The notes below the pieces were generated by a model. It saw only the letters and a program-made list of their open reading frames with translations, did not search any database and had not been told where the DNA came from. Positions 1 through 64,000 of a stretch of DNA of 64,000 nt are shown here, piece by piece (the stretch's first letter is position 1; the number at the start of each line of letters is the position of its first letter). The position numbers and the translations under genes were made by a program. The stretch is from a virus (taxonomy: Duplodnaviria > Caudoviricetes), in IMG/VR virus record IMGVR_UViG_3300014204_013734, positions 128,001 through 192,000 of that record, one strand, 5' to 3'.

Positions 1-663
1 GTGGCCAAGTCCATCCTGGAACGTACTTCGCCTGCGACCGCATACGAAAAACTGGCGGATGTAGCCTTGTTGGTGTATCAGACAAGTCTTGGGGCGGTAA
101 AGCCCTGTTCATTTTGGGACCTGTCCAAGATTGAAGCGGTTGGAAAACGGCATGGAGAAGCTCTGTTAAGTTTTGCCAACCGTTTTGCAAGTCGTCCTGG
201 TCGTCCAACAGCATCTATGCTGCTGTGCGATATTGGGTGTCTGCATCATGTTGGGGGGAATATTCCTGCTGATGTCGTTATAGCAGCCCCCAAGATTCAT
301 CCTGTCGCTTCACCAACCACTTGTTTGACACAGCCGACGCCCCCCATTGAAAAAAATATTCAACCACAACTTCAGACTCAACCTGATCTTGGTATTATGA
401 CAAGTGTTACGTTAGCGGCTCCGTCGGGTCGTGGTGGCGGGGTTCATGTTGACAAACGGGCTGTCCACAAAAATCTTGGTAGTGATCCAGGGTTGGCTAA
501 AGTGTCTAGGATCACCCCGGAGGAATTTTGCAGATTTTTGGCCTTGCGTTTGAATGAACTGGAAAGGGAAAGGGCTAACGAAGCCAATGACAGTGCAGGA
601 TCGTCGAGACGCATCAACCTGGATAGCTGTGGAATTGAGTCCACAGGGCGAGGCCCGGGTTGA
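1..663 (+). CDS. 5'-truncated hypothetical protein (C-terminal part only)
   Basis: Frame is open from the window edge and overlaps the next gene; no diagnostic motif recognised. Confidence 0.6.
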   Translation: MAKSILERTSPATAYEKLADVALLVYQTSLGAVKPCSFWDLSKIEAVGKRHGEALLSFANRFASRPGRPTASMLLCDIGCLHHVGGNIPADVVIAAPKIHPVASPTTCLTQPTPPIEKNIQPQLQTQPDLGIMTSVTLAAPSGRGGGVHVDKRAVHKNLGSDPGLAKVSRITPEEFCRFLALRLNELERERANEANDSAGSSRRINLDSCGIESTGRGPG

Positions 664-1411
664 AGAAGGTACTTTAGAACTATTGCTTCGGTCTGATTTG
701 GGTGTTGATTCCAACTTCCCAATATTTATTCCAGCGGTCATCTACAATCGGGGTCATCGGAAAACGACCATCCATTTGATGGAAGGTTATGTTTTTATTG
801 GTTCCAGCCTTCCTGATACCCTCTATTACCGACTTGAAAACCGACCTTACATTTCACGAGTCATGTCTACTAATACGGGTCCGCATCATATGCGGACTTT
901 GAGTGTTATTCCCGATTCTGAGATTGAGGGGTTGAAACGTCAGCTACAGGCAGAAATCGGGATGTTGGTGTCTGTTGGGGATAGGGTTCGGGTTGTTGAA
1001 GGAACATACCGATCCTTGGAAGGGATTATTCAGGGGAGAGATGAGGAAAACGCTTTCGTTGAATTTGATTTTCGTTCCATGTTGTCTGTTGCTACCGTTC
1101 CGTTGGCTTTCTTGGAATCCGCTTCAGACGAAGAGGATAAGGGGATTGATATTCGTATCCCAGGTTATGTGCGATACACTGGATATATGTGCTGGCCTTC
1201 TAATCTTGATAAGTCGCTTGGAAAACTGTTGGGGTCCGCGGATTTTATTGATGTTTGGTATGAAGATAGTTTTTTGGGGAAAAAACGGGTTGCTTGGAAT
1301 AAACGCCGAATATTCCTCGGAAAACCTTTGTTGGCAGAACTACCAGAAGATCGGACGGTTTTTACCATATCCAAGAAACCTGATGGGTCTTTTGTCGTTA
1401 GGTCCCGGTAA
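587..1411 (+). CDS. NusG/RfaH-like transcription antitermination factor with C-terminal extension
   Basis: NGN-like HLMEGYVFIG; KOW motif VGDRVRVVEGTYRSLEGII; start at ATG 587 or 554. Confidence 0.8.
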   Translation: MTVQDRRDASTWIAVELSPQGEARVEEGTLELLLRSDLGVDSNFPIFIPAVIYNRGHRKTTIHLMEGYVFIGSSLPDTLYYRLENRPYISRVMSTNTGPHHMRTLSVIPDSEIEGLKRQLQAEIGMLVSVGDRVRVVEGTYRSLEGIIQGRDEENAFVEFDFRSMLSVATVPLAFLESASDEEDKGIDIRIPGYVRYTGYMCWPSNLDKSLGKLLGSADFIDVWYEDSFLGKKRVAWNKRRIFLGKPLLAELPEDRTVFTISKKPDGSFVVRSR

Positions 1412-1485
1412 TCAGTAAAAGGGTTTGCTTTTTTCTGTGCTTTTCGTTATCCTTAACAAGGGTGTCCTGAATGTGAGGAAACGAC

Positions 1486-2091
1486 ATGTCTTCTTGGTCA
1501 TTTGGACATACTATGGATCCTTCTGAACTTGAAGCCCGCTTTTCAATGGAAGATAGCTTGGCTTATCTGGATTCCATTTTTACGGAACCCACAGACGAAG
1601 ATTTGGGGCGCATTGAAAAGGTTCGTGAAATTCTGGCCCAAATACCCCCCAGAGAAGCTGATTTCGTTGATTTGTACTTCTTCAAGAAACTGCGTCAAAC
1701 GGACATTGCGGAAATCTTTGGTGTTAGTCAACCTACGGTAAGTTATCGTTTGACTAGGGCAACCGCCCGAATCCGATTTTTGCTGGAAATCCCAACTATT
1801 GGTCGGGATGATTTGGAAAAGACCCTTTCGGAAATACTATCCGACCCACTTGACATCAGTATCATGCTGTTTATGTGGGAAACTACCTGCCAATCCGAGG
1901 TGGCAAAACGTCTAGGGGTCAGTCAAGGTTTGGTCCGACACCGGTTTCTGAGGTCCTTGCGACGAATGGAAGGTATCCCCCGCCTAGAATGCTTCGTGGT
2001 TCTTTTCACCTACATCGCTGACAATCCAAATATTCTTCGGGAAGTGCAACGTCCAGCTTGGAACGAGAAGGTTTCGTACTGTCTTCGCTGA
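1486..2091 (+). CDS. Sigma-70 region-4-like protein with two HTH motifs (putative phage transcription factor)
   Basis: IPPREADFVDLYFFKKLRQTDIAEIFGVSQPTVSYRL and CQSEVAKRLGVSQGLVRHR; GAGG RBS. Confidence 0.75.
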   Translation: MSSWSFGHTMDPSELEARFSMEDSLAYLDSIFTEPTDEDLGRIEKVREILAQIPPREADFVDLYFFKKLRQTDIAEIFGVSQPTVSYRLTRATARIRFLLEIPTIGRDDLEKTLSEILSDPLDISIMLFMWETTCQSEVAKRLGVSQGLVRHRFLRSLRRMEGIPRLECFVVLFTYIADNPNILREVQRPAWNEKVSYCLR

Positions 2092-2098
2092 TTTTCAC

Positions 2099-2114
2099 CG
2101 TTTATTCGTTTATC
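2099..2114 (+). promoter_or_regulatory. Candidate phage late promoter motif
   Basis: CGTT-tattcgtt-TATC; same spacing recurs at five other intergenic sites. Confidence 0.5.
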
Positions 2115-2171
2115 ATGTAGCCGTGGTAGGGCTTGCACGCTTTAAGCGGTGTGGGCTGGAACGGAGGTTCC

Positions 2172-2471
2172 ATGAACGAAATGGGAAAACGGATCGTTAT
2201 GGCTCGGGATGTTGCCACGCGGTGGATATTACGGGTGGCAAAACCGGAATATCGGTTGCGTATCTATTCGTGTGACGCTAAGGAATGGTCCCGAAAATTG
2301 CGTTGTTTTCGTGACGGAAAATCCGTCATGGCGGGGGTGAAACCTGCGGGGGATCTGGGAATACACGAAGAATTTGATGTCTTGGAAGTGTGGTCATCAA
2401 ACCGCACAACTGTAGACCAGATCAAGGAATGGTTTGAAACTCGGGGTTTTGAAACTACTGGGGTTTGGTAA
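2172..2471 (+). CDS. Hypothetical protein with DVATRW tag
   Basis: GGAGG RBS before ATG 2172; TAATG coupling to the next gene. Confidence 0.7.
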   Translation: MNEMGKRIVMARDVATRWILRVAKPEYRLRIYSCDAKEWSRKLRCFRDGKSVMAGVKPAGDLGIHEEFDVLEVWSSNRTTVDQIKEWFETRGFETTGVW

Positions 2472-3154
2472 TGGCTTTGATGCGTCAACAGTCTGTATTC
2501 ACCTTCAAATCCTCGTCAGGGGGGGTGGATTACTATTTTGACATTGTTGTAGATGCCCAGGGACTTTTGTCCTTTCGTAATATCCGATCCCCCCAAGGGG
2601 TTGTAGATCCTGGTACAAATATCCCCAATTCTGTTATTGACGATATCACTACGGCAAAGCAGTTGGTTCAGCAACTTGTTGGGGAAACCCAGGCTGCTTC
2701 TGGGACAGTGACGTTTACAGGGGAAACAAGTCAAGCTGTGACAATCCCTGCCGGGACCCTCAATAACACCAACTATCGGGTGGTTTGTACGACGACTGAT
2801 GGCACCGCCCTGACTATTGAAAATAAGACTACCGTTGGGTTCAATATCGTGGCGGCTACCGCTTATGGCACCGTAGCGGATCCCAAAACGGTTGGTTGGG
2901 TCGTTTTGACTAAGACCCAAGAAGCCAGCGTGACAGGGGGTGTTTTGGCGTTCACTCCTGCGGATGCTGGACAAAAATCTGTAGTGTTTTCACCAGCTTT
3001 CACGTCAAACGCTTATCGGGTCATCTTATCGGAAGTTGGCTTTTTTAAGGCGTTTGTGGTTTCACAGACAAAAGCTGGTTTTACAGTGGGAATTGGGTAC
3101 ACCCTGGAACCCGGTGAAACCGTGCTGGTTGGATACGATGTTTTCGTATCGTGA
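2471..3154 (+). CDS. Putative virion structural protein with two beta-rich repeats
   Basis: Thr/Val/Gly-rich; repeated NYRVV...KTTVGF and AYRVI...QTKAGF units. Confidence 0.6.
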   Translation: MALMRQQSVFTFKSSSGGVDYYFDIVVDAQGLLSFRNIRSPQGVVDPGTNIPNSVIDDITTAKQLVQQLVGETQAASGTVTFTGETSQAVTIPAGTLNNTNYRVVCTTTDGTALTIENKTTVGFNIVAATAYGTVADPKTVGWVVLTKTQEASVTGGVLAFTPADAGQKSVVFSPAFTSNAYRVILSEVGFFKAFVVSQTKAGFTVGIGYTLEPGETVLVGYDVFVS

Positions 3155-3166
3155 GGAAGCCTAAAA

Positions 3167-3511
3167 ATGAGATGTCGTCCTTTTGACGTGTTGGTAAAAC
3201 CTCTGGGTCTTGATAAACCGCAGGTAGTGTTGGATAAAGAACCTTCAGTTGAAGAGACTTTGGAAAATGCGGTTCAGAGGGCCTTGGGTTGGGTTTACAT
3301 GGCAGACGTAGGGAAGGCCGGTAATCCCCCGGCGGTGAATCATTGGTGGCTCCGTCGGGATGTGCAGCTTGATGGCAGGATCGCCCAAGTTCTGGAGCAG
3401 AATGGCTTTGTAGAAGGTCGGAACAAAATTGCTGGTATTCCCGCTGAAGTCCGCCTTACCCGGGAAGGGGTAGCGGTAGCCCGACGCGCTATTGAGGGGA
3501 TTCGGTCATGA
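3167..3511 (+). CDS. Hypothetical protein
   Basis: GAGG RBS; ATGA overlap with the next gene. Confidence 0.65.
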   Translation: MRCRPFDVLVKPLGLDKPQVVLDKEPSVEETLENAVQRALGWVYMADVGKAGNPPAVNHWWLRRDVQLDGRIAQVLEQNGFVEGRNKIAGIPAEVRLTREGVAVARRAIEGIRS

Positions 3512-4776
3512 CCCAGGCAGCTTTCAAGGTTGACCAATTGAAAGTGGAACCCGGATTGACTGGGGTTCGGGTGATGAAGGCTGAACCCGGGACTGGAAAG
3601 TTGCAGTTTTTTGATCCGGATGCTTTGGCCGGCGTGACTTTGGCTGGTATTTCTGGTGTCGCCGTAGATCAACTGTTTATTGTTGGCCTTTCAGGTACAG
3701 GAGCCAAGTATAAAACCATCAAGGATGCCCTTGCTGCTGCCCGAGCGTTGCGTTTGGCCGGTAGCACGGACGCTTACCTGATCCTGGTGTTTCCTGGTGC
3801 ATATGTGGAAACAGAATCCTTGGTTGTGGATTTCAATGATGTTGTCATCCAGGGATTCGGCGGGTCCGTGTCCCTTTCCATAGACGACCATGTTTTCCAA
3901 ATTAAGGCATACAGTTCAGGTGCGGTTACTATTTGGCCGGAACGTGTTTGTCTGTCTGGTCTTCGTCTCATCAACGCCAGTCCAACAGGGAAAGCCTGCG
4001 TTTACATAGAAGGCGGCGATGTCAGTGCCGTCAGTTCCAGGGTTGGATTGAAAGGTATCGTCCTGGACCAGATATGTTGGGAAACTTCTGTATCCGGTAT
4101 TGCCTTACAAGCAATTTCCGCTAATCACGTTAAGGTGACTGGCGGATCCATGAAAGAATGCGCCGGGGGCGGGAGCCAGGTGCAGATTGACACCTGTGCT
4201 TCGTTTGTTTTGGAAGGGGTGCCGGACGGGTCCAGTTGTCTGCTGGATCTGGATTCCAGTCATGATATCCCCGAAGATGGTATTGCTAACTCCGTCTATC
4301 GTGTTACGTCCAGTGCTTTGTCCGGGTTGGTTTCAACCTTGACGGGCGGAGGGGCTTTGGACCTTTTGGGATGTGATGGGGCATTTAACGTCATATTCGG
4401 CGGAGCTTTGCGTAAGGCGCACGTCATCGGTTGCCGTTTGGGTGTTGTTTCGGTCACTGGAACTGTGCAGATGGCACTTGACGGGACTATTTACACGTCC
4501 TTGTCTGGCGTCGCCGGGGCGACCCTTTCGGAACCGATCCAGGCAGGATTTGACGTTTCTATTCCTGTTGGCGACACTGCTGTGTCCGTGACCATTCCCA
4601 GACAACCAGACACGAATTACATGGTTGGTGTGTCCATGCGGGATCAAACGCCTACGACTTGGAAAGTCACGGTGAAGACGGTCACTTCGTTCACTGTCGT
4701 TTTTACGGATGTGGACATTGTGAACGTTCGGACTTTTGATTGGAACCTTATCCGGTCCGTGAAAAACCTGGTGTGA
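3508..4776 (+). CDS. Putative beta-helix (pectin-lyase-like) virion fibre or spike protein
   Basis: KYKTIKDALAAA...ILVFPGAYVE cap motif typical of parallel beta-helices; C-terminal beta domain resembling 2471..3154. Confidence 0.55.
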   Translation: MTQAAFKVDQLKVEPGLTGVRVMKAEPGTGKLQFFDPDALAGVTLAGISGVAVDQLFIVGLSGTGAKYKTIKDALAAARALRLAGSTDAYLILVFPGAYVETESLVVDFNDVVIQGFGGSVSLSIDDHVFQIKAYSSGAVTIWPERVCLSGLRLINASPTGKACVYIEGGDVSAVSSRVGLKGIVLDQICWETSVSGIALQAISANHVKVTGGSMKECAGGGSQVQIDTCASFVLEGVPDGSSCLLDLDSSHDIPEDGIANSVYRVTSSALSGLVSTLTGGGALDLLGCDGAFNVIFGGALRKAHVIGCRLGVVSVTGTVQMALDGTIYTSLSGVAGATLSEPIQAGFDVSIPVGDTAVSVTIPRQPDTNYMVGVSMRDQTPTTWKVTVKTVTSFTVVFTDVDIVNVRTFDWNLIRSVKNLV

Positions 4777-4786
4777 GGAAACTTCC

Positions 4787-5344
4787 ATGAGCAATGATTT
4801 TTGGGAAGACATGGGTAACGCCTTTGTAGTTGAATCTGCTATTGATACGCATCTTCAGGGGCGGGAACTGCAAGGTGCTTCCACAACGTCTATGCGGGAA
4901 TTGACGGACAAGGCGAGGGCAGAAGCAGCTTTGGCGCCCCAACCTGCTGGGACCCGAGTAGCGTTTAAGTCAAATCTTGGGTCTCTTTTGACTTATAAGG
5001 ACTGTCCAGAACCTGATCTTGGAGGGACGGTTGTTTTGGTGAAAACCGGGGAAGGTAAGACGACCCATCTGGATGGGAACATGTTTGTTCTGTGGGATGA
5101 TGGTGTGTTTCGGTCCATACGGGCGGAGCATCTTCGGCTTGCGGGTGTGTCCAGAAAGACGGCACAACGGTTCCGGGTTGTTGTGTCAAATTTAGGTGAT
5201 TTGTCTGGGCTTTTTGCGGTTGCTGGTCAGTCCGATGAATTGGTTCACAAGGCGACGCAGGATCTTTGGTCGCTTAAGAAAGATGGGGACAACTTCGTCA
5301 TTGAACGCCTTTTCAATGAAACGGGAAAACCCCTGAAGGTGTAA
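4787..5344 (+). CDS. Hypothetical protein
   Basis: GAGG RBS; tight packing; internal KTA motif. Confidence 0.7.
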   Translation: MSNDFWEDMGNAFVVESAIDTHLQGRELQGASTTSMRELTDKARAEAALAPQPAGTRVAFKSNLGSLLTYKDCPEPDLGGTVVLVKTGEGKTTHLDGNMFVLWDDGVFRSIRAEHLRLAGVSRKTAQRFRVVVSNLGDLSGLFAVAGQSDELVHKATQDLWSLKKDGDNFVIERLFNETGKPLKV

Positions 5345-5347
5345 GGA

Positions 5348-6373
5348 ATGTCCATGTCAAACAGAAAAGCAGGAATTGGGGTTTCTAATTCCGATTCCGT
5401 TACCCTTCATGAGGTAGCGGCTTCCTTACGGTCCAAAGTTCCTGGTTTTGAGGAAGTTTACATTGCAGATATGGCGGCTGAAAGCGATGGGAGGATTTGG
5501 GTCAAGTTGAACTTCGTTCCGGATTTGGGTGATGTCCGTGATGTCAGACCTGGATTTAATCCGGTTCTAATTGGTAAGACCTTGTTGACCAGGGCTGAAC
5601 GTTTTTTGGAAAATACCCTTCCTGGTAGGGTTAGGATTGAAGCTAGGTTTACCCCCAGACAACACGGAACGATTCCTAAACCTTCGCATCCAGATGCTGG
5701 TGCCCGTGTGTTGTTTAATTTTTACAAATACAATCCTTACACGATTGAATTCCGTTGGACGAAACCGTCCCTTGGCACGAAAGGAGCCAAAGTCATGTCT
5801 GAGCAATACATTCGTCGGAGTCTTGAAAAACTTGCGGCCGGAAACCCTGATCTTCGCAAGTATCTTGTTCCCCTTATGAAGGAAGCAGCTTTGCCAATCA
5901 GTGCTGACAAACTGCCGAAACCAAGTCCCTGGACGATTCCCATCCCGTGGGATGAAGCCAAGGAGCAGTTGGCGGCGAACCTCAATGTGTTTGTAACCGC
6001 CGGATGTTCCGTCAGAAAGCTTCGGCCCGTGATGGATCCGTATGCCCAATTCCTTTACAAAGGGTGGGTCTTTATGGTTAGCGTTAGAAAGCAGATGCCG
6101 AAAGTTCCCGGCAACTTGTGGGTTGAAAACGACGAAGCTACCGCCGTAGCCTCAAAACTTCCGCGCCTTGTGCTTATGGCTTCCTATTTCCTGAAGAATG
6201 CGTCCGGGGGCATGGTTGATCGGAAACTGTTGGACAAGGTGAATCCAATGTTTTCGTCAAAACCGGCCCGTCTGTTGGCCTACGGAATCCTTGAATCTTT
6301 GTTGGAATTCAAGGGTCTCAGTATTTCGGGTGAGCAGACCCCCGAACTTCCTGCGGAAAAAGACAAGGGGTGA
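5348..6373 (+). CDS. Hypothetical protein; probable fusion of two genes with an internal start at 5795 carrying the EHPETR-type tag
   Basis: AAGGAG at 5781-5786 precedes in-frame ATG 5795, giving MSEQYIRRSLEKLAAGNPDLRKYLVPLMKEA. Confidence 0.65.
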   Translation: MSMSNRKAGIGVSNSDSVTLHEVAASLRSKVPGFEEVYIADMAAESDGRIWVKLNFVPDLGDVRDVRPGFNPVLIGKTLLTRAERFLENTLPGRVRIEARFTPRQHGTIPKPSHPDAGARVLFNFYKYNPYTIEFRWTKPSLGTKGAKVMSEQYIRRSLEKLAAGNPDLRKYLVPLMKEAALPISADKLPKPSPWTIPIPWDEAKEQLAANLNVFVTAGCSVRKLRPVMDPYAQFLYKGWVFMVSVRKQMPKVPGNLWVENDEATAVASKLPRLVLMASYFLKNASGGMVDRKLLDKVNPMFSSKPARLLAYGILESLLEFKGLSISGEQTPELPAEKDKG

Positions 6374-6376
6374 TTC

Positions 6377-7234
6377 GTGTCAACGTCCGTTTCCAGGGTT
6401 GTCGCTAGGTGGGAAATCCGCCAAGCAGCGAGGGTCATCTGTGGGACCCGGTCTTTCCGGTCTCGTCAGGCCTCCCTTTCCGGTTTGACACCGGAAGCCC
6501 TGGAAGCGTTCGCTTCTTTCTGGATTCCCCCGAAAGGAAAAGTGGCTTTTGGGGGAATCATCAAGCGTTTGAAGCAGTTGGCGGAAGCCTTCAAGAAAGC
6601 TCCCCGTCTTTGGGAACAATTCAAGAAGGTTATAGGAGCGGAAAGTTTGGCTGATATCCCTGGGGCAATTAAGGATTTGGCGAAAAAGGGGCGGGATGTC
6701 CTCAAAGGGGTAGTCGGCAAACTGTTCGGGACGTGGCCTTTGAAAATCTACACCTTGGAGAAAAGCAAGCTTTTGAGTTTCCAGACAATTTTGGATCGGC
6801 TTTTGAAGAAGCATCCGAAATTCACCCATTGGCTTGATTCCAAAGTAAAACCAAAGGTTAATCAATTTGATATTTGGTTGCGTGAAAATATTCCTGTTGT
6901 TTCAAGGGCTTTGCTGGTAGCTGTTTACTTTTTCATCTGGTTCAATGTTATTGAGTTTGAATGGGATTTCCATTCCCTGACGGAAGCCTTGACGGGAAAT
7001 ATGAGTTTGGTAGATCTTCTTGGAAGCTTGCCAAGTTCCGCCGTCGGGGCGTTGTTAAGTTCTCTTGGGTTGGGGATGTTCTCCCTTCTTCCAGCAGCTT
7101 TTGTTGCCCGTCTTGCTTGGTTGATCGCCCATAGATACGTACATTGGACGGGCAAGGGCTTTGAATTTGATATGGAACGGTTGTCCAACGATTTGGGGAT
7201 GTCCGTTCAGGAACTTGAAGCGGAAGGCATCTGA
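6377..7234 (+). CDS. Putative membrane protein with N-terminal RVVARW tag
   Basis: Hydrophobic segments ALLVAVYFFIWFNVI and AVGALLSSLGLGMFSLLPAAFVARLAWLI. Confidence 0.65.
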   Translation: MSTSVSRVVARWEIRQAARVICGTRSFRSRQASLSGLTPEALEAFASFWIPPKGKVAFGGIIKRLKQLAEAFKKAPRLWEQFKKVIGAESLADIPGAIKDLAKKGRDVLKGVVGKLFGTWPLKIYTLEKSKLLSFQTILDRLLKKHPKFTHWLDSKVKPKVNQFDIWLRENIPVVSRALLVAVYFFIWFNVIEFEWDFHSLTEALTGNMSLVDLLGSLPSSAVGALLSSLGLGMFSLLPAAFVARLAWLIAHRYVHWTGKGFEFDMERLSNDLGMSVQELEAEGI

Positions 7235-7235
7235 C

Positions 7236-7889
7236 ATGTCGGATTCTACAACGAAGGTCGCTACCCGTTGGTTGCTCGCCCATTATACCAAGACCGCTGG
7301 TGAAGTCCGATTCATCAAGGACAGGGGTGGTGACGAGAAGCAGTGGGGTTGGTCTCTGCAAGGGCCTTCGCAGCGGGAAATGCCCGCTGAATTTACGTTT
7401 GACCCCAGGAATCTGAAACCTTTGGCCCGGACACTGAGATCAGCCTTGGCCGCCTTGGGGCATACGCAGAGTGCCTACAACACGTTCACGAAGATCAAGT
7501 CCGCTACCGTGTCCCCTGACGGCAATCTTGGGGGAAAGGGATACATCCAGCGGATTACAGACATTCGGCGACAGTGCATGAACTGTTCAGAAGCGTTGTC
7601 GTCGGTTTGTGACACCCTTTATGATGAAATTCACGCCGCCCACTGGAATCCTACCATTGCAGAGCAGAGTCCACGTGAACGTGAAGAGGTCGTAGACATC
7701 ATGGAAGATGTGGACGATATTCGTCAGTCCCCCGAAAGCTGGGCGGAAGGCGAGGAAGAAGAAATGGACGAAGAAGGTGCTGGTGGGGAAGGTGGTTGGG
7801 AAGGGGAAGGGGAAGAAATGAAGACGGAAAAGATGGCTATGATTCACAGGGTAGCATTCCGTCATGCTATGGAACGGAGGATTTCATGA
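7236..7889 (+). CDS. Hypothetical protein with KVATRW (N-terminal) and RVAFRH (C-terminal) tags
   Basis: Packed between neighbours with ATGA overlap; acidic C-terminus. Confidence 0.7.
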   Translation: MSDSTTKVATRWLLAHYTKTAGEVRFIKDRGGDEKQWGWSLQGPSQREMPAEFTFDPRNLKPLARTLRSALAALGHTQSAYNTFTKIKSATVSPDGNLGGKGYIQRITDIRRQCMNCSEALSSVCDTLYDEIHAAHWNPTIAEQSPREREEVVDIMEDVDDIRQSPESWAEGEEEEMDEEGAGGEGGWEGEGEEMKTEKMAMIHRVAFRHAMERRIS

Positions 7890-10318
7890 AAAAGAACGCC
7901 GAGGACTGGACTGATTTCCTGGCGACATCGGACCTTCCAGACGGTAATGATTTGACGTTTGTGGAAACGAATGGAACAACGTTCGGCCTGGACAGTTTTG
8001 ATTTTGATACTGTAGATAACGCCGGAGCCGAAGACAGTGCCCGTCTTCCTGAAACTAAAGGATTGGCCGGACTTCCTGACGGCATCGTTACGACTGCGGA
8101 AGAGGGGCCGGATTTCGTGGGTTTGATGAAGACTGATGATGGGATTACCCTTGACGATATGTTGTCGGAAGAAGAAGGGGCGTTACCGGAAGATAAGACC
8201 GCTTCTACGGTCAATAACTTGGATTGGTTGGATCCGACGCAAGGACAGGACCTTAGTCGACTTCCAAGGCGGAAGCCCGTTATCCCGCAACTGGACAATC
8301 AGTGGGGAGGAGGGGTTCGGACGGATGGGTTGACCTTGATTCCGAACATCGACAAGGATATTGCTGATTGGCGGTCTTCCGTCAGAAGCGAACCAAAGGC
8401 GCAACTTCCACAAGATGTAAAGGATGATGCTGTTCGTTTGGCATCCCGGCTTTTGCATTATGGCCAGTCGTTTGAATCCGTGATCGTTGATTTGGCTAAA
8501 AAGACGGATGTGAAGACCGCTAGGGAAGCTGTGTCGGTCCTGGAAGAAGATGCAGGTCTGGCTGGAAAGGTGTTTGTCCGAGCTTCTTCCTTTCCTGGTT
8601 TGCGTAAGGGCCAATGGTTGCCTGAATTGAAGAAGATCGCCCGCGGTGCACGGTGGGTCATCACGGATGACCCGTTGGTTGCCAGCCGTCTTGGTATGGA
8701 AATGGTTTCCAATGTTCCTTGGTACGAAGCGGAACGCCACTACTTCCCCAAGATTGCCTCTTTGGTTGCCCGTAAGCTGGCGTCCCATCCTGGAGACCCT
8801 AAGCGGACACTCAAGGAAGCCTTTGCCGCAATGAAAGATGTTGCTGAAGTTCAGGTCACGGACGTAAAACCTGTGGAACCCAAACCTACCGTTGCATCGG
8901 CGGCGGTCGCCGGGAAGGTGTTGCGGGATTTCGTGCCTGGTCAGGTTTCCGTCAAGACACGGGAAGAACACCAGGCGGCGCGGAAAACTCACGCTGTTTT
9001 GGGTGATTTGGTCAGGTGGGTTAAAGAAGGTAAACTTTCCAGTGAAGCTGCTTTGAAAATCAAGGAATCCGGTAAATCCCCGGAAGACATGTCTGCCGCC
9101 GCGACGAAAATGATCTTGGCAGCTACCGGCAAAGAATCCACATATGGTGGTATTGGCACTACGATGAAGGCTGTTTCTGGAATTGTCCCTGATGAACCAG
9201 TTACTGTGAAGCAGGCTGCTATTGACAAAGCTACCAAAAGCAAGGTGTTGAAAGTCCTTGCGGTTATGGTGAAACGCGGAACTTTGACTAGGGCCAAGGC
9301 TGAAAGCATCGTTCGGGAAGGGAAGACGACGGCGGGGATTCGGAAGTTGGCGGCTGAGGCTATCCAATCGGAAAACACCGGGGATGTAAAACCACCAAGG
9401 AAACCAAAAGCAGTATACGAAGGCACAGTTCAGAGACAGGCCGTGTCGTCCGTTCCAGATCGTTCTGCCCAGCAGGCGGAAGTCGTGGAAAAGAATCTTC
9501 GTCGGAAAGCCGGAATTTCTGTTGGCCAAGCCGTTAAGGCTGGTTTGCTGGACAGGCAAACTGCGGAAGGGATCCTTAGAACCTGCAGAACTTCGTCAAA
9601 GATTCAGGCAGCTCTTGAACGGAATCTTGGCGGTGTCACGAAAAGCACTTACCAAGGGATCGGAAACGGTCAGGTGAATGTTTTCAGTCCCAGGAAAGCA
9701 AATCGGGAGATGACTCTGGAACAGGAAGGTGTATTGAAGGCAGCTAAGATTTCTGGGATCAAGGCCGGGGAAATTGCCAAATTCCTGAAGGATGCACGAA
9801 TCCAGATGACTGAAGGGTTGGCTGGTTCCAGGTTGGATCAGATGATCAATGCCAAGTTTTCCAAACCTCTCATTAAGGCGTCCAGGCAGCTCTTGAAGAC
9901 ACTTCGTCACGAACATGAAGGATTGTCCGGACATCTTTACGTGGATGCCGCTGCTTACGCTTCATCGTCTGGAACAACCGGGTGCGAAAAGAATGCCGCG
10001 AAGCATCGGATGAACGGTTTGAAGTTCGTTCTCGCCATGTCAAGGTGTAAAGATTGTGTGTTCGCGAATGTGGAAGGTGTCTGTCAGCAGTACAACAAGA
10101 AAATCGCTTGGGATTTTCCAAGGGAAGATTTGGAATCTTGGCGGCAACAGTCCGTGAAGATGGCGGATGCGTCCGATGCTGAAACTACAGCCGCCATGTT
10201 CAACCCATCAGAATACGGATTGCAAGACGCCATGGAATTTGATCTGGAACATCGGGTTTCATCCGAAAAGCTTGGGGATGTTTTGTTTGGCGGGTTTGAA
10301 ATCGGTGAAGGGGACTGA
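7886..10318 (+). CDS. Large hypothetical protein (putative head/internal protein)
   Basis: GGAGG RBS; acidic N-terminus; repeated helical units (VKEGKLS, VKRGTLT, VKAGLLD); many KxA motifs. Confidence 0.7.
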   Translation: MKKNAEDWTDFLATSDLPDGNDLTFVETNGTTFGLDSFDFDTVDNAGAEDSARLPETKGLAGLPDGIVTTAEEGPDFVGLMKTDDGITLDDMLSEEEGALPEDKTASTVNNLDWLDPTQGQDLSRLPRRKPVIPQLDNQWGGGVRTDGLTLIPNIDKDIADWRSSVRSEPKAQLPQDVKDDAVRLASRLLHYGQSFESVIVDLAKKTDVKTAREAVSVLEEDAGLAGKVFVRASSFPGLRKGQWLPELKKIARGARWVITDDPLVASRLGMEMVSNVPWYEAERHYFPKIASLVARKLASHPGDPKRTLKEAFAAMKDVAEVQVTDVKPVEPKPTVASAAVAGKVLRDFVPGQVSVKTREEHQAARKTHAVLGDLVRWVKEGKLSSEAALKIKESGKSPEDMSAAATKMILAATGKESTYGGIGTTMKAVSGIVPDEPVTVKQAAIDKATKSKVLKVLAVMVKRGTLTRAKAESIVREGKTTAGIRKLAAEAIQSENTGDVKPPRKPKAVYEGTVQRQAVSSVPDRSAQQAEVVEKNLRRKAGISVGQAVKAGLLDRQTAEGILRTCRTSSKIQAALERNLGGVTKSTYQGIGNGQVNVFSPRKANREMTLEQEGVLKAAKISGIKAGEIAKFLKDARIQMTEGLAGSRLDQMINAKFSKPLIKASRQLLKTLRHEHEGLSGHLYVDAAAYASSSGTTGCEKNAAKHRMNGLKFVLAMSRCKDCVFANVEGVCQQYNKKIAWDFPREDLESWRQQSVKMADASDAETTAAMFNPSEYGLQDAMEFDLEHRVSSEKLGDVLFGGFEIGEGD

Positions 10319-10320
10319 CG

Positions 10321-10668
10321 ATGAACAAGGCAGTTATGGACAAACTAGACGAAGCTTCAGATTTGGTTGATAAGGGGCATCGGTTTTCCGAAGCAGTAAA
10401 AATACTGGACACGCTTATGCAGCGAGAAGAGGTGTATGCTTTCAAACCGTTGTATGCACTTCTGGGGAATCTGTACCATGAAATTGGGGCGTTGGCAACG
10501 CAGAAGCGTCCTAGCAAATCCTGGATTTTCCGACTTCGGGATAAATTCTATGAAGCTTCAAAACTGGTTCATAAAATGCCGGATACTTTGGAATCCAAGG
10601 TTGCCAAGATTGCGGCCGAACATCCCGAAACGCGACAATACTTGGTTCCAATCCTGAAAAGCCGGTGA
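10321..10668 (+). CDS. Hypothetical protein with C-terminal EHPETR tag
   Basis: Ends LESKVAKIAAEHPETRQYLVPILKSR. Confidence 0.75.
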   Translation: MNKAVMDKLDEASDLVDKGHRFSEAVKILDTLMQREEVYAFKPLYALLGNLYHEIGALATQKRPSKSWIFRLRDKFYEASKLVHKMPDTLESKVAKIAAEHPETRQYLVPILKSR

Positions 10669-10684
10669 AAAAAGGAAACTGACG

Positions 10685-11176
10685 ATGAACAAGAGACGCG
10701 TCTATTCCGGGAAGCCTTTCACTGTTCTGACAGGAATTGCCCCGCTTGAAAGGACCGCTACGTTCGGGCAAATCATGGCTGGTGGAAAGTTGTCAAACGA
10801 CCTCATGGTTACCGATCCGGCCGGGATCGTTCCTGCGTCCGGGTCTTTCACCGTCAACGACAATGATTTCACCACTGGACGGGCTGAAATCATTTTGGGA
10901 AACTACAGCATCGTTAGTAATGTTGATTTTTATCCTGGGATTAACGTGGCGGCTACCGCAGCCAATATCGTCCTGGCCATCAGTGGGATATTGCCTGGAT
11001 TCAGGGCAGATCGAATCGGGGCGGTAGTTACGGTGTATTATGATGACGGGTCGGCGAATGACGTTGACTTCCGGGTCGTCCATCTTGGTGAAAAGGTGAA
11101 CTTCAATGCTTTGTCGCCATCTACCGGTCTTTTGCAGTTCGGTAGTCCAAGAACGCAGGGCATGACTATTTCCTGA
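10685..11176 (+). CDS. Putative virion structural protein
   Basis: AAGGA RBS; beta-rich composition. Confidence 0.55.
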   Translation: MNKRRVYSGKPFTVLTGIAPLERTATFGQIMAGGKLSNDLMVTDPAGIVPASGSFTVNDNDFTTGRAEIILGNYSIVSNVDFYPGINVAATAANIVLAISGILPGFRADRIGAVVTVYYDDGSANDVDFRVVHLGEKVNFNALSPSTGLLQFGSPRTQGMTIS

Positions 11177-11187
11177 AAGGATTTTCC

Positions 11188-11892
11188 ATGAGGAGATCAA
11201 AAGACCTAATAGATAAGGACAAGATTATGGCTTTGGTGCCGAAGGGGGCCACCAGAATCCAAGTTAAGGACGAATTTGGGAATAAGAGATACCGGAGTTT
11301 GTTTGAAGTTACGGATACGGATGAAATCCAAATTTCCAAAACAGGGGAACCTGTTGTTATGATGTCCAAACCCGGTCGTCCACTGGATGTGGAATTGAAA
11401 CCGGCTACCCCCGCCGTAGCTGAAATGATACGCCAGAAGGAAAAGGCTCTGGACGAAGATCCTATCATGGCACACGTCAAGCGGGATCCGGAATCCAGTG
11501 ACGTGCTCCATTTTGCCCTTCAGGCTTTGGCGGAAGAAGCTGCCAGCATCGGATTTGAACGGAAGGAAGCTGAACGACGTGGGGAATTTACGTCGGACTT
11601 GTCTATTCGTCGGGTTAACACCCTGAAGACACTTGTGGATACGTGGCTTAAGCGGAAAGAACAGGTGTCAGCTAAAGAGATTGATCTCAAGTCCCCTATG
11701 TTTCAGGCTCTTTTTGGATTTATGTTGGAAACGGTAGGGGATGCTATGAACACCTGCGGGGTTCGTAGAGAGTTGATTGAAACCGTCTTTTCCAAACTCG
11801 CCAAAGAAATGGAATCGGGTCAATGGGAAGCGGATGCCCGTATTCGTATGAGAAATCCTGGGGCCAAGACCTCAGTGAAGAAAGGAAGTTGA
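11188..11892 (+). CDS. Hypothetical protein, possible terminase small subunit
   Basis: Helical/coiled-coil protein two genes upstream of TerL; function inferred from position only. Confidence 0.4.
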   Translation: MRRSKDLIDKDKIMALVPKGATRIQVKDEFGNKRYRSLFEVTDTDEIQISKTGEPVVMMSKPGRPLDVELKPATPAVAEMIRQKEKALDEDPIMAHVKRDPESSDVLHFALQALAEEAASIGFERKEAERRGEFTSDLSIRRVNTLKTLVDTWLKRKEQVSAKEIDLKSPMFQALFGFMLETVGDAMNTCGVRRELIETVFSKLAKEMESGQWEADARIRMRNPGAKTSVKKGS

Positions 11893-11893
11893 C

Positions 11894-12349
11894 ATGGCCC
11901 TTTACGAAAAAGTGGCTGCTTTGGCCAATTCCGTACCGGAACTTCGTCAACATTTGGTTCCACTTCTGAAGGAAGCAATGGAATTTCCAACGGAAGATGC
12001 TTTGAAAGATTACTTGGAAAAGCACCCGGATGCTGACCGGTCTAAACACACCGTCAAGCAAAAGAAGGACGAAGCTCGGAAACCTGATGAGGGTGTAGCT
12101 AAGAAGTTGGGGATTTCAGAGGAAGACATGGCAGCTTTGTCCAACAAGGCAAAACGCAGTTTCCCTAATTCTGTCGCGTTCAAACATTTGTTTCCAAAGG
12201 CAAAGGGGTTTAGTTTTACTGATTTGGATTATGCAAGCAATTACAGTGACGCCGATTTGAAGTCTGAGTTCGGTATCAGCAGGGATGATCTTAATAAATA
12301 CCGAGAACTTACACGGCATTTGATGAAGGCAAAGAAACGGAAGTCCTAA
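11894..12349 (+). CDS. Hypothetical protein with N-terminal EHPETR-type tag
   Basis: MALYEKVAALANSVPELRQHLVPLLKEAMEFPTEDALKDYLEKHPDADRSKH; closely similar module in 57581..58048. Confidence 0.75.
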   Translation: MALYEKVAALANSVPELRQHLVPLLKEAMEFPTEDALKDYLEKHPDADRSKHTVKQKKDEARKPDEGVAKKLGISEEDMAALSNKAKRSFPNSVAFKHLFPKAKGFSFTDLDYASNYSDADLKSEFGISRDDLNKYRELTRHLMKAKKRKS

Positions 12350-12352
12350 TCT

Positions 12353-14233
12353 ATGGGCAGCAACCTAGCTAACATCGCTCTCGGGGTGGCTCGGGCCTCC
12401 CGAAACAGGTCGGTGTTGCAGGACACCCCGGCCGATATCATTCAGTTCATTGAATCCCCTTGGGGCATCCACATGCCCTTATTTCCAGTCCAGCGTGTTA
12501 TTCTGAAAGCATATTATGGGTTGGAACTGGACGACAAGGACACGTTTGAAGTTTACTCCGATTGGCATTTGAACAAGATTCGGAATTTCACCGAAGCTGG
12601 GTACTTGCGTTACCTCCATGATGAAGGTCGATGCAACGTCCGGGAAATAGTTCCAGGAAAACCCAAGACGGAACTGGTGTTGAGCATAGGCAGGCGTGGC
12701 GGGAAAACCCTTTTGTCCTCATGTATATCATCTTATGAGTCATATAGATTGATTATGAAGGGAGATCCGAAAAGCTATTACGGGATTTCCCCGTCAACGA
12801 CCATTCAGATTATTGCCATTGCTACGGATAAAGATCAGGCGGGATTGTTATACACGGAAGTTTCCGGACATTTCCGTGGTTGTGACTTTTTCGGTCCCTA
12901 TACGGCTAACAACACCTTGTCCTACGCTAGATTCCAAACTCCGAGTGACATTGAAAAATATGGGCGGTATGCTGATAATCCATCAGCTATGGCGTCGGTG
13001 AAAGTGACGTTCCGGTCGTGTATCGCCAAGGGACTTCGTGGACCTGGTAATATCGTCGTCATCATGGACGAAGCGGCCCATTTTACGGATGGGGGTCAAT
13101 CTTCCGCTGAAGCCGTGTACACTGCCGTCACGCCGTCTACATCAACGTTTGCCCCCAAGGATCCGAACGACAAGCGCAAACCAATTGGGGATGTTGAAGG
13201 CAAGATTATTTCCATCAGTTCCCCATTGGGGAAGCAAGGTCATTTTTACAAACTGTTTCAGACAGGTATGAAGGGTGGAAAGGCGGGGGCCAGCATGCTT
13301 TGTATCCAGGCGCCTACCTGGGAAGCTAACCCGACTCTTCCTGCGTCTGAATACGAAAAGCATTATCACAAGGATCCGACGATATTCTTTACGGAATATG
13401 GCGGAGAATTTACAGACAGAACCCGAGGCTGGTTGGAACGGCCGGAAGATTTGATCGCCTGTGTTGACAAGACGCGTCGGCCAATGACCAATGGGATTCC
13501 TCGTCAGCCCCATTTCATTGGAATTGACCTTGGGCTCGTCAATGATGCCACGGCAGTTGCCATTGGGCATCATGATCTGATTGGGGGTCAGAAGAAAATC
13601 GTTCTTGATTTGGTAGATCAGATTAAGGCGGGGGAAGGGAAATTTTCAGATGTGACCCGGCTGGAATTTGATGATGTTGCCGACTGGATTCTCCAACTGT
13701 CGAAACGGTTTTACTTGGCGGAAGGAATGTTTGACCAATGGACCGGGATCCCGTTTGAACAAGCTTTGGAAAAACGGGGCTTGCGCCAACTGAAATCCGT
13801 GGTCATGACTAAGGCCTTGAACAGCGAAATATATCGAAATTTCAAGGATGTGATGTGGGACAAGTGGTTGGTTCTTTACGATTGGCCTATCCCTGCGGAT
13901 ACTTCGCAGGGGGCGCATTGTGCCTATCTTGAAGAATTGTTTGAACTTCAGGCGGAATATCAATCTAAGTACGTGACCGTTGTTCACGCTCCACAAATAG
14001 AAGGCAAGCATGACGATAGGTCAGATGCCTTGGTGCGTATGATTTGGATGGCCAGCAACGCCCTTGGAAACATGAAACATATGACAGGGACTAGGGGCGG
14101 ATTTGCAACTCTAGGATCGTATCAGGCGTTTGAATCTATGTGGAGGAAATCCAGAATCAAAGCATTGCGGGGCGGTTCAAGTCCTGAACGCCAAATTCCC
14201 AGACAAGGCAGACAATCCCTGCGTACGAGGTAA
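12353..14233 (+). CDS. terL: Terminase large subunit
   Basis: Walker A GRRGGKT, Walker B VVIMDEAAHF, ISSP coupling motif, nuclease FIGIDLG and HDDRSDAL. Confidence 0.93.
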   Translation: MGSNLANIALGVARASRNRSVLQDTPADIIQFIESPWGIHMPLFPVQRVILKAYYGLELDDKDTFEVYSDWHLNKIRNFTEAGYLRYLHDEGRCNVREIVPGKPKTELVLSIGRRGGKTLLSSCISSYESYRLIMKGDPKSYYGISPSTTIQIIAIATDKDQAGLLYTEVSGHFRGCDFFGPYTANNTLSYARFQTPSDIEKYGRYADNPSAMASVKVTFRSCIAKGLRGPGNIVVIMDEAAHFTDGGQSSAEAVYTAVTPSTSTFAPKDPNDKRKPIGDVEGKIISISSPLGKQGHFYKLFQTGMKGGKAGASMLCIQAPTWEANPTLPASEYEKHYHKDPTIFFTEYGGEFTDRTRGWLERPEDLIACVDKTRRPMTNGIPRQPHFIGIDLGLVNDATAVAIGHHDLIGGQKKIVLDLVDQIKAGEGKFSDVTRLEFDDVADWILQLSKRFYLAEGMFDQWTGIPFEQALEKRGLRQLKSVVMTKALNSEIYRNFKDVMWDKWLVLYDWPIPADTSQGAHCAYLEELFELQAEYQSKYVTVVHAPQIEGKHDDRSDALVRMIWMASNALGNMKHMTGTRGGFATLGSYQAFESMWRKSRIKALRGGSSPERQIPRQGRQSLRTR

Positions 14234-14238
14234 AGGCT

Positions 14239-14496
14239 ATGGCTTCTGACCCCAAATCGCCCGTTAGGGCTGATCATAGGTTCTTGAAACAGCTCGCTTC
14301 ATCCGTTTTAGGTGGTAAGGTAGATGTCAGGCCGGATGAATGTGATCAGGCCGCTAGGATTTTCCATATTCTTGGGGGATCCTGGGTGAAGGTGTTCATG
14401 GGATCTTCGTGGGATATCGGTCTTTTGAAAGACATCCTGAAACAATTGCACAAGGCAGGGAAGCTTACCTTGACGGTTGATTGGCAGGTGCATTGA
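14239..14496 (+). CDS. Hypothetical protein
   Basis: GAGG/AAGG RBS; TGATG overlap with the next gene. Confidence 0.6.
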   Translation: MASDPKSPVRADHRFLKQLASSVLGGKVDVRPDECDQAARIFHILGGSWVKVFMGSSWDIGLLKDILKQLHKAGKLTLTVDWQVH

Positions 14497-14780
14497 TGGG
14501 TCGGTTAAGGGCCAGATTGGCGGGGAACGAAATTGACAGGGAATTGAAATCCTGTCTGGCTGAAGCGGAACGACATTTGGAACGGGCTCTTGCCGTGTGT
14601 CGCAGGGTAGCCAAGACGGAGCACTTGTCATCCCGTAAAGCCTTGAATGCTGCTAAGGTTGTTGGGTCATCCCTGTCTGCAATACGGTCTATCGGGAGTC
14701 TGGTTCCTTCCATTGACGTGTCTGATCCCGATTTAACAAAACCTACCGAAGAATCTGAACGGGGATCCTTCAGGAGTTAG
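14496..14780 (+). CDS. Hypothetical protein
   Basis: Translationally coupled ORF filling the gap before the portal gene. Confidence 0.6.
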   Translation: MGRLRARLAGNEIDRELKSCLAEAERHLERALAVCRRVAKTEHLSSRKALNAAKVVGSSLSAIRSIGSLVPSIDVSDPDLTKPTEESERGSFRS

Positions 14781-14791
14781 AAGGTCTAATA

Positions 14792-17700
14792 ATGAATCAG
14801 GATGAAAAAGTGGTCAAGAAGATACCCATCAGGAAGGGTATCGTTACGGGTCGACCCAACAAGGTTGTCACTTCAGCCATGCGGTCTAAAGTGGCATTTC
14901 CGACTTCCGGCGGTACTATCACGGGTTCCGGCGGGAATTTCTATTCTCCTGAACTGTCGACTGACTTCCTTGAACTCCCCCAAAGTATCAATGAACGTTG
15001 GAATTACTATCGCTTTTTCTATGACAACGAACCCTTCGTCGGGCAGGCTATAGATCTGCATACGGAACTTCCCCTTTCAAAAATCCGTCTGGTGCCGCCG
15101 GAAGCCAAGAATAGAGATTTGGCTCAGCAGGCGTTGACCTTTTGTGAAAAATGGTCCAAGAACATTCGGCTTCTTCACCGACTCATTGCAATCGTCCACG
15201 ATTATCACCTGATTGGGGAAGTGTACGTCTTTGCCGAAGACACTTCTCCTGATCTGCCACAGGATGTCCGGCAGGAACCCTTGCGGGAAATCACTTCCGA
15301 AGGGGAAGCCATAGAACGTTGGATAGATCGTCCTGACGCGGATGCACGGGCAATTGATTGGCTCAAGAGAAATTACAAGGGGTGGTCCGCTTTGAGGGTG
15401 CTTCCCCCTGAACAAATCCACATGACGTCATTCCCGTTCACTGACGAAAAAATTATTGAACTGGTTCCGGATTCTAAGACCAAGGACATTGTGGAAAAGG
15501 CTGACGCCGGGGATCTTCAGGCTGTCAGGGTCGTGGAATCCATGCCACAGGACATCATCCAGGCAATCAAGGAAGGTAAGAATATCCCCTTGAATACCGA
15601 TCCTGATGCCGGGTCTTTCGTTCATTATCTGGCTCGGAAGCGGAGTGATTACGACGAACACGGCAAGTCCATTCTTCAACGGTGCCTTCTGCCTGGAACA
15701 CCTATTTGGATCAAGCGGCATGGGACTATCCAACAGATTGCTGTGGAAGAGGTGAATGATTCCACGGATCTTTTGTTGACTCACCTGGGCCGGTTTATGC
15801 CTTGTAAGGCAGGAACCCGCCCGGTAGATGAAGAAATCACCGTCCTTGAAATCGAAGGTGTTGAAGAACCTTTGAAGCTGACTTCCGACCACGAAGTCCT
15901 TCGTGTCCTTGAAGACGGGTCTGAAGAGTGGGTTGCAGCAGGCAAACTGCAAATCGGGGATATTGTTCGGGAAAGTCATGTCCTTCTCGATGGAAATCCG
16001 GATGGAAATCCGGCAATTCCTTATCATTTCAAGAACATTGACATGGTCAGTTGGTGGTCGGGTCGTATCCTTGATTCAATCAAGCGCGGCAGACCCGGCA
16101 CAGATTTGTTGGAAACAGAACGGAAAGTTGTCGTTGAAGCTATTCATCCTGATGGGAATGGTATTGTCGTATCCTTCCGTCATGAAAATGACAATCGGAA
16201 CCGAGTGAAGATTAGTCCTGTGTTGGAAAAGATACTTTCTTGGGCGTTTAGCCTGGAAGTTCCCGTTGTCAAAACGCAGGCGGAAGTAGCTGTTCTTGCA
16301 GGGGTGTCGGAACGTGATGTTAGGATGTACGTCCCCCGTCTCCGTAAAGAAGGTCTGCTGAAGACGGAAGTCAGGTCCCTTGGCAGGGGGAAGGGTCAAT
16401 CCGTGACGTGGTTCCCTGCGGTAACTGGGACGCTTCCCCCTATTATTACAACCCTGTCTTCCCCTATCAGGAATATTGCCGTTGATGAAAATTTCTGTTG
16501 GTTGCTTGGGGCATGGTTTGGGGATGGTTTCGTTTGGACGGAACACGAAACTTTGTTGAACGTTGACTGTGTCGGATGGTCCCTTCACGACCAAGATGTT
16601 GAAGCTAAGGTCGTGGAATTGGTTGATAAGTATTTTGGTTCTGTGAATGTGAAGCGGGGTTGTCTCGTTGACAAGAACACGGATTCCGATGACCTTCGCA
16701 TTGAAGACCCCCTTTTGGCCCGTTGGTTTATGGAAGAATTTGGGTACACGGCACAAGGTAAGCAGATGCCCGAATGGCTTTTCCATCTTCCCGAAAGTTA
16801 CGTCCTGGCTTTTCTTCGTGGTCTGTTAGACACGGATGGTTGGATAGGGGTTGATACGGCATTTCAGATTGGGTTCGGCATGGACAATAAGGTTTTGATT
16901 GACCAGATGCACCTGTTGTGTAATCGGGTCGGGATCAAGACACATGTTGGGAAAAACCATAAGAAGGAACGTTCCTGGACAAGAACCTGGAACACCAAGA
17001 AGGGTGTTCGGGAAAAGACCTATGATTACGAAGCCAAGACTTATCCGACTTTGACTTGTTCTCGTTCCGAAGATGTTCGGCGATGGGCAGGGGAAGGAAG
17101 TATCAAGGGTTCCAGGGTTGAATGGGTAGACAGGGAACCAGACAACCGTAGGGGACCTAAGATGATCGGCGGATGGCTGGTCCACAGGATTGCTTCGGTT
17201 TTGAATACCCCCTACAAGGGTCCGGTGTGGTCGTTTGATGTTGAAGAGGATACTTCTCATTTTACTTCAATCATCACACATAATTGTTTGAGAACGCTGG
17301 TCTTCAGAGACAAGATTCGGCAGGCGCATACGTCCATTGCTTCTCGACACATGACGCCTTACCGGGTCATTTATGCCGAAAATATGAATGATGACCAGAC
17401 GGAAGCCTTGCGTGATCAAGTAGACTTGGCTTTACAAGACCCCGACTATTCCATCATCACGAACTTCGCGGTGACGTGGGAAGAAATGGGCGCCGATCAG
17501 CGGTTGCCCGACTGGTCTTGGGTGTGGGACATGACGGATCGTCAGCTTTATGCCGGTCTCGGCGTAACTGAAAGTCTGTTGTCCGGGGAAGGGGCCTATG
17601 GGGGTGACAGACTTCACCTAGAAGTTATCAACACCAGGTACATGTTACTGCGTGAAATCCTTCAAGATTTCGTTGAACATGATCTGTTCCGTCCTATGTG

Positions 17701-18070
17701 TGCAAGGATGGGGTTCGTTGAGGAAGACGATGAAGGGAATGTAGAACCTTTGGTTCCGCGTTTGTCCTTCACTCGTCTTGCTTTGCGTGATAATTCGGAC
17801 ACCTTTGACGCCTTGTTCAATCTCTACCAGAAGGGCAGCCTTGACATTGACATCATTCTGGATCTTCTCAACATAGATCCGGTAACAACCCGAGAAAAGC
17901 TGCAACGGGATGTGTTCACGTTGAATGATTCTTCGTTCAATGAAGTTTTACGGGGCATCTACCAGAAAGTCGGGGATCTTTTGGTAGAAGGTTCCGATGT
18001 TACGGAAAAGATTGCCGAAAACCTTGGACTGGTGTTCAAGAAAGTCAAGGAAGGCGGCGAACGTTTCTGA
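14792..18070 (+). CDS. Portal protein containing one intein
   Basis: Follows TerL; ~558-aa extein with portal-like motifs (EPFVGQAIDLHTELPL, HGKSILQRC, AGLGVTESLLSGE). Confidence 0.8.
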   Translation: MNQDEKVVKKIPIRKGIVTGRPNKVVTSAMRSKVAFPTSGGTITGSGGNFYSPELSTDFLELPQSINERWNYYRFFYDNEPFVGQAIDLHTELPLSKIRLVPPEAKNRDLAQQALTFCEKWSKNIRLLHRLIAIVHDYHLIGEVYVFAEDTSPDLPQDVRQEPLREITSEGEAIERWIDRPDADARAIDWLKRNYKGWSALRVLPPEQIHMTSFPFTDEKIIELVPDSKTKDIVEKADAGDLQAVRVVESMPQDIIQAIKEGKNIPLNTDPDAGSFVHYLARKRSDYDEHGKSILQRCLLPGTPIWIKRHGTIQQIAVEEVNDSTDLLLTHLGRFMPCKAGTRPVDEEITVLEIEGVEEPLKLTSDHEVLRVLEDGSEEWVAAGKLQIGDIVRESHVLLDGNPDGNPAIPYHFKNIDMVSWWSGRILDSIKRGRPGTDLLETERKVVVEAIHPDGNGIVVSFRHENDNRNRVKISPVLEKILSWAFSLEVPVVKTQAEVAVLAGVSERDVRMYVPRLRKEGLLKTEVRSLGRGKGQSVTWFPAVTGTLPPIITTLSSPIRNIAVDENFCWLLGAWFGDGFVWTEHETLLNVDCVGWSLHDQDVEAKVVELVDKYFGSVNVKRGCLVDKNTDSDDLRIEDPLLARWFMEEFGYTAQGKQMPEWLFHLPESYVLAFLRGLLDTDGWIGVDTAFQIGFGMDNKVLIDQMHLLCNRVGIKTHVGKNHKKERSWTRTWNTKKGVREKTYDYEAKTYPTLTCSRSEDVRRWAGEGSIKGSRVEWVDREPDNRRGPKMIGGWLVHRIASVLNTPYKGPVWSFDVEEDTSHFTSIITHNCLRTLVFRDKIRQAHTSIASRHMTPYRVIYAENMNDDQTEALRDQVDLALQDPDYSIITNFAVTWEEMGADQRLPDWSWVWDMTDRQLYAGLGVTESLLSGEGAYGGDRLHLEVINTRYMLLREILQDFVEHDLFRPMCARMGFVEEDDEGNVEPLVPRLSFTRLALRDNSDTFDALFNLYQKGSLDIDIILDLLNIDPVTTREKLQRDVFTLNDSSFNEVLRGIYQKVGDLLVEGSDVTEKIAENLGLVFKKVKEGGERF
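15683..17284 (+). mobile_element. Intein (534 aa) with LAGLIDADG endonuclease and an inserted winged HTH
   Basis: CLLPGTPI start, LTSDHEV block B, WLLGAWFGDG and FLRGLLDTDG, end VWSFDVEEDTSHFTSIITHN|C. Confidence 0.93.
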
Positions 18071-18077
18071 TTTTCTT

Positions 18078-18093
18078 CGTTTTTTTCCTTATC
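18078..18093 (+). promoter_or_regulatory. Candidate phage late promoter motif
   Basis: CGTT-tttttcct-TATC upstream of the giant ORF. Confidence 0.5.
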
Positions 18094-18142
18094 GGCCGCC
18101 CCTTACGGACGCACTTTCTTCGGGCGTGAGGGTTCTGGCATT

Positions 18143-21100
18143 ATGCAGCAGACAGTTTCCAGCGCAAAAGACGGCAGAAAGACGGGGGACGGGTCCGGGG
18201 TCGGATTTTTCATTCCCCTTCCTCCTGATCTTGGGGCGCAGTTCCCTGACCTTGGGGATGAAGACCGCAGCAATCCGCATACGACATTTCTTTACGTTGG
18301 GGAAGTTCCTGAAGAACGAGAAGCCGAATTCCTGGAAGTGTCTGCCCGTGTCCTGGGGACGTTGGGCGGTCTTGTTCGGGGTTATCTTGATCACCTTGAC
18401 TATTTTACGCAGCCAGACAAGGACCGGAAGGTCGCTGTCATGGCGATTCGGTTTGACAAGGATCTTGCAGCACTTAGATGGAATCTACGCGATGCCCTTC
18501 TTGATGCCGGTTTTCAGGTAGCTGATGGATTCCCCCTTCTGTACAAACCGCATGCAACTATCCAATACATGGAAGGACTTGGTTCCGAATGGAAAGGTCA
18601 TGTCCCTTCCGGGTCATGGTCATTTGACAGGATGGAAGTTTGGGGTCTGCCGAAACTGCATTCCGTTTATTTTGGTGAATCCGTGGAAGGACGTGTAGCG
18701 TCCAGGTTCCTGGAATCCATGGAACACGGGGTTTCGGTTGCCTTGATGAAGTTCTTGTCGGATGTTGCCAAAAAAGCAGGCGTGTCAAAAAACACCTACG
18801 TAGTAGGCGGGGCCGTTCGTAATTTCATTTTGGGGGTGCCCGTCAAAGACGTGGATGTCGTGATAGATTCCATTGCTTCGGGCAAGGATTCCGCATGGTT
18901 CGCCAAAAAGGTCAAGGAAGCGATTCCCGTCCCAACCAGTTTCGTGACCAATCAGTACGGTGTTGCATTGCTGACGGTGAAGGGGGATTGGTTCGTTGAT
19001 GGGGCTAATCTGAATGGGGAAACCATAGAGATTGCCAACGCCCGGAAGGAATCCTATGGTGGGGAAGCGGGCCAAGGTTACAAACCCCATATGGTCGCTC
19101 CTGCGACCATAAAGGAAGATGTCATCAGGCGGGATTTCACTTTCAACACCCTCATGTGGCGTCTCCATGATCTATCTTCCGGTCCCGATGCGGCAGAAAT
19201 CCTGGATATAACCGAATGCGGATTGAAGGATCTGCAGGCGGGGGAAATGCGGTGCCCTTCCGATCCTGACAAAACTTTTTCGAATGATCCTTCCAGATTG
19301 ATACGGGCCATAAAATTTATTTTGAAATACGGATTCAAGGTTCCCCCGGAAGTGGAAGCTTCTATTCGCCGTAACGGTCTGAAGCTCAGAAACGTCCCTC
19401 CTGGTCACCTTAGCAACATGATCATTGAATTGTTCTACGAAGGTGGGTGGGGTCGGCGTGCTTTGGAAGAAATGGACAAGTTGGGACTCCTGGAAGTCAT
19501 CAAAGACATAGCTAGGACGGACAAACCTTTCAGGGAAGCCTTGTCCAATTGGGCAGACCGCAAGGCTGACATTTCTTTCCTGTTTGACCTGATTGACATC
19601 GGGATGCCGACCGGAAGGCGTTTGAACTTCCTGACACAACCGCAGAAGGACCGTCTCAGGGAAATAACCGTACAATGGCCTGCTGAGAAGTCCGACGAAT
19701 TTGTAAACCTGCTGGAACAGCCTGGGCGCATCAAGGGTCTTGCTTTCGGGGGATTGATCCAGGAACTTGGGCTTCAAGGACCAGGAATCAAGGCGTTGAC
19801 CGACACCGTTCGCCAACGGCTTCTTGACGATCCTGATTTGGTCAGAAATCCTGACAAGCTCAGGAGGTTGGTCGGGTTGGGGAAAACGGCCGGGATTGAC
19901 AAACCCTTGGACAAGGACTGGTTGATGGCCGTCCGACGGGGATGGTTGAAATTGATGAATCCTGCTATCCGTGATTACGGCGATGTGCTGAAAGCGTTTA
20001 ATGCTTTGGATGCCTTTGCCGAAAACTTGCAGGATCAGGTGCTTAATGTCAGGCGTGATCTTTTTACGAACGATGTCAGAACTGACAAGGTAATTGCCGG
20101 CATCAAGAGGCTTCGGGAAGCAATTTCGGATTCCAGATACCATGCGAAGTTTTGGTCCGAGTGGCTTGACGGGACATCCGTGGGTTTTCGGTTGGGGGAA
20201 GATCGGACCGCAGATGCCTTGAAGATGTTGGAATTGTACCGCACGAATTTTTCTGATGCTTCTGGAACTTCAGTGAAGGGGCGTAAAAGTCCCAGCAACC
20301 CTTGGGCGAATAGCCGACAGGTTCCGTTGACTTATATCCTGGACGCGGTTTTGAAGGGGCTTTACGAAATTGCCAAAAAGAATCTGGAAGTAGGGGAGTC
20401 CGGGGACATACCGGAATATGAATCGTTCTTTCGGGAATTTTCCCTGGGAGGCATGAAGATTCTTATCAGTGATCCGAAAACACATGGTAAGGCGATAGGT
20501 GCCTATGTCCGTCAGATTGGTAAGGCAAAGCATCTTTTGGAAGCGGCTGGATTCGCCAAGGATTGGCGTGGGTTGATGATGGTCCAGTCGTCTGATTGGC
20601 ATGTTTTGACTGACACGGAAAGGGAAATATATCGGCGCAGAGGTTATGACATTCAGGAAACTGCGGGGCAGTATAGAAGTGGATCCGATTCCATTGTCCT
20701 GACTTCCCCCCCGGATTGGTCTTTGGTATTGACAATCGTGCATGAGATCGGACACCGACATTGGTCCAAGTATTTGGATGTTTCCGACAGAAAACGTTTC
20801 GCGGACTGGATTGCCGAAGGTTTGGCTCCGGTCAGCGACTACGGGAAAACCAATCCGTCAGAAGCTTTTGCAGAGGTATTCGCTCATTATGTGAATCGAA
20901 AGAACATGACCAGAGACCAGTTGGAATCCTTCAAAGCAGTGGTCAATAAGACGGCGTCCGAAAAAAAGGTGTTGAAAAACAAAAAAGGCTGCTTGATTTT
21001 GGCTCGTGTAGGGGGTTTGAGTCCGGTTAGGCAGCGCAACGAAGCGGCGCCTGCCCGTAAAGGGTTGTGGGCCTTTCTATGGCCTTGGTTTGACACTTGG

Positions 21101-24100
21101 TTGCTTAGTGGCACGAATGCTAGGGGGTGGCTTGAGAATCAAGATCAAAAAGGGGGCACGCGGTTGGAGGATTTCAAGCGCGAAGGCTACCGGAAATTCA
21201 AACATTGCGGTTATGTGTGGACGCATTTTGATATTCCAGGAAAAGAAGTTTTGACTAAAGGTCATTGGAATTTGGTTCATTCCTCGGATCTGGCGCGGGA
21301 AATTCCTCGGATATACAAGAGCGAACTTAAAGCTTTACGGAAACAGTATTGGGAAGATTCTAAAACCCCTACTACCCCGGCCGGAGTTGAAGAACAGAAA
21401 CAGCAATCCCTTGAATTTGCGGAATATTGGATACGTCGTCAGGACTGGTCCGAAATGTGCGAGGTGTTTGTTGAACCCCATATGGCGGACAAGACGGCGG
21501 CATTCACTGAAAGCGACTTGGAAACTGCCACCAAGGAGTTTGAAGAAGTTGTACAGCGTCTTACTGACAAGAGGGCCCTTTTTGAAAAAGCCTTTGCAAA
21601 CGAAAACGTTGATGACCCAAGGTATTTGCGACACAGGAAAATTGGGCTCAAGGCATGGATGGAAAAACCTTGGGCCTGGTTGGTTTTTAACGGGAATAAG
21701 TTGTCAAGAATCGTGTTGGAACGGAAATCAGTTCCTTCTGGGCAGGGGAAGGCTTTGGAAATGGCGGCTCGGACTTTCATGTCAGCCAAGCGTTTTCCTG
21801 CAGATTTTGAAGGGTGGATGGCCAAGAATTCAAAGTATGTGGCTTTCCTTCTGAATGCCGCGAAAACTTGGGAAGACAAGAAAGAAGGGGGTTCAGAACT
21901 ATTCAAGATCGGTCCATTCACTGTCCACAATACCATCGGGGCGGCGGATGCCGATTTGGAAGGTGTCCGAAAGATGTTTGAAGCAGCAACATCTGCTGTC
22001 GGACGATTGGGCGGGGATTATTCCGATTTCAAGAAGGTTCTTTACGGAGATGTGCTTGTCGTTGCCCGGTTGAGTCAGCCTAAAGTGATGGCTTGGTATA
22101 CCCCCAATGAGGATGCTGTTTATGTCCGGCAGATGAAGACCGCCGGGATTGACGATGTCCACAATCTTATTCACGAATTGGCTCATCGGTTTTGGAGAAA
22201 GTTTGCGGACGCTAAATTGAAGGCGCGTTGGGTACAACGTGATGACATTGTGCGGTGGGGGGATGATTGGTTCAAGGGTTTGAAGTTGCCTGGGATAGGG
22301 GACACCCTTCCAATTATCTTGAACAAGCAAAAGTATCCTAAGATTGTTGATTTGGACGCCAAGGTTTACAAATTGGCGGTGCCAACGATTTTGGATCCTT
22401 ACAATACTGTTTCCATCCCTCGGACCAAGGTTTTGGAATGGGTTCGGGAAGATGCCAAGAAGGAACAGTTTCCTACCCCCTATGCCGCCAGAGGAGGGGT
22501 AGAAGAACACTTCTGCGAAGCCCTTGCCCTCAAGGCACTCGGTAAGCTCCAGAAGAATCACGAAGAAGCTCTTGATAGAGTGTTCAGCGGGGAACCTGAT
22601 CCGAAGGAGATTGCGTTTGTCAAGGATGTTCAGGAGGCCCTGCGGAAACAGAATCCGTCTGTTGTAGCGTTCCGTCATCTGAAAAAGGCTGGGTTTTTCA
22701 ATGTTGGGGATAAAATTTGGTTCGGCAAATATAAAAACAAAGCCGGGATTATAAAGGGCTTTTCACGGGACCCAAAAGGCAATCCGACCGTCATCATTTC
22801 CCCTGTACCCCAAGGACGGAAGCAAGACAAGGAATTTGGCTTGTACAAAATCTGGCATGCCGATCCTGCCAAAAAGGTTGCCGTCCGTTGGATTTTTGGT
22901 TCCCCTGTCAGGGAACCTTGGCAAATGACGTTTGATGAGTTTCGGCGTGAAGTCAAAACCCAAAGAATTGAATGGAAAGCTGTTCAGACGTTTGAAGATT
23001 TTTTGAAAACGAAGAAGGTTGATCCAAAAGAGCTGCCTTCCCTTGAGGAAGAAGCTGACGTTTTGGGGGGTTTGCTTTTCAGTCGTCCAAATATGACGCA
23101 ACATGAAAAAGGTCGTTTGAAAGGAATTGTCCACAAAAAAATGCTAAAGGATAAGCTTGTTAAGGAATGGAAAGACACCGTGGACAAGGTTGAAACCCAC
23201 ACTGATCTTGATTTATCTAGAAGTTCCGATGCTGCCTATTTGAAGGTCCAGCACAAACGGGCTATCAGGAAGGCATTATCTGAAGGGAATCCAGTTCCTT
23301 CCGAAGTTCTTGCAGAATATCCCGACATCAAAACCGGGATGCGTGTCGCCCAGGATGATAGATGGGATCGTCGGAAGCCAGAAGCGTTCCGAACCCTGAT
23401 TCCCGAAGGTATTTCTAAGAGAATTTACCAAGAACAGATCGGGGAAGTCGGGGGTTTCAAGGTGTGGTTGGTAGACGGCATCGTAATTCGTGACAAAATT
23501 GATATTGATTTCACGGCAGGAGGGAACCCGTCAAGGTACGGTTACATTCCTGCGGATGAAATTTGGTTGGAAAAGACTGGGGATTCCCCATTCAGGAATT
23601 TTGATTTGGCCGCTACCTTGATTCACGAACTTGTTGAATCTTGGGTGATGTCAAACTTGGGGTGGGATTACGACAGGGCTCACGACACGGCTTCCAAATT
23701 TGAAAAGGGGTTCAGGAAGCATCCCCGACTGGTGCCGGAGAACCGGATTCTTTTGATTGCGGAATTCTTGTACCGGAAATGGTTGGGGAGTTCCATGTCG
23801 GGTCGGGTTGCCGCCCGTTACAAGGACAAGAAGACCGTTAAAGATAAGAACGGCGACGACATGGTCGTTTACGAATACAGTGACCGACAGATCGCCAACA
23901 GGAATCGGGAAAAGGCGGAACGGGTTGAAAAGCTCCGCGGCAAGTTGGACAAGCTGGTTTCTCAGGTCAAGAAAGACCTGAAGTCTGACGATGAAAAAAC
24001 CCGCATGACCGCCTTGGCGGTTGGGTTAATTAATGACGTGTACGAGCGCGTTGGAAATCCAGGATCCGCCAAGGACGGTCATTTTGGGGTCACTGGTTGG

Positions 24101-27100
24101 CTTGTCAAGCATGTGTCCTTTTCCGATGGGAAGGCCCTTCTTAAATATGTTGGCAAGTCGGGGGTTGAACAGGACAAGGAAACATCGGACGCTGGTTTGG
24201 TGAAAGCGTTGAAGGATGCCGTCAAAGGCAAGAAGAAGGATGATCCGATCTTTGAATTTGATGGAGGTCGGATCAGTTCAGAAACGGTGAACGAATATCT
24301 GAAACCTTTTGACATCACGGCGAAGGATATCCGTGGACTTCACGCCAACAAAGAAACGCAAAAGGCGTTGAAGGCTATCCGGGCTAAGGGCGGAAAGCTT
24401 CCAGAGGATAAGAAAGAACGGGAAAAGAAGCTCAAGGAGGAATTCAAGAAAGCTGTGGAAGAAGCGGCGGAAATCGTTGGACATGAACCTACCACACTTA
24501 AAAATCTGTATTTGGTTCCAAATCTGTACGAGGCGTTTATTGAAGACGGGACGGTCAAGGAAAACCTAGCGAAACAGAAAACAGCGTCCGTTGCTGCGGT
24601 AGATTTGGAAGAACAATTGAAGCTGTTGTCTCCTTCAGACCGTCACCGGTACGATGAACGGTTGAAGGAGGATCAGGAATTTAGGACTAACCAGGCTGTT
24701 ATCTTTTTGGATCGTCGTGTTCCGAAAGATCAGGTTGTCCGTCTTGAAAAGGAACGTTATCAGAAAATTTACAGGTTGTTGAAGGAATCATATAAGAAAG
24801 CACTACGAGATGGAAAAGATGTTTGGGTGCGAGGTGTTCCACAACTTCTTCCCTTGTTTTACAAATATGCCGTTGAAGCTTTGTCCGCTGAATTTCCAGG
24901 ACTTTCTTTTTCCAAACCTGTTGGATTTCTGATGAAAGATCACCAGAAGCCCCTTCGTTTGTGGGATGAAGCTGAGTATATCCATGACTACGTGGAAAAG
25001 AACCTGGGGAAAATTCATCGTGCTACCAAGACGCACGGGGAAAGGGAAGACGAGGAAGTCGCCGAATTGGTTAAGCCCTTGCCTAAGAAAAACCCCCCCA
25101 GGAATGATCTCCGGAAGGAACGCATGGAAGAGAACGACGGAGATGTAGGAAACCAGGGGGCCGACGAAGATAAAGACATGTCCTTGAATTACAAGCGGGT
25201 TGCCAACCGTTGGATTGAAGGAACCCAGAAAAAGCTATCTCCTGATCAGGAAACGCTTTTGCGTTCTTTGTGGTACAACGGGGATGATGCTGCTTTGGCG
25301 ACGTTCTTGGATTGGCCACGTTCCAAAGTCAAAAGAATTGTAGACCAGTTGCAGAAACTTGGTCTTGTGATTGTAGATTCCGACGGGATCATACAAGAAA
25401 ACACAAAGACAAATAGGATTGCCAACCGTTGGTTTCATTCCAAAAAAGACCTCATCAACGTTCGGAGAAAGGAAGATGGCAAGGTCGTTCAAGTCACCGA
25501 AGAGACCTTGAAGGAATCCCCTGATGAATATGAAACCTTGGAAGAAGGGGAACCCGAACCCGAACCCAAACCCGAACCCAAACCTGAACCTGAAAAGAAA
25601 GTTTGGGAATCAGATATGGGTTTGGTCAAGGATGATCAAGGCAAGGTGACTGGAGTTGATAAAGGCGGTAATGCCTTCAAGGAAACAGCCAAGGAATACG
25701 GGAAGGACACTGTTGAACTGGTTCTTTTCCTGCGTGCCTTTGCGCAGGGGGCCAAGATCAAAATCCCCCCTGCCCTTGCGAAAACGAAAGCCTGGAAGGA
25801 AATCTCCGATTATCCGGTTGAAACCAATCCGGCCCTTGTCAAGGGACTTTTGGAAGCCAAAGATTCCCCCTACAAGGAAGTTTTGGATGCGTTTGACGCA
25901 GCCACATCAAAGGGGAAACCTTCAATCATTCCCGAAAAGAAAAAAGAAGTTGAAGCCCCGACGGTCCAGGAAGGTGAATCCAAACCTGTTCCCAAACCGG
26001 AACCCGTTCCGGCCGTTGAAGAACCCGATACATCTGAAAAGGACTTGGATGCCGTTGTTGGTATGCTGGAAGTTGATCCTGACATGCAGGATGCTTCAGC
26101 AAAAATCACCAAGCGTTTATCCGACCCTAAAACCAGAGAAGAAGCGGTACGGGCATACCGGGAAACCTTTGACGAAGTCATGAATGAATTGAAGAACCAA
26201 GGGGGGGAAGGATTTGATGTGTCGGAATCCATGGCTACCGACCTTGGGGATGCTTTAAAGAATCCTGCCGGAGGGCGTGACGGAAAAGATTTGGGTCGCG
26301 ATTTAGCCCTTCATTCCATCGCCAAGCGTTTGGCGGATCCTGCTAATTTGGACGGGGTTGGTCTTTCGGAAGAGCCTTTGGATGAAATGACCCTTATTGA
26401 TCGGGGTGATCGTGCCCTGGAATTTTATGTCAAGTTTCCCGCTAATTTCCGTCAGGAAGTTGCTCGCCAAATGGTGGATAGGATCAGGGAAGCTAAGGAA
26501 AAAGGCGGTCCGCAAATACAGGAACTTGAACGCATTACTGCGGGTTTGCAAGCTGCTGCAATCGTTCATGATGATTTCAAGGACAAGAGGAACAAATGGC
26601 CCCTTTCTATTTCCCGTCCCGCCCCTGTTTTTAATGGGATTGTGAAATCTCTTTATGAAAAAGGGGATACTCGGGTTGTTGCGTCTTTCGGTATCGGGGC
26701 TCAAGGATTAGCTACGCCGGAAGGTCGGGAAAAATTGCGGCAGGCATTGGATTCCCTTGATGAAGATGAATTGTTTGAAGCGTTGGGCGGGGAGAAGGGC
26801 GAATGGGGTTTGATGATCCGAAACCTTAAGAAAGGGGGTTTGAGGGAAAAGGACAAGGCATGGTATTTGAATTTCATGAAGGAAATGACTGTTGGTGAAG
26901 TTACGACAGGGAATACGGTAGTGATGCAGGCGGCTACGAACGCCCAGGAAGTGAAGGCAAAGGCGGATAAAGAAAGAGAACGTAACCGGGAAGTGAAGCC
27001 GACTTCAGCCCAGATGGAACCTTCCTGGTCGGACTTAATTGATCCTAAATCCGAAAACACCATCGGGGAAGCGGCGGACGCTGTTCACAAAGATGCCCAG

Positions 27101-27439
27101 GGACGATTGCGGAAATTGCTTGAAGCTCTTTCCAAATGCTTCTTCGCTAAAGACGAAGCAAAAGGATTCCGGGATTGTTGGAATTCTTATTCTCATGGGG
27201 TCGGTATAGCACGTGGTAGCACCGGGAAGTTGGCCTTCAGTTCGGAGGAAAACGACGCCCCTAAAGAAGAAGAGATTTTAGGGTTTTTCCAGCTTCAACA
27301 GGCGGGGGCTTACCTGGAATCGGCGGAACGGAAATTCGGTCCGTTGCCGGTCAATAATCCACTGAAAGTCCAAATCCAGACTGCAATTCGTTTGGATGAT
27401 CCTTCAGAGTTGGATAAACGGTACGTACAGAAGAAATGA
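18143..27439 (+). CDS. Giant polyvalent protein: 2H phosphoesterase, class II CCA-type nucleotidyltransferase, three zincin-like domains, type IB topoisomerase, wHTH and unknown domains
   Basis: PHTTF and PHATI; VVGGAVRN...KDVDVV, EDVIRRDFTFN, NDPSRLIRAIKF; HEIGH (20741), HELAH (22172), HELVE (23624); RVGN, GKSG, KDIR and GHEPTTLKNLY (24047-24511). Confidence 0.88.
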   Translation: MQQTVSSAKDGRKTGDGSGVGFFIPLPPDLGAQFPDLGDEDRSNPHTTFLYVGEVPEEREAEFLEVSARVLGTLGGLVRGYLDHLDYFTQPDKDRKVAVMAIRFDKDLAALRWNLRDALLDAGFQVADGFPLLYKPHATIQYMEGLGSEWKGHVPSGSWSFDRMEVWGLPKLHSVYFGESVEGRVASRFLESMEHGVSVALMKFLSDVAKKAGVSKNTYVVGGAVRNFILGVPVKDVDVVIDSIASGKDSAWFAKKVKEAIPVPTSFVTNQYGVALLTVKGDWFVDGANLNGETIEIANARKESYGGEAGQGYKPHMVAPATIKEDVIRRDFTFNTLMWRLHDLSSGPDAAEILDITECGLKDLQAGEMRCPSDPDKTFSNDPSRLIRAIKFILKYGFKVPPEVEASIRRNGLKLRNVPPGHLSNMIIELFYEGGWGRRALEEMDKLGLLEVIKDIARTDKPFREALSNWADRKADISFLFDLIDIGMPTGRRLNFLTQPQKDRLREITVQWPAEKSDEFVNLLEQPGRIKGLAFGGLIQELGLQGPGIKALTDTVRQRLLDDPDLVRNPDKLRRLVGLGKTAGIDKPLDKDWLMAVRRGWLKLMNPAIRDYGDVLKAFNALDAFAENLQDQVLNVRRDLFTNDVRTDKVIAGIKRLREAISDSRYHAKFWSEWLDGTSVGFRLGEDRTADALKMLELYRTNFSDASGTSVKGRKSPSNPWANSRQVPLTYILDAVLKGLYEIAKKNLEVGESGDIPEYESFFREFSLGGMKILISDPKTHGKAIGAYVRQIGKAKHLLEAAGFAKDWRGLMMVQSSDWHVLTDTEREIYRRRGYDIQETAGQYRSGSDSIVLTSPPDWSLVLTIVHEIGHRHWSKYLDVSDRKRFADWIAEGLAPVSDYGKTNPSEAFAEVFAHYVNRKNMTRDQLESFKAVVNKTASEKKVLKNKKGCLILARVGGLSPVRQRNEAAPARKGLWAFLWPWFDTWLLSGTNARGWLENQDQKGGTRLEDFKREGYRKFKHCGYVWTHFDIPGKEVLTKGHWNLVHSSDLAREIPRIYKSELKALRKQYWEDSKTPTTPAGVEEQKQQSLEFAEYWIRRQDWSEMCEVFVEPHMADKTAAFTESDLETATKEFEEVVQRLTDKRALFEKAFANENVDDPRYLRHRKIGLKAWMEKPWAWLVFNGNKLSRIVLERKSVPSGQGKALEMAARTFMSAKRFPADFEGWMAKNSKYVAFLLNAAKTWEDKKEGGSELFKIGPFTVHNTIGAADADLEGVRKMFEAATSAVGRLGGDYSDFKKVLYGDVLVVARLSQPKVMAWYTPNEDAVYVRQMKTAGIDDVHNLIHELAHRFWRKFADAKLKARWVQRDDIVRWGDDWFKGLKLPGIGDTLPIILNKQKYPKIVDLDAKVYKLAVPTILDPYNTVSIPRTKVLEWVREDAKKEQFPTPYAARGGVEEHFCEALALKALGKLQKNHEEALDRVFSGEPDPKEIAFVKDVQEALRKQNPSVVAFRHLKKAGFFNVGDKIWFGKYKNKAGIIKGFSRDPKGNPTVIISPVPQGRKQDKEFGLYKIWHADPAKKVAVRWIFGSPVREPWQMTFDEFRREVKTQRIEWKAVQTFEDFLKTKKVDPKELPSLEEEADVLGGLLFSRPNMTQHEKGRLKGIVHKKMLKDKLVKEWKDTVDKVETHTDLDLSRSSDAAYLKVQHKRAIRKALSEGNPVPSEVLAEYPDIKTGMRVAQDDRWDRRKPEAFRTLIPEGISKRIYQEQIGEVGGFKVWLVDGIVIRDKIDIDFTAGGNPSRYGYIPADEIWLEKTGDSPFRNFDLAATLIHELVESWVMSNLGWDYDRAHDTASKFEKGFRKHPRLVPENRILLIAEFLYRKWLGSSMSGRVAARYKDKKTVKDKNGDDMVVYEYSDRQIANRNREKAERVEKLRGKLDKLVSQVKKDLKSDDEKTRMTALAVGLINDVYERVGNPGSAKDGHFGVTGWLVKHVSFSDGKALLKYVGKSGVEQDKETSDAGLVKALKDAVKGKKKDDPIFEFDGGRISSETVNEYLKPFDITAKDIRGLHANKETQKALKAIRAKGGKLPEDKKEREKKLKEEFKKAVEEAAEIVGHEPTTLKNLYLVPNLYEAFIEDGTVKENLAKQKTASVAAVDLEEQLKLLSPSDRHRYDERLKEDQEFRTNQAVIFLDRRVPKDQVVRLEKERYQKIYRLLKESYKKALRDGKDVWVRGVPQLLPLFYKYAVEALSAEFPGLSFSKPVGFLMKDHQKPLRLWDEAEYIHDYVEKNLGKIHRATKTHGEREDEEVAELVKPLPKKNPPRNDLRKERMEENDGDVGNQGADEDKDMSLNYKRVANRWIEGTQKKLSPDQETLLRSLWYNGDDAALATFLDWPRSKVKRIVDQLQKLGLVIVDSDGIIQENTKTNRIANRWFHSKKDLINVRRKEDGKVVQVTEETLKESPDEYETLEEGEPEPEPKPEPKPEPEKKVWESDMGLVKDDQGKVTGVDKGGNAFKETAKEYGKDTVELVLFLRAFAQGAKIKIPPALAKTKAWKEISDYPVETNPALVKGLLEAKDSPYKEVLDAFDAATSKGKPSIIPEKKKEVEAPTVQEGESKPVPKPEPVPAVEEPDTSEKDLDAVVGMLEVDPDMQDASAKITKRLSDPKTREEAVRAYRETFDEVMNELKNQGGEGFDVSESMATDLGDALKNPAGGRDGKDLGRDLALHSIAKRLADPANLDGVGLSEEPLDEMTLIDRGDRALEFYVKFPANFRQEVARQMVDRIREAKEKGGPQIQELERITAGLQAAAIVHDDFKDKRNKWPLSISRPAPVFNGIVKSLYEKGDTRVVASFGIGAQGLATPEGREKLRQALDSLDEDELFEALGGEKGEWGLMIRNLKKGGLREKDKAWYLNFMKEMTVGEVTTGNTVVMQAATNAQEVKAKADKERERNREVKPTSAQMEPSWSDLIDPKSENTIGEAADAVHKDAQGRLRKLLEALSKCFFAKDEAKGFRDCWNSYSHGVGIARGSTGKLAFSSEENDAPKEEEILGFFQLQQAGAYLESAERKFGPLPVNNPLKVQIQTAIRLDDPSELDKRYVQKK
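25549..25592 (+). repeat. Tandem 6-nt repeat encoding an EPEPEPKPEPKPEPE linker
   Basis: gaacccgaacccgaacccaaacccgaacccaaacctgaacctgaa. Confidence 0.8.
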
Positions 27440-27559
27440 AATCCAAAAAGATGAGACTTTTTACAATGGTTAGCTTATGTCAACGGCAGTAGTAATAGAG
27501 GGCATGCGTGTGCCCATGCTGCTGTCCGACTTTCAGGCTGCCATCCAAAGGAGGAGCTT

Positions 27560-28507
27560 ATGGCCAAGAAACTGACGACGAAGGGCGCGCTGTCCGTTAC
27601 AGGTAACCTGGATCGGCTCGCAAATTTGTTCCAGACGGAACACGAAACCTTGGGTGTAGAACCTAAGGTTGCTCAGGACTTCGCATATCGTTGCGATCTT
27701 CTCAGCGACGCCATTGAAAAGACTGCAGGTGTCGATCGGGTTGCGTTGACCGAACTGGATGTAGTCCAGGAATCCGGTTACGACCCTGAACAGATCGGCG
27801 AGGAAAAGGCCGGTCCTATGATTGGTGATGCCGACGAACCCTACATGAAGGGCAATTTCGGTCAGGAAGAGAAGCGGGAACTCCGTTATGACGTGGAACA
27901 GGGCAAGATTGGTCCTGACCGTATCGTCCCTGAACAGAAACCCCTCCAGCCCGGCAAACAGGCCGGATTTGAAGTTCTTGGCAAGCAAGCCGCCGTCAAC
28001 AGTTTGACCGGTTATGAAGGGGTTTTCCGTGATGCTTCCCTTCGGTTTGCCAACGCCGGGAATACCGATCTTGCCAAAGCGTTCTTGAAGCTTGCAAAGT
28101 CTACCATGGATGCCCAGGTTGGTATCCTTACGGGAACCCGTTCCGCAAGCAATATCAGTCGCCTCATGGAAGCAATCAAGCTTCTCGCTCCTCATGTCGC
28201 TGCCGTGAATCCGGCTTCCTACGGTGAAGTTTCCAAGATGGCAGACCTGGTTTTGAAGGTTGCCGGTGAAGACGAAGAAGAAGAAGACGACGACGACAAA
28301 GAAGACGCAGAACCGGAAGATTCCAAGGAAGCCAAAAAGGCTGGGAAGAAATCCGAAGACGAAGCCAAGGATGATGACAAGAAAGACGACAAAGACGAAG
28401 CCAAAGGCAAGGACGAGAAGAAGGATGAATCCAAAGAAGACTTCCTGAAGAAGATGCAGGAAGGCAAGGACAAGAAGTCCAGCCACGGTTTCAACCTGTC
28501 GGAATGA
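27560..28507 (+). CDS. Putative prohead core/scaffold-associated protein with D/E/K-rich tail
   Basis: AAGGAGGAG RBS; charged C-terminus; KTA, KQA and KVA motifs; located in the head module. Confidence 0.6.
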   Translation: MAKKLTTKGALSVTGNLDRLANLFQTEHETLGVEPKVAQDFAYRCDLLSDAIEKTAGVDRVALTELDVVQESGYDPEQIGEEKAGPMIGDADEPYMKGNFGQEEKRELRYDVEQGKIGPDRIVPEQKPLQPGKQAGFEVLGKQAAVNSLTGYEGVFRDASLRFANAGNTDLAKAFLKLAKSTMDAQVGILTGTRSASNISRLMEAIKLLAPHVAAVNPASYGEVSKMADLVLKVAGEDEEEEDDDDKEDAEPEDSKEAKKAGKKSEDEAKDDDKKDDKDEAKGKDEKKDESKEDFLKKMQEGKDKKSSHGFNLSE

Positions 28508-28511
28508 AGAA

Positions 28512-29090
28512 ATGACCCGCAAGAACGCGACATTGTCAGTTAACTACCAACAACGGGCGAAGCTATTTGCCGTAAACGATATTGTTTACCCGTTTTGGGG
28601 TTCCGCCGAAAAGACGGGACGTGTCGTGGCGGTTTACCCGGCAATTGGGATGGTTGATGTCGAATGGCCACACGGAAATGACCGTGTACCCGTTGAGGAC
28701 CTTCAGCAACTGAATCCCCACAGTCTGTTCCAACCTCCGTCCATCCCTGCCGGGGAAGATAGTATCCCCGGTGGGGCTGGGCAGGTTTCCGTATCCCCAG
28801 GACCAGTTAACAAAAATTCAGCTCTCCGTGTGGCGGCCGCTTTCATTAAGAAAGCCCTTTATTGGGCCGACAAAGACCGGCAGTACAAGGCCACGCAAGG
28901 GGAACTTGATGACAAGTGTTACCATTGCCCGAAGTGCGGGGAAGAACTGCGGAAGGCAATCTACAAACGTCGTGATGGCGCCAGTGTCCATCTTCTCGGT
29001 TGCGGAACATGCTTGTTCCTGATCAAAAAAGAAGACATCATTGGCGATCCTGAATATGCGGGTCCGAACATCGAAATAGAAGGTGTTTGA
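28512..29090 (+). CDS. Hypothetical protein with C-terminal zinc ribbon
   Basis: CPKC...CGTC; RVAAAF and KKA motifs between its two domains. Confidence 0.7.
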   Translation: MTRKNATLSVNYQQRAKLFAVNDIVYPFWGSAEKTGRVVAVYPAIGMVDVEWPHGNDRVPVEDLQQLNPHSLFQPPSIPAGEDSIPGGAGQVSVSPGPVNKNSALRVAAAFIKKALYWADKDRQYKATQGELDDKCYHCPKCGEELRKAIYKRRDGASVHLLGCGTCLFLIKKEDIIGDPEYAGPNIEIEGV

Positions 29091-29092
29091 CC

Positions 29093-32000
29093 ATGGCATT
29101 TTTGCGTTACAGTAACGCCCGGGTTGTTTCCCCCCACGTGACTCATGTGCAATGGGGGAAAATTAGGACGGCTGGCCTTGTTACTAAGGTTGGTGGCCAG
29201 TTGGACGAAAATCTTGTCGATCGGGCCAGTGAATTGTTCGACAAACAATTCAACCCCAACGACTTTCTTCTGACCCACGCCACTATCATTGCCAGCGTTG
29301 ACACGTACAAACCGGCCGGGGATATGGGGAAGACAGGTTCCTTCTTGATGGATGGATTCCGGGTCAACCGCAAATATGCGGATTATAGAATTACCCAAGA
29401 GACTCAAAAATACATCAACAGCAATTGCCTTGTTTCTGGGACGCCCATTGTGATGGCAGATGGAACAGCAAAATCAATTGAAGATGTTGTTGTAGGGGAT
29501 GATGTTATCACCCATATGGGACGGATCAGAAAAGTCACAGAAACTTTTTGTCACGAAGTTCATGGAAACTTGTATGAAATCAAAGTATATGGTTCTAACG
29601 AACGTCTGCATGTGACTAAGGACCATCCTTTTTTTGTTTTTCGTCCAAATAAACAATGTGCTGAGTGTGGAAGCCCCTTAAAAAGATCTTTGCAATGTAT
29701 TTCGCAACTGCTTGGGAAGCATTACTGTTCCAAGGAATGCTATTACAAGAAAAGGGTCACAAACAAAGAACTTCTTAAAAAGAAGCATGGGGTTTTCGTT
29801 CCCGTACATGATTTGCAGGTAGGGGATTTTGCAGCAGTTCCTGTAGTTTCAGAAGAAATTCCAGTTAATTTGACATTAGGGCAGGCTCGTTTGATTGGCC
29901 TTTTTCTTGCGGAGGGTTATTACGAATTAGATAGCCGGCACGATAATGAAAAAGTTGGGGCTATGTGGGCGTTTCATGAAAAAGAAACAGAAACATTAGC
30001 CCATACTGTTTGTTCTTTGATGAAATCAGAATTTGATGTGGATTGTGTCATTCGTCATTGCACTGATACTAAAGGTATTATGGTAACGACAAAAGTCAAC
30101 CGCCAAGCTGCGGCTTTCTTTTCCCGATGGGTTCTTGGAGAAGATTCTACTAGTAAATATCTTTGCGCGGATTTGTTGAGGGCTCAGAAACCCATTCAGA
30201 TGGAAATAATGCGTGGCTGGTTTGATGGGGATGGTTCGGCTTTTAGTACCGGAACTGAAGAAATTCCCATAAGGGATTTTCGGATGACCGGATGCACATC
30301 ATCTCGGAAAATGGTTTCCCAACTGCAAATAATTCTGCATCGTCTTGGTATTTCACCTCGGTTAGCCTATGTTCTTAGTGAAGGTCGCCAACGAACGGTT
30401 ATTGATGGTCTTGTTAAGGTGATACCTGATCCAACAAAAATTCAATACAGTTGGGTTTTGTCTTGTGGCGCTGGATGGATATCTGAATTGGTAGAAACAA
30501 CCCGATTTGAAGAATCTTATAATGAAGTCATGTCTATTTTAGGGGGGGTTCAAGAAGTTCCAGATCTTAGGTTTCTGAATGGTTTTTGTATTAGGATGAT
30601 AACTTCAATAGAACCATATCCTTATCAAGGATTTGTTTATAACATTGAAACAGAAGAAGATCATTCTTACATTGCAGGTGGAATTGCCGTACATAATAGC
30701 GATAGTTGGTCCCGTGAAGTGCTTTTGAAGGCGTATCCAACGTTCATTGGCGGGCACAATTTCTGTTTTGCACCGGGTACTAGGGTTCTCTTGGAAAATG
30801 GCATCTATAAAGCCATTGAAGAAATACGTGTTGGCGACAAAGTTGTTACCCACAAAGGTGTGTTGCAGGAAGTAACCCACAAATTTGAACGCCAATTCCT
30901 GGGGAATCTTCAGGTTATTTGTGTGGATGGGTTTGAACATCCCTTGCGTGTTACTGGAAACCATCCTTTTTTGGTGATGGAAAACCAAACTGGAAATACC
31001 TGGATTCCAGCAGATAAACTGCAAGTTGGAACCCTCTTGGCAGGGACCAGTTCGGAAATAGGTGCTGTCAATTATCGTGTCCTATCCAATGTTGAAGTTT
31101 CTTACGAAGGTCTTGTGTACAATCTTGAAGTTTGTGATGATAATTCCTACATCGTGGAACCTGGTGTTGCAGTTCATAATTGCGAGCACGTCCAGGTTGA
31201 ATCTCTGAGCAAGGGTCGCATCATTGATGCAGTTGCCCGTGACATCGGGGATTCGGTCTACGTTGACATCCTCATTGCCACTGACCGCAGACACAAGGAT
31301 CTCATTGAATCCATTGAAAATGGCAAGACGAATACACTGAGTATGGGATGTTCAGTGGACATGACTACATGTACTAAATGTGGCCACGTGGCCGCTGACG
31401 AGACCACTCTTTGTAACCATATAAAATACGAAAAAGGCAATACCTTTTTTGACGAGCAAGGACGGTCACATCGTATCTGCGAAATTTGCGGCCACCAGTC
31501 TATTGATCCGCACGGAGGGGTTCAGTTCATTGAAGCTTCGTGGGTTGCCCAACCGGCATTCACTGGAGCTGTGATGAGGAACATCATTCAGCCGACCGAA
31601 GATACCGTTCGTTTGGCGCAGCACATTCTCAATACCCCTCCGCCGCAATGGACCGAAGATTCCCGTCTGAAAGCCGCTAGGCATGAGGTTGTTGGGTCTA
31701 CAGGGACGGACGGCAACGGCAACGGCAACGGAGAAACGGTTGTAGTAGGTTCCTCAAAATTCCGTACGGCAGACATGTCTTCCGGCGGACGGCATTTCAC
31801 TGTTACGGCTGCCGAAATGGATCCTTTCATGGCAGGTTGGAACGAAGAGGATTCTTCAGGTACGGAACCGGAAAAACCACCTGTCCAGCCAACCCCAGCG
31901 GATCCTTTGACGCAGGTTGAAGACGATTTGGAAAAGCACCTTGTAGACAAGGTCGTCAAACGTGTCAGGGATCGTCTAAAAGACCAGGCTGTTGAAGAAA

Positions 32001-32431
32001 CTCTGAAACCGTCGTCAGCCGAAACCAACGAAAACGTGGTTAAAGAAGCCCGTACCGCCAAGTTGGCGATTCGTGTTTACAAGGCTGGTTTGAAGGCCCT
32101 TGTCAAGAAGTCAACCAACGGGGCGGATCTGTTGGATTCCGTTGCTGCATTCAATCAACAGGCAGGAATTGATATCCCCGTTGACGTTTACCGGACGGCA
32201 TTGGCTGTAGGTCCTTCTTCTGACCATGAGTCTATCGATTCGTTCCTGGATAAATGTTCACAGTGTTTGGGACGGTGTCCCGACATCAGTGAATCAAAAA
32301 CTCTGGTGAAGTTGTGCAAGTTGCTTTCGCAAGGACAACCTTTGTGGAAAGCGGATTCCAGTGGAAGCCCCCTAAATCAGGGGACGCGTCAAGCGGTTCG
32401 AAACAAACCCGATTGGAGGAACGTGAAATGA
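29093..32431 (+). CDS. Prohead (capsid maturation) serine protease with two inteins
   Basis: Spliced extein NSN|SDSW...YPTFIGGHNF|CEH...TLSMGC...CTKCGH...FIEASWVAQPAF fits a His/Ser phage prohead protease; upstream of scaffold and capsid genes. Confidence 0.82.
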   Translation: MAFLRYSNARVVSPHVTHVQWGKIRTAGLVTKVGGQLDENLVDRASELFDKQFNPNDFLLTHATIIASVDTYKPAGDMGKTGSFLMDGFRVNRKYADYRITQETQKYINSNCLVSGTPIVMADGTAKSIEDVVVGDDVITHMGRIRKVTETFCHEVHGNLYEIKVYGSNERLHVTKDHPFFVFRPNKQCAECGSPLKRSLQCISQLLGKHYCSKECYYKKRVTNKELLKKKHGVFVPVHDLQVGDFAAVPVVSEEIPVNLTLGQARLIGLFLAEGYYELDSRHDNEKVGAMWAFHEKETETLAHTVCSLMKSEFDVDCVIRHCTDTKGIMVTTKVNRQAAAFFSRWVLGEDSTSKYLCADLLRAQKPIQMEIMRGWFDGDGSAFSTGTEEIPIRDFRMTGCTSSRKMVSQLQIILHRLGISPRLAYVLSEGRQRTVIDGLVKVIPDPTKIQYSWVLSCGAGWISELVETTRFEESYNEVMSILGGVQEVPDLRFLNGFCIRMITSIEPYPYQGFVYNIETEEDHSYIAGGIAVHNSDSWSREVLLKAYPTFIGGHNFCFAPGTRVLLENGIYKAIEEIRVGDKVVTHKGVLQEVTHKFERQFLGNLQVICVDGFEHPLRVTGNHPFLVMENQTGNTWIPADKLQVGTLLAGTSSEIGAVNYRVLSNVEVSYEGLVYNLEVCDDNSYIVEPGVAVHNCEHVQVESLSKGRIIDAVARDIGDSVYVDILIATDRRHKDLIESIENGKTNTLSMGCSVDMTTCTKCGHVAADETTLCNHIKYEKGNTFFDEQGRSHRICEICGHQSIDPHGGVQFIEASWVAQPAFTGAVMRNIIQPTEDTVRLAQHILNTPPPQWTEDSRLKAARHEVVGSTGTDGNGNGNGETVVVGSSKFRTADMSSGGRHFTVTAAEMDPFMAGWNEEDSSGTEPEKPPVQPTPADPLTQVEDDLEKHLVDKVVKRVRDRLKDQAVEETLKPSSAETNENVVKEARTAKLAIRVYKAGLKALVKKSTNGADLLDSVAAFNQQAGIDIPVDVYRTALAVGPSSDHESIDSFLDKCSQCLGRCPDISESKTLVKLCKLLSQGQPLWKADSSGSPLNQGTRQAVRNKPDWRNVK
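29426..30697 (+). mobile_element. Intein (424 aa) with LAGLIDADG endonuclease and a Cys-rich insert
   Basis: CLVSGTPI, VTKDHPF, LIGLFLAEG and MRGWFDGDG, end VYNIETEEDHSYIAGGIAVHN|S. Confidence 0.95.
30764..31180 (+). mobile_element. Mini-intein (139 aa)
   Basis: CFAPGTRV, VTGNHPF, end VYNLEVCDDNSYIVEPGVAVHN|C; no endonuclease domain. Confidence 0.95.
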
Positions 32432-33906
32432 AGAATACTCGTGAACGCATGACGTGGCAGGCGGCTGGCCGGAAGGCTTCCGCCCCGCCCGCAACCCCGG
32501 GTTACGGGAAAGAAGATCAGGATCACCCGGCTCACCTGCCGGATCCCGACGCCAAAAAGTACGAAAACGGTGACACGTCTTCGTGGGCGGAAGATCCCCA
32601 TCAACCCCCGTACCCACAGGGCAACCCGCCCAGTACGCCGGGTTACGACGTCGAAGACAAGGATCATCCGGCTCACATCGACCTGCCTCGTGTGCCGAAG
32701 GAAGCCCGTGCCCTGGCTGCTGCGCAGCGCAAGGCTGCCAAGTGCATCCGGGTCGCAGAACTTATCCTTCAGAACGTGCCCGGCAAGACGGCGGAAATGG
32801 TTGAAGATCAGGCATTGGATCTGATGAACCTTCCGGATTCCGGCGTTGAAGCGACTTTCGGTCGGATTAGTGGTGGATTCTTGGCGGAAGACGAGTCTTT
32901 TGACGAATTGGACGAACTGCTCGCTGATGACGAAGAAGATGCGGCGCCAGTGGAAGAGTCCCCGAAGACCGCCATGGAAGACATTCTCTTGGCCGTCAAG
33001 AAGTTGTCGGAAGATGTGAACGAGCTCAAGACTGGTAAGCGTGCCGATCAGAACGACCCGAAGGGTCCTACGTTGGCGCCGAAGCCCAAGACTGAAGAAG
33101 AAGCCCGCAAGCCCGAAGTCACCGCTGCTGATAGCGATCCGGTCATCAAGGAATTTGACACCTACGACACCAGTAAGACCGGGTTCCTGATGTCCGATGA
33201 ATGGAAGGGCAGCAGGGCGGTTTTTGCGGCTCTTGACACTGACAAGGACGGCATCATTGCCCGTTGCGACCTCGTTAAGATGGCGTGTGGCTGTGACGAA
33301 ACGGTTCCCATGATGGCGAATGAACTGGATACGGAAGAAGAGGCTCTTCTGGCCGAGTTTAACCTGGAAGACGTTCCCGTGACGGCAGAAGAAATTCCTG
33401 CTGAGGAACCGGTTCCAACGGTTTCCTGCGACCAAATGGCGGAAGAAGACACTTTGGAAGACATCACTTTGGCCGAAGATGCCCAAGACCCCATGGGTCT
33501 CGCTGACGAACCGGAAATGACGGAAGACTTGGCGCTTCTGGCTGAGATTCTTGGCGGCAAGGTTGCCAAGAAGGCCGAAGACGAGGAAGAGAACGACGAA
33601 GCTGAAACTGACGACGAAGAAGAACCGGTGAAAGAAGGCGGCAAGGGCAAGAAGGCCACCAAGAAGTCCGAAGACGAAGCTGACGATGAAGCTAAGACGG
33701 ACGACGAAGAGAAAGAAGAAGAACCGGTGAAAGAAGGCGGCAAGAAAGCTGCTGTCCGTGTTGCTTCTCGGCGCCCACAGCCCCGCAAGGTCAGTGCCGG
33801 TGTCAAGTCGGTAGGCAGCGTTCCGAAAGTCCATACTGACGAAATCAAGGAACTGTCCAAGCTTTGGGAGAGTTCTCCTGATGTCAGTGGGGCCTTCAAC
33901 GGCTGA
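32428..33906 (+). CDS. Putative capsid scaffolding protein with an EF-hand-like pair
   Basis: Highly acidic; between protease and capsid genes; GGAGG RBS; ATGA overlap; FDTYDTSKTGFLMSDEW and LDTDKDGIIARCDL. Confidence 0.7.
   Translation: MKNTRERMTWQAAGRKASAPPATPGYGKEDQDHPAHLPDPDAKKYENGDTSSWAEDPHQPPYPQGNPPSTPGYDVEDKDHPAHIDLPRVPKEARALAAAQRKAAKCIRVAELILQNVPGKTAEMVEDQALDLMNLPDSGVEATFGRISGGFLAEDESFDELDELLADDEEDAAPVEESPKTAMEDILLAVKKLSEDVNELKTGKRADQNDPKGPTLAPKPKTEEEARKPEVTAADSDPVIKEFDTYDTSKTGFLMSDEWKGSRAVFAALDTDKDGIIARCDLVKMACGCDETVPMMANELDTEEEALLAEFNLEDVPVTAEEIPAEEPVPTVSCDQMAEEDTLEDITLAEDAQDPMGLADEPEMTEDLALLAEILGGKVAKKAEDEEENDEAETDDEEEPVKEGGKGKKATKKSEDEADDEAKTDDEEKEEEPVKEGGKKAAVRVASRRPQPRKVSAGVKSVGSVPKVHTDEIKELSKLWESSPDVSGAFNG
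33578..33750 (+). repeat. Internal duplication encoding EDE..DEA.TDDEE..EPVKEGGK twice
   Basis: gaagaagaaccggtgaaagaaggcggcaag occurs twice. Confidence 0.75.
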
Positions 33907-34123
33907 AAACTATTCCGTCCGGGACCCTGACGGGGTCCCGGATGTGATTGTTCTTTGATGAATACACGAAGATGATTCCACGGATGCCTGGCGAGAGGCG
34001 GAAGTGGCGTGGCCCTTTGACCCATGGGACACGTAAAATGGACGGGATTTCCCCGCCAAGTCTAGCTGACGGGTTTAGCAACCACCTGTGAACCTGTAAA
34101 CAGGAAGACGAAGGAGGCACATC

Positions 34124-34822
34124 ATGCCACTCGGACTCGGACAGGCTTCTGGCGGTTGGACGGAAAGTTCTTCGGCACTCAGGATTTTGTATGTTGGTGT
34201 TCGTAACACCCTGAGTCTGCTGACGACTGACGCGTTCAGCCAAACAAACCCCCCGGCAGTTGCGACGAACGTGTCTGCCAAGGTCGACATCACGCTTCAC
34301 GGCGTTCTGTCGGGTTCGGTCGCGTTCACGCGTCCTGACACGGGGTCGGACTACATTGGCGGCCCCGGCTCGGCGGCTGTCCAGGCGGCCATTCAGGCCA
34401 ACGTAGCGCAAGCTATCGGTTATCGTGTTCTCGGCGTGTTCGAGAATTCGGCGGCCGGTAATGCCTACGAAAACACCCCTGGCGTCGCCAGTGGGCGTGG
34501 CCCCCATGTCACGGCAATGGGTTCGTTCGGCAACAAGCTGTACGAAACCGCCCTCATTGGGGATGCTGTTGGTGGCGACCCGGCTGCGGGCGCTGCGATC
34601 ACCTACGTGATGGGCATCGGGCTCATTGCGTCCCGTAACGGTTACCTCACTCCGAATCAGCAACTGAATGCAGCCGGTGCGGCCATCATCTCCTGCGACG
34701 ATGTCACCATCTCCGCAGAAGCGTACTGCCGCAACACGGACAACATCTCCACGTTGATCGGTGTCGTGAAAATGGTCCCCGATGCAACGCAAACGGAGCT
34801 GGTCTATGACCAGCGGATCTAA
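34124..34822 (+). CDS. Putative capsid decoration/cement protein
   Basis: AAGGAGG RBS; Gly/Ala-rich; strong codon bias; directly upstream of the major capsid gene. Confidence 0.6.
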   Translation: MPLGLGQASGGWTESSSALRILYVGVRNTLSLLTTDAFSQTNPPAVATNVSAKVDITLHGVLSGSVAFTRPDTGSDYIGGPGSAAVQAAIQANVAQAIGYRVLGVFENSAAGNAYENTPGVASGRGPHVTAMGSFGNKLYETALIGDAVGGDPAAGAAITYVMGIGLIASRNGYLTPNQQLNAAGAAIISCDDVTISAEAYCRNTDNISTLIGVVKMVPDATQTELVYDQRI

Positions 34823-34832
34823 GGAGGGAGCC

Positions 34833-35717
34833 ATGACACAAACCAATCAAGTTGACAATGCCGTTCGGCAGCGCATCATCGGCGACCTTATCAAGACCCC
34901 TGCGGGTCGTGCAAAGCTTGCCGCTTCCATGACGCAACCTCTCCGTACCCGTCGTGACTATGCCGCGGTCGGTCGTAAGACCTTCCTCGTCGAACAGCTC
35001 CCCGACGGTGCTCTCCCGATCTACGACAAAGACCCGGACATCACGGCTTTTGTCGTGGGTGAAGAAGGTCAGAACATTCTGGCCGTCACGAAACCTCGGC
35101 GCGTGATTTTCCCGTTGTTCGAAATTGCTTCGAACCCGGAAATCCCGCTCACCCAAATCAAGGAACGTCGGTTCGACCTCATCGAACGGTCCCAGAACTT
35201 GGCTCGCGCCCAGATTCAGGCCGCTGAAGATGAGAGGACCTTTGCGGTTCTTGACAGCATCGCAACCTTCGGTTTTGACAGCCTTGCTGGACAGTTGAAC
35301 CCGGACATCCCGGTTGTGGCCCCAATCAGCTCTGCCGTCCTCGCCGACGCATTCAGCTTGGTTGAACGTCAGGACCTCCGTGTTGCTCGCGTTTACATGA
35401 ACGCCCGTGACTACGCTGACCTGCGTAAGTTCGGCCGTGACATCCTGGACATCGAATCCCAGGCGACTTTGCTGAAGACCGGTCTCATGGCGACCCTCTG
35501 GGGTGCCCAGGTCGTGACCAGCCGTCTCGTGCCCGTCGGCACGGTGTACGTTTGTTGCGAGCCGGAACACTTCGGTCGCATTCCAGTCCGTACGGAATTG
35601 ACGGTCCTGTCTGCTGACGACCCGAAAGCCCGTACAATTGGTTTCTCATGCTTCGAGAATTTAGGCATAGGCGCTTTCAACCCGCGTGGTCTGGCCCGTC
35701 TGACCATCACCCGCTAA
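34833..35717 (+). CDS. Major capsid protein (compact, 294 aa, probably HK97 fold)
   Basis: AAGGAGG RBS; strong codon bias; followed by a terminator; capsid-like motifs (FEIASNPEI, AQIQAAEDERTF, VYMNARDYADL, TLWGAQVVTS). Confidence 0.82.
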   Translation: MTQTNQVDNAVRQRIIGDLIKTPAGRAKLAASMTQPLRTRRDYAAVGRKTFLVEQLPDGALPIYDKDPDITAFVVGEEGQNILAVTKPRRVIFPLFEIASNPEIPLTQIKERRFDLIERSQNLARAQIQAAEDERTFAVLDSIATFGFDSLAGQLNPDIPVVAPISSAVLADAFSLVERQDLRVARVYMNARDYADLRKFGRDILDIESQATLLKTGLMATLWGAQVVTSRLVPVGTVYVCCEPEHFGRIPVRTELTVLSADDPKARTIGFSCFENLGIGAFNPRGLARLTITR

Positions 35718-35733
35718 GCTGTCTGCGTTTCTG

Positions 35734-35781
35734 CAAACAAAAAGATCCCTGTGGCGAAAGTCGCAGGGATCTTTTTGTTTG
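35734..35781 (+). terminator. Rho-independent terminator (possibly bidirectional)
   Basis: caaacaaaaagatccctgtggc-gaaa-gtcgcagggatctttttgtttg. Confidence 0.9.
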
Positions 35782-35904
35782 TTTTACTTGTTGCTTTGGT
35801 AGTCTGCTTTTTTGTACTAGAATTGCATTTTACCTGTATCCTTTCTTGTACTTCTGTGGTATCATGTTTTAGGTGGCTTATTGTTTTTTGAGAAAGGTTA
35901 GGTC

Positions 35905-38622
35905 GTGTTGACAAAACAGGAATTGATGGGTTTCATTAGACAAGGGATGTTGGACAAAGAAATAGGATTAGCTTGTGGCGTTACGGACGTCACGGTAGGT
36001 AATTGGCGGGACTTTTATGGTTTGAAGACGTTGTCTGTTGATGATCGGCGCGTTTTGCAGGGTTTTCCTTCTTTTGAAGCTGTCACCAAGGATCAGATGC
36101 TTGCACACTTGGTTTCGGGCAAATCCTTGAAGCAGATTGCAGACCTTCACGGGGTGTCTGTTTTTCCCGTGAAGCAGAAGCTGAAGAAATTCGGGTTGGG
36201 TGTCAGGCAGAAATGGCATTATCAAGGGTGTGATGTACTTTCGGATTCTTTGCGTCGTTTGCTGGTTGGTGTTTTGTTGGGGGATGGTACTGTAGGTTAT
36301 GTTGAAGGAGGGGAAACTTCAAGATTCAAGGTAGGTCATAGTCACAAACAGTATACTTACCTCAAGTCTTTGCATGCCAAAATGGGGAAATGGGCACGAC
36401 CGATCAAAGGGTCTGTGTCTTTCAAGTATGGGAAGAAACGATTTAGTTATTGGTTCACGACCATTAATCACCAGGAATTCAGGAAGCTTCGCAAAGAATT
36501 TTACAGGGACGATTTATATGGGACCGTTCCGAACGACTGGTTGAAAGCACCCCCGTTGGAAGTATTTCGTACCTTGCACGATGAATCTTTAGCTTACTGG
36601 TATTTTGATGATGGGGCTTTGGGAACTTCGGACGAAAGCGTTTCTTTGGCGGTGTTCTTTCCGTTGCTTGACATGGATGCCGTTGTAGAAGCCTTGCGTG
36701 TCGGAACGGGTTTGCATTGGAGAAAAAAAGAATGTTCAGGTCATTTTTATAAGGTGTTTTTGGAAGCGGCAGACAAAGAAGCTTTCTTTTCTCGCATCGT
36801 ACAATATGCAACCCAGGATATGGCCTACAAATTCCCGGAAAAATGGTGGAAAGACATAGAAGGATTTTGTATTATTCCTGACGGAATTAGCAATCTTTCG
36901 GAAGAAATATTGTACCACTATCCTGTCACGGAATGGAAGAAGTTGGAAGCGGATGATCAGAAACGTTGGGTGAATGAAGTATTCACCATTTACAGGGCGA
37001 CGGGATTCCCTTTCTCTAAGGTGCTATCAAAAGAAGAAACCCTTGCTACCGTTTTAAGGCTTGCACGGCATAAGGAATTTGTGGATGACGGACATCCTTT
37101 TATTCGTTCCATCGTGGGTCTTTCTTTGTGTAATGGATATATGCCACACAGATTCCAAGTGGTAGTTGGGGGCAAGAGTGCATGGGACACTTTCCACGAT
37201 GATGTTGCTTTCAAGAAAGTGCTTTGGACGCAGTTCAGGATGGCAGGAAGCCGGTGGGTTGGGCCTAAGAATATAAGAGGGGCTTTGTCCGTGTACGGAG
37301 GAAATCGGACACCTTCTAATTTTAGGCCCTCCGCAGTCAAGGCATTGGTGGACCGTTTCTGTTTACCTAGCGGGGTGGTGTGGGATCCTTGTGCGGGTTT
37401 TGGGGGTCGTCTGTTGGGAGCTGTCTGTTCGGACATGAACGTAACTTATATCGGTACGGAACCTTCCCCTCAAACGGTGACTGGTCTTGAAAGGTTGTGG
37501 AAATCAGTTTCTTCTTCAATGGGGTGGCAAAAGGATAGGGTTCGTTTGATTCAAGGGGTAGCAGAAAAAGATTGTCCTGACCCTGATTCTGTGGACTTCG
37601 TTTTCACGTCCCCTCCTTACTTTGACAATGAACGTTATGTAGGAGGACGACAATCTTATTTGTACGACACCTACGTCTCTTGGGTTGAAAGCTTTTTGGG
37701 ACCTTTGGTAGGCAATGCCTATTCTTGTTTGCGGTCTGGGGGTTTTCTGGCAATCAATATTCAAGACATAAAGATGAACGGAAAAACGCTTCCTTTGGTA
37801 GAAGATTTGGATGGGGAAGTTAGGAAAAAGGGCTTCAAGAGGTTCATTCGTTGTTGGTACCCTCTCAGTTTTTTTGGGGGGCAACGCCCTGATGAACCGA
37901 TCCTTATTTATTGGAAACCCTTAGAAAGTATGGATTATGAAGAACCTTCATGGGATTTCGGGGTGAAAAACACCACGTCTGGAAGACATACGGTGTCCAT
38001 TGAAAACGCTTTTTTGCGAAAACGATCCGCCTGTAGCAGGTGCGGAATTCCTTTGGAAGGTCCTACGCGTCAGGTTCGGCATTGCCCTTCTTGTAAGAAA
38101 GAACTTAACGCGGAAAGGGCTCAAACCAAACGAAATTCCTTCAGGGAAGTTCACCCTATCAAGGGATGTCGCACTTTTACCTGCAAACAGTGTGGTTCTT
38201 CTTGGGAAACCTTTGAACTTGGGAATTTTTCTATTTGTCCTTCATGCCGGGAAAAGGAAGCTTTAGCTAAAAGGTCCAAAATCTGTGTCTACCGAAATTG
38301 CGGAAAATCTTTTGTAGACAATAGTTTAAAGAATTCCATGTCTTATTGTTGTTCAGAATGCCAGCGTCGGGAGAAATTGTTTCGATCAGGGAAGGTAACG
38401 GACGAATCCCATTTTCGGGTCAAGGGTAGTCCCAGGGTTCGTACTTGTATGGTTTGCCAAGGGGTTTTCATCCTTGAAAGCGGGGAGGGGAACAATAATC
38501 GGTGTCCAGTTTGTCGTGAAAGGGCTCGGGACAAGAAATGCCGGAAGTGTGGTGTTGGTTTCCGTGATGGTAGCCTGAAGAATACGGTAAAGTTCTGTCC
38601 TGATTGTCGGAAGGGTCCCTGA
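35905..38622 (+). CDS. HTH + LAGLIDADG endonuclease + amino-DNA methyltransferase + zinc-ribbon fusion protein
   Basis: LVGVLLGDG and LAYWYFDDG; motif I WDPCAGFGGR; motif IV FTSPPYF; many C-terminal CxxC pairs. Confidence 0.82.
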   Translation: MLTKQELMGFIRQGMLDKEIGLACGVTDVTVGNWRDFYGLKTLSVDDRRVLQGFPSFEAVTKDQMLAHLVSGKSLKQIADLHGVSVFPVKQKLKKFGLGVRQKWHYQGCDVLSDSLRRLLVGVLLGDGTVGYVEGGETSRFKVGHSHKQYTYLKSLHAKMGKWARPIKGSVSFKYGKKRFSYWFTTINHQEFRKLRKEFYRDDLYGTVPNDWLKAPPLEVFRTLHDESLAYWYFDDGALGTSDESVSLAVFFPLLDMDAVVEALRVGTGLHWRKKECSGHFYKVFLEAADKEAFFSRIVQYATQDMAYKFPEKWWKDIEGFCIIPDGISNLSEEILYHYPVTEWKKLEADDQKRWVNEVFTIYRATGFPFSKVLSKEETLATVLRLARHKEFVDDGHPFIRSIVGLSLCNGYMPHRFQVVVGGKSAWDTFHDDVAFKKVLWTQFRMAGSRWVGPKNIRGALSVYGGNRTPSNFRPSAVKALVDRFCLPSGVVWDPCAGFGGRLLGAVCSDMNVTYIGTEPSPQTVTGLERLWKSVSSSMGWQKDRVRLIQGVAEKDCPDPDSVDFVFTSPPYFDNERYVGGRQSYLYDTYVSWVESFLGPLVGNAYSCLRSGGFLAINIQDIKMNGKTLPLVEDLDGEVRKKGFKRFIRCWYPLSFFGGQRPDEPILIYWKPLESMDYEEPSWDFGVKNTTSGRHTVSIENAFLRKRSACSRCGIPLEGPTRQVRHCPSCKKELNAERAQTKRNSFREVHPIKGCRTFTCKQCGSSWETFELGNFSICPSCREKEALAKRSKICVYRNCGKSFVDNSLKNSMSYCCSECQRREKLFRSGKVTDESHFRVKGSPRVRTCMVCQGVFILESGEGNNNRCPVCRERARDKKCRKCGVGFRDGSLKNTVKFCPDCRKGP

Positions 38623-38710
38623 CAAAGATCCCGATTTTCCTTTGATGGTTTGTATTTTCGGGTAAACCTTGCCGGAGGTTAACCGGTTTCGTCAAACAAA
38701 GGAGGTTTCC

Positions 38711-39070
38711 ATGTCTAAGACTTACGAAATGTTTCTTCCGTACTTCAAAAAGGGTGACGATTTTGGGAGTTACCTGGATGACGCCAAAGGGGACATCCAA
38801 GTGGCGGCTGAAAATCACGCCTTGGCTATGGATGCGGCTGCCAAGCAGCTCCGGGATTTTGCTGCTGGCGTCAAGGGTGTTGAAGGCGTGACGGTTGAAG
38901 CCGATACCCACATGATCTTGGTCAATGGCCCTGAAGAGGTTCTGGACGGTTTGGTTGCAAAGGAGGTTCTGGCCGTTGTTGACTGGTTGGATGAGGAAGA
39001 AGAAGAGGAAGAAGGGGACGTGGAAGAGTTACTGGAAGAATTAGATGGGGAAGACGGTGAAGAAGTCTGA
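38711..39070 (+). CDS. Small acidic hypothetical protein
   Basis: AAGGAGG RBS; poly-Glu tail; followed by a terminator. Confidence 0.75.
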   Translation: MSKTYEMFLPYFKKGDDFGSYLDDAKGDIQVAAENHALAMDAAAKQLRDFAAGVKGVEGVTVEADTHMILVNGPEEVLDGLVAKEVLAVVDWLDEEEEEEEGDVEELLEELDGEDGEEV

Positions 39071-39090
39071 TCTTTCCTGTTTTTGAAATG

Positions 39091-39128
39091 GGAAAAGCCC
39101 GACCAGGAAAACCGGGTCGGGCTTTTCC
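39091..39128 (+). terminator. Rho-independent terminator
   Basis: ggaaaagcccgacc...ggtcgggcttttcc inverted repeat. Confidence 0.8.
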
Positions 39129-39143
39129 GTTTGTCCATTTATC
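39128..39143 (+). promoter_or_regulatory. Candidate phage late promoter motif
   Basis: CGTT-tgtccatt-TATC upstream of glnA. Confidence 0.5.
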
Positions 39144-39201
39144 AGAAAGATTGGTGTGGAAACGACAGGTGTTTCCATGCAATTAAAGGGAAGGAACCCC
39201 T

Positions 39202-40524
39202 ATGACCGCCAAGGACATTTTAGAAACTTTGAAAGAGAACAAGGTACGTTACCTTCGCCTGTGGTTCTCTGATATTTTGGGCCACAACAAGAACGTAGAA
39301 GTTCCAGAAAGCCAGTTTGAAAAGGCACTGGATGGCCAAATACTCTTTGACGGTTCCTCAATTGAGGGTTTCGCCCGCATTGAGGAGTCCGACATGCTGT
39401 TGCGCCCTGACTTTGCTACCTTCTGCATCTTTCCGTGGGAGGAACGTGGGGGCAAGGTAGCACGTCTTATTTGTGACGTGTTCCATCCAGACGGCACCCC
39501 TTTTGAAGGGTGTCCCCGGACCGTCCTGAAACGGGTTTGTGAGAAGGCATTGAAACTCGGCTATGTTATGATGGCCGGCCCCGAAGCCGAGTTCTTCCTC
39601 TTTGAACGCACTGTGGGTTCGTCTGTTCCTAAAACACATGACGTCGGCAGTTATTTTGACCTGACCCCAGTGGACCGGGCCGAAGATGCACGTCGGGACA
39701 TTGTGTCGGTCCTGGAGACCATCGGCTTTGAAGTCGAGGCGGCCCATCACGAAGTGGCCTTCGGCCAGCACGAGATTGATTTCCGTTACGCTGAGGCACT
39801 CAAAACTGCTGACAACGTGGCGACCTTCCGGTTTGTCGTGCGTAAAGTAGCTCTTGATCATCACTTGCTCGCCACCTTCATGCCCAAACCCATCTTTGGT
39901 ATCAACGGTTCCGGCATGCACGTCCATCAGAGCCTTTTCACACAGGAAGGCAAAAATGCCTTCTATGACGCCGATGCCAAGTACCAGATCTCTGAAACGG
40001 GGCTTTCATACATTGGCGGTCTGCTTGCCCATGCCCGTGGGTTCTGTGCTGTCACGAATCCGCTTGTGAACTCGTACAAACGCCTTGTGCCGGGCTACGA
40101 GGCGCCTACGCACATCGCATGGTCCGAACGCAACAGGTCCCCGCTTGTTCGTGTCCCGGCTCGCCGTGGTGTGGGCACGCGTGCTGAGCTGCGCATGCCC
40201 GACCCCTCCTGTAACCCCTATCTTGCCATGGCCGTGACGTTGGCGGCCGGGCTTGACGGCATTGAGAAACACCTTGACCCTGGCCCTCCGGTGAATCAGA
40301 ACATTTATACGATGAGCCCGCAGGAACGTGCAAGGCTCAAAATAAGTTCCTTGCCCGGGGATCTGGGAGAAGCCGTGGAAGCGATGCAGAAAGACGATTT
40401 GGTACGGGAAGCTTTAGGAGACCACGTTTTCCAGCATTTCATTGCCGCCAAGACGCAGGAATGGCAGGAATACATTGCACAGGTCCATCCCTGGGAGGTG
40501 GAACGGTATCTCTCGGCTTATTGA
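39202..40524 (+). CDS. glnA: Glutamine synthetase type I (GSI-alpha-like)
   Basis: FDGSSIEGF, HHEVAFGQHEIDF, ATFMPKPIFGINGSGMHVHQS, NSYKRLVPGYEAP, ELRMPDPSCNPYLA; 440 aa. Confidence 0.96.
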   Translation: MTAKDILETLKENKVRYLRLWFSDILGHNKNVEVPESQFEKALDGQILFDGSSIEGFARIEESDMLLRPDFATFCIFPWEERGGKVARLICDVFHPDGTPFEGCPRTVLKRVCEKALKLGYVMMAGPEAEFFLFERTVGSSVPKTHDVGSYFDLTPVDRAEDARRDIVSVLETIGFEVEAAHHEVAFGQHEIDFRYAEALKTADNVATFRFVVRKVALDHHLLATFMPKPIFGINGSGMHVHQSLFTQEGKNAFYDADAKYQISETGLSYIGGLLAHARGFCAVTNPLVNSYKRLVPGYEAPTHIAWSERNRSPLVRVPARRGVGTRAELRMPDPSCNPYLAMAVTLAAGLDGIEKHLDPGPPVNQNIYTMSPQERARLKISSLPGDLGEAVEAMQKDDLVREALGDHVFQHFIAAKTQEWQEYIAQVHPWEVERYLSAY

Positions 40525-40651
40525 CGCCAAGTTCCGTTTATTTCATCAGGGCATTTGGTTTTCTGGTTATGAAATTCCTTTATTGTGTTTTTTGAGTTTT
40601 GGGTGTGTAAAAGGTCCTTCCAGGACTCTGTAAGCGGGGATCGTATGGACG

Positions 40652-41053
40652 ATGACGACAACAGTTGGAACGAAAGGACGACACGTCCTTGCGGAATACT
40701 GGGGTTGCAATCCCTTGGTTCTCGCAAACAAGGACGTGATCAAGATACGCATGGAAGAGGCTGCTTTGGCGGCGAGGGCTACCATTGTCGCGTCGGTCTT
40801 CCATCAGTTCACCCCTTCCGGGGTGTCCGGCGTAGTAGTCGTGGCTGAATCCCACCTTTCTATCCACACATGGCCTGAAGAGGGATATGCTTCAGCGGAT
40901 TTTTACACCTGTGGGGATTGCGAACCTGAACGTGCTTTGGAATTTCTTCAGAATGCCTTTGGGGCTTCACGCATCCATTTCTTGGTTGTTGATCGGGGTC
41001 TTAAAGACCAGACCCCTAGTTTCAGAGTAATTGGAAATAAGTTGAATGGTTGA
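40652..41053 (+). CDS. speH: S-adenosylmethionine decarboxylase proenzyme (short class 1B)
   Basis: GVSGVVVVAE|SHLSIHTWPEEGYASADFYTCG with the pyruvoyl-forming ESH site. Confidence 0.92.
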   Translation: MTTTVGTKGRHVLAEYWGCNPLVLANKDVIKIRMEEAALAARATIVASVFHQFTPSGVSGVVVVAESHLSIHTWPEEGYASADFYTCGDCEPERALEFLQNAFGASRIHFLVVDRGLKDQTPSFRVIGNKLNG

Positions 41054-41270
41054 ACTTGACGAAACAGCCGTTGATATACACCCTTACGCAAACGCGTTTC
41101 GTGTTGTTGAAGCGGAACCCGGTTCTTCCGAATGTTTCTTAGATTTCCTTTTTTTGTCCCCGGAAGAAGACCGAGCTTCTGTGGTGTCTAGAATCAGGGT
41201 CCGTAATGGATTCCTTCCAACCATTAAAACACGTCTCACATTTGCCTTGGATGGTTTTCTTTTTCCGTAA
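41046..41270 (+). CDS. Small hypothetical protein, paralog of 49085..49366
   Basis: Both share NAFR.V.....LDFL.LS....ASV..R.RV. Confidence 0.7.
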   Translation: MVELDETAVDIHPYANAFRVVEAEPGSSECFLDFLFLSPEEDRASVVSRIRVRNGFLPTIKTRLTFALDGFLFP

Positions 41271-41357
41271 CAAATAAAAATTCTGCGGTATGGTGAAACT
41301 TGTAATTGTATCCGGCATTCCTGCCGGGTCCTGAAAACTTTTTTGGAGGATGACCAC

Positions 41358-42116
41358 ATGCCGGAATTCGCTTTTGTGCCAGGAACCTTCAGACAATTCA
41401 AGACCTTGAATCGTATCCATCTGGGTGCTATTTCCAAGGATCTTCCTGAAAACACCTTGGTGGAGTTTGACGGGACGACTCTGAAGATCGGGACGGAAAG
41501 TTATTCGTTGCCGACCTTTATTGGGGCACTTCGTAACAAGTGGGCGGTGCCGGTTAACGACAACGTGAGCCACTATGTTCCGCTTTCCTCTGGTGTTACA
41601 ATGCACAGTGCTACCAACCAGGAGAGGACCGTGGAAAGCGTGACAACTACCGTCACGGAAGATGAACTCCAGGTTGGGAGCGTGGCAGCTACGAACGCAA
41701 AGCGGACGGCTCCTGCCAACAAGTTGGTAGTGGGGAAAATCGTTGGGGAAGACGATTTGCCGGAAGTGGATTACAAGTTGCCGCCCGCCAAACCGCAATC
41801 CAGCAATTCGGATGAAATTGCTGTGGTTGAAAACGCATTGAATAACGGCAAAAAGGTCAGCGGACTCAAGGCGGTCTACCAAACGGTTGTTGAAGATCAG
41901 GATGCACAACCGGTTGCTCGGGTGATGTCTCCTGCCGTGCAAGGCATGGTTGATGCCCGCAGTGAGAGTGCCGTGGTCAAAGACCTGGATCCGATTTACG
42001 GCAAGGTATCCAAAGTACAGCATTTGGTCGATCCGCCTGTGAAAGCTGTGGCGGATCCTGACACTGCTTCCAAGAAGGGACCATCCAAGACAAAGGGTCC
42101 CCGCAAGTCCAAGTAA
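41358..42116 (+). CDS. Hypothetical protein
   Basis: GGAGGA RBS before ATG 41358. Confidence 0.7.
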   Translation: MPEFAFVPGTFRQFKTLNRIHLGAISKDLPENTLVEFDGTTLKIGTESYSLPTFIGALRNKWAVPVNDNVSHYVPLSSGVTMHSATNQERTVESVTTTVTEDELQVGSVAATNAKRTAPANKLVVGKIVGEDDLPEVDYKLPPAKPQSSNSDEIAVVENALNNGKKVSGLKAVYQTVVEDQDAQPVARVMSPAVQGMVDARSESAVVKDLDPIYGKVSKVQHLVDPPVKAVADPDTASKKGPSKTKGPRKSK

Positions 42117-42117
42117 G

Positions 42118-42133
42118 CGTTGGTTTTCCTATT
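42118..42133 (+). promoter_or_regulatory. Candidate phage late promoter motif
   Basis: CGTT-ggttttcc-TATT. Confidence 0.45.
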
Positions 42134-42173
42134 GGAACCCTCCTGTGGGCACAAAATGCTCACAGGAGGTTCC
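42134..42173 (+). promoter_or_regulatory. RBS-sequestering hairpin
   Basis: ggaaccctcctgtgggca pairs with tgctcacaggaggttcc, burying the AGGAGG of the TTG start at 42178. Confidence 0.65.
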
Positions 42174-42177
42174 CCCA

Positions 42178-42567
42178 TTGAAACATAACGCCAGCAGTCA
42201 AGCCGCTTGGGCACTCCTTATGGAAGGGGTTACCAAAGCGAGGATTGAAGCTCACCGGATCAGGCACTTGGTTAACCGTGCTACCAGCCTTGTGGGATCC
42301 TCTTCCGAAAAAGAACACCTATACCAAGTAGCAGGCGACATTATCGTCGGGTTGCCTGATCGGTTGGAAAAGTTGGAAGTCACTCTTGACCGAACAGGGT
42401 TGGCCTTGTCGGAAATGGGTCAGGATTTCCTGAAATCGCGTCTCCCCTTTTCGGAAAAGACTTTGGTAGAAGAAGCCGTTGAACCGGCTTTTGGGAAGGG
42501 GCGTCCGATGGAATCCATGTCCGAACGCATAGCGTCGCGGTGGTTGGAGGGGGTTGATGTCGATTAA
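42178..42567 (+). CDS. Hypothetical protein with C-terminal RIASRW tag
   Basis: AGGAGG RBS before TTG; ends SMSERIASRWLEGVDVD. Confidence 0.7.
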   Translation: MKHNASSQAAWALLMEGVTKARIEAHRIRHLVNRATSLVGSSSEKEHLYQVAGDIIVGLPDRLEKLEVTLDRTGLALSEMGQDFLKSRLPFSEKTLVEEAVEPAFGKGRPMESMSERIASRWLEGVDVD

Positions 42568-44071
42568 GTTGACATACAGCCAGCCGGCCAGCGAACTTCC
42601 AGGTTACAAGACGCTGGTTACGCCTGACCCTGTCCCCGGACAGGGGGAACCTGATTCTGCGCTTCCAACCCCTCCGTGGACCCGGTCAAAGCCGACCGGA
42701 CCGACCTATTACAACAAGCATGATGTGACTCCCCACAGGACTTTGAACGAACCTGGGGAAGATAGACCCGTGCCTAACCCGGAACCTAGCACCTTGGTAG
42801 TGCGCCGCCCCGAAATGCGGGCGGCGGGTGATCGGGAAGGGGCTATGAATGGTCCTGCTTATCCTCCTAGCCAACTGCGGCAGAAGGACCAAAGGGGCCA
42901 GGCCCGGATGTACCACAAAAAGTGGTACCGGTCCCATCGGGGCAAGATCAAGAACCGTGCGCTGCGGTGGTGGAAGAAGAACCACAACAAGTTCAACTAC
43001 AAGAAAGACCAACAGCGGCGCCGGAAGTGGCCCGCCAAGTTTGAACGGAAACCGGGTGGCGGCGTTAAGGAAAACAAAAACCGCACTCAAGAATGGCGGG
43101 ACAAGAATTCTGCTTTGGAAGAATGGATTGGTGATCCTGAAATCCAGTTGGTTGGAAATGGGAATCCCGTTTTTTTCGTTCAGTCTTCTACGGACCGTGA
43201 CGGTTGGGTTGTTGGGGTCAATCCCGACACAGGTGAAGTTGTAGTCTTGTTTGACCAAACGGACACTTTGGAAAACATTCCCATTGAAACCTTCTTTGAA
43301 GATGCAGATTTCCTGTCCGAAGAAGACGCCAACGTTGTGATGGCTGATCTTGATGCCGTATTCGGGTGGTCAGAAGACATGACGGAACGGGTCGCCTGCC
43401 GTTGGGCTGAAATGCTGTATGAAAAACGGCCCCCGGAGATGGACCCGGAAACCGTGTGGAATCGGGGTAGTGACAGGTCCAAATGGTGGACGCAAGGTCC
43501 GCCCGCCGAGGATATGGATGGCGGATGGGTCCCGGACAATCCAGGATCAGCTAAGGTCATCCCGGACAATCGGGATTTTGTCAACAACAAAGCGGCCGCC
43601 TTGATTGCCGACATACGGAAGGGATGTGATCCCAGCATCCTGGAAAAGGCTAAGGGTGTCCAGTTCCGTAAGATTCGGTCGGACAAACAGAATCTTGTCT
43701 GGTTGTTTAATGTAGAGGGTTCCGAAGGGAAGAGTTATCGGGTCAGGGCCAAGGTCATTCCCAAAGGGAACGTTAGGGATGTGGCGAAAGCCGACATCAT
43801 GGTGTCTTGTTCTTGTCCGTTCTGGCGTTGGCAGGGTCCGGAACACTGGGCATTGGAAAAGGGATACCTCTACGGTAAACCAAAAGGTTCAGCCGAAAAT
43901 CCTGATGTCAGGGACCCTGATGGGAAGCATTTGATGTGCAAACACGTGGCCGCCATTTTGGATCGTATTTCCGGGTGGTCGGTCCGCAATAAAGTAGCGG
44001 TTGTGTCAGTTTCCTGGCAGGATTTTATGACGGATGAAGTCGTCCGTCGGTACTGTGAAGCCTGGAGGTGA
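42557..44071 (+). CDS. Multidomain protein with C-terminal SWIM-type zinc finger
   Basis: VSCSCPFW...MCKHVAAIL; basic central domain; internal RVACRW tag. Confidence 0.72.
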   Translation: MSIKLTYSQPASELPGYKTLVTPDPVPGQGEPDSALPTPPWTRSKPTGPTYYNKHDVTPHRTLNEPGEDRPVPNPEPSTLVVRRPEMRAAGDREGAMNGPAYPPSQLRQKDQRGQARMYHKKWYRSHRGKIKNRALRWWKKNHNKFNYKKDQQRRRKWPAKFERKPGGGVKENKNRTQEWRDKNSALEEWIGDPEIQLVGNGNPVFFVQSSTDRDGWVVGVNPDTGEVVVLFDQTDTLENIPIETFFEDADFLSEEDANVVMADLDAVFGWSEDMTERVACRWAEMLYEKRPPEMDPETVWNRGSDRSKWWTQGPPAEDMDGGWVPDNPGSAKVIPDNRDFVNNKAAALIADIRKGCDPSILEKAKGVQFRKIRSDKQNLVWLFNVEGSEGKSYRVRAKVIPKGNVRDVAKADIMVSCSCPFWRWQGPEHWALEKGYLYGKPKGSAENPDVRDPDGKHLMCKHVAAILDRISGWSVRNKVAVVSVSWQDFMTDEVVRRYCEAWR

Positions 44072-44074
44072 CTC

Positions 44075-44452
44075 ATGCCCGTTTACGAATACACCTGTTC
44101 AAATTGTGGTCAGAAGTTTGAAATGCAACGTCCGATTTCAGAATGGGCTGATTCCGGTGTTTGCCCGGAATGCGGGGGTGAAGGCACCAAATTGGTGTCC
44201 TCCTGCAATTTCAACCTTCCCGGAGACGGTTGGCCAAGCAAGAACAATAGGGTCAAGGGACAGATGGCAGCGAAGAATCGGCGTTTAGACAGGAAATCCA
44301 AGGATCTTCCAAAGGTGTCTTTAACTCCGAATGTGGACGGAGAAAGTACGGATTCGTGGTCGGACGCAAGGAAGCTTGCCAAAAGCAAGGGGAAGGTTGC
44401 TGAAACCTATACCCCCTATGTAGACAAAGAAGCACATTCAAAAAAGCGGTGA
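44075..44452 (+). CDS. FmdB-family zinc-ribbon protein
   Basis: MPVYEYTCSNCGQKFE...CPECGG...KLVS. Confidence 0.8.
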   Translation: MPVYEYTCSNCGQKFEMQRPISEWADSGVCPECGGEGTKLVSSCNFNLPGDGWPSKNNRVKGQMAAKNRRLDRKSKDLPKVSLTPNVDGESTDSWSDARKLAKSKGKVAETYTPYVDKEAHSKKR

Positions 44453-44476
44453 TTTGAAGGGACTCGGGGTCCCAGA

Positions 44477-45325
44477 TTGGCAGGTTGGGATATGGGCAAC
44501 TACGGACCATTTGAAGCAAGGGTTGGTATTTGGTTGCGGGCCACGAATTTTGTGGATTTGATCGTCAGGGATCAGGATGACGTGACGGAATGGCGTTTGT
44601 GGGGCGCTTCCACGTTGAATGACGCTTACGGTGATCCGACCGGAAGCGGTGTGGGTGGGGTATGGCCAACGACAATGCTCACGGCCGCTAAGGGCCGTAT
44701 GGCTACATCACCTTCTATCGTCAAGCGTGGGTACGCCGGGTTAGCTCCAGATAACCGTCAGAACTTTGCCAGTTTCGTGTATGATCCTGATGATTTCCTT
44801 GCTCCGGCAACCCCGCCTCCGTTCTTGTCGGATTCCGAGACCTTTTACGTCAGGGCGCAGATGAAACGTTTAGCTGGGGGTTGGGCGGCGGTTCCTGCCG
44901 GAGCCCCCCTGAACGCCAACAGGCCCATCATGGGACCTATTCTGGTAATCCCCACGGTTCAGGCTATGGGAATGGCCAGCCTGTCTATCAATCTGACCGG
45001 CATCGCTCCGTCAGGTACGGGCGCCGTGATCGGCAGTGCCCCGATTTTTGATGAAACATTCCAAGCCCCGATTCCTATGCACATCATCCTTCCTCGTCCT
45101 ATTTCCAATTTCGTCATCACCAATCTGTCTGATGATGCTGACACCGCCCTTCTGGTGTCGTTCGGAATTGGTCAGCCTTGGCATCCGATTTACGGAGGCA
45201 TGGGCAATCTGTCGCAACTGTCTTCCGATTCCCTTGGTGGTGGAACCAGGGACCTTATCCTGGCGACAACGGCCGCTGCCGGAGGAAGTCCCTTTGCCAT
45301 CCTGGCGGTTTGTCCCGGAGCATGA
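44477..45325 (+). CDS. Putative virion structural protein (start at 44477 or 44492)
   Basis: Long Pro/Gly/Ala-rich ORF in the late region. Confidence 0.6.
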   Translation: MAGWDMGNYGPFEARVGIWLRATNFVDLIVRDQDDVTEWRLWGASTLNDAYGDPTGSGVGGVWPTTMLTAAKGRMATSPSIVKRGYAGLAPDNRQNFASFVYDPDDFLAPATPPPFLSDSETFYVRAQMKRLAGGWAAVPAGAPLNANRPIMGPILVIPTVQAMGMASLSINLTGIAPSGTGAVIGSAPIFDETFQAPIPMHIILPRPISNFVITNLSDDADTALLVSFGIGQPWHPIYGGMGNLSQLSSDSLGGGTRDLILATTAAAGGSPFAILAVCPGA

Positions 45326-45473
45326 TCCTATAACGTAAATAGCGAAGGTTGTCTGGGGGTTATTGTATTCCCTTTGTAGATGGGCGGTAGTACGTGTCGC
45401 CTGTTGAAAAGAAGAGGGTAATCCCCTAGCCCTGGGGATGCTTGAATCGGACATCTGATTGAAAGGGAACACA

Positions 45474-46634
45474 ATGCCTTACATTTGCTTGGTCAGAGCT
45501 GATTTGCCGGATGGGGTTCTTCAGATACTGGACCTCCAACCCAGCGCATCCTTGCGTGTGCCTGCCTATGATCCACCGGCACAGACCCGTTACGTGAACC
45601 GTGTTCTGAACGACACGGTCCAGATCGTCGGGGGCAAGACCCCGAAGGTGTTCAATGGCCTTGGGGCGTACCTCATGGATTGCCTGGAACCGGGCGGATT
45701 GGGTTTCGGAACGGCTGACATCGACCTGTCAACCGTTGTGGCCGGGGACAAGGTGTTTATTGGGGGGGTTGCTTTCACGGCGACACTGGCCGCCCCGAAT
45801 CCGGCCCTCCAGCAGTTCTGGTCCTTTGCGGGCGGCGGGTCGGACTTGGTTTCGGCTACTTCGCTGATTGCTACTATCAACAATGCAGCATCACAAGCGC
45901 TTTTGTTGGCGGCGGGTTCTACCGTCACGGCATCGGCTGGCGGGTCGGTCGGATCAGGTGACGTTACGGTCGATGCCGATACGGCAGGGCAGACGGGTGC
46001 TTTGACTTTGACGGAAAACACCGGCGGCACGACCATCGTGGTTTCTGCCGACCATCTGACCCGTCCCTTTGAGGTGTTCACCTTCGCACAACTGAATCTG
46101 ATTTCTGCTGCCCTGATTGCCAGGATGGATGCCAGTGCAGTGTTGACGTCTACGGCGGTCAATGCCGCCATCAATGCTATCCCTGGCGTCTCTGATACGT
46201 CGATTTCCAGTCCGGCTTCCGGGGTTACCCTGACTGATTTCCTGTCCATCCTGTCGGGTCGTGGTTATCGGGTCCCGGTCAATTCAACCATCTACACGGG
46301 GACGGCATGGCATATGACTCCGGTAGGTGGCTTCACGATCATCGGCCTCAAGAATGACACCGTGATGACTCAAGGCGAGTTGCATCCCGTGCTTATCGGT
46401 GGCGACCCTCATCCGATGGAAGTCAAAGGAATCACACAGACGTATCACACGTCTTCCTTGGATATTTCCATGCTTGAAGGAACCCTTTACCGGTTGAATG
46501 CCGGCGTGACTCTCTGGCCAAGCAGCGGGGGTATTCCGCACCTTCCCTGGACTTACCAACATGGTTTGCAGTTCAACCCGACTACGGCCCGTGTCGTCAC
46601 GGTTTACGACGACAACGGCACGTTGCTTCTGTAA
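45474..46634 (+). CDS. Structural protein, paralog 1 of 3
   Basis: N-terminal YICLVRADL...LQILDLQP and C-terminal VVTVYDDNGTLLL shared with the next two genes. Confidence 0.7.
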   Translation: MPYICLVRADLPDGVLQILDLQPSASLRVPAYDPPAQTRYVNRVLNDTVQIVGGKTPKVFNGLGAYLMDCLEPGGLGFGTADIDLSTVVAGDKVFIGGVAFTATLAAPNPALQQFWSFAGGGSDLVSATSLIATINNAASQALLLAAGSTVTASAGGSVGSGDVTVDADTAGQTGALTLTENTGGTTIVVSADHLTRPFEVFTFAQLNLISAALIARMDASAVLTSTAVNAAINAIPGVSDTSISSPASGVTLTDFLSILSGRGYRVPVNSTIYTGTAWHMTPVGGFTIIGLKNDTVMTQGELHPVLIGGDPHPMEVKGITQTYHTSSLDISMLEGTLYRLNAGVTLWPSSGGIPHLPWTYQHGLQFNPTTARVVTVYDDNGTLLL

Positions 46635-46652
46635 CAAGAAAGGAACCCGAAC

Positions 46653-47450
46653 ATGGCAGCTCGCGTTTACATCGTCCTGGCCCGGAATGATGTTTCTGAC
46701 AATCTCCTTCAGGTCCTGGACCTGAAACCCAATTCCTCGCAGCGGGTTCCGGCGCTGGAAGGGGAAGGGCAAACGGGATATCTCACTTGGGATCCTCAGA
46801 ATGATACCGTGGCAACAACCGGTGGGGCTGGGGGCATCCGTACGACCAACGCCATCTACAAGGGTCTTGCCGCTTACGTCATCGACAACGTGGAAAACGT
46901 TCAGGGGGGCAACTTGGCGTCCACGGCCGCACAGGCAAACACCATTGCCGCAGCGATTCTGACCAGGATCACGAACGGTACGTCCCTTACCTTGGCGGCT
47001 ATCAACACCATCATCAACGCGGCGTTCGGCGGGGCTGCCAATTCCGACTTGAACGGTGCCGTTGCAGGGTCTTTCTCGACCGGGACTGTTGAAGAAGTTC
47101 TCCGCATTGCCGGTGGTGAAGTCTACAGTTTGCCGGCTGCGTCCCAGGTCGGTAACGCCGGCAACGCATTCCCTGGCCATGGTGTAGCACACGTTCGTAA
47201 GGGTGCATACCTTGCGTCTACTGCTACCGGGTATCGCAACGTCCGTCAGTTCGTTTGGACTGGGGAACTGAACCTGTCCTGCTTGTCCGGCACTTTGAGC
47301 AAGCTCAAGGCGGCTACGTGGCAGTGGATCAACCCCCTCTTCACTTATGGCGCAGCCGGGACGGCCTTGACCGCATCCGGGACGCACATTCTCGCCACAG
47401 GCCTCGCAGCGGCAGTTGTCGTCTACGAAGCCGACGGCGACGTCCTGTAA
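46653..47450 (+). CDS. Structural protein, paralog 2 of 3
   Basis: YIVLARNDV...LQVLDLKPN and VVVYEADGDVL; strong codon bias. Confidence 0.72.
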   Translation: MAARVYIVLARNDVSDNLLQVLDLKPNSSQRVPALEGEGQTGYLTWDPQNDTVATTGGAGGIRTTNAIYKGLAAYVIDNVENVQGGNLASTAAQANTIAAAILTRITNGTSLTLAAINTIINAAFGGAANSDLNGAVAGSFSTGTVEEVLRIAGGEVYSLPAASQVGNAGNAFPGHGVAHVRKGAYLASTATGYRNVRQFVWTGELNLSCLSGTLSKLKAATWQWINPLFTYGAAGTALTASGTHILATGLAAAVVVYEADGDVL

Positions 47451-47462
47451 GGAGGAACACAC

Positions 47463-48416
47463 ATGGCGCAAAGAACTTACATCATCCCCCGGAGGTTGGA
47501 TGTCCGTGACATGAATCTCCAAGTGCTGGACCTCAAACCCAATACGTCTCTGAAGAACAGTGTCCTTGACGGTAATGGACAGACGTTCTACATCGACAGC
47601 ATGGATTGGTTCGGGGCGACGACTGACCAGAACGATTCCTTCAAAAGCGGGAGCCGGAACACTGACTTCGCTACGGCGTCCAACTATGACTGCACGGCAC
47701 AGGACACTACCGGTGGCGGAAACGACTGTTTCGCTACGGCTCGGGCGTCCTTTGGTCTTGCCGCATACCTGCGGGAAATGGTGCAGCCGGGAGGCATCAT
47801 TCTGGCAACGGCAGGACGTATGACTCCGGCTAATGCTATCCTTCAGGCTCGGGCACTTGCCGCCTTGGTAGAATCAGGCGGAAACCTTACGGCAGCAGGT
47901 ATCAATACGGTCCTGTGCAATGTCGGCGTCGGAGGTACGGCAAATACGGACCTTACCGGGGCGGCCGGTTTCTCCAGGTCCCACGGTACCGTGGATGACA
48001 TTCTCCGCATCATGTCAGGAGAAACCTGGGTGTGCCCGAGGTATGTGATCGTCGCCAATGCGGCTAACCAGTTCCTTACGGCGGCTTCCAGAGCTACCCT
48101 CGTGACAGCGCAGAAGCCCTGGGTTACCGGCAAGACCTTCGTGGCTTCCGGTCACTGGGCAACGACTACGGAACCCGGTCACAAGGAAATTCCGATGTTG
48201 GCGTACGGCGGGGCGGTAAACGCTTCCTATCACGCCGGCTACCTGTTCAAACTTGCGGCCAACGTCACCTTCCTCAACCCGAATAAGGCGTACACTGCCG
48301 GTGATGTCAGCCAAGAACGCCCCAGGGCCGTGAGAATGAGCGGCGCTGCCATTGCAGCTACCGGAACGGCTCCTGTCGTTCGTGTCTACGACTACGACGG
48401 CACTTGCCTGCTGTAA
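47463..48416 (+). CDS. Structural protein, paralog 3 of 3
   Basis: YIIPRRLDV...LQVLDLKPN and VVRVYDYDGTCLL; AAGGAGG RBS. Confidence 0.72.
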   Translation: MAQRTYIIPRRLDVRDMNLQVLDLKPNTSLKNSVLDGNGQTFYIDSMDWFGATTDQNDSFKSGSRNTDFATASNYDCTAQDTTGGGNDCFATARASFGLAAYLREMVQPGGIILATAGRMTPANAILQARALAALVESGGNLTAAGINTVLCNVGVGGTANTDLTGAAGFSRSHGTVDDILRIMSGETWVCPRYVIVANAANQFLTAASRATLVTAQKPWVTGKTFVASGHWATTTEPGHKEIPMLAYGGAVNASYHAGYLFKLAANVTFLNPNKAYTAGDVSQERPRAVRMSGAAIAATGTAPVVRVYDYDGTCLL

Positions 48417-48437
48417 GACATCAGTTTGTTCGCTGAG

Positions 48438-48472
48438 AAACGGGGTTCCTTACGAGGAGCCCCGTTTTTTTT
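48438..48472 (+). terminator. Rho-independent terminator
   Basis: aaacggggttcct-tacg-aggagccccgtttttttt. Confidence 0.9.
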
Positions 48473-48553
48473 CCTTTGGTTAGTATCTTAATGGGGGTTA
48501 CCTCCCACCGCCAAACGGCGGAACGACATATTTATGGATCAAGGAGCCAAATC

Positions 48554-48802
48554 ATGGAAAATGTTCAGCCCAACCTGTTCCGTACGTCCGACCTGTATTT
48601 CGCCGCTTACCTGAAAGTAGCCGGTGTCAAATTTCTTGAAACCGTCAAGGAAGGGGATCGGGTAGTATTTGTGTTTGAAGAAGGTGGCGTATTGCGGGAT
48701 CTGAAGAACGCTTATTTCAACCGGTCAGCTAAGGTGTTTGCCATGAGCTATGCCGATGAAATCAAGGCCATGAAGGCTCTGACCCATATGGCAGGTCGGT
48801 AA
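48554..48802 (+). CDS. Small hypothetical protein (resembles DUF5659)
   Basis: AAGGAG RBS; FRTSDLYFAAYL...RVVFVF. Confidence 0.6.
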   Translation: MENVQPNLFRTSDLYFAAYLKVAGVKFLETVKEGDRVVFVFEEGGVLRDLKNAYFNRSAKVFAMSYADEIKAMKALTHMAGR

Positions 48803-49092
48803 TGTTTCCTTCCTGGCAAGCATTACTGGTAGCCTATGCCATCTGTTTCGGTATCCGGCAGAAATGCCGATTCTTAGACGGATTGCATCCGGTCCTTGAC
48901 AACTTTCTTGAATGCCCATACTGCGTCGGATTCCATTCCGGATGGATGGTTTGGGCACTCGTGTGGGTAGCCGAAGGTAACCCCCCGGGAGGATTCGTGG
49001 GAGCCCCCCTTTGGGCCTTAGCATCGGCAGCGTTTTGTTTGCTTTTGGAATATTTGGCAGATTGGCTTGAAAACGGGGTGCTGAATGCCTGA
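48802..49092 (+). CDS. Small membrane protein (resembles DUF1360)
   Basis: LECPYCVGFH motif with hydrophobic segments. Confidence 0.6.
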   Translation: MFPSWQALLVAYAICFGIRQKCRFLDGLHPVLDNFLECPYCVGFHSGWMVWALVWVAEGNPPGGFVGAPLWALASAAFCLLLEYLADWLENGVLNA

Positions 49093-49366
49093 CAGGAATC
49101 TGGATTGTCGGATTGACGTTCCGGATGCGTTTGATTCCGTTCCTTTAGTCAATGCCTTTAGGGCTGTTCAGGATGGAAGTGGGGATTGGATGCTTGACTT
49201 CCTTATCCTTTCAGACAAAGCTTGCAAGGCATCTGTCATGGCCCGGGTGCGGGTAGGACCCGAATTCATGGCCGCAATCCGGGACCGGTTGGCGTCTACC
49301 CTGCGTTATGTCGGGGATGATGTCCTGATGCTTCCGGCCGGGTCTGGAAGCACGGAGGTAAATTGA
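49085..49366 (+). CDS. Small hypothetical protein, paralog of 41046..41270
   Basis: VNAFRAVQ...MLDFLILSD...ASVMARVRV. Confidence 0.7.
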   Translation: MPDRNLDCRIDVPDAFDSVPLVNAFRAVQDGSGDWMLDFLILSDKACKASVMARVRVGPEFMAAIRDRLASTLRYVGDDVLMLPAGSGSTEVN

Positions 49367-49367
49367 A

Positions 49368-49868
49368 ATGGCTGCAACTTTTACGCCTGGCGAAACGCTA
49401 GTTCGTGGGGATTTATCAATTTTCTTAGTAGATTCTAATACCAATGCAACGGACGCGGCGGAAATCACGTTTGCCCTTTATTGGGTTGATCCAGGTCCCC
49501 CCGAAACGGAAGTCCTGATCGGGTCGGCCACCAGGATACCGGCCCATCCAGCCGTTGGGGAATATTACGCTTCCCTGATGATCCCTCCTGCAGCGACGCC
49601 AGGAAATTACCGTATTCGCTGGACCTTCAGGGAATTCATATCATCCCCACAACAACAGGTAGTCCAGCAATTTCAGGTTGTTCTGCCTAGTTCCCCTCTT
49701 GTTAATTTGCAGTATTCCGTGGCCAAACAGGACATGATCAACAAGTTGCGGGTTCTCCTTCGGGACAACTGTGTAGGAGGGGAAGCAACGGTAGAAGTGG
49801 ACGCCGAGGGGGAACGACTGGTTGTGTCCATGGAAGACCTGTGGGAGGCATTGAAGGATGAAGGTTGA
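49368..49868 (+). CDS. N-terminal half of a fractured neck/head-completion-type gene: 134-aa extein plus 32-aa split-intein N fragment (49770-49865)
   Basis: Ends LLRDN|CVGGEATVEVDAEGERLVVSMEDLWEALKDEG*, resembling intein block A and aligning with the start of the intact intein at 51287. Confidence 0.78.
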   Translation: MAATFTPGETLVRGDLSIFLVDSNTNATDAAEITFALYWVDPGPPETEVLIGSATRIPAHPAVGEYYASLMIPPAATPGNYRIRWTFREFISSPQQQVVQQFQVVLPSSPLVNLQYSVAKQDMINKLRVLLRDNCVGGEATVEVDAEGERLVVSMEDLWEALKDEG

Positions 49869-50624
49869 TCGGCCACATCCCAAACTGATCCCTTTGTTGG
49901 AAAAGAACGCCCTTTCTTGGGAACAGTTTTCCAAAAGGGGGCGTTTGCCCGCCGATTTGCAGTGGGTCGTCAACAAACGTTCTTCCATCATCACCGAAGT
50001 GCATGCGGCTGGAACCCCGTGGAAGGAAATCATTGAAATCACGGGTTTGTCCTTGGGTTCCATTGAACGGTTGACAAAGGCCATGTGGAATTCTGAATCC
50101 AGGAAGAATGCTTCGGCAATGGGGGTGAAAACAGGAAAGGCGTGGAAAGGGAAGAAACGCCCAGGCCAGTTGGAACGACAATGGGCGGCAGGGAATTTTG
50201 ATGCTCCTTCTACCAGGGCAAAATATTCCATGGCCGCAATCCAGAACATCCTGAATCATCCGAAATGGGGATATCCGCAGGGGATTAGGGAAGTCGTCAA
50301 TACCTTGAAAGGCAAAACAGCCGAAGTCCGTGTTAGGTCTTCCTATGAAAAGAAGGCAATTGAAATCTTGGACAATGCCCTTGGGTAGCTTCTTATGAAT
50401 ATGAACGGTTGATCCGGTTGCAAAACGGCAAAAGAATACTTCCCGATTTTGTGGTGAATAAAACGGAGGGGTCGTGTCTATTGGTTGAAGTGAAGGCATC
50501 TTATGTTTTGAAAAAAGCTGCAAGATTCATCTCGCAAATAGAACGGTTGGAAGTTGCAAAGAAGGAAGCTGAAGCACGGGGTTGGGCCTTCACCGTTTGG
50601 ACGGAAAAGGAATTGTGGTCATGA
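49858..50624 (+). pseudogene. Frameshifted TnsA-like PD-(D/E)xK homing endonuclease between the split-intein halves
   Basis: RSSYEKKAIEILDNA, then the -1 frame continues PWVASYEYE...ILPDFVV...LVEVK...GWAFTVWTEKEL; break near 50378-50388. Confidence 0.75.
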
Positions 50625-52024
50625 TCACCGACGCCCAAAAAAATAAGCTGCGGACGGCATTCAAGAAAAATGAACTCCGAATCCGATCCGTATCCCCCGA
50701 AGGAACCGTGGTCTGGAAACGCGTCCTTCAGGTGTTCAGGAATGAAGTCCCTTGGGAACGTATCGTTTCTATCACAACCCCTTACGGAAGCATCCCCTTC
50801 ACAGGGGGTCACAAACTGTACACCACCCCCACAGTGAAGAAAAAAGCCGAAGATTTCCGCCCGGGAGATCATGTGGTGGCGGTAGTAGATGACAAAATTC
50901 TGTATGTCCCTGTTACGGAAATCAAGGAACTTCCCCCCAGGCAGTTCATGTATGACCTGACCGCCGACACTTGGGCAAATTTCTCTTGTTGCGGTGTTTT
51001 AGTTAAAAATTCCCCAGATCGCAACTACCACTTCAGACCCCCGGAATTTGAAGGGGACATCGGTAAGTACGACCGTATCTTCGGTCAGGTCTGGGAAGAT
51101 GCGGAACTCCTGGAATACATAGAACGGGCCCTGGACTGGTTCAACATGTTCCCCCCATTGACCCAACGGATCAATACCGTCGACCTCCTTTGCACGGAAA
51201 TGCCTGCGTGGCGTACCGCCATCCTTTGGGGAGCCATTTCCCACGCCTGCTTCGCCCTTGCGGCGAATTGGGTCGTGGACGAATTCAGCCTCAAGGGCGA
51301 CACCACCGTTACCGTTTTCCTGCCTGGGGAAAAATCGGTCAGAATGACCATGGCGGGCGTCTTCGACGCTTGCCACGTTCCTTTCCCAGCTTCCCGCCAT
51401 CCCATGCACCAGGAAATCCGGGATGCTTTCAGGGAAGGGACCTTGATGGTCGCTTCCGTGGATCCCGAAACCGGACGGGTTGAGAAGAGGCAGGTTTCCG
51501 ATGTCCTTCGTCATTTGACGCCTCACAAACGGATGGTCAAGGTGTTTCTGGAAGGGAACCGGTCCGTTACCGTCACTGAAGACCACAGCCTCTTCAAGAT
51601 GGATGGTAAACGGATTGTCCCGGTTCGGACGGCGGACCTGGTGTCCGGTGATATCTTGTCGGTGGTCGCTGAGGGAGAAAATCAGGCATCCGGTGCCAAG
51701 ATCACTTCATTCCTTGATGAACCGAGGGAAGAATTCACCTACGACCTGTCCGTTCCAGGTTTTGAAAACTTCGTCCTTTCCAACGGTATCGTAGCCCACA
51801 ATTCCTATTCCATCGGGGGGGTCAGTCTGGACATTGAAAAATCGTCCAAGTACGAAAGTTTGAAGCAAAACGCCGAATCAATGTTCGACAAATCGACCGA
51901 GGCCAAAAAATCTACCGTGCTTTTTATTCGTGGTTTGCAGCAGCCGCGATTCGGGTTGGGTGTACGCTCGGCGTTTGGTCCCGCCGTTGGTAAGGGGGTG
52001 CTTTCGCCCAGAGCATTCCTGTAA
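50621..52024 (+). CDS. C-terminal half of the fractured gene: 130-aa split-intein C fragment, extein, and a second contiguous intein
   Basis: ATGA overlap with the endonuclease stop; FTGGHKL block B; MYDLTA...GVLVKN|S; extein DEF|SYSIGGVSLDIEKS. Confidence 0.8.
   Translation: MITDAQKNKLRTAFKKNELRIRSVSPEGTVVWKRVLQVFRNEVPWERIVSITTPYGSIPFTGGHKLYTTPTVKKKAEDFRPGDHVVAVVDDKILYVPVTEIKELPPRQFMYDLTADTWANFSCCGVLVKNSPDRNYHFRPPEFEGDIGKYDRIFGQVWEDAELLEYIERALDWFNMFPPLTQRINTVDLLCTEMPAWRTAILWGAISHACFALAANWVVDEFSLKGDTTVTVFLPGEKSVRMTMAGVFDACHVPFPASRHPMHQEIRDAFREGTLMVASVDPETGRVEKRQVSDVLRHLTPHKRMVKVFLEGNRSVTVTEDHSLFKMDGKRIVPVRTADLVSGDILSVVAEGENQASGAKITSFLDEPREEFTYDLSVPGFENFVLSNGIVAHNSYSIGGVSLDIEKSSKYESLKQNAESMFDKSTEAKKSTVLFIRGLQQPRFGLGVRSAFGPAVGKGVLSPRAFL
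51287..51802 (+). mobile_element. Mini-intein (172 aa, Ser1 and Ser+1)
   Basis: SLKGDTTVTV, VTEDHSLF, end TYDLSVPGFENFVLSNGIVAHN|S. Confidence 0.92.
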
Positions 52025-52152
52025 AACCTAATAATTTCAAACGCTTACAAAAACCTGCCGATTTTACTTGCAGTTTTGTTTTGGTTGTTGCCTTGGGTGT
52101 TGTATGTAAGTATTTTCATGCAGTTTTATCCATTTTAGTTCTTATTATTTAC

Positions 52153-52181
52153 TTGCTTTCTTTTCCGTAGCTTTATACAAT
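52153..52181 (+). promoter_or_regulatory. Sigma70-like promoter
   Basis: TTGCTT-17 nt-TACAAT, followed by AGGAGG RBS and ATG 52202. Confidence 0.6.
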
Positions 52182-52201
52182 AGGCAATTAGGAGGTGTCC
52201 T

Positions 52202-54991
52202 ATGCCTGTTTGTGAAGGTTGTGGAAAAGAATACAGTAAGGGCGGTTTGAATTCACACCGTAAAACATGTATTTCTTATCAAGAATGGGCAAAGCAACTG
52301 CCCTTTTCTTGTGCTTGTGGGTTTCATTTTGCCACAGAAAGATCATTACGATCTCACAAAAAAGGTTGTGGCAAGGCGGAACGATTGCGGCTGGGAGGGC
52401 GAAAGTGTGTTTGCGGTCAAACTTACTGGTCGGTTTCGGAACACCGTAAAACTTGTCCTGGTGCACCAGAAGAGTCTTCGTCTTTGGTGGTATTGAAAGA
52501 CCCACCTCCCGGATTTTGTGCGTGTGGAAGGGATTTTTCCGCCAGCAATCAAAGATCAACTTTGCACAAACATCAGCAGGGGTGTTCGGCGTGGCACGTC
52601 TGGCAAAAGACATTGCCAGTCAAATGCGAAGGTTGCGGTCTTGGTTTTAAAGACCAGTTTAGCAAACGGTCGCATGCACAATTATGTTCTGATTGGCAGC
52701 GTTGGAAACAGATAAAAGACGAAAAGGAAAAGAAATTCCCTTGCCCTTCTTGTGGAATGTTGTTTCGTGGTCTTAAATTAGGTCTTCACGTTAATTCTTG
52801 TTCCGGGCCATGGACAAAACGTGATTGGGCTCGGCAACATAGACGAAGTAAGAGCAAGAGATTAGGTTTGATGAATCAAAAATTTCGGGAAGGGGCGGAT
52901 TTTGTCACCTGCTTGTTGTGTGGGGACCGTTTTCGTTCATTGTCCTTCCACTTGACTAGTCAGCATGGCATTGATACTGTGGAATACAGGTGCAGATTTG
53001 GAGGGGCTTCGGTGTCTGGAAACACCCAAGCTAAAAGAAAAGCAACAATGATGGACCGATACGGGTATCCTACACTTCTTCAACATCCCGTGTTATCTAA
53101 ACAGATACAAGAAAAGAGAAAAGCTACTTGTCGTAAACGGTATGGAGGAGACAGCCCTTTTTCTTCTAACTTGACAAGACCCCCAAAGAAAAACCGTTTG
53201 GAGTCAACGGTGGAAATGATTTCCCCTAAAAATGTGATCTATGTTGGAGATTTTCGTTACTGGATACAGTGCAAAGATGTGACGGGGAAGTGGATCAACA
53301 GAAATCCGGATTTCGTAGTGTATGACAAGGATAAGATGGATATTCTTTACAGCGGGGTTGTTCCGAACAAGATTCGCACTTGGAAAATTGTAGAAGTTCT
53401 AGGTGACTATTTTCACGGTCCAAAACTAAAAGGTTTGGATAGGGCAGCTTACACAGCCATGAGGATTGCAGAATATGCTTCCGTTAAGGTTCATTGCCTG
53501 ATCTTATGGGAATCTGAAATAAAGGATGACTTGGAAGCCGTTCGTGCCCGGTTATCCGCCTTTGCTGAAGAAAACCCCGTTTGTTTGAATTCGGATTCCG
53601 TCATTGGGGTTCCCCCTTCAAAATTTGACTTTGACAGGTATTACAAACGGAAGTTGTGGGCGGATGGGTTGGTAGAAGGGAAGGATTTTGTTTCCTGTCC
53701 GATTTGTGTGGCTTCCGATTCAGAGAAGGAATATCGGGCGCTACGTCTGGCCGACCACTTGAAACTGGTTCACGGGTTGTCCAGGGCGGAATTTGAGAAG
53801 CAGTTTCCAGGGTCCCCCATCGTTGCCCCTGTCGTCTATGAGAAGCGATCCAAGACCGTTAAGGCACTTTACGGCGTTGACAATGTGTTCCAGGCTGAAT
53901 CCATCAAAGAAAAGTCCAGGGAAACTGTCAGGGCCGAATATGGGGTGGACCATTCATCTCAAATACCTTCTGTCGTCCGACAGCGGGCAATGACCAATCT
54001 GTCCCGTTACGGACATGAAAACCCGTTCGGTGGGGAAGCCGTACAGGAAAAAATCCGCAAGACCATGACGGAACGGCACGGTGCCCCTAACCCCCAACAG
54101 GTTCCTGAAATCAGGGCACGCACTTTGGAAACCTGCAAGGATCTGTATGGGGATGAATTCTTTTTCCGCACGGAAGAATTCAGGAAGAAATTCCGGGAAG
54201 TCAGCCAGGAACGATTCGGTGCGGATCATCCGATGCAATCCGATGAAGGAAAAGCCTTGTGTGTAAAGGGTTGTCAAGAACATTTGGGGGTTGACAACCC
54301 TTTCCTTGTGCCGGACATTTTCAAGAAGTCTTACGAAACCAATCTAGCTAATCATGGGAGCAAGCATTCACAGCAGTGTAAGGAAGTACTTAAAAAAGCC
54401 CGTCAGACTTGGATGGAAAGGATTGGTGTTGACAATCCGTCAAAGTCGGAAGAAGTTAGGGCTAGGATGCGGGCAACATGGATGGAAAAGTATGGGGTTG
54501 ATCATCCGTTCAAAACCGAAATGGTTAGGCAAAAACTCAGGGAAGCTTTTATCAAAGCTTATGGAGTCCCTTTCTTTCCCAGCAGTGCTTTTTTCAAACA
54601 AAACCGCCCCAACAAGTTGGAAAAGAAATTTGATGCCTTGTCCCCCGTCAATGTGGTTTATGCGGGAGATGGGTCCTATTGGATCAAGCATACCGGGGCG
54701 ACCAATTCTCGTAATCCAGATTTTGTAATCTTGGATCAGGATCAGTTGGAATCCTGGAAGTCTGGGACGGCCTTGAACAAGCTCCGCACTTGGGGTACTG
54801 TAGAAATCCTAGGTGTTTACTGGCACGGACCTAAATTTACAGGGAAGAACCGTGATGACCATCAACTGGAAATCATTGAGTATTACGCCAAGTGCGGGAT
54901 TTCCTGTTTGGTTGTATGGGAAGATGATTTGAATTCCGATCCTGCTACCGTTGTCACCCGTCTTCAGCGGTTCCTCGGGTTTCAGCACTAA
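52202..54991 (+). CDS. Zinc-finger-rich putative homing endonuclease with two Vsr/PD-(D/E)xK-like nuclease domains
   Basis: Repeated CxC...HxxxC fingers; YGVDNP-type repeats; duplicated YxGD..YWI...RNPDFV...VE.LG.Y.HG...CL..WE. Confidence 0.78.
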   Translation: MPVCEGCGKEYSKGGLNSHRKTCISYQEWAKQLPFSCACGFHFATERSLRSHKKGCGKAERLRLGGRKCVCGQTYWSVSEHRKTCPGAPEESSSLVVLKDPPPGFCACGRDFSASNQRSTLHKHQQGCSAWHVWQKTLPVKCEGCGLGFKDQFSKRSHAQLCSDWQRWKQIKDEKEKKFPCPSCGMLFRGLKLGLHVNSCSGPWTKRDWARQHRRSKSKRLGLMNQKFREGADFVTCLLCGDRFRSLSFHLTSQHGIDTVEYRCRFGGASVSGNTQAKRKATMMDRYGYPTLLQHPVLSKQIQEKRKATCRKRYGGDSPFSSNLTRPPKKNRLESTVEMISPKNVIYVGDFRYWIQCKDVTGKWINRNPDFVVYDKDKMDILYSGVVPNKIRTWKIVEVLGDYFHGPKLKGLDRAAYTAMRIAEYASVKVHCLILWESEIKDDLEAVRARLSAFAEENPVCLNSDSVIGVPPSKFDFDRYYKRKLWADGLVEGKDFVSCPICVASDSEKEYRALRLADHLKLVHGLSRAEFEKQFPGSPIVAPVVYEKRSKTVKALYGVDNVFQAESIKEKSRETVRAEYGVDHSSQIPSVVRQRAMTNLSRYGHENPFGGEAVQEKIRKTMTERHGAPNPQQVPEIRARTLETCKDLYGDEFFFRTEEFRKKFREVSQERFGADHPMQSDEGKALCVKGCQEHLGVDNPFLVPDIFKKSYETNLANHGSKHSQQCKEVLKKARQTWMERIGVDNPSKSEEVRARMRATWMEKYGVDHPFKTEMVRQKLREAFIKAYGVPFFPSSAFFKQNRPNKLEKKFDALSPVNVVYAGDGSYWIKHTGATNSRNPDFVILDQDQLESWKSGTALNKLRTWGTVEILGVYWHGPKFTGKNRDDHQLEIIEYYAKCGISCLVVWEDDLNSDPATVVTRLQRFLGFQH

Positions 54992-55001
54992 CCCTTTGCT
55001 G

Positions 55002-55017
55002 CGGTTATCCTTTTATC
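55002..55017 (+). promoter_or_regulatory. Candidate phage late promoter motif
   Basis: CGGT-tatccttt-TATC upstream of the tagged-gene array. Confidence 0.5.
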
Positions 55018-55085
55018 GTTTCCCTATCTGTGTCAGGCCCAGATATTCTGGGCTTCCATCCTTTCGTATGAAGAGGATTGCAAAC

Positions 55086-55703
55086 ATGTCCAATTTGCGT
55101 GAAAAGATCATCCGTCTGGCCAATGAACATCCTGAAACGAGGAAACATTTGATGCCTATCATCAAGAAAGGGGAATGGGATCCCCGGCACGGGTGGCCAA
55201 AGGCGGAAGCCGACCAGTGGGTTGATCAGGCCACGAAGGACTTGAATAGTCTTGTTGAACAGTTTGTCATGGATGTGCAAAAGAGTGGAAAGTTTGAATT
55301 GCCAGAAGCGAAGCGAATCAGCAATCACTATTTGCCGAAAATTCAAAAGTATTTTGCTGGTAGGTTAGAATCTGTGATTCACATTGATAGTGACCGAAAG
55401 GTAGCTGCAAACGATTTGGCTTCGGTCATGCAGAATAGGATGATAGCTGAACTTTACGACGTGTATCCTAAAGGTCAGGCCAACAAGATAGTAGCAGCTA
55501 TTGAAGGTTTGTTCAAGAAATTGGATTTTTCGTGGGAACCTGAAGGATATTCCAGGTTTCGTATTGAAGTGGTTGCCAAGTTGGGTTCGGTTGAAGTAGG
55601 GTCTATGACCTACAACATGCTGACTGGCGAGGTTGAGATTCGCAGCGGTGTGTTTGCCGATGATCGTTTGGTCAAAGCTATCAATGGCCTAAAAGGGGTC
55701 TAG
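55086..55703 (+). CDS. EHPETR-tagged protein
   Basis: MSNLREKIIRLANEHPETRKHLMPIIKKG; GAGG RBS. Confidence 0.8.
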   Translation: MSNLREKIIRLANEHPETRKHLMPIIKKGEWDPRHGWPKAEADQWVDQATKDLNSLVEQFVMDVQKSGKFELPEAKRISNHYLPKIQKYFAGRLESVIHIDSDRKVAANDLASVMQNRMIAELYDVYPKGQANKIVAAIEGLFKKLDFSWEPEGYSRFRIEVVAKLGSVEVGSMTYNMLTGEVEIRSGVFADDRLVKAINGLKGV

Positions 55704-55705
55704 AG

Positions 55706-56182
55706 ATGGATCAGCTTCTTGTTAGGTTAGCAAAGATTGCTTCCGAGCACCCTGAAACCAGGAAGTGTCTTGTTCCTTTGATTAAAGAAGCTGGCGGTAA
55801 GGTTGCTTACAGAATGGATTCTGATTTCACTGAGGGTGTCAAAGAAATGTGGCCAAAAGTCCTTAAGTGGCTGCGGTCTGGGGATACCAACAGAATCCAA
55901 AAGAATTTTCAAACATCCAAGCAAGAGGCTTTGATGTTTATCGGAAACGCATCCCAAATAATTAATCAACACAAGGACCTTCTCAAAGAGGACAAACCAT
56001 ACCTCCTCGGTTCTGTGGCGTGGCACGCCGAAGTTGACGCTAATTTGAAGCGGTATTCCAAAAGGGCGGGGTGGATGATGGCTGCTTGGGCCGGGGCTTT
56101 TCCGGACCGGGCTCTCAAAATGGCTTGGCCTCGTGAAACGTTCCCTGGGCTTGAGGAATGGTGGTCTGAATCCAAGAGATGA
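55706..56182 (+). CDS. EHPETR-tagged protein, paralog of 56206..56718
   Basis: MDQLLVRLAKIASEHPETRKCLVPLIKEA. Confidence 0.8.
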   Translation: MDQLLVRLAKIASEHPETRKCLVPLIKEAGGKVAYRMDSDFTEGVKEMWPKVLKWLRSGDTNRIQKNFQTSKQEALMFIGNASQIINQHKDLLKEDKPYLLGSVAWHAEVDANLKRYSKRAGWMMAAWAGAFPDRALKMAWPRETFPGLEEWWSESKR

Positions 56183-56205
56183 AATTCCGTTGGGAAGGGA
56201 ATTAC

Positions 56206-56718
56206 ATGCAAACGCTTCTTGTTAGATTAGCGAAAATCGCGTCAGAGCATCCTGAAACGAGGAAACACTTGATACCTATCATCAAGGAAACTGGTAGTAA
56301 GTTTGCTTATTCTGCCGATCCCGATTCCGTTGCCAGCACCAAGAAAATGTGGCCAAAAGTCCTTAAGTGGTTGCGGGCCGGGGATACCGCCAGTATTGAA
56401 AATACTTTTGAAGCGTCCAAGCAAGAAGCCTTGACATTTCTTGAATATCCAATCCTACCGTTGTTCTATCGGCACGTGGATCATCTCAAATCAGACCAAC
56501 CTTACCTCAACGAATCTTCTGACTGGCGTGCTGAACTTGATGCCAATTTGAAGGCATATTCCCGAGAGATCGGTTTCATGGTAGCTGCGTGGGCTGGGAT
56601 GTTTCCAGAAGAAGCACTAAAAACAACGTGGCATAAAGAACGTTTCTCCGGGCTTGAGGAATGGTGGTCTGAATCTGGGGCAAAAGAATGGTCTGACAAG
56701 TCAGGGAGACATTCATGA
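56206..56718 (+). CDS. EHPETR-tagged protein, paralog of 55706..56182
   Basis: MQTLLVRLAKIASEHPETRKHLIPIIKET; shared MWPKVLKWLR and GLEEWWSES. Confidence 0.8.
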   Translation: MQTLLVRLAKIASEHPETRKHLIPIIKETGSKFAYSADPDSVASTKKMWPKVLKWLRAGDTASIENTFEASKQEALTFLEYPILPLFYRHVDHLKSDQPYLNESSDWRAELDANLKAYSREIGFMVAAWAGMFPEEALKTTWHKERFSGLEEWWSESGAKEWSDKSGRHS

Positions 56719-57182
56719 ATCGGGAAGAACAAGTGGTGGAAGCCCGAAAGGAAGTGGCAAAATTGGCGGCTTCCGTCAGGACGGCGGCAGGTTATAGCCC
56801 TGATCCCATTAAGAAGTACGTCACCATTGAGTTGACCAATACCGATGTCAGCTTGTTCTTTCATTTGCTGTATCAACCCAAGATTGAGTTGGATGTGTGG
56901 TACGTGGATGTCAAAGACCGAATGATGGACACCGAATCCGACATGAAGAAAGTCTTTGCCAAAATCGACGAAAGTTGGCGAAGTACAAAATTCCGTTTTG
57001 ACCCTTATGTTGAAAAGGCCAAGGAAGGAAATTACCTGCACGTAGGGGGAATTTCTTGGCAAGCTCAATATCCGAAAGGGTGGTTGGAGAAGTTGGGGGT
57101 CCGCAGTGCGAAGGATTTCAAGAAAATGATCCTTCCTTTGATAGGGACTACCTGGGAAGTCCGAGAAGTTTCCATTGTGTAA
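56715..57182 (+). CDS. Hypothetical protein, paralog of the C-terminal domain of 58097..58732
   Basis: YPKGWLEKLG...ILPLIGTTWEVRE versus FPLGWLEELG...ILPLVGGTWNIRE. Confidence 0.75.
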   Translation: MNREEQVVEARKEVAKLAASVRTAAGYSPDPIKKYVTIELTNTDVSLFFHLLYQPKIELDVWYVDVKDRMMDTESDMKKVFAKIDESWRSTKFRFDPYVEKAKEGNYLHVGGISWQAQYPKGWLEKLGVRSAKDFKKMILPLIGTTWEVREVSIV

Positions 57183-57195
57183 GGAAAGTACTTCC

Positions 57196-57546
57196 ATGAA
57201 AACGCTTCTTGAAAGTTTGAAAAAAGTAGCTGCTGAACATCCTGAAACCAGGAAGGTGCTTCTTCCTCTGATTAAAGAAGCTGTTTCCTGTGGGGAACAC
57301 GGGAAGATCGCCGCATTGGATCCGATCATCAAGCGAATTGGGGATTTGGTGAAGGGTAAGAAACTTGTTGATCTCAGGAAACCCTTGGAAACTATTTTTC
57401 CGAAGAAGGCCATTGACTTTTCTTTTGAAGTGGGGGGCCATTTTACCGTCAAATACAAGGGAAAGACAATTATTTTGGTGAATAAAAAGTATGCTGATGA
57501 TCCAGATTTGGTTGTGGATGATATTGCTATTGGATTTGCTAAATAA
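57196..57546 (+). CDS. EHPETR-tagged protein
   Basis: MKTLLESLKKVAAEHPETRKVLLPLIKEA. Confidence 0.8.
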   Translation: MKTLLESLKKVAAEHPETRKVLLPLIKEAVSCGEHGKIAALDPIIKRIGDLVKGKKLVDLRKPLETIFPKKAIDFSFEVGGHFTVKYKGKTIILVNKKYADDPDLVVDDIAIGFAK

Positions 57547-57580
57547 GGGTGTGTTTCGTCTGACCGTGAAAGGGAACTAC

Positions 57581-58048
57581 ATGAAAACGCTTCTTGAGGG
57601 TTTGAAACGGATCGCGTCGGAACATCCTGAAACCAGGAAACATCTCGTTCCGATCCTGAGGGAAGCTATGGATTTCCCTTCTGAAAAAGCATTGAAGGAT
57701 TATCTGAAGGAACATCCAGACGCCGATAAGTCAAAGCATCATGTGAAGAAGCAGAAAGGCAATGAAAAACTGAAATCAAATTTGAAGGATGTGCTCAGAA
57801 CATTTCCGAAAGAATTGGTAGCTGAAGTAGGTCCTGAGCTCCGACGGTTAAATCGTCTTTTGAAAGGCAACCCGGAATTCGGAGACGTGAGTCGGGTCTT
57901 GATAGACGTGCAAACAAAATTGGAAGACCCTTGGAGGGATACTTCAAAGACTGATCCGGCGGAATTCTATAAACGGACACCTCTCAACAAAGCGATTGCC
58001 GACTTTGCAAAAGCCAAGTATGAAGAATTGACGGGGGAACGTTGGTGA
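57581..58048 (+). CDS. EHPETR-tagged protein
   Basis: MKTLLEGLKRIASEHPETRKHLVPILREAMDFPSEKALKDYLKEHPDADKSKH. Confidence 0.8.
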   Translation: MKTLLEGLKRIASEHPETRKHLVPILREAMDFPSEKALKDYLKEHPDADKSKHHVKKQKGNEKLKSNLKDVLRTFPKELVAEVGPELRRLNRLLKGNPEFGDVSRVLIDVQTKLEDPWRDTSKTDPAEFYKRTPLNKAIADFAKAKYEELTGERW

Positions 58049-58096
58049 TGTTTTGCGTCAGTTACTTGATTGATCAAATTCAGGAGATCGCTTCCC

Positions 58097-58732
58097 ATGT
58101 CCATTCTTGAAGGTTTGAAACGAATCGCATCCGAGCATCCTGAAACCAGGATGGCACTTCTTCCCCTAATCAAGGAAGCATCTTCTTGTGGGGACAAGTA
58201 CAAGAATGATGAGGGTACGTTCAAAGGGAAGCCAGGGGAGAAGTTTGACAACTGCAAGAAATTTATGACGGACTGTCGGGATGACGTGGACGACCCGGAT
58301 GCCCTTTGTGCTTGGATTGGAAGGGAGCACGGGAAGATTGCCGCCGGAACAGACCCTAAGCGGTACCTCCAGATAGATTTGAATCCAACTGGTTTAACTG
58401 TGTATTTCAACTTATTGTACTTAGAAGGCGAAGGATTGACGAACCTGTATGAGGATGTTCAAAAGAACATCAATCTGGCACTTTCCCATTTCAAAGGTTT
58501 CTTTGCGGAAGTAGGGGATGGCGGGGTCATCAAACACAGTCCTAATCTGAAGGATGCTGTTATTTCTCATGAAGTGAACAAGTTGCGGGTGTCCGGCATT
58601 GTTGGTACTGTTAAGTTTCCGTTGGGTTGGTTGGAAGAACTTGGTATTCACGATGAGAACGATTACCGGGAAAAGATCCTGCCTTTGGTAGGAGGTACTT
58701 GGAATATACGTGAAATTTTCATTGGAAAATGA
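58097..58732 (+). CDS. EHPETR-tagged protein
   Basis: MSILEGLKRIASEHPETRMALLPLIKEA; AGGAG RBS. Confidence 0.8.
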   Translation: MSILEGLKRIASEHPETRMALLPLIKEASSCGDKYKNDEGTFKGKPGEKFDNCKKFMTDCRDDVDDPDALCAWIGREHGKIAAGTDPKRYLQIDLNPTGLTVYFNLLYLEGEGLTNLYEDVQKNINLALSHFKGFFAEVGDGGVIKHSPNLKDAVISHEVNKLRVSGIVGTVKFPLGWLEELGIHDENDYREKILPLVGGTWNIREIFIGK

Positions 58733-58733
58733 C

Positions 58734-58781
58734 ATGCTTGATTTGGTAGGGACTACCTGGGAAATCAACCTGTCTAAATAG
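58734..58781 (+). pseudogene. Remnant 3' end of a 56715-like gene
   Basis: tagggactacctgggaa (58747-58763) is identical to 57142-57158; encodes LVGTTWE. Confidence 0.55.
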
Positions 58782-58795
58782 TGAAAGGTACTTCC

Positions 58796-59251
58796 ATGCA
58801 AACGCTTGAAGAGCTGAAGAAAATTGCTGCGGAACATCCGGAAATGCGGAAGAAAATAGTTCCCTTCATCAAGCAGGCATTGGTGAAGCCCGAAGTCAAC
58901 GTGGACGTGAAGCGTGATGGTATCGTCTTCAATTTCACATGGCGTCTTCCTAACATAGGTTCGGTTGATGAATTCCCGATCCACGTCAGGAATGCAACAT
59001 TCCTATTGGATAGTGTAGTAGAAGGTATCCGTAAGGAATTTTCTGGAACGACCAAGAAAGATCAGGACGACCTTATTTGGTTGTGGACTTCCAAGGGAGT
59101 TTACTTGACCGGGCGTTTGATGCCGAATGTTGGTGTTTTCGGTATTCCCGTAGCTGAACATGTGGAACGTCTTGGAGGGCGGAAGTCTTTTGAAACCGTC
59201 CTGAAGGGTTTGTTCAAAGGATGGAATGTTGTCAGCCTAAATTGGACGTGA
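58796..59251 (+). CDS. EHPETR-tagged protein
   Basis: MQTLEELKKIAAEHPEMRKKIVPFIKQA. Confidence 0.8.
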   Translation: MQTLEELKKIAAEHPEMRKKIVPFIKQALVKPEVNVDVKRDGIVFNFTWRLPNIGSVDEFPIHVRNATFLLDSVVEGIRKEFSGTTKKDQDDLIWLWTSKGVYLTGRLMPNVGVFGIPVAEHVERLGGRKSFETVLKGLFKGWNVVSLNWT

Positions 59252-59592
59252 CCATTTTTTGGGTTTACGTCATTCAGTCCCAGGAAATCCGTCCAGGCGG
59301 GAAGCCGGGATTTTTCTATGTTGGCTGCACGACCAATCCGGCTCGTCGTCTACGCGAGCATAACGGTTTGTTAGCCGGGGGCGGTAAGTACACTGCCAAA
59401 CACCGGCCTTGGATCGCAAAAAGCTTATACGGACCCTATTCCGGCCGATCAGATGCCATGAAGGCGGAATGGGCTTTGAAGCATGGGAAACGTGGGGCTG
59501 GGCGTCTGAAATGGTCCGTTGATGATTCCCCTTGGTGCCGCGGCAAAGGGCCTGACGATCCTTGGGTCACCGCAGGCATTTCGCCTGTTTGA
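59248..59592 (+). CDS. GIY-YIG nuclease (SLX1-like)
   Basis: WVYVIQS...FYVGCTTNPARRLREHNG...GGKYT...RPW...AMKAEWALK; GTGA overlap. Confidence 0.85.
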   Translation: MTIFWVYVIQSQEIRPGGKPGFFYVGCTTNPARRLREHNGLLAGGGKYTAKHRPWIAKSLYGPYSGRSDAMKAEWALKHGKRGAGRLKWSVDDSPWCRGKGPDDPWVTAGISPV

Positions 59593-59605
59593 AAGGAACT
59601 TTTAC

Positions 59606-61084
59606 ATGTTCAGTATCAACAACCCCTTTTTGAAAATTGTCCAGGAAGCCCTTGAAGATACGGTTAGAAATTCCAAGATGTATTTCTTGGACAAGGACCC
59701 TGTGCGGAATGCACAGGGTTGGTATACTTGGAAATTGTCCGAAGTTAAGGGTGCAGGTGGAATCTGGCAGATGGAATTTTCGGTCAAGGAATCTACCGGG
59801 GAAGCTTTGGTGCAAGTGTTTCCGATTGGGTGGACTGCCCCTGGAAATTCCTCCGTCACGAGTAAGTCACTGTCTGGGTCTGTTGGGGATATACGGTTGA
59901 ATGTAGGTGAGGCGATCAAGTCTGGGATAGACAGGGCGCGGAAATATTCATTTTTCCAGAAATTCCTTCAGGAAAATGCGGGGGGTACTGGTGAATTTGA
60001 ACGGACATTCAAGGAAAACTTGATAAAAGCCACCCATCGTTTTGATGGTCTCAGTTTTTCATCTCAACAACCCATTCGGAACGTTAACGGAAGATTAACC
60101 TGGGAATTGACCTGGGATATGGGGAACGCTTTTGCTTTTGGAAAATGGGACATTGTGTTGACTGTTGAAAAAGAACAGGGAAGGGTTGAAGCGAAAATCA
60201 AACCTTTTGGTTTCACTTCTTCCGGCGTGGTTATCCCCTATTCCGTCAAAGCTTGGCCCTTTTTTGATGTTGGTGCATTTCTTTTGGACGGCGTCCGCAA
60301 AGCCAAAAGGTCCGGTCTTTTCCAGAAATTCCTTCAGGTAAAGAAGGGATCCAAAGTTGCTTCTTTTCCTTCCGTGGTAAGTCCGGAAACCAAAAGAATA
60401 GTGAAGCCTTTGATGGCGGATCTTTTCAGGAAATCCCAAAAAGACCCATGGGTAGTGGCGGATGCTGCTTATATGGTTTCGGCCGCTTCTGGGGTACTGG
60501 CGGGGTGCTATGCCCATTGGTCCAGACGTTTCCCGGTCATCAGCGAAATGTTTATGGAAACGGATCGTTCAAGTGAAAAAATCAACACCCTTTGGGAATC
60601 TTTGATGCCTGATCTAGAGAATAATTTTACCCAGGTTTCTGCGAGCCGTGTTGCTTCCCGCCATTTGGAAGCACAGGTTACGAAAGATGTTTGGGTTTAC
60701 TATGACAGGACAGCCATCTATTTTGAATTTGATTGGCCCTTGTATCCGATGGATTGGATCCACAACATCCCGAAGCAGGCGGATGCCTGTCGGACGGCTT
60801 TGGAAAAGGCGGTAGATCTTCTTCAAAAACAATTCGGGGGCAGGGAAAAGAAGGTTTCAGACAAGGCTAAGATGTACTACAGTATCCGGGACGAAGACGG
60901 ACGGTTGGTGCTGACTGGTTCCGCGCCGGCAGCGAACGGTGTGTTTGGTTTGGACGTTCCAGCAGAGGTACAGGATATTGGGGGGACGGCGGATTTCGAG
61001 AAGGCTCTTTCGGAAACTTTCCACAAGGCCGGTTGGACCGTCAAAGATCGGGATGATCTGATAGATTGGGACGACTTGGTGTAA
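59606..61084 (+). CDS. Multidomain protein: tandem duplicated domain, RVASRH tag, C-terminal domain paralogous to 58796..59251
   Basis: PVRNAQG..FFQKFLQ and PIRNVNG..LFQKFLQ; GVFGLDVPAEVQDIGG versus GVFGIPVAEHVERLGG. Confidence 0.75.
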   Translation: MFSINNPFLKIVQEALEDTVRNSKMYFLDKDPVRNAQGWYTWKLSEVKGAGGIWQMEFSVKESTGEALVQVFPIGWTAPGNSSVTSKSLSGSVGDIRLNVGEAIKSGIDRARKYSFFQKFLQENAGGTGEFERTFKENLIKATHRFDGLSFSSQQPIRNVNGRLTWELTWDMGNAFAFGKWDIVLTVEKEQGRVEAKIKPFGFTSSGVVIPYSVKAWPFFDVGAFLLDGVRKAKRSGLFQKFLQVKKGSKVASFPSVVSPETKRIVKPLMADLFRKSQKDPWVVADAAYMVSAASGVLAGCYAHWSRRFPVISEMFMETDRSSEKINTLWESLMPDLENNFTQVSASRVASRHLEAQVTKDVWVYYDRTAIYFEFDWPLYPMDWIHNIPKQADACRTALEKAVDLLQKQFGGREKKVSDKAKMYYSIRDEDGRLVLTGSAPAANGVFGLDVPAEVQDIGGTADFEKALSETFHKAGWTVKDRDDLIDWDDLV

Positions 61085-61099
61085 GGTTTTCTAAAGGAA

Positions 61100-61540
61100 T
61101 TGGTTCATGAAACAATCGGAAATTACCAAGTTTGTCCAGCGGATCCGGGTGCCTTTGAAGAGTTTGAAGAAGGTAGAAGTTTGATGTCAGATGAAATCGT
61201 GAAGCACTTTCAGGGGTTCAAACCTAACCCTACGATCCGTGAAGTTGCCGCTAGGCAGGAAGAGGATGTGGACATCCCTGACCCGGCGGAAAATGCGTTT
61301 GTTGCTTGTCTTCCCGGTGATGCGGATCATCCTTTGGATGACCCCAACCCGTGGTTATCAAAGTTGCCTTCCACGATACAGGTGGCGTTGGCCACAGGTC
61401 TGTCAGAAGAAGAGGAACGGAAAGCTAGGCGAGCTTTGGCCGTCCACGAACGGCTGGAAGGTGCCCAGTATCCAGAATCTGGAAGTCAGATCCCCCCGGT
61501 CGCCAAACGGACTTTCGGAATTAGGAAAGCTGACGTTTAG
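61100..61540 (+). CDS. Hypothetical protein (start uncertain)
   Basis: ORF in the dominant orientation; AAGGA upstream. Confidence 0.6.
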   Translation: MVHETIGNYQVCPADPGAFEEFEEGRSLMSDEIVKHFQGFKPNPTIREVAARQEEDVDIPDPAENAFVACLPGDADHPLDDPNPWLSKLPSTIQVALATGLSEEEERKARRALAVHERLEGAQYPESGSQIPPVAKRTFGIRKADV

Positions 61541-61674
61541 TCAGTTCCGGATTTTTTCATCCGTCCAGTTGGTTTGTCCGTTGTGACAGTAGTTTCAGGT
61601 TGTTTTTTCTGGCCAAGCACTTCACGATTCTTCTTTTCCTTGGCCCGCTTCCTCTTGTCACGTCCTTTTCCCAT
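61537..61674 (-). CDS. Small basic protein (45 aa), absent from the ORF track
   Basis: GAGGTG RBS; MGKGRDKRKRAKEKKNREVLGQKKQPETTVTTDKPTGRMKKSGTD*. Confidence 0.55.
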   Translation of the reverse strand: MGKGRDKRKRAKEKKNREVLGQKKQPETTVTTDKPTGRMKKSGTD

Positions 61675-61799
61675 GTCACCTCTTGTCGCCAGTTCCAAGT
61701 TCAAGATACGGCCTTGCCAGTGTTCAAGGCCATATCCGGACCTATTTGTGGTCCATCGTTGTTTTAGGGGGTTTGCGTTTCACGTCTCATGCTATGACT

Positions 61800-61828
61800 A
61801 TTTTGGGTCCTCTTCATGGATTTGTCAA
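61800..61828 (-). promoter_or_regulatory. Sigma70-like promoter on the minus strand
   Basis: TTGACA-17 nt-CAAAAT on the reverse complement. Confidence 0.5.
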
Positions 61829-61879
61829 GGGGTTTTTGGAAGGTTTTCACTTTTTCAGGAAGGGGTTGCCAAAAATTTC

Positions 61880-61895
61880 TGGTAACTACCTTATC
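61880..61895 (+). promoter_or_regulatory. Candidate phage late promoter motif
   Basis: TGGT-aactacct-TATC. Confidence 0.45.
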
Positions 61896-61938
61896 TAATC
61901 GCCTTTGTTGGGGTAGGTTCTTTTGGAGGAGGTTGGAC

Positions 61939-62169
61939 ATGGCGGGTAATATTGTTCGGGTATACGCTTATGTGGATGATGAAGGCAACCCATTTTGGTC
62001 TTTTACAAAATATCCGCAGACCGTTTCACCGTCCAAGCGGTTGTTCCTCCAAAGCCGTATCGGCATAACTCTACCTGCGTTCACCCGGTTTATCCGGGAA
62101 CAAGGGGAGGAAATGTTGGCGGCGTTGGAAGGGGAAGAGGAAGGGACGGAATCGACAAATGTATCTTGA
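61939..62169 (+). CDS. Small hypothetical protein
   Basis: GGAGGAGG RBS before ATG 61939. Confidence 0.7.
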   Translation: MAGNIVRVYAYVDDEGNPFWSFTKYPQTVSPSKRLFLQSRIGITLPAFTRFIREQGEEMLAALEGEEEGTESTNVS

Positions 62170-62188
62170 CAAAGCAAAAGGAGAACCC

Positions 62189-62554
62189 ATGACCGAAGAA
62201 GCCAAGAATGAAGAAACCGTTGTGACCGAAGCTGTTGTGTCCCAGGAAGCAGAAACCCCGCCGGAAGCTATCGGCGAGCCCGTCCAGGATCAGTCAATTA
62301 TCGGCGAGTTGGAACAGAACGAAGTTGCCTTGCTCAACGCCTTGGCGCAGAAGCAACGTGCTCTGACGTTTCAGATCGGGGATATGGAAGTCCGGAAGGC
62401 GATGACCCTCGGTCAGATGCAGGGGATTGACAACCAGGTACGTACGGTTTACCAGAACGTAGCGGTTCGGTTGGGTATCGGGGATAACGTTCAATGGAAC
62501 ATCACCCCGGACTTCAAAGTTCGCGTGCTGCCGGTAACCGGCATGGCGTCCTGA
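62189..62554 (+). CDS. Hypothetical coiled-coil protein
   Basis: AAGGAG RBS before ATG 62189. Confidence 0.7.
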   Translation: MTEEAKNEETVVTEAVVSQEAETPPEAIGEPVQDQSIIGELEQNEVALLNALAQKQRALTFQIGDMEVRKAMTLGQMQGIDNQVRTVYQNVAVRLGIGDNVQWNITPDFKVRVLPVTGMAS

Positions 62555-62561
62555 GGTTAAA

Positions 62562-63980
62562 ATGGGCTGGGGTCCGGGACCAAACGACCAACCCATCCCC
62601 CCACAGAATGTAATGTTGGTCCGCCCGTCCATATCGGGCGTTCACCATGGGGTTTGGGATATTAGATGGGATGACCCATCCCTCCTGGCGCGTAATGCGG
62701 CTTGGACGGTGGTGGGCGTCAACATTTACAGGTCGGACGTTTCGGACCTCGGCCCGTTTTACCGAATCAATGAATTCCCCGTAGGTGGGGGTTTCTTTCG
62801 GGACATCACGAAAAACGTCAGGACGATTGAGACCGTTGACTGGAACACCGGATGGCTTTCAAAGGGCGATTCGCCCAATGACCGCCGATGGGTCATTAAG
62901 ACTACGAATCCCATCGTCAAAGAAAATTCAGAACCTCCGTTTGATAGGCCGATTCCTGCCAATCTTCCTTCTGATGTTCACGTCTACATTGATGGGGTTG
63001 AGGCAGGTGTAGACAATGTGTTTGGACCATCGGGGGAAGTCAAGCTCATTGACCAGGAAACGTTTGATACCATCACGGAAAAGATTATCCCTCCGGTTCT
63101 TCCTACCACTGCTACTTCTGTTGTTGAAATCGTGTATTTCCGAAACATCAATCACATCCAGACCGGTCTTGAATCGGGGGTGTTTTACAGGCTGACGACA
63201 GTTGTGATTGACGCTACAAAGCCTAGCGGGTACAACGAAACGGATCTGGATTGGTGTAAACCGGCAGTAGCAAACGTGGTGGAGGAGTTGGATTACATCT
63301 GGCGTGAAGCAGTCCGCCGGAACCAGTGGATACTCCAGCAGGGTGGGGAACGGGTCAAGATTTTCATCAGACGTCAGTCTGGGATTCCTTGTGATTGCGG
63401 GCTGGATCCTCGCCAGTTGGAATATTCAGGACAGCCTTCTAATAGGTGTCAAAAATGTTATGGCACATCTTTTGTTGGCGGCTTCGAGGGCCCGTATGAG
63501 GCCCTTATCGCCCCTGACGATGCTGAACGCAAGATTTCACAGCAACCTACGGGTCGTAGGCAGGAACACATGTACGAAGTGTTCATGGGTCCTTCTCCTA
63601 TGGTATCCATGCGTGATTTCATCGTGAAGCAGAACAATGACAGATACACCATCGGGGCAGTCAGGCGCCCGACGAACCGCGGGAACCTGCTTCAGCAACA
63701 TTTTAGTATCAATTCAATGGATGGTCAAGACATCCGTTTCATGGTCCCCATTGACGGAGTAGACACTTTGGTATTCCCACAGACACGTTATGGCAGGCGT
63801 CAGGTCCCGGCTATGCCGGTTGACGGTGAACTTCGTATGTCCCCGTCTACGCAACCGGATAAACCCGCGTATCCTCTTGGTCCCGATGCCCAAACCCCGA
63901 TGCAGACGGACAAGCAACCTTGGGCTGAAGGGACACAGCAACGCGGTAGGACTCCGAGTTGGGAGAATTCAACCGAATAA
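62562..63980 (+). CDS. Putative neck/head-closure structural protein
   Basis: GGERVKIFIRR...CDC...CQKCYGTSFVGGF zinc-containing motif; function inferred from motif and late-region context. Confidence 0.55.
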   Translation: MGWGPGPNDQPIPPQNVMLVRPSISGVHHGVWDIRWDDPSLLARNAAWTVVGVNIYRSDVSDLGPFYRINEFPVGGGFFRDITKNVRTIETVDWNTGWLSKGDSPNDRRWVIKTTNPIVKENSEPPFDRPIPANLPSDVHVYIDGVEAGVDNVFGPSGEVKLIDQETFDTITEKIIPPVLPTTATSVVEIVYFRNINHIQTGLESGVFYRLTTVVIDATKPSGYNETDLDWCKPAVANVVEELDYIWREAVRRNQWILQQGGERVKIFIRRQSGIPCDCGLDPRQLEYSGQPSNRCQKCYGTSFVGGFEGPYEALIAPDDAERKISQQPTGRRQEHMYEVFMGPSPMVSMRDFIVKQNNDRYTIGAVRRPTNRGNLLQQHFSINSMDGQDIRFMVPIDGVDTLVFPQTRYGRRQVPAMPVDGELRMSPSTQPDKPAYPLGPDAQTPMQTDKQPWAEGTQQRGRTPSWENSTE

Positions 63981-64000
63981 AATGTTCAATGATTTCAAAG

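Follow-up and report, generated by a model that had tools for sequence, protein, structure and literature searches.

A compact type IB topoisomerase (TopIB) is encoded as one module of a 3098-aa multi-domain (“polyvalent”) protein in the head gene cluster of a huge uncultured phage. Its gene lies in the window, i.e., the 64,000-nt stretch of a 381-kb virus record analysed here, and the module corresponds to residues 1888–2148 of the giant protein; as read from the sequence, it is catalytically complete with an intact active site. We lean slightly towards the view that this TopIB is a cargo module of the polyvalent protein, which would be packaged and would act on the genome during ejection or just after it. 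The features discussed below are collected in Table 1.

Table 1. Features of the head gene cluster and of the giant TopIB-bearing protein (positions in the window).
Feature	Position	Strand	Evidence
Large terminase (TerL)	12353..14233	+	phrog_2, E = 8.8e-25
Portal, interrupted by a LAGLIDADG intein	14792..18070	+	phrog_16240, E = 2.2e-24; LAGLIDADG_3
Multi-domain (“polyvalent”) protein, 3098 aa, holding the TopIB module	18143..27439	+	one uninterrupted ORF, frame 1
Putative 2H phosphoesterase (HTTF, residue 46; HATI, residue 137)	18278..18562	+	motifs in sequence
CCA-adding/poly(A)-polymerase-type nucleotidyltransferase head and RNA-binding region	18794..19501	+	Pfam
HEIGH zincin-like metallopeptidase motif	20741..20755	+	motif position
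HELAH motif	22172
HELVE variant motif	23624
TopIB module (residues 1888–2148)	23804..24586	+	PF01028, AF2 model, invariant pentad
RVAARY (start)	23804
Pentad: R1969 (ERVGN); K2005 (GKSG); R2064 (KDIR); H2114; Y2123	24047; 24155; 24332; 24482; 24509
KTAS	24578–24589
Conserved charged element (ATKTHGEREDEE...PKKNPPRNDLRKER...NYKRVANRW)	25022..25213	+	phmmer, orthologue alignment
Prohead maturation protease with intein(s)	29087..32431	+	phrog_18299, E = 1.5e-9; Intein_splicing, Hint, LAGLIDADG_3

Identity and active site of the module

The module matched the Pfam profile Topoisom_I (PF01028) with 97.5 bits (E = 1e-27; cut-off 23.7), and a six-frame search of the genome with the same profile yielded 97.3 bits. 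When a profile of 52 homologues was run against the PDB, it found TopIB chains only (E from 1.5e-21 to 2e-12), with E = 7.9e-19 for the variola and E = 3.7e-18 for the D. radiodurans enzyme. The match is thus far beyond chance, and it bears out the preliminary description, which had placed a TopIB catalytic domain at exactly these coordinates and had proposed a profile search against the TopIB core.

From the N-terminus, the module consists of RVAARY, a two-strand hairpin (VVYEYS) and the catalytic domain. The R, K, R, H and Y that had been recognised as a TopIB pentad do occur in that order where they had been placed, and HMMER alignments pair them with R130, K167, R223, H265 and Y274 of variola TopIB (numbering of the vaccinia/variola enzyme). 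Pentad and VYEYS hairpin are invariant in 52 of 52 aligned homologues. As for the two boundaries originally suggested, RVAARY is a conserved, recurring tag, but KTAS is not conserved and was rejected as a C-terminal boundary, since the homologues finish in variable K-rich tails.

The AF2 model of the module (pLDDT 88.8) has the TopIB fold. The top 22 Foldseek matches are all TopIBs (variola: E = 1.8e-11, TM 0.72), and VIA gave Z-scores of 23.1 for the variola, 23.0 for the D. radiodurans and 22.1 for the human enzyme, the variola alignment pairing model residues 1–261 with chain residues 49–314. The usual TopIB has an N-terminal beta-sheet clamp domain of ~80 aa in poxviruses and ~90 aa in bacteria. 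Ahead of the catalytic domain, the module has only a two-strand hairpin (model residues 8–24), the last hairpin of that domain, and neither the model and alignment nor the comparison of homologues revealed a complete clamp; the sequence upstream of the module is unconserved among homologues, and free forms begin 4–25 residues ahead of it. The module is a truncated TopIB variant that has lost most of the clamp and remains a TopIB in its catalytic core. With most of this domain absent, processivity or activity may differ.

Comparison with other type IB topoisomerases

The best structural match is poxvirus TopIB (vaccinia/variola; PDB 2H7F, 3IGC and 1A41; 18% identical over 246 aligned residues, with Z 23.1 and rmsd 4.2), like the phage module a compact single chain with a contiguous R-K-R-H-Y pentad, His in fourth place, and a two-Tyr hairpin (VYEYS in the phage, YFYGK in pox). 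The phage module differs in that its alignment begins only at variola residue 49, with ~48 clamp residues missing at the N-terminus. It also lacks the SKxxY signature (it has TLKNLY; identity to the pox enzyme is ~20%) and forms part of a 3098-aa chain, whereas pox TopIB is a free 314-aa enzyme. Each comes from a large dsDNA virus, and the pox enzyme is packaged, as the phage module may be. The bacterial TopIB of Deinococcus radiodurans (PDB 2F4Q and 3M4A; Z 23.0, rmsd 2.3, 215 residues) has a similarly compact fold but a full N-terminal domain, and Asn (GNTP) where the phage (GHEP), pox and eukaryal enzymes have His.

The cultured jumbo phages Lu11, PaBG, Motura and phiRSL1 also encode TopIBs (Iyer et al. 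2021, PMC7824862), with predicted folds that resemble the module (Foldseek E = 5.5e-11 for PaBG and 8.6e-10 for Motura). These are, however, a separate lineage (tblastn E = 0.07–3 over half of the module) of free, 540–560-aa enzymes, for which no head-cluster or virion location is reported. Among cultured phages, tblastn gave weak matches only (Lu11, Motura and HRDY3), and the one relative among phage records, LR745208, is from an uncultured phage.

Distribution, modularity and gene context

As a discrete unit of ~258 aa, the module is present in at least 572 sequence clusters at 50% identity (572 representatives at E ≤ 1e-30); the best 150 of these 572 all span query residues 1–258 end to end, with 50–69% identity. 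It sits at varied places in proteins of 318–3381 aa or stands alone at ~280–350 aa, and 802 additional proteins of 138–461 aa match it. The contigs that carry it are almost only those of huge phages. This conservation marks the module as a modular unit under strong purifying selection, and it belongs to a huge-phage-specific TopIB lineage, placed solely by profile E-values and structural Z-scores. Family-specific scan patterns found the family in three of 185,579 species-representative genomes, in each case on a MAG contig (22–205 kb), two of them labelled Actinomycetota; we refrained from naming a host, as these are too few and too likely to be mis-binned phage DNA.

In the window, the gene for the giant protein directly follows the portal gene, with TerL and portal upstream and the protease downstream, and the order is identical on a 520-kb contig that encodes an orthologue of 3381 aa. 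We surveyed 62 non-redundant IMG/VR loci for a head gene within 10 kb of the module. It lies in the head/packaging cluster at 49 of them (79%), in three arrangements: following the portal or preceding the protease (42 loci), or as a free gene of ~350 aa between TerL and portal (7 loci). The gene order is thus conserved and most relatives are alike, in agreement with the earlier reading of the module as embedded in a head-cluster protein. At the other 13 loci the module is a free gene more than 10 kb away from any head gene, e.g., adjoining RNase HII and methylase genes. Since about one fifth of the related loci are of this kind, the module is not obligatorily a fused head-protein domain, and it can serve as an ordinary intracellular enzyme.

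Searches of the 381-kb record brought up no type IA topoisomerase, GyrA/ParC-type domain or second TopIB, which suggests a need for the module, and it is provisionally the only topoisomerase detected there, because the record is ~72% complete by CheckV. An RNA polymerase beta subunit was likewise not found in this ~72% complete record; divergent phage RNA polymerases escape Pfam.

The giant protein and its other domains

The putative 2H phosphoesterase gave no Pfam match in the 3098-aa protein itself; the N-terminal part of its orthologues matches Pfam 2_5_RNA_ligase2 and tRNA_lig_CPD. The nucleotidyltransferase head matches PF01743 (PolyA_pol head; residues 218–369, E = 2.9e-15), followed by a weak match to PF12627 (residues 397–453, E = 0.03), and the giant protein matches a PHROG of tRNA nucleotidyltransferases (6.6e-28). 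Apart from HEIGH, it has a HELAH motif and, immediately upstream of the TopIB module, a HELVE variant; the sole zincin profile match is Pfam ATLF (lethal-factor zincin) at residues 866–928 (E = 7.7e-4; 19.7 bits, under the cut-off of 27.4). The charged element downstream of the module is its commonest companion, present in 106 of ~265 module-bearing proteins (phmmer). The parts shared by orthologues of 2200–3381 aa are TopIB, the 2H/CCA portion at the N-terminus and the C-terminal region.

The C-terminal 449 aa gave a confident helical model (pLDDT 83.8), for which BFVD held nothing convincing (best E = 0.06), the best of 48,161 PDB chains was cytomegalovirus IE1 at Z 8.8, within helical noise, and the ESM Atlas feature search returned no usable match. 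We looked in the giant protein for a domain that might anchor it in the virion, MuF-like or of another known kind, with Pfam, PHROGs and fold searches; none was found, and the idea was dropped. We also dropped an internal start for the module, at an ATG three codons ahead of RVAARY with GGGGAG 4 nt upstream, because a Met occurs near the tag in 17 of 66 embedded homologues, about as often as by chance.

By its domains and location, the giant protein fits the known class of polyvalent proteins, for which Iyer, Burroughs, Anand, de Souza and Aravind (2017) inferred capsid packaging from the same gene context (main text of PMC5512222). Like those described there, it is a multi-enzyme chain next to the head genes of a portal-terminase phage, with a putative 2H phosphoesterase and a Pol-beta-type nucleotidyltransferase domain; its HEIGH and HELAH motifs may mark zincin-like domains, which in polyvalent proteins lie between other domains. 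At least two unrelated enzyme domains are present (CCA-type nucleotidyltransferase and TopIB by Pfam, besides the 2H motifs and three of the HExx[HE] type). The gene has TerL and portal on one side and the protease on the other, an order found at 42 of the 62 loci, and the neighbours of one relative carry Pfam ART-PolyVal. In contrast to polyvalent proteins described there, no MuF domain was detected in it, and the main text of PMC5512222 names no TopIB domain, the word “topoisomerase” being confined there to the title of a reference. The virion RNA polymerase of coliphage N4 provides a precedent for so large an enzyme-bearing protein in a capsid: the same text describes this 3500-aa protein as one that travels in the capsid, is injected and serves early events. 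It is a different enzyme, and its packaging was shown experimentally, whereas packaging of the giant phage protein is predicted.

Possible roles of the module

As the module is encoded between the portal and head-protease genes, the TopIB is probably loaded into the capsid, by analogy with poxviruses. The TopIB of vaccinia is encapsidated and has its main role in early transcription, as summarised in PMC12188299 (citing Shaffer & Traktman 1987; Da Fonseca & Moss 2003). In the searchable literature, we found no report of a tailed phage that carries TopIB in its particle. We infer the following course of activity, packaging, cleavage, ejection and time of action: most likely, the giant protein would be built into the prohead near the portal and possibly cut into modules, and the topoisomerase would travel with the ~400-kb genome. 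During ejection or just after it, Tyr2123 would nick one strand, the duplex would swivel and the nick would be resealed, with no need for ATP. Torsional stress in the genome would so be relaxed, and early transcription or replication might be aided, as by the encapsidated poxvirus enzyme. The preliminary description had spoken of a polyprotein and of a topoisomerase that may be ejected with the genome; both would belong to this proposed course.

An unlikely but related role would be that of a torsional swivel at or inside the capsid, which serves the packaging motor or the ejection of a very long genome and is not a host-cytoplasm effector. The linkage to packaging genes persists without fusion, in the form of the ~350-aa free gene between TerL and portal at 7 of the 62 loci, and TopIB enzymes need neither ATP nor Mg, which suits the capsid interior. 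On the other hand, a need for a topoisomerase is not known from any packaging system, and 13 loci have no head gene within 10 kb; sequence alone does not separate the swivel from an ejected cargo.

Quite unlikely, in our judgement, is an ordinary replication or transcription topoisomerase, made late, acting in the cell and left unpackaged, its fusion to a head-cluster protein being a chance product of gene order and domain shuffling. Free copies do occur among non-structural genes of other huge phages, the module is the sole topoisomerase detected in the record, and the free TopIB genes of Lu11, PaBG and Motura are treated as replication/recombination functions (PMC7824862). Against this, the module keeps to the head/packaging cluster, in three arrangements, at 79% of the related loci, it is flanked by a tag seen at the termini of other proteins and at domain junctions, and the cultured-phage TopIBs are of a different, barely alignable lineage (E 0.07–3).

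We give little credence to an action on nucleic-acid ends instead of supercoils, by which the module would cap or join genome ends via its covalent 3′-phosphotyrosyl intermediate, or act on RNA or ribonucleotide sites with the 2H and CCA enzymes. Vaccinia and eukaryotic TopIBs are known for strand transfer to 5′-OH ends and for ribonucleotide cleavage that yields a 2′,3′-cyclic phosphate. 2H/CCA domains are found in the same ORF as the module at 16 of the 62 loci and in the same locus at another 14, and relatives as well as one tagged protein of the present genome have HAD_SAK_1 RNA-repair domains; yet 32 loci have no 2H/CCA nearby. The pox/bacterial site CCCTT shows neither enrichment nor depletion across the genome (CCCTT/AAGGG counts 661/672, close to Markov expectation), which lends no support either way to a pox-like site preference.

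That the module might be a tyrosine recombinase or protelomerase, the outcome named at the outset as one that would speak against a topoisomerase, has next to no chance and was rejected: fold and chemistry of catalysis are common to both classes, and XerH, XerA and Cre reach Z 12–13 against the model, but TopIBs score Z 20–23 over 240+ residues and recombinases at most 13.3 over ~170 (VIA), the best recombinase in Foldseek stands at E = 3.9e-3 as compared to 1e-11 for TopIB, sequence profiles match TopIB only, and telomere resolvases are absent from the top 50 structural rows (VIA).

Implications for huge phages

The N-terminal tag, of the form (R/K)(V/I)AxR(W/F/Y), recurs 74-fold over shuffles and marks the termini of other proteins as well as domain junctions. 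Tentatively, a large clade of huge phages (~200–600 kb) might routinely load its capsids with a minimal TopIB and other enzymes, fused or free, that are addressed by this short tag, a proposal about which we remain doubtful. If it is true, tailed phages would own a “core enzyme kit” like that of poxviruses, its parts addressed by a peptide code, and a topoisomerase in the virion would manage the incoming genome's topology.

Carrying TopIB in the virion is, by the textbooks, peculiar to poxviruses. If the phage TopIB is packaged as cargo of the giant protein, bacterial and eukaryotic viruses with very large dsDNA genomes would have arrived at convergent answers to the topology of a freshly delivered giant genome, a DNA-topology enzyme would join the catalogue of polyvalent-protein cargo, and a naturally minimal TopIB of ~260 aa, with most of the clamp absent, would be at hand for mechanistic work. 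Given the strong conservation of the family and its size (at least 572 clusters at 50% identity), such results would generalise to many uncultured huge phages.

The TopIB Module and Its Predicted Fold

The module occupies residues 1888-2148 of a 3098-residue giant protein, which is encoded by a single, unbroken reading frame. The preliminary description had recognised, from the sequence alone, a type IB topoisomerase (TopIB) catalytic domain in a head polyprotein, and this identity is borne out by a Pfam Topoisom_I match of 261 residues (E = 1e-27; 97.5 bits, cut-off 23.7). The positions assigned to the catalytic pentad (R1969, 24047; K2005, 24155; R2064, 24332; H2114, 24482; Y2123, 24509) and to the start of RVAARY (23804) are all exact. 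The phmmer matches of the module in the PDB are TopIBs only: Caldiarchaeum 6Z01 (5e-8), variola 2H7F (1.5e-6) and D. radiodurans 2F4Q (2e-5), for which a profile of 52 homologues improved the E-values to 1.5e-21, 7.9e-19 and 3.7e-18, respectively. In the variola alignment, the known pentad of that enzyme coincides with the five residues of the module. The fourth of these is His, as in poxviral and eukaryal TopIBs, whereas the D. radiodurans chain has Asn at this position. The pentad and some 40 further columns are invariant in the alignment of the 52 homologues, which points to an active enzyme and to strong purifying selection.

The AlphaFold2 model built from the 52-sequence alignment is confident (pLDDT 88.8, pTM 0.81). 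TopIBs fill the top 22 PDB matches of Foldseek (variola: E = 1.8e-11, TM 0.72), and the first recombinase in the list is XerH (E = 3.9e-3, TM 0.44). VIA-align gave Z-scores of 23.1 for the variola, 23.0 for the D. radiodurans and 22.1 for the human enzyme, and of 13.3 or less for recombinases; no telomere resolvase is among its top 50 rows. A recombinase or protelomerase as the best structural match, the outcome that would have spoken against the original assignment, was thus looked for and is not the case. The model spans variola residues 49-314 in the alignment, and all that remains of the N-terminal clamp domain is a hairpin of two strands (model residues 8-24) that contains the invariant VYEYS; as modelled, the module is a minimal TopIB.

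Gene Neighbourhood and Architecture of the Giant Protein

The source virus is a huge phage; the window covers bases 128001-192000 of its 381,280-bp IMG/VR record (~72% complete according to CheckV), in which no second topoisomerase was detected. Nearly every gene is on the + strand. Downstream of the giant ORF, two small genes precede the prohead protease. LAGLIDADG/Hint homing-endonuclease domains and inteins split the portal, the protease and other large genes, and a full glutamine synthetase and an S-adenosylmethionine decarboxylase are encoded a few genes past the head cluster.

Features of the window around the TopIB module
Feature	Window position	Strand	Evidence or remark
Large terminase (TerL)	12353-14233	+	phrog_2, E=8.8e-25; upstream of giant ORF
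Portal with LAGLIDADG intein	14792-18070	+	phrog_16240, E=2.2e-24; upstream of giant ORF
Giant ORF	18143-27439	+	3098 aa
2H-phosphoesterase motifs		+	HTTF, HATI (motif reading); in giant protein
CCA/poly(A)-polymerase-type nucleotidyltransferase			PF01743, E=2.9e-15; in giant protein
Zincin-like motifs			HEIGH, HELAH, HELVE; weak match to lethal-factor zincin family; in giant protein
Tag copies in giant protein	18692, 22874, 23804, 25196, 25415		[RK][VIL]AxR[WFY]
TopIB module	23804-24586		residues 1888-2148
Conserved charged element, ~65 aa	25022-25213		residues 2294-2357; ATKTHGEREDEE...PKKNPPRNDLRKER...NYKRVANRW
Conserved C-terminal region	26093-27436		residues 2650-3098; all-helical AlphaFold model, pLDDT 83.8
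Prohead protease with intein(s)	29087-32431	+	phrog_18299, E=1.5e-9; Hint and intein families; downstream of giant ORF
Other large genes split	35905-38622, 52202-54991		LAGLIDADG/Hint domains, inteins
Glutamine synthetase	39202-40524		Pfam Gln-synt_C, E=9e-139
S-adenosylmethionine decarboxylase	40652-41053		E=8e-38

By its sequence, the layout of the giant protein reads as the syntax of "polyvalent proteins" (Iyer et al. 2017; PMC5512222), for which capsid packaging and injection were inferred from the same head-gene context and embedded zincins were proposed as processing enzymes; no TopIB domain is listed in the main text of that study. Pfam ART-PolyVal occurs in genes adjoining the TopIB of a relative. 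The charged element is present in 106 of ~265 module-bearing proteins, usually downstream of the module and with the tag at its end. The C-terminal model is confident, but its comparison with the PDB and viral structure libraries gave no convincing match.

One of the two boundaries proposed in the preliminary description stands, RVAARY being a copy of the recurring tag; KTAS, the other, is not conserved in the homologues. The five copies in the giant protein recur at domain junctions. In the whole record, the tag occurs 14 times in + strand ORFs versus twice in − strand ORFs, most copies lying at protein ends; those at 86888, 88260, 92252, 100546, 135254, 170526, 171388 and 348790 (record coordinates) stand at either the N-terminus or the C-terminus of other proteins. 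One free 226-aa protein (87615-88292 of the record), tagged at its C-terminus, is a HAD domain of the HAD_SAK_1 ("Swiss Army Knife RNA repair") family (E = 1.2e-10); in relatives, this domain also occurs inside the giant proteins. Among 264 module-bearing proteins, 226 tags were counted versus 3.1 in shuffles (74-fold over). The tag stands at the module start in 159 of 238 homologues and again within 60 aa past the module end in 48 of them, while free TopIB forms are often tagged at both termini. This distribution over module starts, free forms and the HAD_SAK_1 protein indicates that the tag marks modules, fused or free, and would fit a candidate common address or junction signal.

Distribution and Genomic Placement Among Relatives

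Searched exhaustively with HMMER, 1.84 billion cluster representatives yielded 2263 matches, 572 of them with E ≤ 1e-30. The best 150 of the 2263 all span query residues 1-258, with identities of 50-69%; the proteins that contain them measure 318-3381 aa, and the position of the module within them varies widely. A second search, limited to 138-461 aa, matched 802 further proteins, many from contigs of 200-570 kb and some named "DNA topoisomerase IB" by the JGI pipeline. With family-specific patterns, the lineage was found in three MAG contigs among 185,579 species representatives; it is nearly absent from cellular genomes. The TopIBs of the cultured jumbo phages Lu11, Motura and HRDY3 are barely alignable to the module (E = 0.07-3); Iyer et al. 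2021 (PMC7824862) had drawn attention to the free TopIBs of these phages. Among phage records, the uncultured LR745208 (485 kb) comes closest, with 54% identity in the module and 66% DNA identity across part of TerL and portal. In this only GenBank phage relative (LR745208.1, 392408-417193), the module lies inside an ORF of 508 aa, upstream of which the sequence is broken up into several ORFs.

From 80 IMG/VR loci we obtained 62 distinct module sequences, and homologues of the window's TerL, portal, protease and neighbours were located in each locus. The module lies past the portal and/or ahead of the protease in 42 of the 62 (ORFs mostly of 900-2837 aa), is a free gene of ~350 aa in the TerL-portal interval in seven, and has no head gene inside 10 kb in 13 (289-1171 aa). 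The same order as here recurs on a 520-kb contig that encodes a 3381-aa orthologue; two free copies (283 and 294 aa) have small genes of non-structural function as neighbours, RNase HII and methylase among them. The 2H/CCA part shares the ORF of the TopIB in 16 of the 62 loci and is elsewhere within the locus in 14. Linkage of TopIB to the head/packaging cluster is therefore persistent though not obligatory, and fusion into a giant chain is one among several interchangeable arrangements. The module has evidently been moved and split repeatedly among relatives. Among the loci concerned (L006, 10852-11643; L028, L030, L043 and similar), some have a NUMOD3-type (homing endonuclease) gene after a free TopIB, and others a ~350-aa TopIB between TerL and portal.

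Possible Role of the Module

In the reaction proposed, Tyr2123 would attack one DNA strand, the duplex would rotate and the strand would be resealed, without ATP. There is no reason to doubt such chemistry in an intact TopIB core; the place and time of its action we infer. The most likely reading, which we favour with modest confidence, is that the giant protein enters the capsid and that the topoisomerase travels with the genome. Packaging is supported by the position directly past the portal gene, by the polyvalent architecture and by two precedents: the N4 virion RNA polymerase, a packaged large enzyme protein (PMC5512222), and the vaccinia TopIB, which, according to PMC12188299, is encapsidated and serves early transcription. 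A capsid- or portal-side swivel acting during packaging or ejection, as the free TopIB genes adjoining TerL would favour, is a lesser though real possibility; an ordinary intracellular topoisomerase, to which the 13 loci distant from head genes point, seems to us a little less probable still. End-capping or RNA-linked roles are improbable, and that the module is a recombinase hardly deserves credence.

TopIB itself, polyvalent head proteins and the virion TopIB of poxviruses are already known, and homologues of the module are labelled TopIB in databases. We found no paper in the searchable literature on the minimal TopIB of huge phages, its head-gene linkage or its use as tagged cargo. What is new is a minimal TopIB lineage specific to huge phages, its systematic association with head/packaging genes and, as far as the sequences suggest, a TopIB that would serve as a tagged cargo module.

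Follow-up and report, generated by a model that had tools for sequence, protein, structure and literature searches.

The present study describes two genes in a 64,000-nucleotide stretch of viral DNA (hereafter the window) from a 381-kb huge-phage record (IMGVR_UViG_3300014204_013734) that form a predicted two-gene, one-protein set. Very probably they are the pieces of a fractured adaptor (neck) gene, in which an acidic 32-aa N-terminal intein piece (IntN) and a 130-aa C-terminal piece (IntC) would join the protein by trans-splicing while a second, contiguous intein (intein 2) would be removed in cis. Judged by the sequences of related loci, the arrangement is not a one-off but an allele within a family of considerable size. 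Every feature named in the original prediction, which had been made from the window alone, was present between 49368 and 52024 (Table 1).

Gene A is an open reading frame of 166 aa (49368-49868) whose C-terminal part reads LLRDN/CVGGEATVEV...KDEG, followed by a stop codon. As had been proposed, it ends in a segment resembling intein block A, namely a 32-aa IntN after LLRDN with Cys1 at 49770 and a coding part that runs to 49865. The N-extein that precedes it, an Ig/macroglobulin-like beta-sandwich (residues 1-109 in the homolog model) plus the first helix, aligns over residues 1-134 to residues 1-135 of intein-free homologs. Gene B (50621-52024) encodes, in order, the 130-aa IntC, a 92-aa extein, the 172-aa contiguous mini-intein and a 73-aa extein. 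It opens with the rest of an intein, again as proposed, from the ATG start through TGGH (IntC residues 61-64) and YDLT to the end VLVKN/S, where the terminal Asn is Asn130 and Ser+1 lies at 51011. The sizes of both halves and the penultimate Lys (VKN) agreed with the prediction as well. The IntN aligns to 12 further split IntN pieces as well as to three contiguous alleles; its net charge is -8 and that of the first 45 aa of IntC +6, and all 13 split IntNs are acidic (-5 to -8). A Pfam search of both genes left IntN and IntC unmatched, with intein 2 as the sole match in gene B, and PHROGs gave nothing for gene A and for gene B only weak matches outside IntC; therefore neither split half is recognised alone by these profiles.

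Table 1. Positions of the gene, intein and endonuclease parts in the window.
Feature	Position	Strand	Basis or match
N-extein of putative adaptor (neck) protein, 134 aa, ends LLRDN	49368..49769	+	homolog alignment
IntN, 32 aa (Cys1...KDEG), and stop codon	49770..49868	+	alignment, contiguous-allele model
Homing endonuclease, first frame, 176 aa: helix-turn-helix-like N-terminal region and start of nuclease domain	49858..50388	+	
Homing endonuclease, second frame, about 80 aa: TnsA-like PD-(D/E)xK core	about 50379..50624	+	PF08722
IntC, 130 aa: helix alpha2, block B TGGH, block F YDLT..WANF, block G VLVKN	50621..51010	+	
Middle extein, 92 aa (SPDRNY...WVVDEF), helical core of putative adaptor fold	51011..51286	+	homolog alignment
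Intein 2, contiguous 172-aa mini-intein (SLKGDT...IVAHN), Ser1, then Ser+1	51287..51802	+	Pfam
C-extein, 73 aa (SYSIGG...SPRAFL), and stop codon	51803..52024	+	homolog alignment

Splicing in silico gave the junctions LLRDN-SPDRNY (site 1) and VDEF-SYSIGG (site 2) and a product of 299 aa that aligned from residue 1 to 299 with intein-free homologs of 294-302 aa, gapless at both junctions and with up to 69% identity (P0004). In a tblastn comparison with 26 IMG/VR loci, site 1 is empty in 20, and in 17 of these so is site 2; in the 20, the match to the N-extein stops one base before the match to the middle extein begins. Intein 2 is missing at its exact point in 21 of 27 related loci. At the +1 position most intein-free alleles have Asn at site 1 and Asp at site 2, and those with an intein have Ser or Cys. 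In none of the homologs compared do the exteins occur as separate genes without intein halves.

The site-1 fracture is found in at least seven other loci. An IntN of 30-34 aa with an IntC of 130-134 aa that starts from a conserved Met occurs in L001, L014, L016, L025, L034 and L039, L040 and L041 contribute IntC genes truncated where the contig stops, and further split pieces were collected as P0002, P0005, P0008, P0011, P0022, P0025, P0036 and P0152-P0161. What lies between the halves varies among loci: a TnsA-like endonuclease gene in some, an HNH gene or an endonuclease remnant in others, and in yet others nothing; the endonuclease is intact in L001, L025 and L034 and absent from L016, which has just the two halves. 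Two loci, L025 and L039, have three-piece genes. Contiguous alleles also exist (P0027, P0001, P0015, P0006, P0034), and these share the insertion point (LLRDN/C...SN/SPDRNY) and the same blocks, with the N-part of P0027 60% identical to the window IntN stretch. They differ in being one polypeptide, with a short linker of variable length where the window has its break, and in most of them the N-part is less acidic than the window IntN.

A profile of IntC matched solved inteins from Mja KlbA (2jmz, E 7e-9) and Pho RadA (E 2e-6); TerL inteins were not among the matches of this PDB search. The model of contiguous allele P0027 is a HINT domain (pLDDT 96.4, TM 0.7-0.8 to mini-inteins), with strands at 7-12 and 15-20, helix alpha1 at 21-29, a loop at 30-33 and helix alpha2 at 34-41. 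The end of the window IntN corresponds to residue 32 of this model, in the loop after helix alpha1, so that by transfer of secondary structure IntN consists of two beta-strands and helix alpha1. Prediction of the IntN and IntC complex, which had been suggested as a check, gave a score of 0.87 against 0.02 for the best of three controls; at the mark used for this score 58 of 80 solved complexes pass, as do 2 of 110 mismatched pairs, and halves of a known fold can pass by likeness to solved inteins. Contacts agreed between runs to at least 96%, and partner pLDDT was at least 84.

As a class-1 intein the window element has Cys1, T-x-x-H, the terminal Asn and the +1 nucleophile. These residues and the block-F Asp are invariant across alleles down to 44% identity, as read from alignments A2, A3 and A5. 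It lacks the block-F His and the penultimate His. The former is replaced by Ala (WANF), and compared with more distant alleles two residues are missing from the segment before block G, two points on which the original prediction was silent. Nine other alleles retain the block-F His and have penultimate Ser or His, and WANF, the two-residue shortening and Lys-Asn recur together in P0152, P0153 and P0154, which are 61-66% identical. The two histidines usually assist cyclisation of Asn and are often, though not always, present in active inteins. Because both are missing, the splicing rate and even the activity of the window intein are uncertain. The pairing of Ala with penultimate Lys argues for a variant under selection and not for decay, since it is conserved in three relatives at this distance, and an initial reading of it as the mark of a dying intein, in the manner of a pseudogene, was dropped as the main reading for the same reason.

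The endonuclease gene had been described as overlapping both genes. The overlaps are real, in that its ATG at 49858 sits within gene A (11 nt) and its TGA overlaps the IntC start at 50621 as ATGA, but the gene is not intact: a one-base frameshift near 50373-50380, where there is a short C run, splits it into two frames. A Shine-Dalgarno-like AAGGAA occupies the last endonuclease codons, 8 nt before the ATG at 50621. The second frame matched Pfam PF08722 (Tn7_TnsA-like_N; E 2.3e-8, 34.9 bits), above the curated cut-off of 26.5, and the first frame, which had no match in Pfam or PHROGs, is 43-47% identical to the intact endonucleases of 251-347 aa that L034, L025 and L001 have in the corresponding position. 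Both frames together align with these intact relatives, whose own nuclease-domain matches range from E 1e-9 to 1.5e-4. By its broken reading frame the gene is decaying in the window phage. Decay of a homing endonuclease after fixation is expected in the homing cycle and does not imply decay of the intein.

Intein 2 matched the Pfam family Intein_splicing (E 3.2e-20), and the joined IntN and IntC align with it over its full length (28% identity, 162 columns, blastp E 8e-11), as the original prediction had found; by this alignment intein 2 is a paralog of the split intein. Site 2 holds a split intein in L012, L013, L015, L017, L018, L025, L039 and L040, and Vsr-like/DUF559 genes are present at site 2 of relatives. 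The site-2 inserts of L012, L013 and L017 were considered as large in-frame inteins, a view rejected when translation revealed them as fractured.

That the host is a structural gene is supported by the model of a homolog, which matches head-to-tail adaptor/neck proteins of phages, whose fold combines a bundle of helices, a beta-hairpin and an extended C-terminus. Its residues 119-288 resemble chains of cyanophage A4 (9k09_d), Pa223 (9nwi_A), SU10 (7z47_A) and T4 gp13 (9lu4_D) with Z 9.0-9.9 over 113-115 residues at rmsd 4.0-5.0, which is moderate for a helical domain, and adaptor/neck chains make up about 15 of the top 40 VIA-align rows. The host protein differs from these chains in its extra N-terminal Ig/macroglobulin-like domain, and identity to them is 4-18%, i.e. 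there is no sequence similarity. The likeness came from the exhaustive VIA-align comparison alone; Foldseek against the PDB gave Ig-like matches to the N-domain only, BFVD matches were significant but unnamed (e.g. Bacillus phage G gp165), and neither Pfam nor PHROGs gave the host protein a match. The middle extein is 53-74% identical to 26 IMG/VR loci and the C-extein 68-82% identical to related loci.

The 2657-nt stretch was recovered without difference or gap in contigs of two runs, one from landfill (depth 29) and one, belonging to another study, from groundwater. Either run could be its source, and no indel variant of the endonuclease was seen in their contigs. Fragments only came from a third run, X3, which is uninformative on the window allele; one of the fragments is diverged, with 28 differences over 511 nt. 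None of the sequencing runs listed as carrying the stretch was an RNA run, and LR745208.1 was the sole relative found by blastn among GenBank phages. A promoter and terminator scan of 48400-52400 did not rise above shuffled background, with the exception of a strong hairpin at 48435-48470, upstream of gene A.

The proposed sequence of events would be as follows. Gene A would yield the N-extein fused to the strongly acidic IntN, and gene B an IntC that begins with a basic stretch and is followed by the remaining protein, which carries the contiguous mini-intein. IntN (beta1, beta2, alpha1) and IntC would associate into one HINT domain with the break in the loop between alpha1 and alpha2. The class-1 route would then run through an N-S acyl shift at Cys1, attack of Ser+1 on the thioester, cyclisation of the terminal Asn and an O-N shift to give LLRDN-SPDRNY; excision of intein 2 (Ser1/Ser+1) in cis would give DEF-SYSIGG and the mature protein of 299 aa. 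The break itself was probably made by the TnsA-like homing-endonuclease gene between the halves, and the 3′ end of the decaying gene would still provide the ribosome-binding site of gene B and its ATGA-coupled start.

An alternative explanation could be that the halves associate without splicing, leaving a non-covalent two-chain adaptor held by the HINT domain, or that cleavage alone takes place. The Ala in place of the block-F His, the penultimate Lys and the shortening before block G would all suit such an outcome, and the predicted complex speaks to association only. A mere docking domain would not, however, be expected to keep Cys1, T-x-x-H, the block-F Asp, the terminal Asn and Ser+1 invariant, nor would it account for a +1 nucleophile wherever an intein is present when most intein-free alleles have Asn. 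In addition, an unspliced HINT domain of 160 residues within the helical core, between the helix at 120-133 and those that follow, would probably disturb ring assembly, and we regard this alternative as unlikely. It is also conceivable that the gene is dead, a decaying fractured copy with its role lost or taken over by another gene, as might be suspected from the frameshift in the adjoining endonuclease, the unusual catalytic residues of the intein and a record estimated to be about 72% complete, so that an intact second copy may lie beyond it. This would not account for three extein parts that are open, free of frameshifts and 53-82% identical to homologs, for the retention of the unusual residues in three diverged relatives, or for the same architecture in many phages; the host gene occurs just once in the 381 kb, and the state of the endonuclease, expected after fixation, says nothing of the intein. 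A dead gene is thus very unlikely.

Indels do occur in metagenome assemblies and the endonuclease frameshift falls at a short C run, so the real gene might be imagined as carrying a single unbroken intein that includes an endonuclease domain in frame. The stop of gene A and the conserved Met of gene B in another frame recur in the at least seven other, divergent loci, though, the halves of L016 are split with no endonuclease between them, and two runs from two studies agree throughout the stretch, one at depth 29, which makes an artefact of assembly or sequencing extremely improbable.

The preferred reading, a fractured adaptor gene joined by trans-splicing, has clear precedents, and the locus is well supported as an addition to a rare but already known class of element and not as a new kind. 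Fractured genes (Dassa et al. 2009, PMC2677866) likewise have opposite charges on the interacting intein parts, and the window has the arrangement that defines them, with the endonuclease present but frameshifted. It differs from those genes in this frameshift, in the second, contiguous paralogous intein and in an endonuclease that matches TnsA-like N (PF08722) where theirs belong to a Vsr-like family. Naturally split inteins with a short IntN are rare; the literature searched names AceL-TerL, GOS-TerL, VidaL and PolB16, and gives about 15-37 aa as the range of an atypically split IntN (PMC13014065). AceL-TerL, GOS-TerL and a consensus Cat-TerL, of phage or metagenome origin, combine an IntN of 25-37 aa with an IntC of 104-115 aa and are split after the first alpha-helix, at the S2 position (PMC13014065). 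Compared by description, the window intein resembles the AceL/GOS type in its 32-aa IntN, its break after alpha1 and an IntC holding blocks B, F and G; it differs in its host (a putative adaptor with +1 Ser, where theirs is the terminase large subunit with +1 Cys) and in Ala/Lys for the two histidines. VidaL (PDB 6vgv) and PolB16 OarG, whose natural IntNs measure 16 and 15 aa, are likewise short in this piece and share the HINT fold, and the contiguous-allele model matched 6vgv with E 1.7e-7 and TM 0.66-0.71. In these two the break comes one structural element before that of the window intein, after strand beta2 at the S1 position (PMC13014065), and they lie in other hosts, PolB16 in a PolB-type DNA polymerase gene; PolB16 is Ser1/Ser+1 and the window split intein Cys1/Ser+1. 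A search of the literature on adaptor, neck and connector inteins and on split inteins of jumbo and huge phages, which covered few subscription journals, yielded no description of this host.

A wider reading, offered tentatively, joins two proposals: that Ala/Lys is a catalytic variant of the class-1 route, and that the adaptor gene presents a natural series of intein states. The change from His with Ser or His to Ala with Lys is conserved together with the two-residue shortening, and in view of this covariation the penultimate Lys may do what both histidines otherwise do when Asn cyclises. In huge phages the adaptor gene may carry one intein lineage at three insertion sites, either contiguous or split, the split form with an endonuclease that is intact, decaying or absent. 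Within the series, a three-piece gene may need a pair of paralogous short-IntN split inteins that are mutually orthogonal, one of them of the cysteine-independent Ser1/Ser+1 type, for which a 2026 paper lists one natural example.

The IntN of such short-IntN split inteins is within reach of chemical synthesis, which is why they are in demand for semisynthetic protein labelling. The family described here comprises dozens of diverged alleles with an IntN of 30-34 aa, in a putative virion adaptor, a host class unnamed in the literature searched. It makes natural contiguous and split versions of one intein available for comparison and offers intein pairs that need orthogonality within one protein, and the conserved Ala/Lys variant is a probe of Asn cyclisation without the usual histidines. 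For the phages themselves, one site displays every stage in the life of a homing endonuclease, and assembly of these huge-phage virions would depend on the predicted protein trans-splicing.

Patterns at this locus support the interpretation originally proposed, that of a fractured gene with an atypically split intein, and the support comes from homolog junctions, recurrence of the fracture, and predicted fold and complex. The 381-kb IMG/VR virus record that holds the window as its bases 128001-192000 (estimated 72% complete) derives from a huge phage rich in inteins: at least five of its reading frames contain Intein_splicing matches, ten in all. The fractured gene, for a probable head-to-tail adaptor (neck) protein, is single-copy in the record, and the + strand carries every long ORF of the window. 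The split anatomy was confirmed at the positions originally noted: gene A closes with the start of an intein, and residues 1–130 of gene B contain TGGH and YDLT and end in VLVKN/S, followed by a 92-aa extein, a contiguous 172-aa intein (intein 2, SLKGDT...IVAHN/S) and a 73-aa extein. Pfam recognition in gene B was limited to intein 2 (E 3e-20), and the resemblance of the joined halves to this intact intein held over the full length, at 28% identity (blastp E 8e-11).

Features of the window, and sequence between the site-1 intein halves in related loci (locus coordinates)
Feature	Position	Strand	Description
ORF	35905-38622		905 aa
Glutamine synthetase gene	39202-40524		full length
Paralogous gene	46653-47450		265 aa
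Paralogous gene	47463-48416		317 aa
Hairpin	48435-48470		strong, terminator-like, 16-bp stem
Gene A	49368-49868	+	166 aa; ends LLRDN/CVGGEATVEV...KDEG-stop
Endonuclease front frame	49858-50388	+	overlaps back frame
Endonuclease back frame	about 50379-50624	+	TGA overlaps ATG 50621 as ATGA
Gene B	50621-52024	+	opens at ATG 50621
Homing-endonuclease-like gene	52202-54991		929 aa, free-standing
GenBank LR745208.1 (485 kb, 68% nt identity)			endonuclease of 347 aa, intact; lacks intein 2
L014	2776-3612		HNH endonuclease
L016	3483-3604		only 119 nt, no endonuclease
L025, L034			intact TnsA-like genes
L039	2764-3000		238-nt endonuclease 3′-end remnant, last 70 or so codons of TnsA-like gene

With the N-extein as query, HMMER found 238 hits among 1.84 billion representatives, typically of about 300, 165–175 or 410–470 aa. 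The middle extein, scanned against IMG/VR, picked out 26 loci, which were then compared by tblastn with the three exteins. Inserts were absent from 17 of the 26, with the three extein parts abutting in one frame; they were limited to site 2 (the intein 2 junction, DEF-SYSIGG) in five, limited to site 1 (the split-intein junction, LLRDN-SPDRNY) in three, and present at both in one. As the original prediction required, the product spliced in silico (299 aa) aligned from residue 1 to 299 with homologs of 294–302 aa, with 69% identity to the related protein P0004 and no gap at either junction. Most intein-free alleles have Asn or Asp at position +1, and intein-bearing alleles Ser or Cys. Protein P0153 is intein-free at site 2 with Thr at +1 (DEF-TYSIGG) versus Asp in other intein-free alleles; this Thr may be a trace of an intein that was once there and was lost precisely. 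The host protein itself had no match in Pfam or PHROG. An AlphaFold model of P0004 (31-sequence alignment, pLDDT 78) consists of a beta-sandwich (1–109), then helices, a hairpin (229–238) and an extended C-terminus; Foldseek found Ig-like matches only, and an exhaustive structural search matched residues 119–288 to phage adaptor/neck chains with moderate Z but consistent class (cyanophage A4 9.9, Pa223 9.9, SU10 9.5, KHP30 9.3, GP4 9.3, T4 gp13 9.0 and about ten more). Both inteins are inserted at the most conserved motifs, with R130, L133, D135, P138, F228, Y230 and S231 invariant. No paper found in a literature search named an adaptor or neck protein as intein host. Upstream, the hairpin follows two adjacent paralogous genes with a common N-terminal motif (MA.R.YI..R.DV.D..LQVLDLKPN.S) and no match in Pfam or PHROG. 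Among virion genes is an auxiliary metabolic gene for glutamine synthetase (PHROG 21628 E 1.5e-139; in Pfam, E 9e-139 for Gln-synt_C and 6e-30 for Gln-synt_N), and the 905-aa ORF has PHROG matches to LAGLIDADG homing endonuclease, HNH endonuclease, DNA-binding protein and DNA methyltransferase.

The fracture at site 1 recurs in LR745208.1, L014, L016, L025, L034 and L039, all with an IntN of 30–34 aa and an IntC of 130–134 aa with a conserved Met start, and contiguous alleles occur in P0027, P0001, P0015, P0006 and P0034. The window's layout, IntC followed by contiguous intein 2, is shared by P0156 and P0158. Among proteins named at NCBI, the nearest relative of gene B (P0153, locus L041) bears the title 'MAG: Hint domain-containing protein [Bacteroidota bacterium]', which may point to the host or reflect misbinning. 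The gene B product of the window is also recorded on a 444,425-bp contig, which exceeds the 381-kb record in length. The endonuclease gene originally noted as overlapping both genes is present, but a frameshift divides it into two frames. The back frame matches TnsA-like N above the curated cut-off, and both frames jointly align to intact relatives, switching between LDN and ASYEYE. The 2657-nt stretch of this locus recurs, with no difference or indel, in a landfill-run contig (173 kb, depth 29) and a groundwater-run contig from another study, and the record may stem from either. Decay of homing endonucleases after fixation is expected, and the states across relatives (intact, frameshifted, 3′ end only, absent) represent such decay; L014, L016 and L039 show endonuclease replacement and loss at one break point. 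The retained 3′ end carries AAGGAA or AAGGAG 8 nt before the IntC start, which may be why it persists. Directly 3′ of the adaptor gene, the free-standing homing-endonuclease-like gene combines DUF7487 repeats (E 1e-48) with a ROS/MucR zinc finger and with PD-(D/E)xK-like sequence at both ends; counterparts follow the adaptor gene in L001, L014, L015, L016 and L040.

The IntC profile matched solved inteins (Mja KlbA E 7e-9, Pho RadA E 2e-6), and the model of contiguous allele P0027 (pLDDT 96.4; strands 7–12 and 15–20, helix alpha1 21–29, loop 30–33, helix alpha2 34–41) resembled mini-inteins, VidaL 6vgv among them, at TM 0.7–0.8. On this model the window's IntN ends in the alpha1/alpha2 loop. 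The proposed complex of IntN and IntC was predicted at 0.87 versus 0.02 for the best of three controls; of 80 solved complexes 58 reach the mark, and of 110 mismatched pairs 2 do. Halves of known fold can pass through likeness to solved inteins. At least 96% of contacts agreed between runs, with partner pLDDT of at least 84. Net charge is −8 for IntN and +6 for the first 45 IntC residues, in line with the electrostatic pairing reported for the inteins of fractured genes (Dassa et al. 2009, PMC2677866); it is −5 to −8 in the IntN of 13/13 split alleles, and close to zero in several contiguous ones. The window and all aligned alleles keep Cys1, T-x-x-H, the block-F Asp, the terminal Asn and Ser+1. 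The window has WANF in block F versus W/H-H-N-F in nine other alleles, is two residues shorter before block G, and has a penultimate Lys versus their Ser or His. In an IntC database search, P0152, P0153 and P0154 (61–66% identity) had all three features; the form is therefore a conserved subclade variant rather than random decay, and its Lys may substitute for the His.

The locus has the same layout as the fractured genes of Dassa et al. (2009, PMC2677866), one terminase locus of which was split at an unusual N-proximal point, and the evidence supports its joining the known, rare class of atypically split inteins in fractured genes. In the papers found, the natural split inteins with short IntN that are named are AceL-TerL, GOS-TerL, VidaL and PolB16, and natural short IntNs are given a range of 15–37 aa (PMC13014065, 2026); the window's break shares the S2 position, the alpha1/alpha2 loop, with AceL and GOS TerL (PMC13014065, 2026). 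Site 2 is also split, around a DUF559/Vsr-like endonuclease gene, in L012, L013, L015, L017, L018, L025, L039 and L040. With Ser1/Ser+1 and IntN of 31–39 aa after ...DEF, these are candidate cysteine-independent, atypically split inteins, of which PolB16 is the sole natural example known (PMC13014065, 2026). Paralogous atypically split inteins occupy both sites in L025 (2226-5950) and L039 (2263-5436), so that the adaptor protein is encoded in three pieces and would need two trans-splicing reactions that do not cross-react with each other. A third site six residues downstream, NPDRNY/S, is split in P0060, P0070, P0117 and P0139, again with short IntN pieces, and holds a contiguous intein in P0063. 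This intein has a conserved Ala/Lys form, a putative catalytic variant, and a rich set of relatives that merit biochemical study.

What the first reader, a model, noticed from the sequence alone, without database searches (positions are those of the whole stretch)
55086..59251. A shared ~25-aa tag on ten otherwise diverse proteins: candidate capsid-targeting system for injected cargo
Seen: the motif L..(L/I/V)A.EHPE(T/M)R..L.P(L/I)(L/I)KEA begins seven genes in this array (55086, 55706, 56206, 57196, 57581, 58097, 58796). It also begins 11894, follows an internal RBS and ATG at 5795, and ends the 10321 protein. What follows the tag is mostly unrelated between genes. Known: T4 internal proteins use a short shared capsid-targeting sequence that the prohead protease removes. 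Inference: this is an analogous but sequence-distinct address label that loads many small effectors into the head for injection. It usually ends in a K/R-x-A motif and appears at either terminus. I do not recognise it as a described family.
Basis: partly seen in the sequence, partly recalled or inferred. Interest (0 to 1): 0.92.

Follow-up and report, generated by a model that had tools for sequence, protein, structure and literature searches.

The report
Portable two-helix tag, huge phage
An uncultured phage of at least 381 kb and its relatives attach the same 28-residue two-helix peptide to about a dozen otherwise unrelated, fast-changing small proteins per genome; it behaves like an address label read by one phage-specific partner, most plausibly to load cargo into the phage head, but the destination is untested.

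Summary
All ten copies are at the stated places, and two weaker copies lie elsewhere in the 381-kb genome. No wrong-frame hits occur. Codon-position identity (0.57/0.77/0.39) shows selection on the peptide, not on a DNA repeat.

A tag-only profile finds 1,227 protein clusters in metagenomes, all unnamed, on contigs up to 444 kb. Copies sit at the N-terminus, the C-terminus or internally, 1-5 per protein. The tag has no Pfam or PHROGs family. It is absent from phage G, Tunturi_5 and Rctr197k. A pattern scan of 185,579 prokaryote genomes gave one true hit, on a 1.9-kb MAG contig.

AlphaFold2 folds the tag confidently as helix, x-Pro break, helix. The seven-gene array is a hypervariable island at a conserved position between the head genes and a tail-region gene. 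Relatives keep the locus and the tag but not the cargo. Each genome has its own tag dialect despite old synonymous divergence, which points to one common reader per phage.

Head loading, as with the T4 capsid-targeting sequence, is the best reading (about 0.45) but is not shown. Cleavage at K-x-A is only inferred.

Earlier notes of this scan describe what seems to be the same tag in other huge-phage genomes.

The parts
5348..6373 (+). ORF with an internal tag (tag about 5795-5890), preceded by AAAGGAG plus ATG at 5795. The C-domain after the tag exists as a stand-alone, untagged protein in relatives.
10321..10668 (+). 115-aa protein whose last 30 residues (10576-10665) are the tag. This is the C-terminal copy.
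11894..12349 (+). N-terminally tagged 151-aa protein directly upstream of the large terminase gene. The tag is followed by the EF(S/T)xEALKxYLxxHPxAD companion module.
55086..55703 (+). Array gene 1, N-terminal tag, 205 aa, orphan body.
55706..56182 (+). Array gene 2, N-terminal tag. Paralogue of gene 3. Weak full-length relative at the start of the G002 array.
56206..56718 (+). Array gene 3, N-terminal tag. Paralogue of gene 2 (56% identity).
56715..57182 (+). Untagged array gene. Homologous to the C-terminal domain of 58097 (35% identity).
57196..57546 (+). Array gene, N-terminal tag, 116 aa, orphan body.
57581..58048 (+). Array gene, N-terminal tag plus HPxAD companion module. Its body recurs inside the 827-aa multi-tag protein P0013 of a relative.
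58097..58732 (+). Array gene: N-terminal tag, 4-Cys mini-domain, then a C-domain shared with 56715. The relative P0035 has tag, mini-domain, tag.
58796..59251 (+). Array gene, N-terminal tag. Its body is homologous to the C-terminus of the 59603-61084 protein.
59603..61084 (+). Untagged 493-aa protein at the end of the variable island. Its C-terminal domain is related to the body of 58796.
12353..14233 (+). Context: large terminase subunit.
14792..18070 (+). Context: portal protein with a LAGLIDADG insert.
29087..32431 (+). Context: prohead protease interrupted by two inteins.
32428..33906 (+). Context: acidic scaffold-like protein (EF-hand in relatives) with a conserved PRVPKEA motif.
34830..35717 (+). 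Context: HK97-fold major capsid protein, homologous to phage G gp27 (PDB 6wkk).
62562..63980 (+). Context: conserved gene just beyond the island. Homologue of the Tunturi_5 'minor tail protein' and of phage G gp175, which lies next to the tail tube genes.

Best explanation
The motif is a portable, autonomously folding 28-residue peptide: helix, x-Pro break, helix. The wide consensus is sLRxxLIRLAxxxPELRxxLLPLLKEA, and this genome's dialect is xLLExLKrIAsEHPETRKxLVPLIKEA. It acts as an address label. One phage-encoded reader recognises it on about a dozen unrelated small, mostly basic proteins per genome.

The most likely destination is the assembling prohead. The tagged proteins would be packed as internal cargo and enter the host with the DNA, as the T4 capsid-targeting sequence does for the T-even internal proteins. 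The K/R-x-A junctions that end the tag, and often precede internal copies, are then the likely places where the head maturation protease frees cargo from tag.

Shown: the module, its portability, its restriction to one phage clade, its fold prediction, the cargo turnover and the dialects.
For: 1. Modularity. The same tag sits on at least seven unrelated bodies here. It is on 1,227 clusters at E <= 1e-3 in 1.84 billion representatives, at the N-terminus, C-terminus or internally. Tagged and untagged versions of the same body exist: 56715 against 58097, 59603 against 58796, and P0162 against ORF 5348. Units that are separate genes here are fused in relatives, for example P0013.

2. Selection acts on the peptide, not the DNA.

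3. With a 117-sequence alignment the tag alone folds at mean pLDDT 92.6 as helix 3-13, a one-residue break, and helix 15-30.

4. Phage restriction. There are 12 copies in G000, 11 in LR745208.1, 10 in G002 and 5 in G001. There are none in phage G, Tunturi_5 or Rctr197k. A pattern scan of 596 Gbp of prokaryote genomes gave one true tag, on a 1.9-kb MAG contig.

5. Position. Three tagged genes lie within 7 kb upstream of the large terminase gene, the last one abutting it, with the portal gene next. The array lies about 20 kb after the MCP gene and just before a tail-region gene. Ten of the 12 copies fall in this 64-kb TerL-to-tail window, which is 17% of the genome.

6. G002 (TerL 64%, MCP 86% identical) is collinear on both sides of the array. 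It has its own 10-tag array at the same place, and only the first array gene has a weak body match here. L006 shows a third such array. [quoted passage not shown]

7. Dialects. Tags are 50-80% identical within a genome and 42-56% identical between genomes. No permutation out of 2000 reached this difference. In G000, same-residue codon pairs use the identical codon 46% of the time against 37% expected from codon usage. So the copies are old, and recent gene conversion is not what keeps them alike.

8. K/R-x-A ends the tag. K-x-A-S is enriched before internal copies. PRVPKEA is conserved in the scaffold. KTA[GSA] occurs 5 times in the 3098-aa head-module protein against 0.19 expected.

9. Particle proteomics of phage G, which shares this MCP lineage, reports many non-structural enzymes in virions.
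Against: - No carrier of the tag is cultured, so no virion proteome exists. Destination and cleavage are untested.
- Tags at C-termini, at both ends and in 2-5 copies per protein are unlike the T4 CTS. One copy would suffice for loading.
- In LR745208.1, 7 of 11 tags lie outside the TerL-to-tail region. Two of the 12 copies here are far from it.
- In three further relatives, the 20 kb around the MCP gene holds no tag. The tagged gene between scaffold and MCP in LR745208.1 is therefore not general.
- The 3098-aa multidomain protein between portal and protease carries no tag. If it is packaged, a second route must exist.
- The conserved blocks that flank the array are mostly of unknown function.
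- The K[EQ]A site in the protease is absent from G002's protease. KTA is not enriched in G002's homologue of the 3098-aa protein.
- Lineage-specific expansion from one ancestral tag could also produce dialects.
Confidence: 0.45

Rival explanations
1. The tag is a docking module for a common hub that is not part of the virion. The hub could be a phage-encoded chaperone, a compartment or replication factory, or a host hub such as RNA polymerase, a protease or the ribosome. The tag would bring diverse effectors to one place in the infected cell.
For: Everything that shows a portable label with one reader fits equally well. Tags are scattered over LR745208.1. No tags lie near the MCP gene in three relatives. 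Position independence and multiple copies suit a docking motif. The rare recognisable cargo domains (GNAT, WGR, Zn ribbons) are not structural.
Against: Ten of the 12 copies here lie in the TerL-to-tail region, including the gene abutting the terminase gene. The array position between the head genes and a tail-region gene is conserved in three phages. If the hub were a conserved host protein, dialects that differ between closely related phages would be harder to explain.
Confidence: 0.25
2. The tag is a self-associating module. Tags bind one another, so proteins with one, two or more tags build a multivalent network, for example an internal protein body or condensate. Only some members would contact the head or another structure.
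For: Proteins with a tag at each end, tandem tags and 3-5 tags per protein are common. Both helices have conserved hydrophobic faces that two short helices cannot bury alone. Within-genome uniformity of the tag is what a self-recognising module needs. A natural two-tag protein (P0035) is predicted as a fairly compact all-helical unit, with mean pLDDT 79 and pTM 0.62.
Against: Most tagged proteins in this genome have a single tag. No tool here showed tag-tag contacts, and I could not read contacts from the P0035 model. Multi-tag proteins are also explained by fusion of neighbouring tag-plus-body genes.
Confidence: 0.12
3. There is no address function. The genes are one fast-evolving paralogous family, or a few, whose N-terminal helices are simply the slowest-evolving part, for example a structural cap or a stability element.
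For: Some bodies are distantly related: 55706/56206, 58097/56715 and 58796/59603. Sensitive profile or fold comparison of all bodies was not possible, so more hidden homology may exist. Lineage-specific expansion could give dialects.
Against: The tag occurs at N-termini, C-termini and internally, and on enzymes of known unrelated folds (GNAT, WGR). The same body occurs with and without the tag. The conservation boundary is sharp, with information content falling to background within 2-3 residues after the K-x-A. The tag folds on its own.
Confidence: 0.08
4. The repeat is a DNA-level feature, such as a recombination cassette or a promoter-leader unit, and the peptide is a by-product.
For: Another first-stage note (e1-5481944) reads DNA traces of cassette shuffling in the array. 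The genes are tightly packed, each with a purine-rich ribosome-binding site.
Against: Third codon positions are only 39% identical against 77% for second positions. Upstream DNA is not conserved beyond the ribosome-binding site. Promoter- and terminator-like sites do not exceed shuffled expectation. The C-terminal and internal copies have no such upstream context.
Confidence: 0.02

Closest known systems
Capsid targeting sequence (CTS) of phage T4 internal proteins IPI, IPII, IPIII and Alt (Mullaney and Black 1996; reviewed in PMC3012670 and PMC7411985)
   Same: A short shared peptide on otherwise diverse proteins. The locus is hypervariable between related phages while the tag is kept. Genes lie in a late or structural context. 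The cargo is small and mostly basic. A candidate protease junction follows the tag.
   Different: There is no sequence similarity to MKTYQEFIAE. The tag is about 28 residues and folds as two helices, against 10-20 residues in T4. It occurs at the C-terminus, internally and in several copies, not only at the N-terminus. The junction is K/R-x-A rather than L/I-x-E. The phage has a phage G-type MCP and is not T4-like. Packaging and cleavage are untested here.
Propeptides of ejection and inner-body proteins, and the C-terminal propeptide of the prohead protease, in giant phages SPN3US and phiKZ (PMC7411985, PMC5694885)
   Same: Giant phages that pack many non-structural proteins. Propeptides are proposed to target proteins into the prohead and are removed by the prohead protease. 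A C-terminal targeting element is proposed for the protease.
   Different: Those propeptides are long (64-130 residues), are not one shared portable module, and are cut at A-x-E. The phages are an unrelated lineage.
Encapsulin cargo-loading peptides
   Same: A short peptide at either terminus directs unrelated cargo into an HK97-fold shell. Position independence matches what is seen here.
   Different: The sequence class differs, and those peptides are extended rather than two-helix. Encapsulins have no DNA, portal or protease. No binding of the tag to the MCP was demonstrated here.
Coat-binding helix-turn-helix at the C-terminus of the phage P22 scaffolding protein
   Same: A small basic two-helix element that docks a protein on the inside of a procapsid.
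   Different: It belongs to one protein, not to a family of cargo. I found no sequence relation. This comparison rests on my own knowledge, not on a tool result.
N-terminal marker or trafficking modules of polymorphic effectors (MuF-fused phage toxins; MIX and LXG markers of secretion-system effectors)
   Same: A conserved delivery module is joined to rapidly exchanged effector domains, arranged in arrays.
   Different: Those modules are larger domains tied to known machines. Here the module is 28 residues and its machine is unknown. The comparison is by analogy only.

Membership tests
T4-type capsid targeting sequence | A short peptide shared by otherwise unrelated proteins of one phage | tested here: met
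   12 copies on at least 7 body types
T4-type capsid targeting sequence | Sequence related to the T4 CTS (MKTYQEFIAE) and strictly N-terminal | tested here: not met
   The consensus sLRxxLIRLAxxxPELRxxLLPLLKEA has no likeness to it. Among 288 copies in the best 150 proteins, 117 are N-terminal, 39 C-terminal and 132 internal.
T4-type capsid targeting sequence | Hypervariable cargo locus with a conserved tag among related phages | tested here: met
   The window, G002 and L006 have arrays at the same position with nearly no shared bodies
T4-type capsid targeting sequence | Removed by the prohead protease at its consensus site | not testable with these tools
   Only motif statistics are available. 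K/R-x-A ends the tag, PRVPKEA is conserved in the scaffold and KTA[GSA] is enriched in the 3098-aa protein. The motif is not conserved in G002's protease or in its homologue of the 3098-aa protein.
T4-type capsid targeting sequence | Tagged proteins are present in proheads or virions, and the tag suffices to load a foreign protein | not testable with these tools
   No cultured carrier exists. Phage G, Tunturi_5 and Rctr197k lack the tag.
Encapsulin-type cargo-loading peptide | A terminal peptide, at either end, that binds the inner face of an HK97-fold shell protein | not testable with these tools
   Occurrence at either end is met. Binding to the MCP could not be established with the tools at hand.
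Known Pfam or PHROGs domain (for example LRV or HEAT-like repeat) | A match above the family's gathering score | tested here: not met
   The best match is LRV_2 at 13.1 bits against a 27-bit cut-off, E = 0.1, on one protein. PHROGs gave nothing significant. Of 108 wide-family members, one hits LRV and one LRV_2.
DNA repeat or promoter-leader cassette | Conservation at the nucleotide level, including synonymous sites and upstream DNA | tested here: not met
   Codon-position identity is 0.57/0.77/0.39. Upstream DNA is unconserved beyond the ribosome-binding site.

The most novel reading that the evidence does not exclude
The tag is a position-independent cargo-loading peptide for a tailed phage, an encapsulin-like 'plug-and-play' system. 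A receptor inside the prohead reads a 28-residue two-helix label at either end of any protein. The head protease then frees the cargo at K-x-A junctions. Each phage lineage keeps a private dialect of the label, so that co-infecting relatives do not load each other's cargo. The hypervariable array would then be a large, rapidly renewed arsenal of pre-made proteins injected with the DNA, across more than a thousand protein clusters of uncultured huge phages.
Probability: 0.25. Interest if true: 0.85.

Novelty: new variant of a known kind. Interest (0 to 1): 0.62.

Why it matters
If the label loads proteins into the head, it marks the injected proteome of a large and abundant clade of uncultured huge phages directly from sequence. 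That clade has more than 2,000 MCP relatives, and the tag marks 1,227 clusters, almost all without any known domain. Such proteins are prime candidates for first-minute host takeover and counter-defence functions.

A 28-residue label that folds on its own and works at either end would also be a practical handle for packing foreign proteins into large capsids.

The genome-specific dialects give a testable case of co-evolution between a peptide label and its reader. Even if the destination is not the head, a portable docking tag on this scale is undescribed in the libraries and papers I could search.

Tried and rejected
1. Co-fold of scaffold, MCP and the tag as scored partner. The verdict was 'no answer': score 0.00 in two runs, controls not run, and the tag's own fold uncertain in that program. 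This counts neither for nor against binding.

2. Pfam and PHROGs on all tagged proteins, and on 118 wide-family members, found no family for the tag and almost no cargo domains.

3. Fold searches of the two-tag protein P0035 in PDB and the ESM Atlas found nothing meaningful. An Atlas look-up of the 11894 protein gave only chance-level rows.

I replaced it with a degenerate DNA pattern scan.

5. tblastn of a two-tag protein against cultured phages gave no match.

6. I tried to name the conserved genes that flank the array. PDB sequence search, PHROGs, the Atlas and tblastn gave nothing for 42554, 45459 and 47463. Pfam tail-sheath families are not found in the genome. Only 62562-63980 could be tied to a tail region.

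7. I tested whether tags are enriched next to the MCP gene. They are not: there are none within 10 kb in three further relatives or in this genome. I therefore dropped the LR745208.1 gene between scaffold and MCP as a general argument.

8. I tested a stricter cleavage motif, hydrophobic-hydrophobic-K-[EQ]-A. The genome has 16 hits against 4.8 expected, but 6 are the tags themselves. The protease site is not conserved in G002. I keep this only as a weak inference.

9. I looked for resemblance of the tag's first helix to LIRLA-like helices in the protease C-terminus and the scaffold. The HMM does not detect it, so I treat it as possibly chance.

10. I did not test for nucleus-forming phage markers such as chimallin or PhuZ.

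Full report
**What is there**

The window is bases 128001-192000 of a single 381,280-bp virus contig. IMG/VR rates it about 72% complete, and identical proteins also occur on 444-kb contigs. All genes in the window read on the + strand.

- Eight begin a gene: 55086, 55706, 56206, 57196, 57581, 58097, 58796 and 11894.
- One is internal, at 5795 in ORF 5348-6373. It lies behind a good Shine-Dalgarno and an ATG.
- One forms the last 30 residues of the 10321-10668 protein.

A profile of the tag run over all six frames of the genome scores these ten at E = 1e-13 to 3e-17. It adds two weaker copies at genome positions 292833 and 344986, the latter on a WGR-domain protein. Nothing scores in wrong frames.

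Identity among the copies is 0.57, 0.77 and 0.39 at codon positions 1, 2 and 3. Half of the same-residue codon pairs use different codons. DNA upstream is unconserved apart from a purine-rich ribosome-binding site. So this is a conserved peptide and not a DNA repeat.

**The tag is a movable module**

With the tag removed, BLASTP links only a few pairs:
- 55706 with 56206.
- 11894 with 57581, through a second short module.
- 58097 with the untagged 56715.
- 58796 with the C-terminus of the untagged 59603-61084 protein.

So one body can occur with or without the tag. The C-domain of ORF 5348 is a stand-alone untagged protein in relatives. The body of 57581 recurs inside an 827-aa multi-tag protein of another phage. 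Most tagged proteins here are basic, with pI above 9.

**Context**

- The large terminase is at 12353-14233 and the portal at 14792-18070.
- A 3098-aa multidomain protein follows.
- Next comes a prohead protease split by two inteins, then an acidic scaffold-like protein and a 232-aa decoration-like protein.
- At 34830-35717 lies an HK97-fold major capsid protein that matches phage G gp27 (PDB 6wkk) at E = 9e-60.

Three tagged genes lie within 7 kb upstream of the terminase gene, and the last one abuts it. The seven-gene array lies about 20 kb after the MCP gene. Just beyond the array, 62562-63980 is homologous to a Tunturi_5 'minor tail protein' and to phage G gp175, which sits beside that phage's tail tube genes. 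The other flanking genes could not be named.

**Distribution**

A tag-only profile against 1.84 billion cluster representatives finds 1,227 proteins at E <= 1e-3 and 69 at E <= 1e-10.
- In the best 150 proteins, each carries 1-5 copies.
- Of those copies, 117 are N-terminal, 39 C-terminal and 132 internal.
- The consensus is sLRxxLIRLAxxxPELRxxLLPLLKEA, with A10, P14, R17 and P22 nearly invariant.
- The ten representatives whose clusters I looked up are all metagenomic and unnamed, on contigs up to 444 kb.
- Pfam finds almost nothing on 118 of them.

The nearest deposited record is LR745208.1, an uncultured 485-kb phage with TerL 62% and MCP 84% identical. It has 11 copies. G002 has 10 and G001 has 5. 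Phage G, Tunturiibacter phage Tunturi_5 and Rctr197k share the MCP lineage more distantly and have none.

A degenerate back-translated pattern scanned over 185,579 prokaryote species genomes gave ten hits. Only one is a true tag, on a 1.9-kb contig of an Acidobacteria MAG.

**Structure**

With a 117-sequence alignment, AlphaFold2 folds the tag alone at mean pLDDT 92.6. It predicts helix 3-13, a single-residue break at the conserved x-Pro, and helix 15-30. Both helices carry conserved hydrophobic faces.

P0035 is a natural relative of 58097 with a tag at each end. It is predicted as an all-helical unit at pLDDT 79 and pTM 0.62. It has no structural neighbour in PDB or the Atlas.

**Two results bear on function**

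First, the array is a hypervariable island at a fixed place. G002 is collinear with the window from the terminase gene to about 52 kb, and again from 61.8 kb. Between these blocks it has its own 10-tag array. Only the first array gene has a weak body match here, and the remaining cross-matches are the tags themselves. L006 shows a third array of 8 tags, behind the same upstream genes and with a GIY-YIG gene inside, as here. [quoted passage not shown]

Second, every genome has its own dialect of the tag:
- LR745208.1: TLRSKLIRLAHENPALRPxLLPLLKEA
- G002: KLASDNPELRKHLVPLLK
- G000: IAsEHPETRKxLVPLIKEA
- G001: KLAAExPELRQHLVPLLR

Mean identity is 0.50-0.80 within genomes and 0.42-0.56 between genomes. 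None of 2000 label permutations reaches the observed difference. In G000, same-residue codon pairs share the codon 46% of the time against 37% expected from codon usage. The copies are therefore old, and recent gene conversion is not what keeps them alike. The simplest reading is that all tags of a genome are read by one partner that differs between phages. Lineage-specific expansion from one ancestral tag is an alternative I cannot exclude.

**Cleavage**

N-terminal and internal tags end in K/R-x-A. Internal tags are often preceded by K-x-A-S. C-terminal tags usually stop at PLLK.

Similar strings occur in head proteins:
- PRVPKEA is conserved in the scaffold.
- KTA[GSA] occurs five times in the 3098-aa protein against 0.19 expected, and is reached in none of 1000 shuffles.
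- KTA-type strings also occur in the 27560 protein and in the scaffold.

However, G002's protease lacks the K[EQ]A site, and its homologue of the 3098-aa protein is not enriched. Removal of the tag by the head protease therefore remains an inference.

**Against a simple head-loading story**

- Multiple tags per protein and tags at both ends are not needed for loading.
- Seven of 11 tags in LR745208.1 lie outside the TerL-to-tail region.
- The tagged gene between scaffold and MCP in LR745208.1 is not general. Three further relatives have no tag within 10 kb of the MCP gene.
- The 3098-aa protein carries no tag.
- No carrier is cultured, so there is no proteome to consult.

**Verdict**

I am fairly confident (about 0.75) that the motif is a portable address or docking label with one reader per phage. 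I put the prohead as its destination at about 0.45. The rivals are a non-virion hub (0.25), a self-associating network module (0.12) and a non-address family feature (0.08).

I found no description of the tag in Pfam, PHROGs or the papers searched.

Earlier notes of this scan describe what appears to be the same 28-residue helix-Pro-helix tag in other huge-phage genomes, with the same tentative reading. Those are unchecked AI notes and add no independent evidence.

Noticed in passing
window 18143-27439, 27560-28507 and 32428-33906: KTA[GSA] occurs 5 times in the 3098-aa head-module protein (0.19 expected; reached in 0 of 1000 shuffles). KTA-type strings also occur in the 27560 protein and the scaffold. 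This is a candidate maturation-cleavage motif, but it is not enriched in G002's homologue.
   Followed up: partly
window 11980-12070 and 57670-57760; many relatives (P0013, P0015, P0017, P0004): Other short conserved modules travel with the tag. EF(S/T)xEALKxYLxxHPxAD(K)SKHTV comes right after it. FLAKAKPETKERMKGxSPADFMKxLGAIxDEEE comes before it. GCEKLPEGxMRxNC and GKFEEGKPADPT motifs also recur. Some relatives are Lys-rich strings of such modules with no globular body.
   Followed up: partly
window 32428-33906: The scaffold-like protein carries an EF-hand (DTDKDG...). Pfam EF-hand families hit most of its relatives. A calcium-binding scaffold would be unusual.
   Followed up: no
window 29087-32431 and 14792-18070: The prohead protease gene is interrupted by two inteins, one with a LAGLIDADG endonuclease. 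The portal gene also has a LAGLIDADG insert. The G002 and LR745208.1 proteases are intein-free.
   Followed up: partly
window 39202-40524: A full-length glutamine synthetase (Gln-synt_C E = 9e-139) is encoded between the head genes and the array. It is an auxiliary metabolic gene.
   Followed up: no
window 34830-35717: The MCP belongs to a very large, very conserved uncultured clade. There are more than 2,040 relatives at E <= 1e-20, and the 120 best listed are 86-93% identical, on contigs up to 536 kb. The scaffold and the tag diverge much faster.
   Followed up: partly
window 52202-54991: A 929-aa protein made of repeated homing-endonuclease-like and zinc-ribbon modules sits directly upstream of the array. 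It has no counterpart in G002, so it is probably a mobile insertion.
   Followed up: no
window 58180-58370; P0035: A 4-Cys mini-domain (CGDxYKNxxGTFKG...FDNC...C...C..IGREHGKI) follows the tag in 58097. In a relative it is flanked by two tags. It could bind metal or form disulfides, and its function is unknown.
   Followed up: partly
L010:6501-7178 (G002) and P0008: GNAT-type acetyltransferase domains carry the tag: C-terminally in G002, and after the GNAT domain in P0008. These are among the few recognisable enzymes in the tagged set.
   Followed up: no
window 49368-52024; L006:1436-2758: A gene lies just upstream of the tag array in all three syntenic arrays. It is annotated DUF7487 in L006, and here the gene at the equivalent position is split by an intein and endonuclease. 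It is a candidate partner of the tag, and I did not test it.
   Followed up: no
genome 344827-345807 (outside the window): A divergent internal tag sits on a protein with a WGR domain.
   Followed up: no
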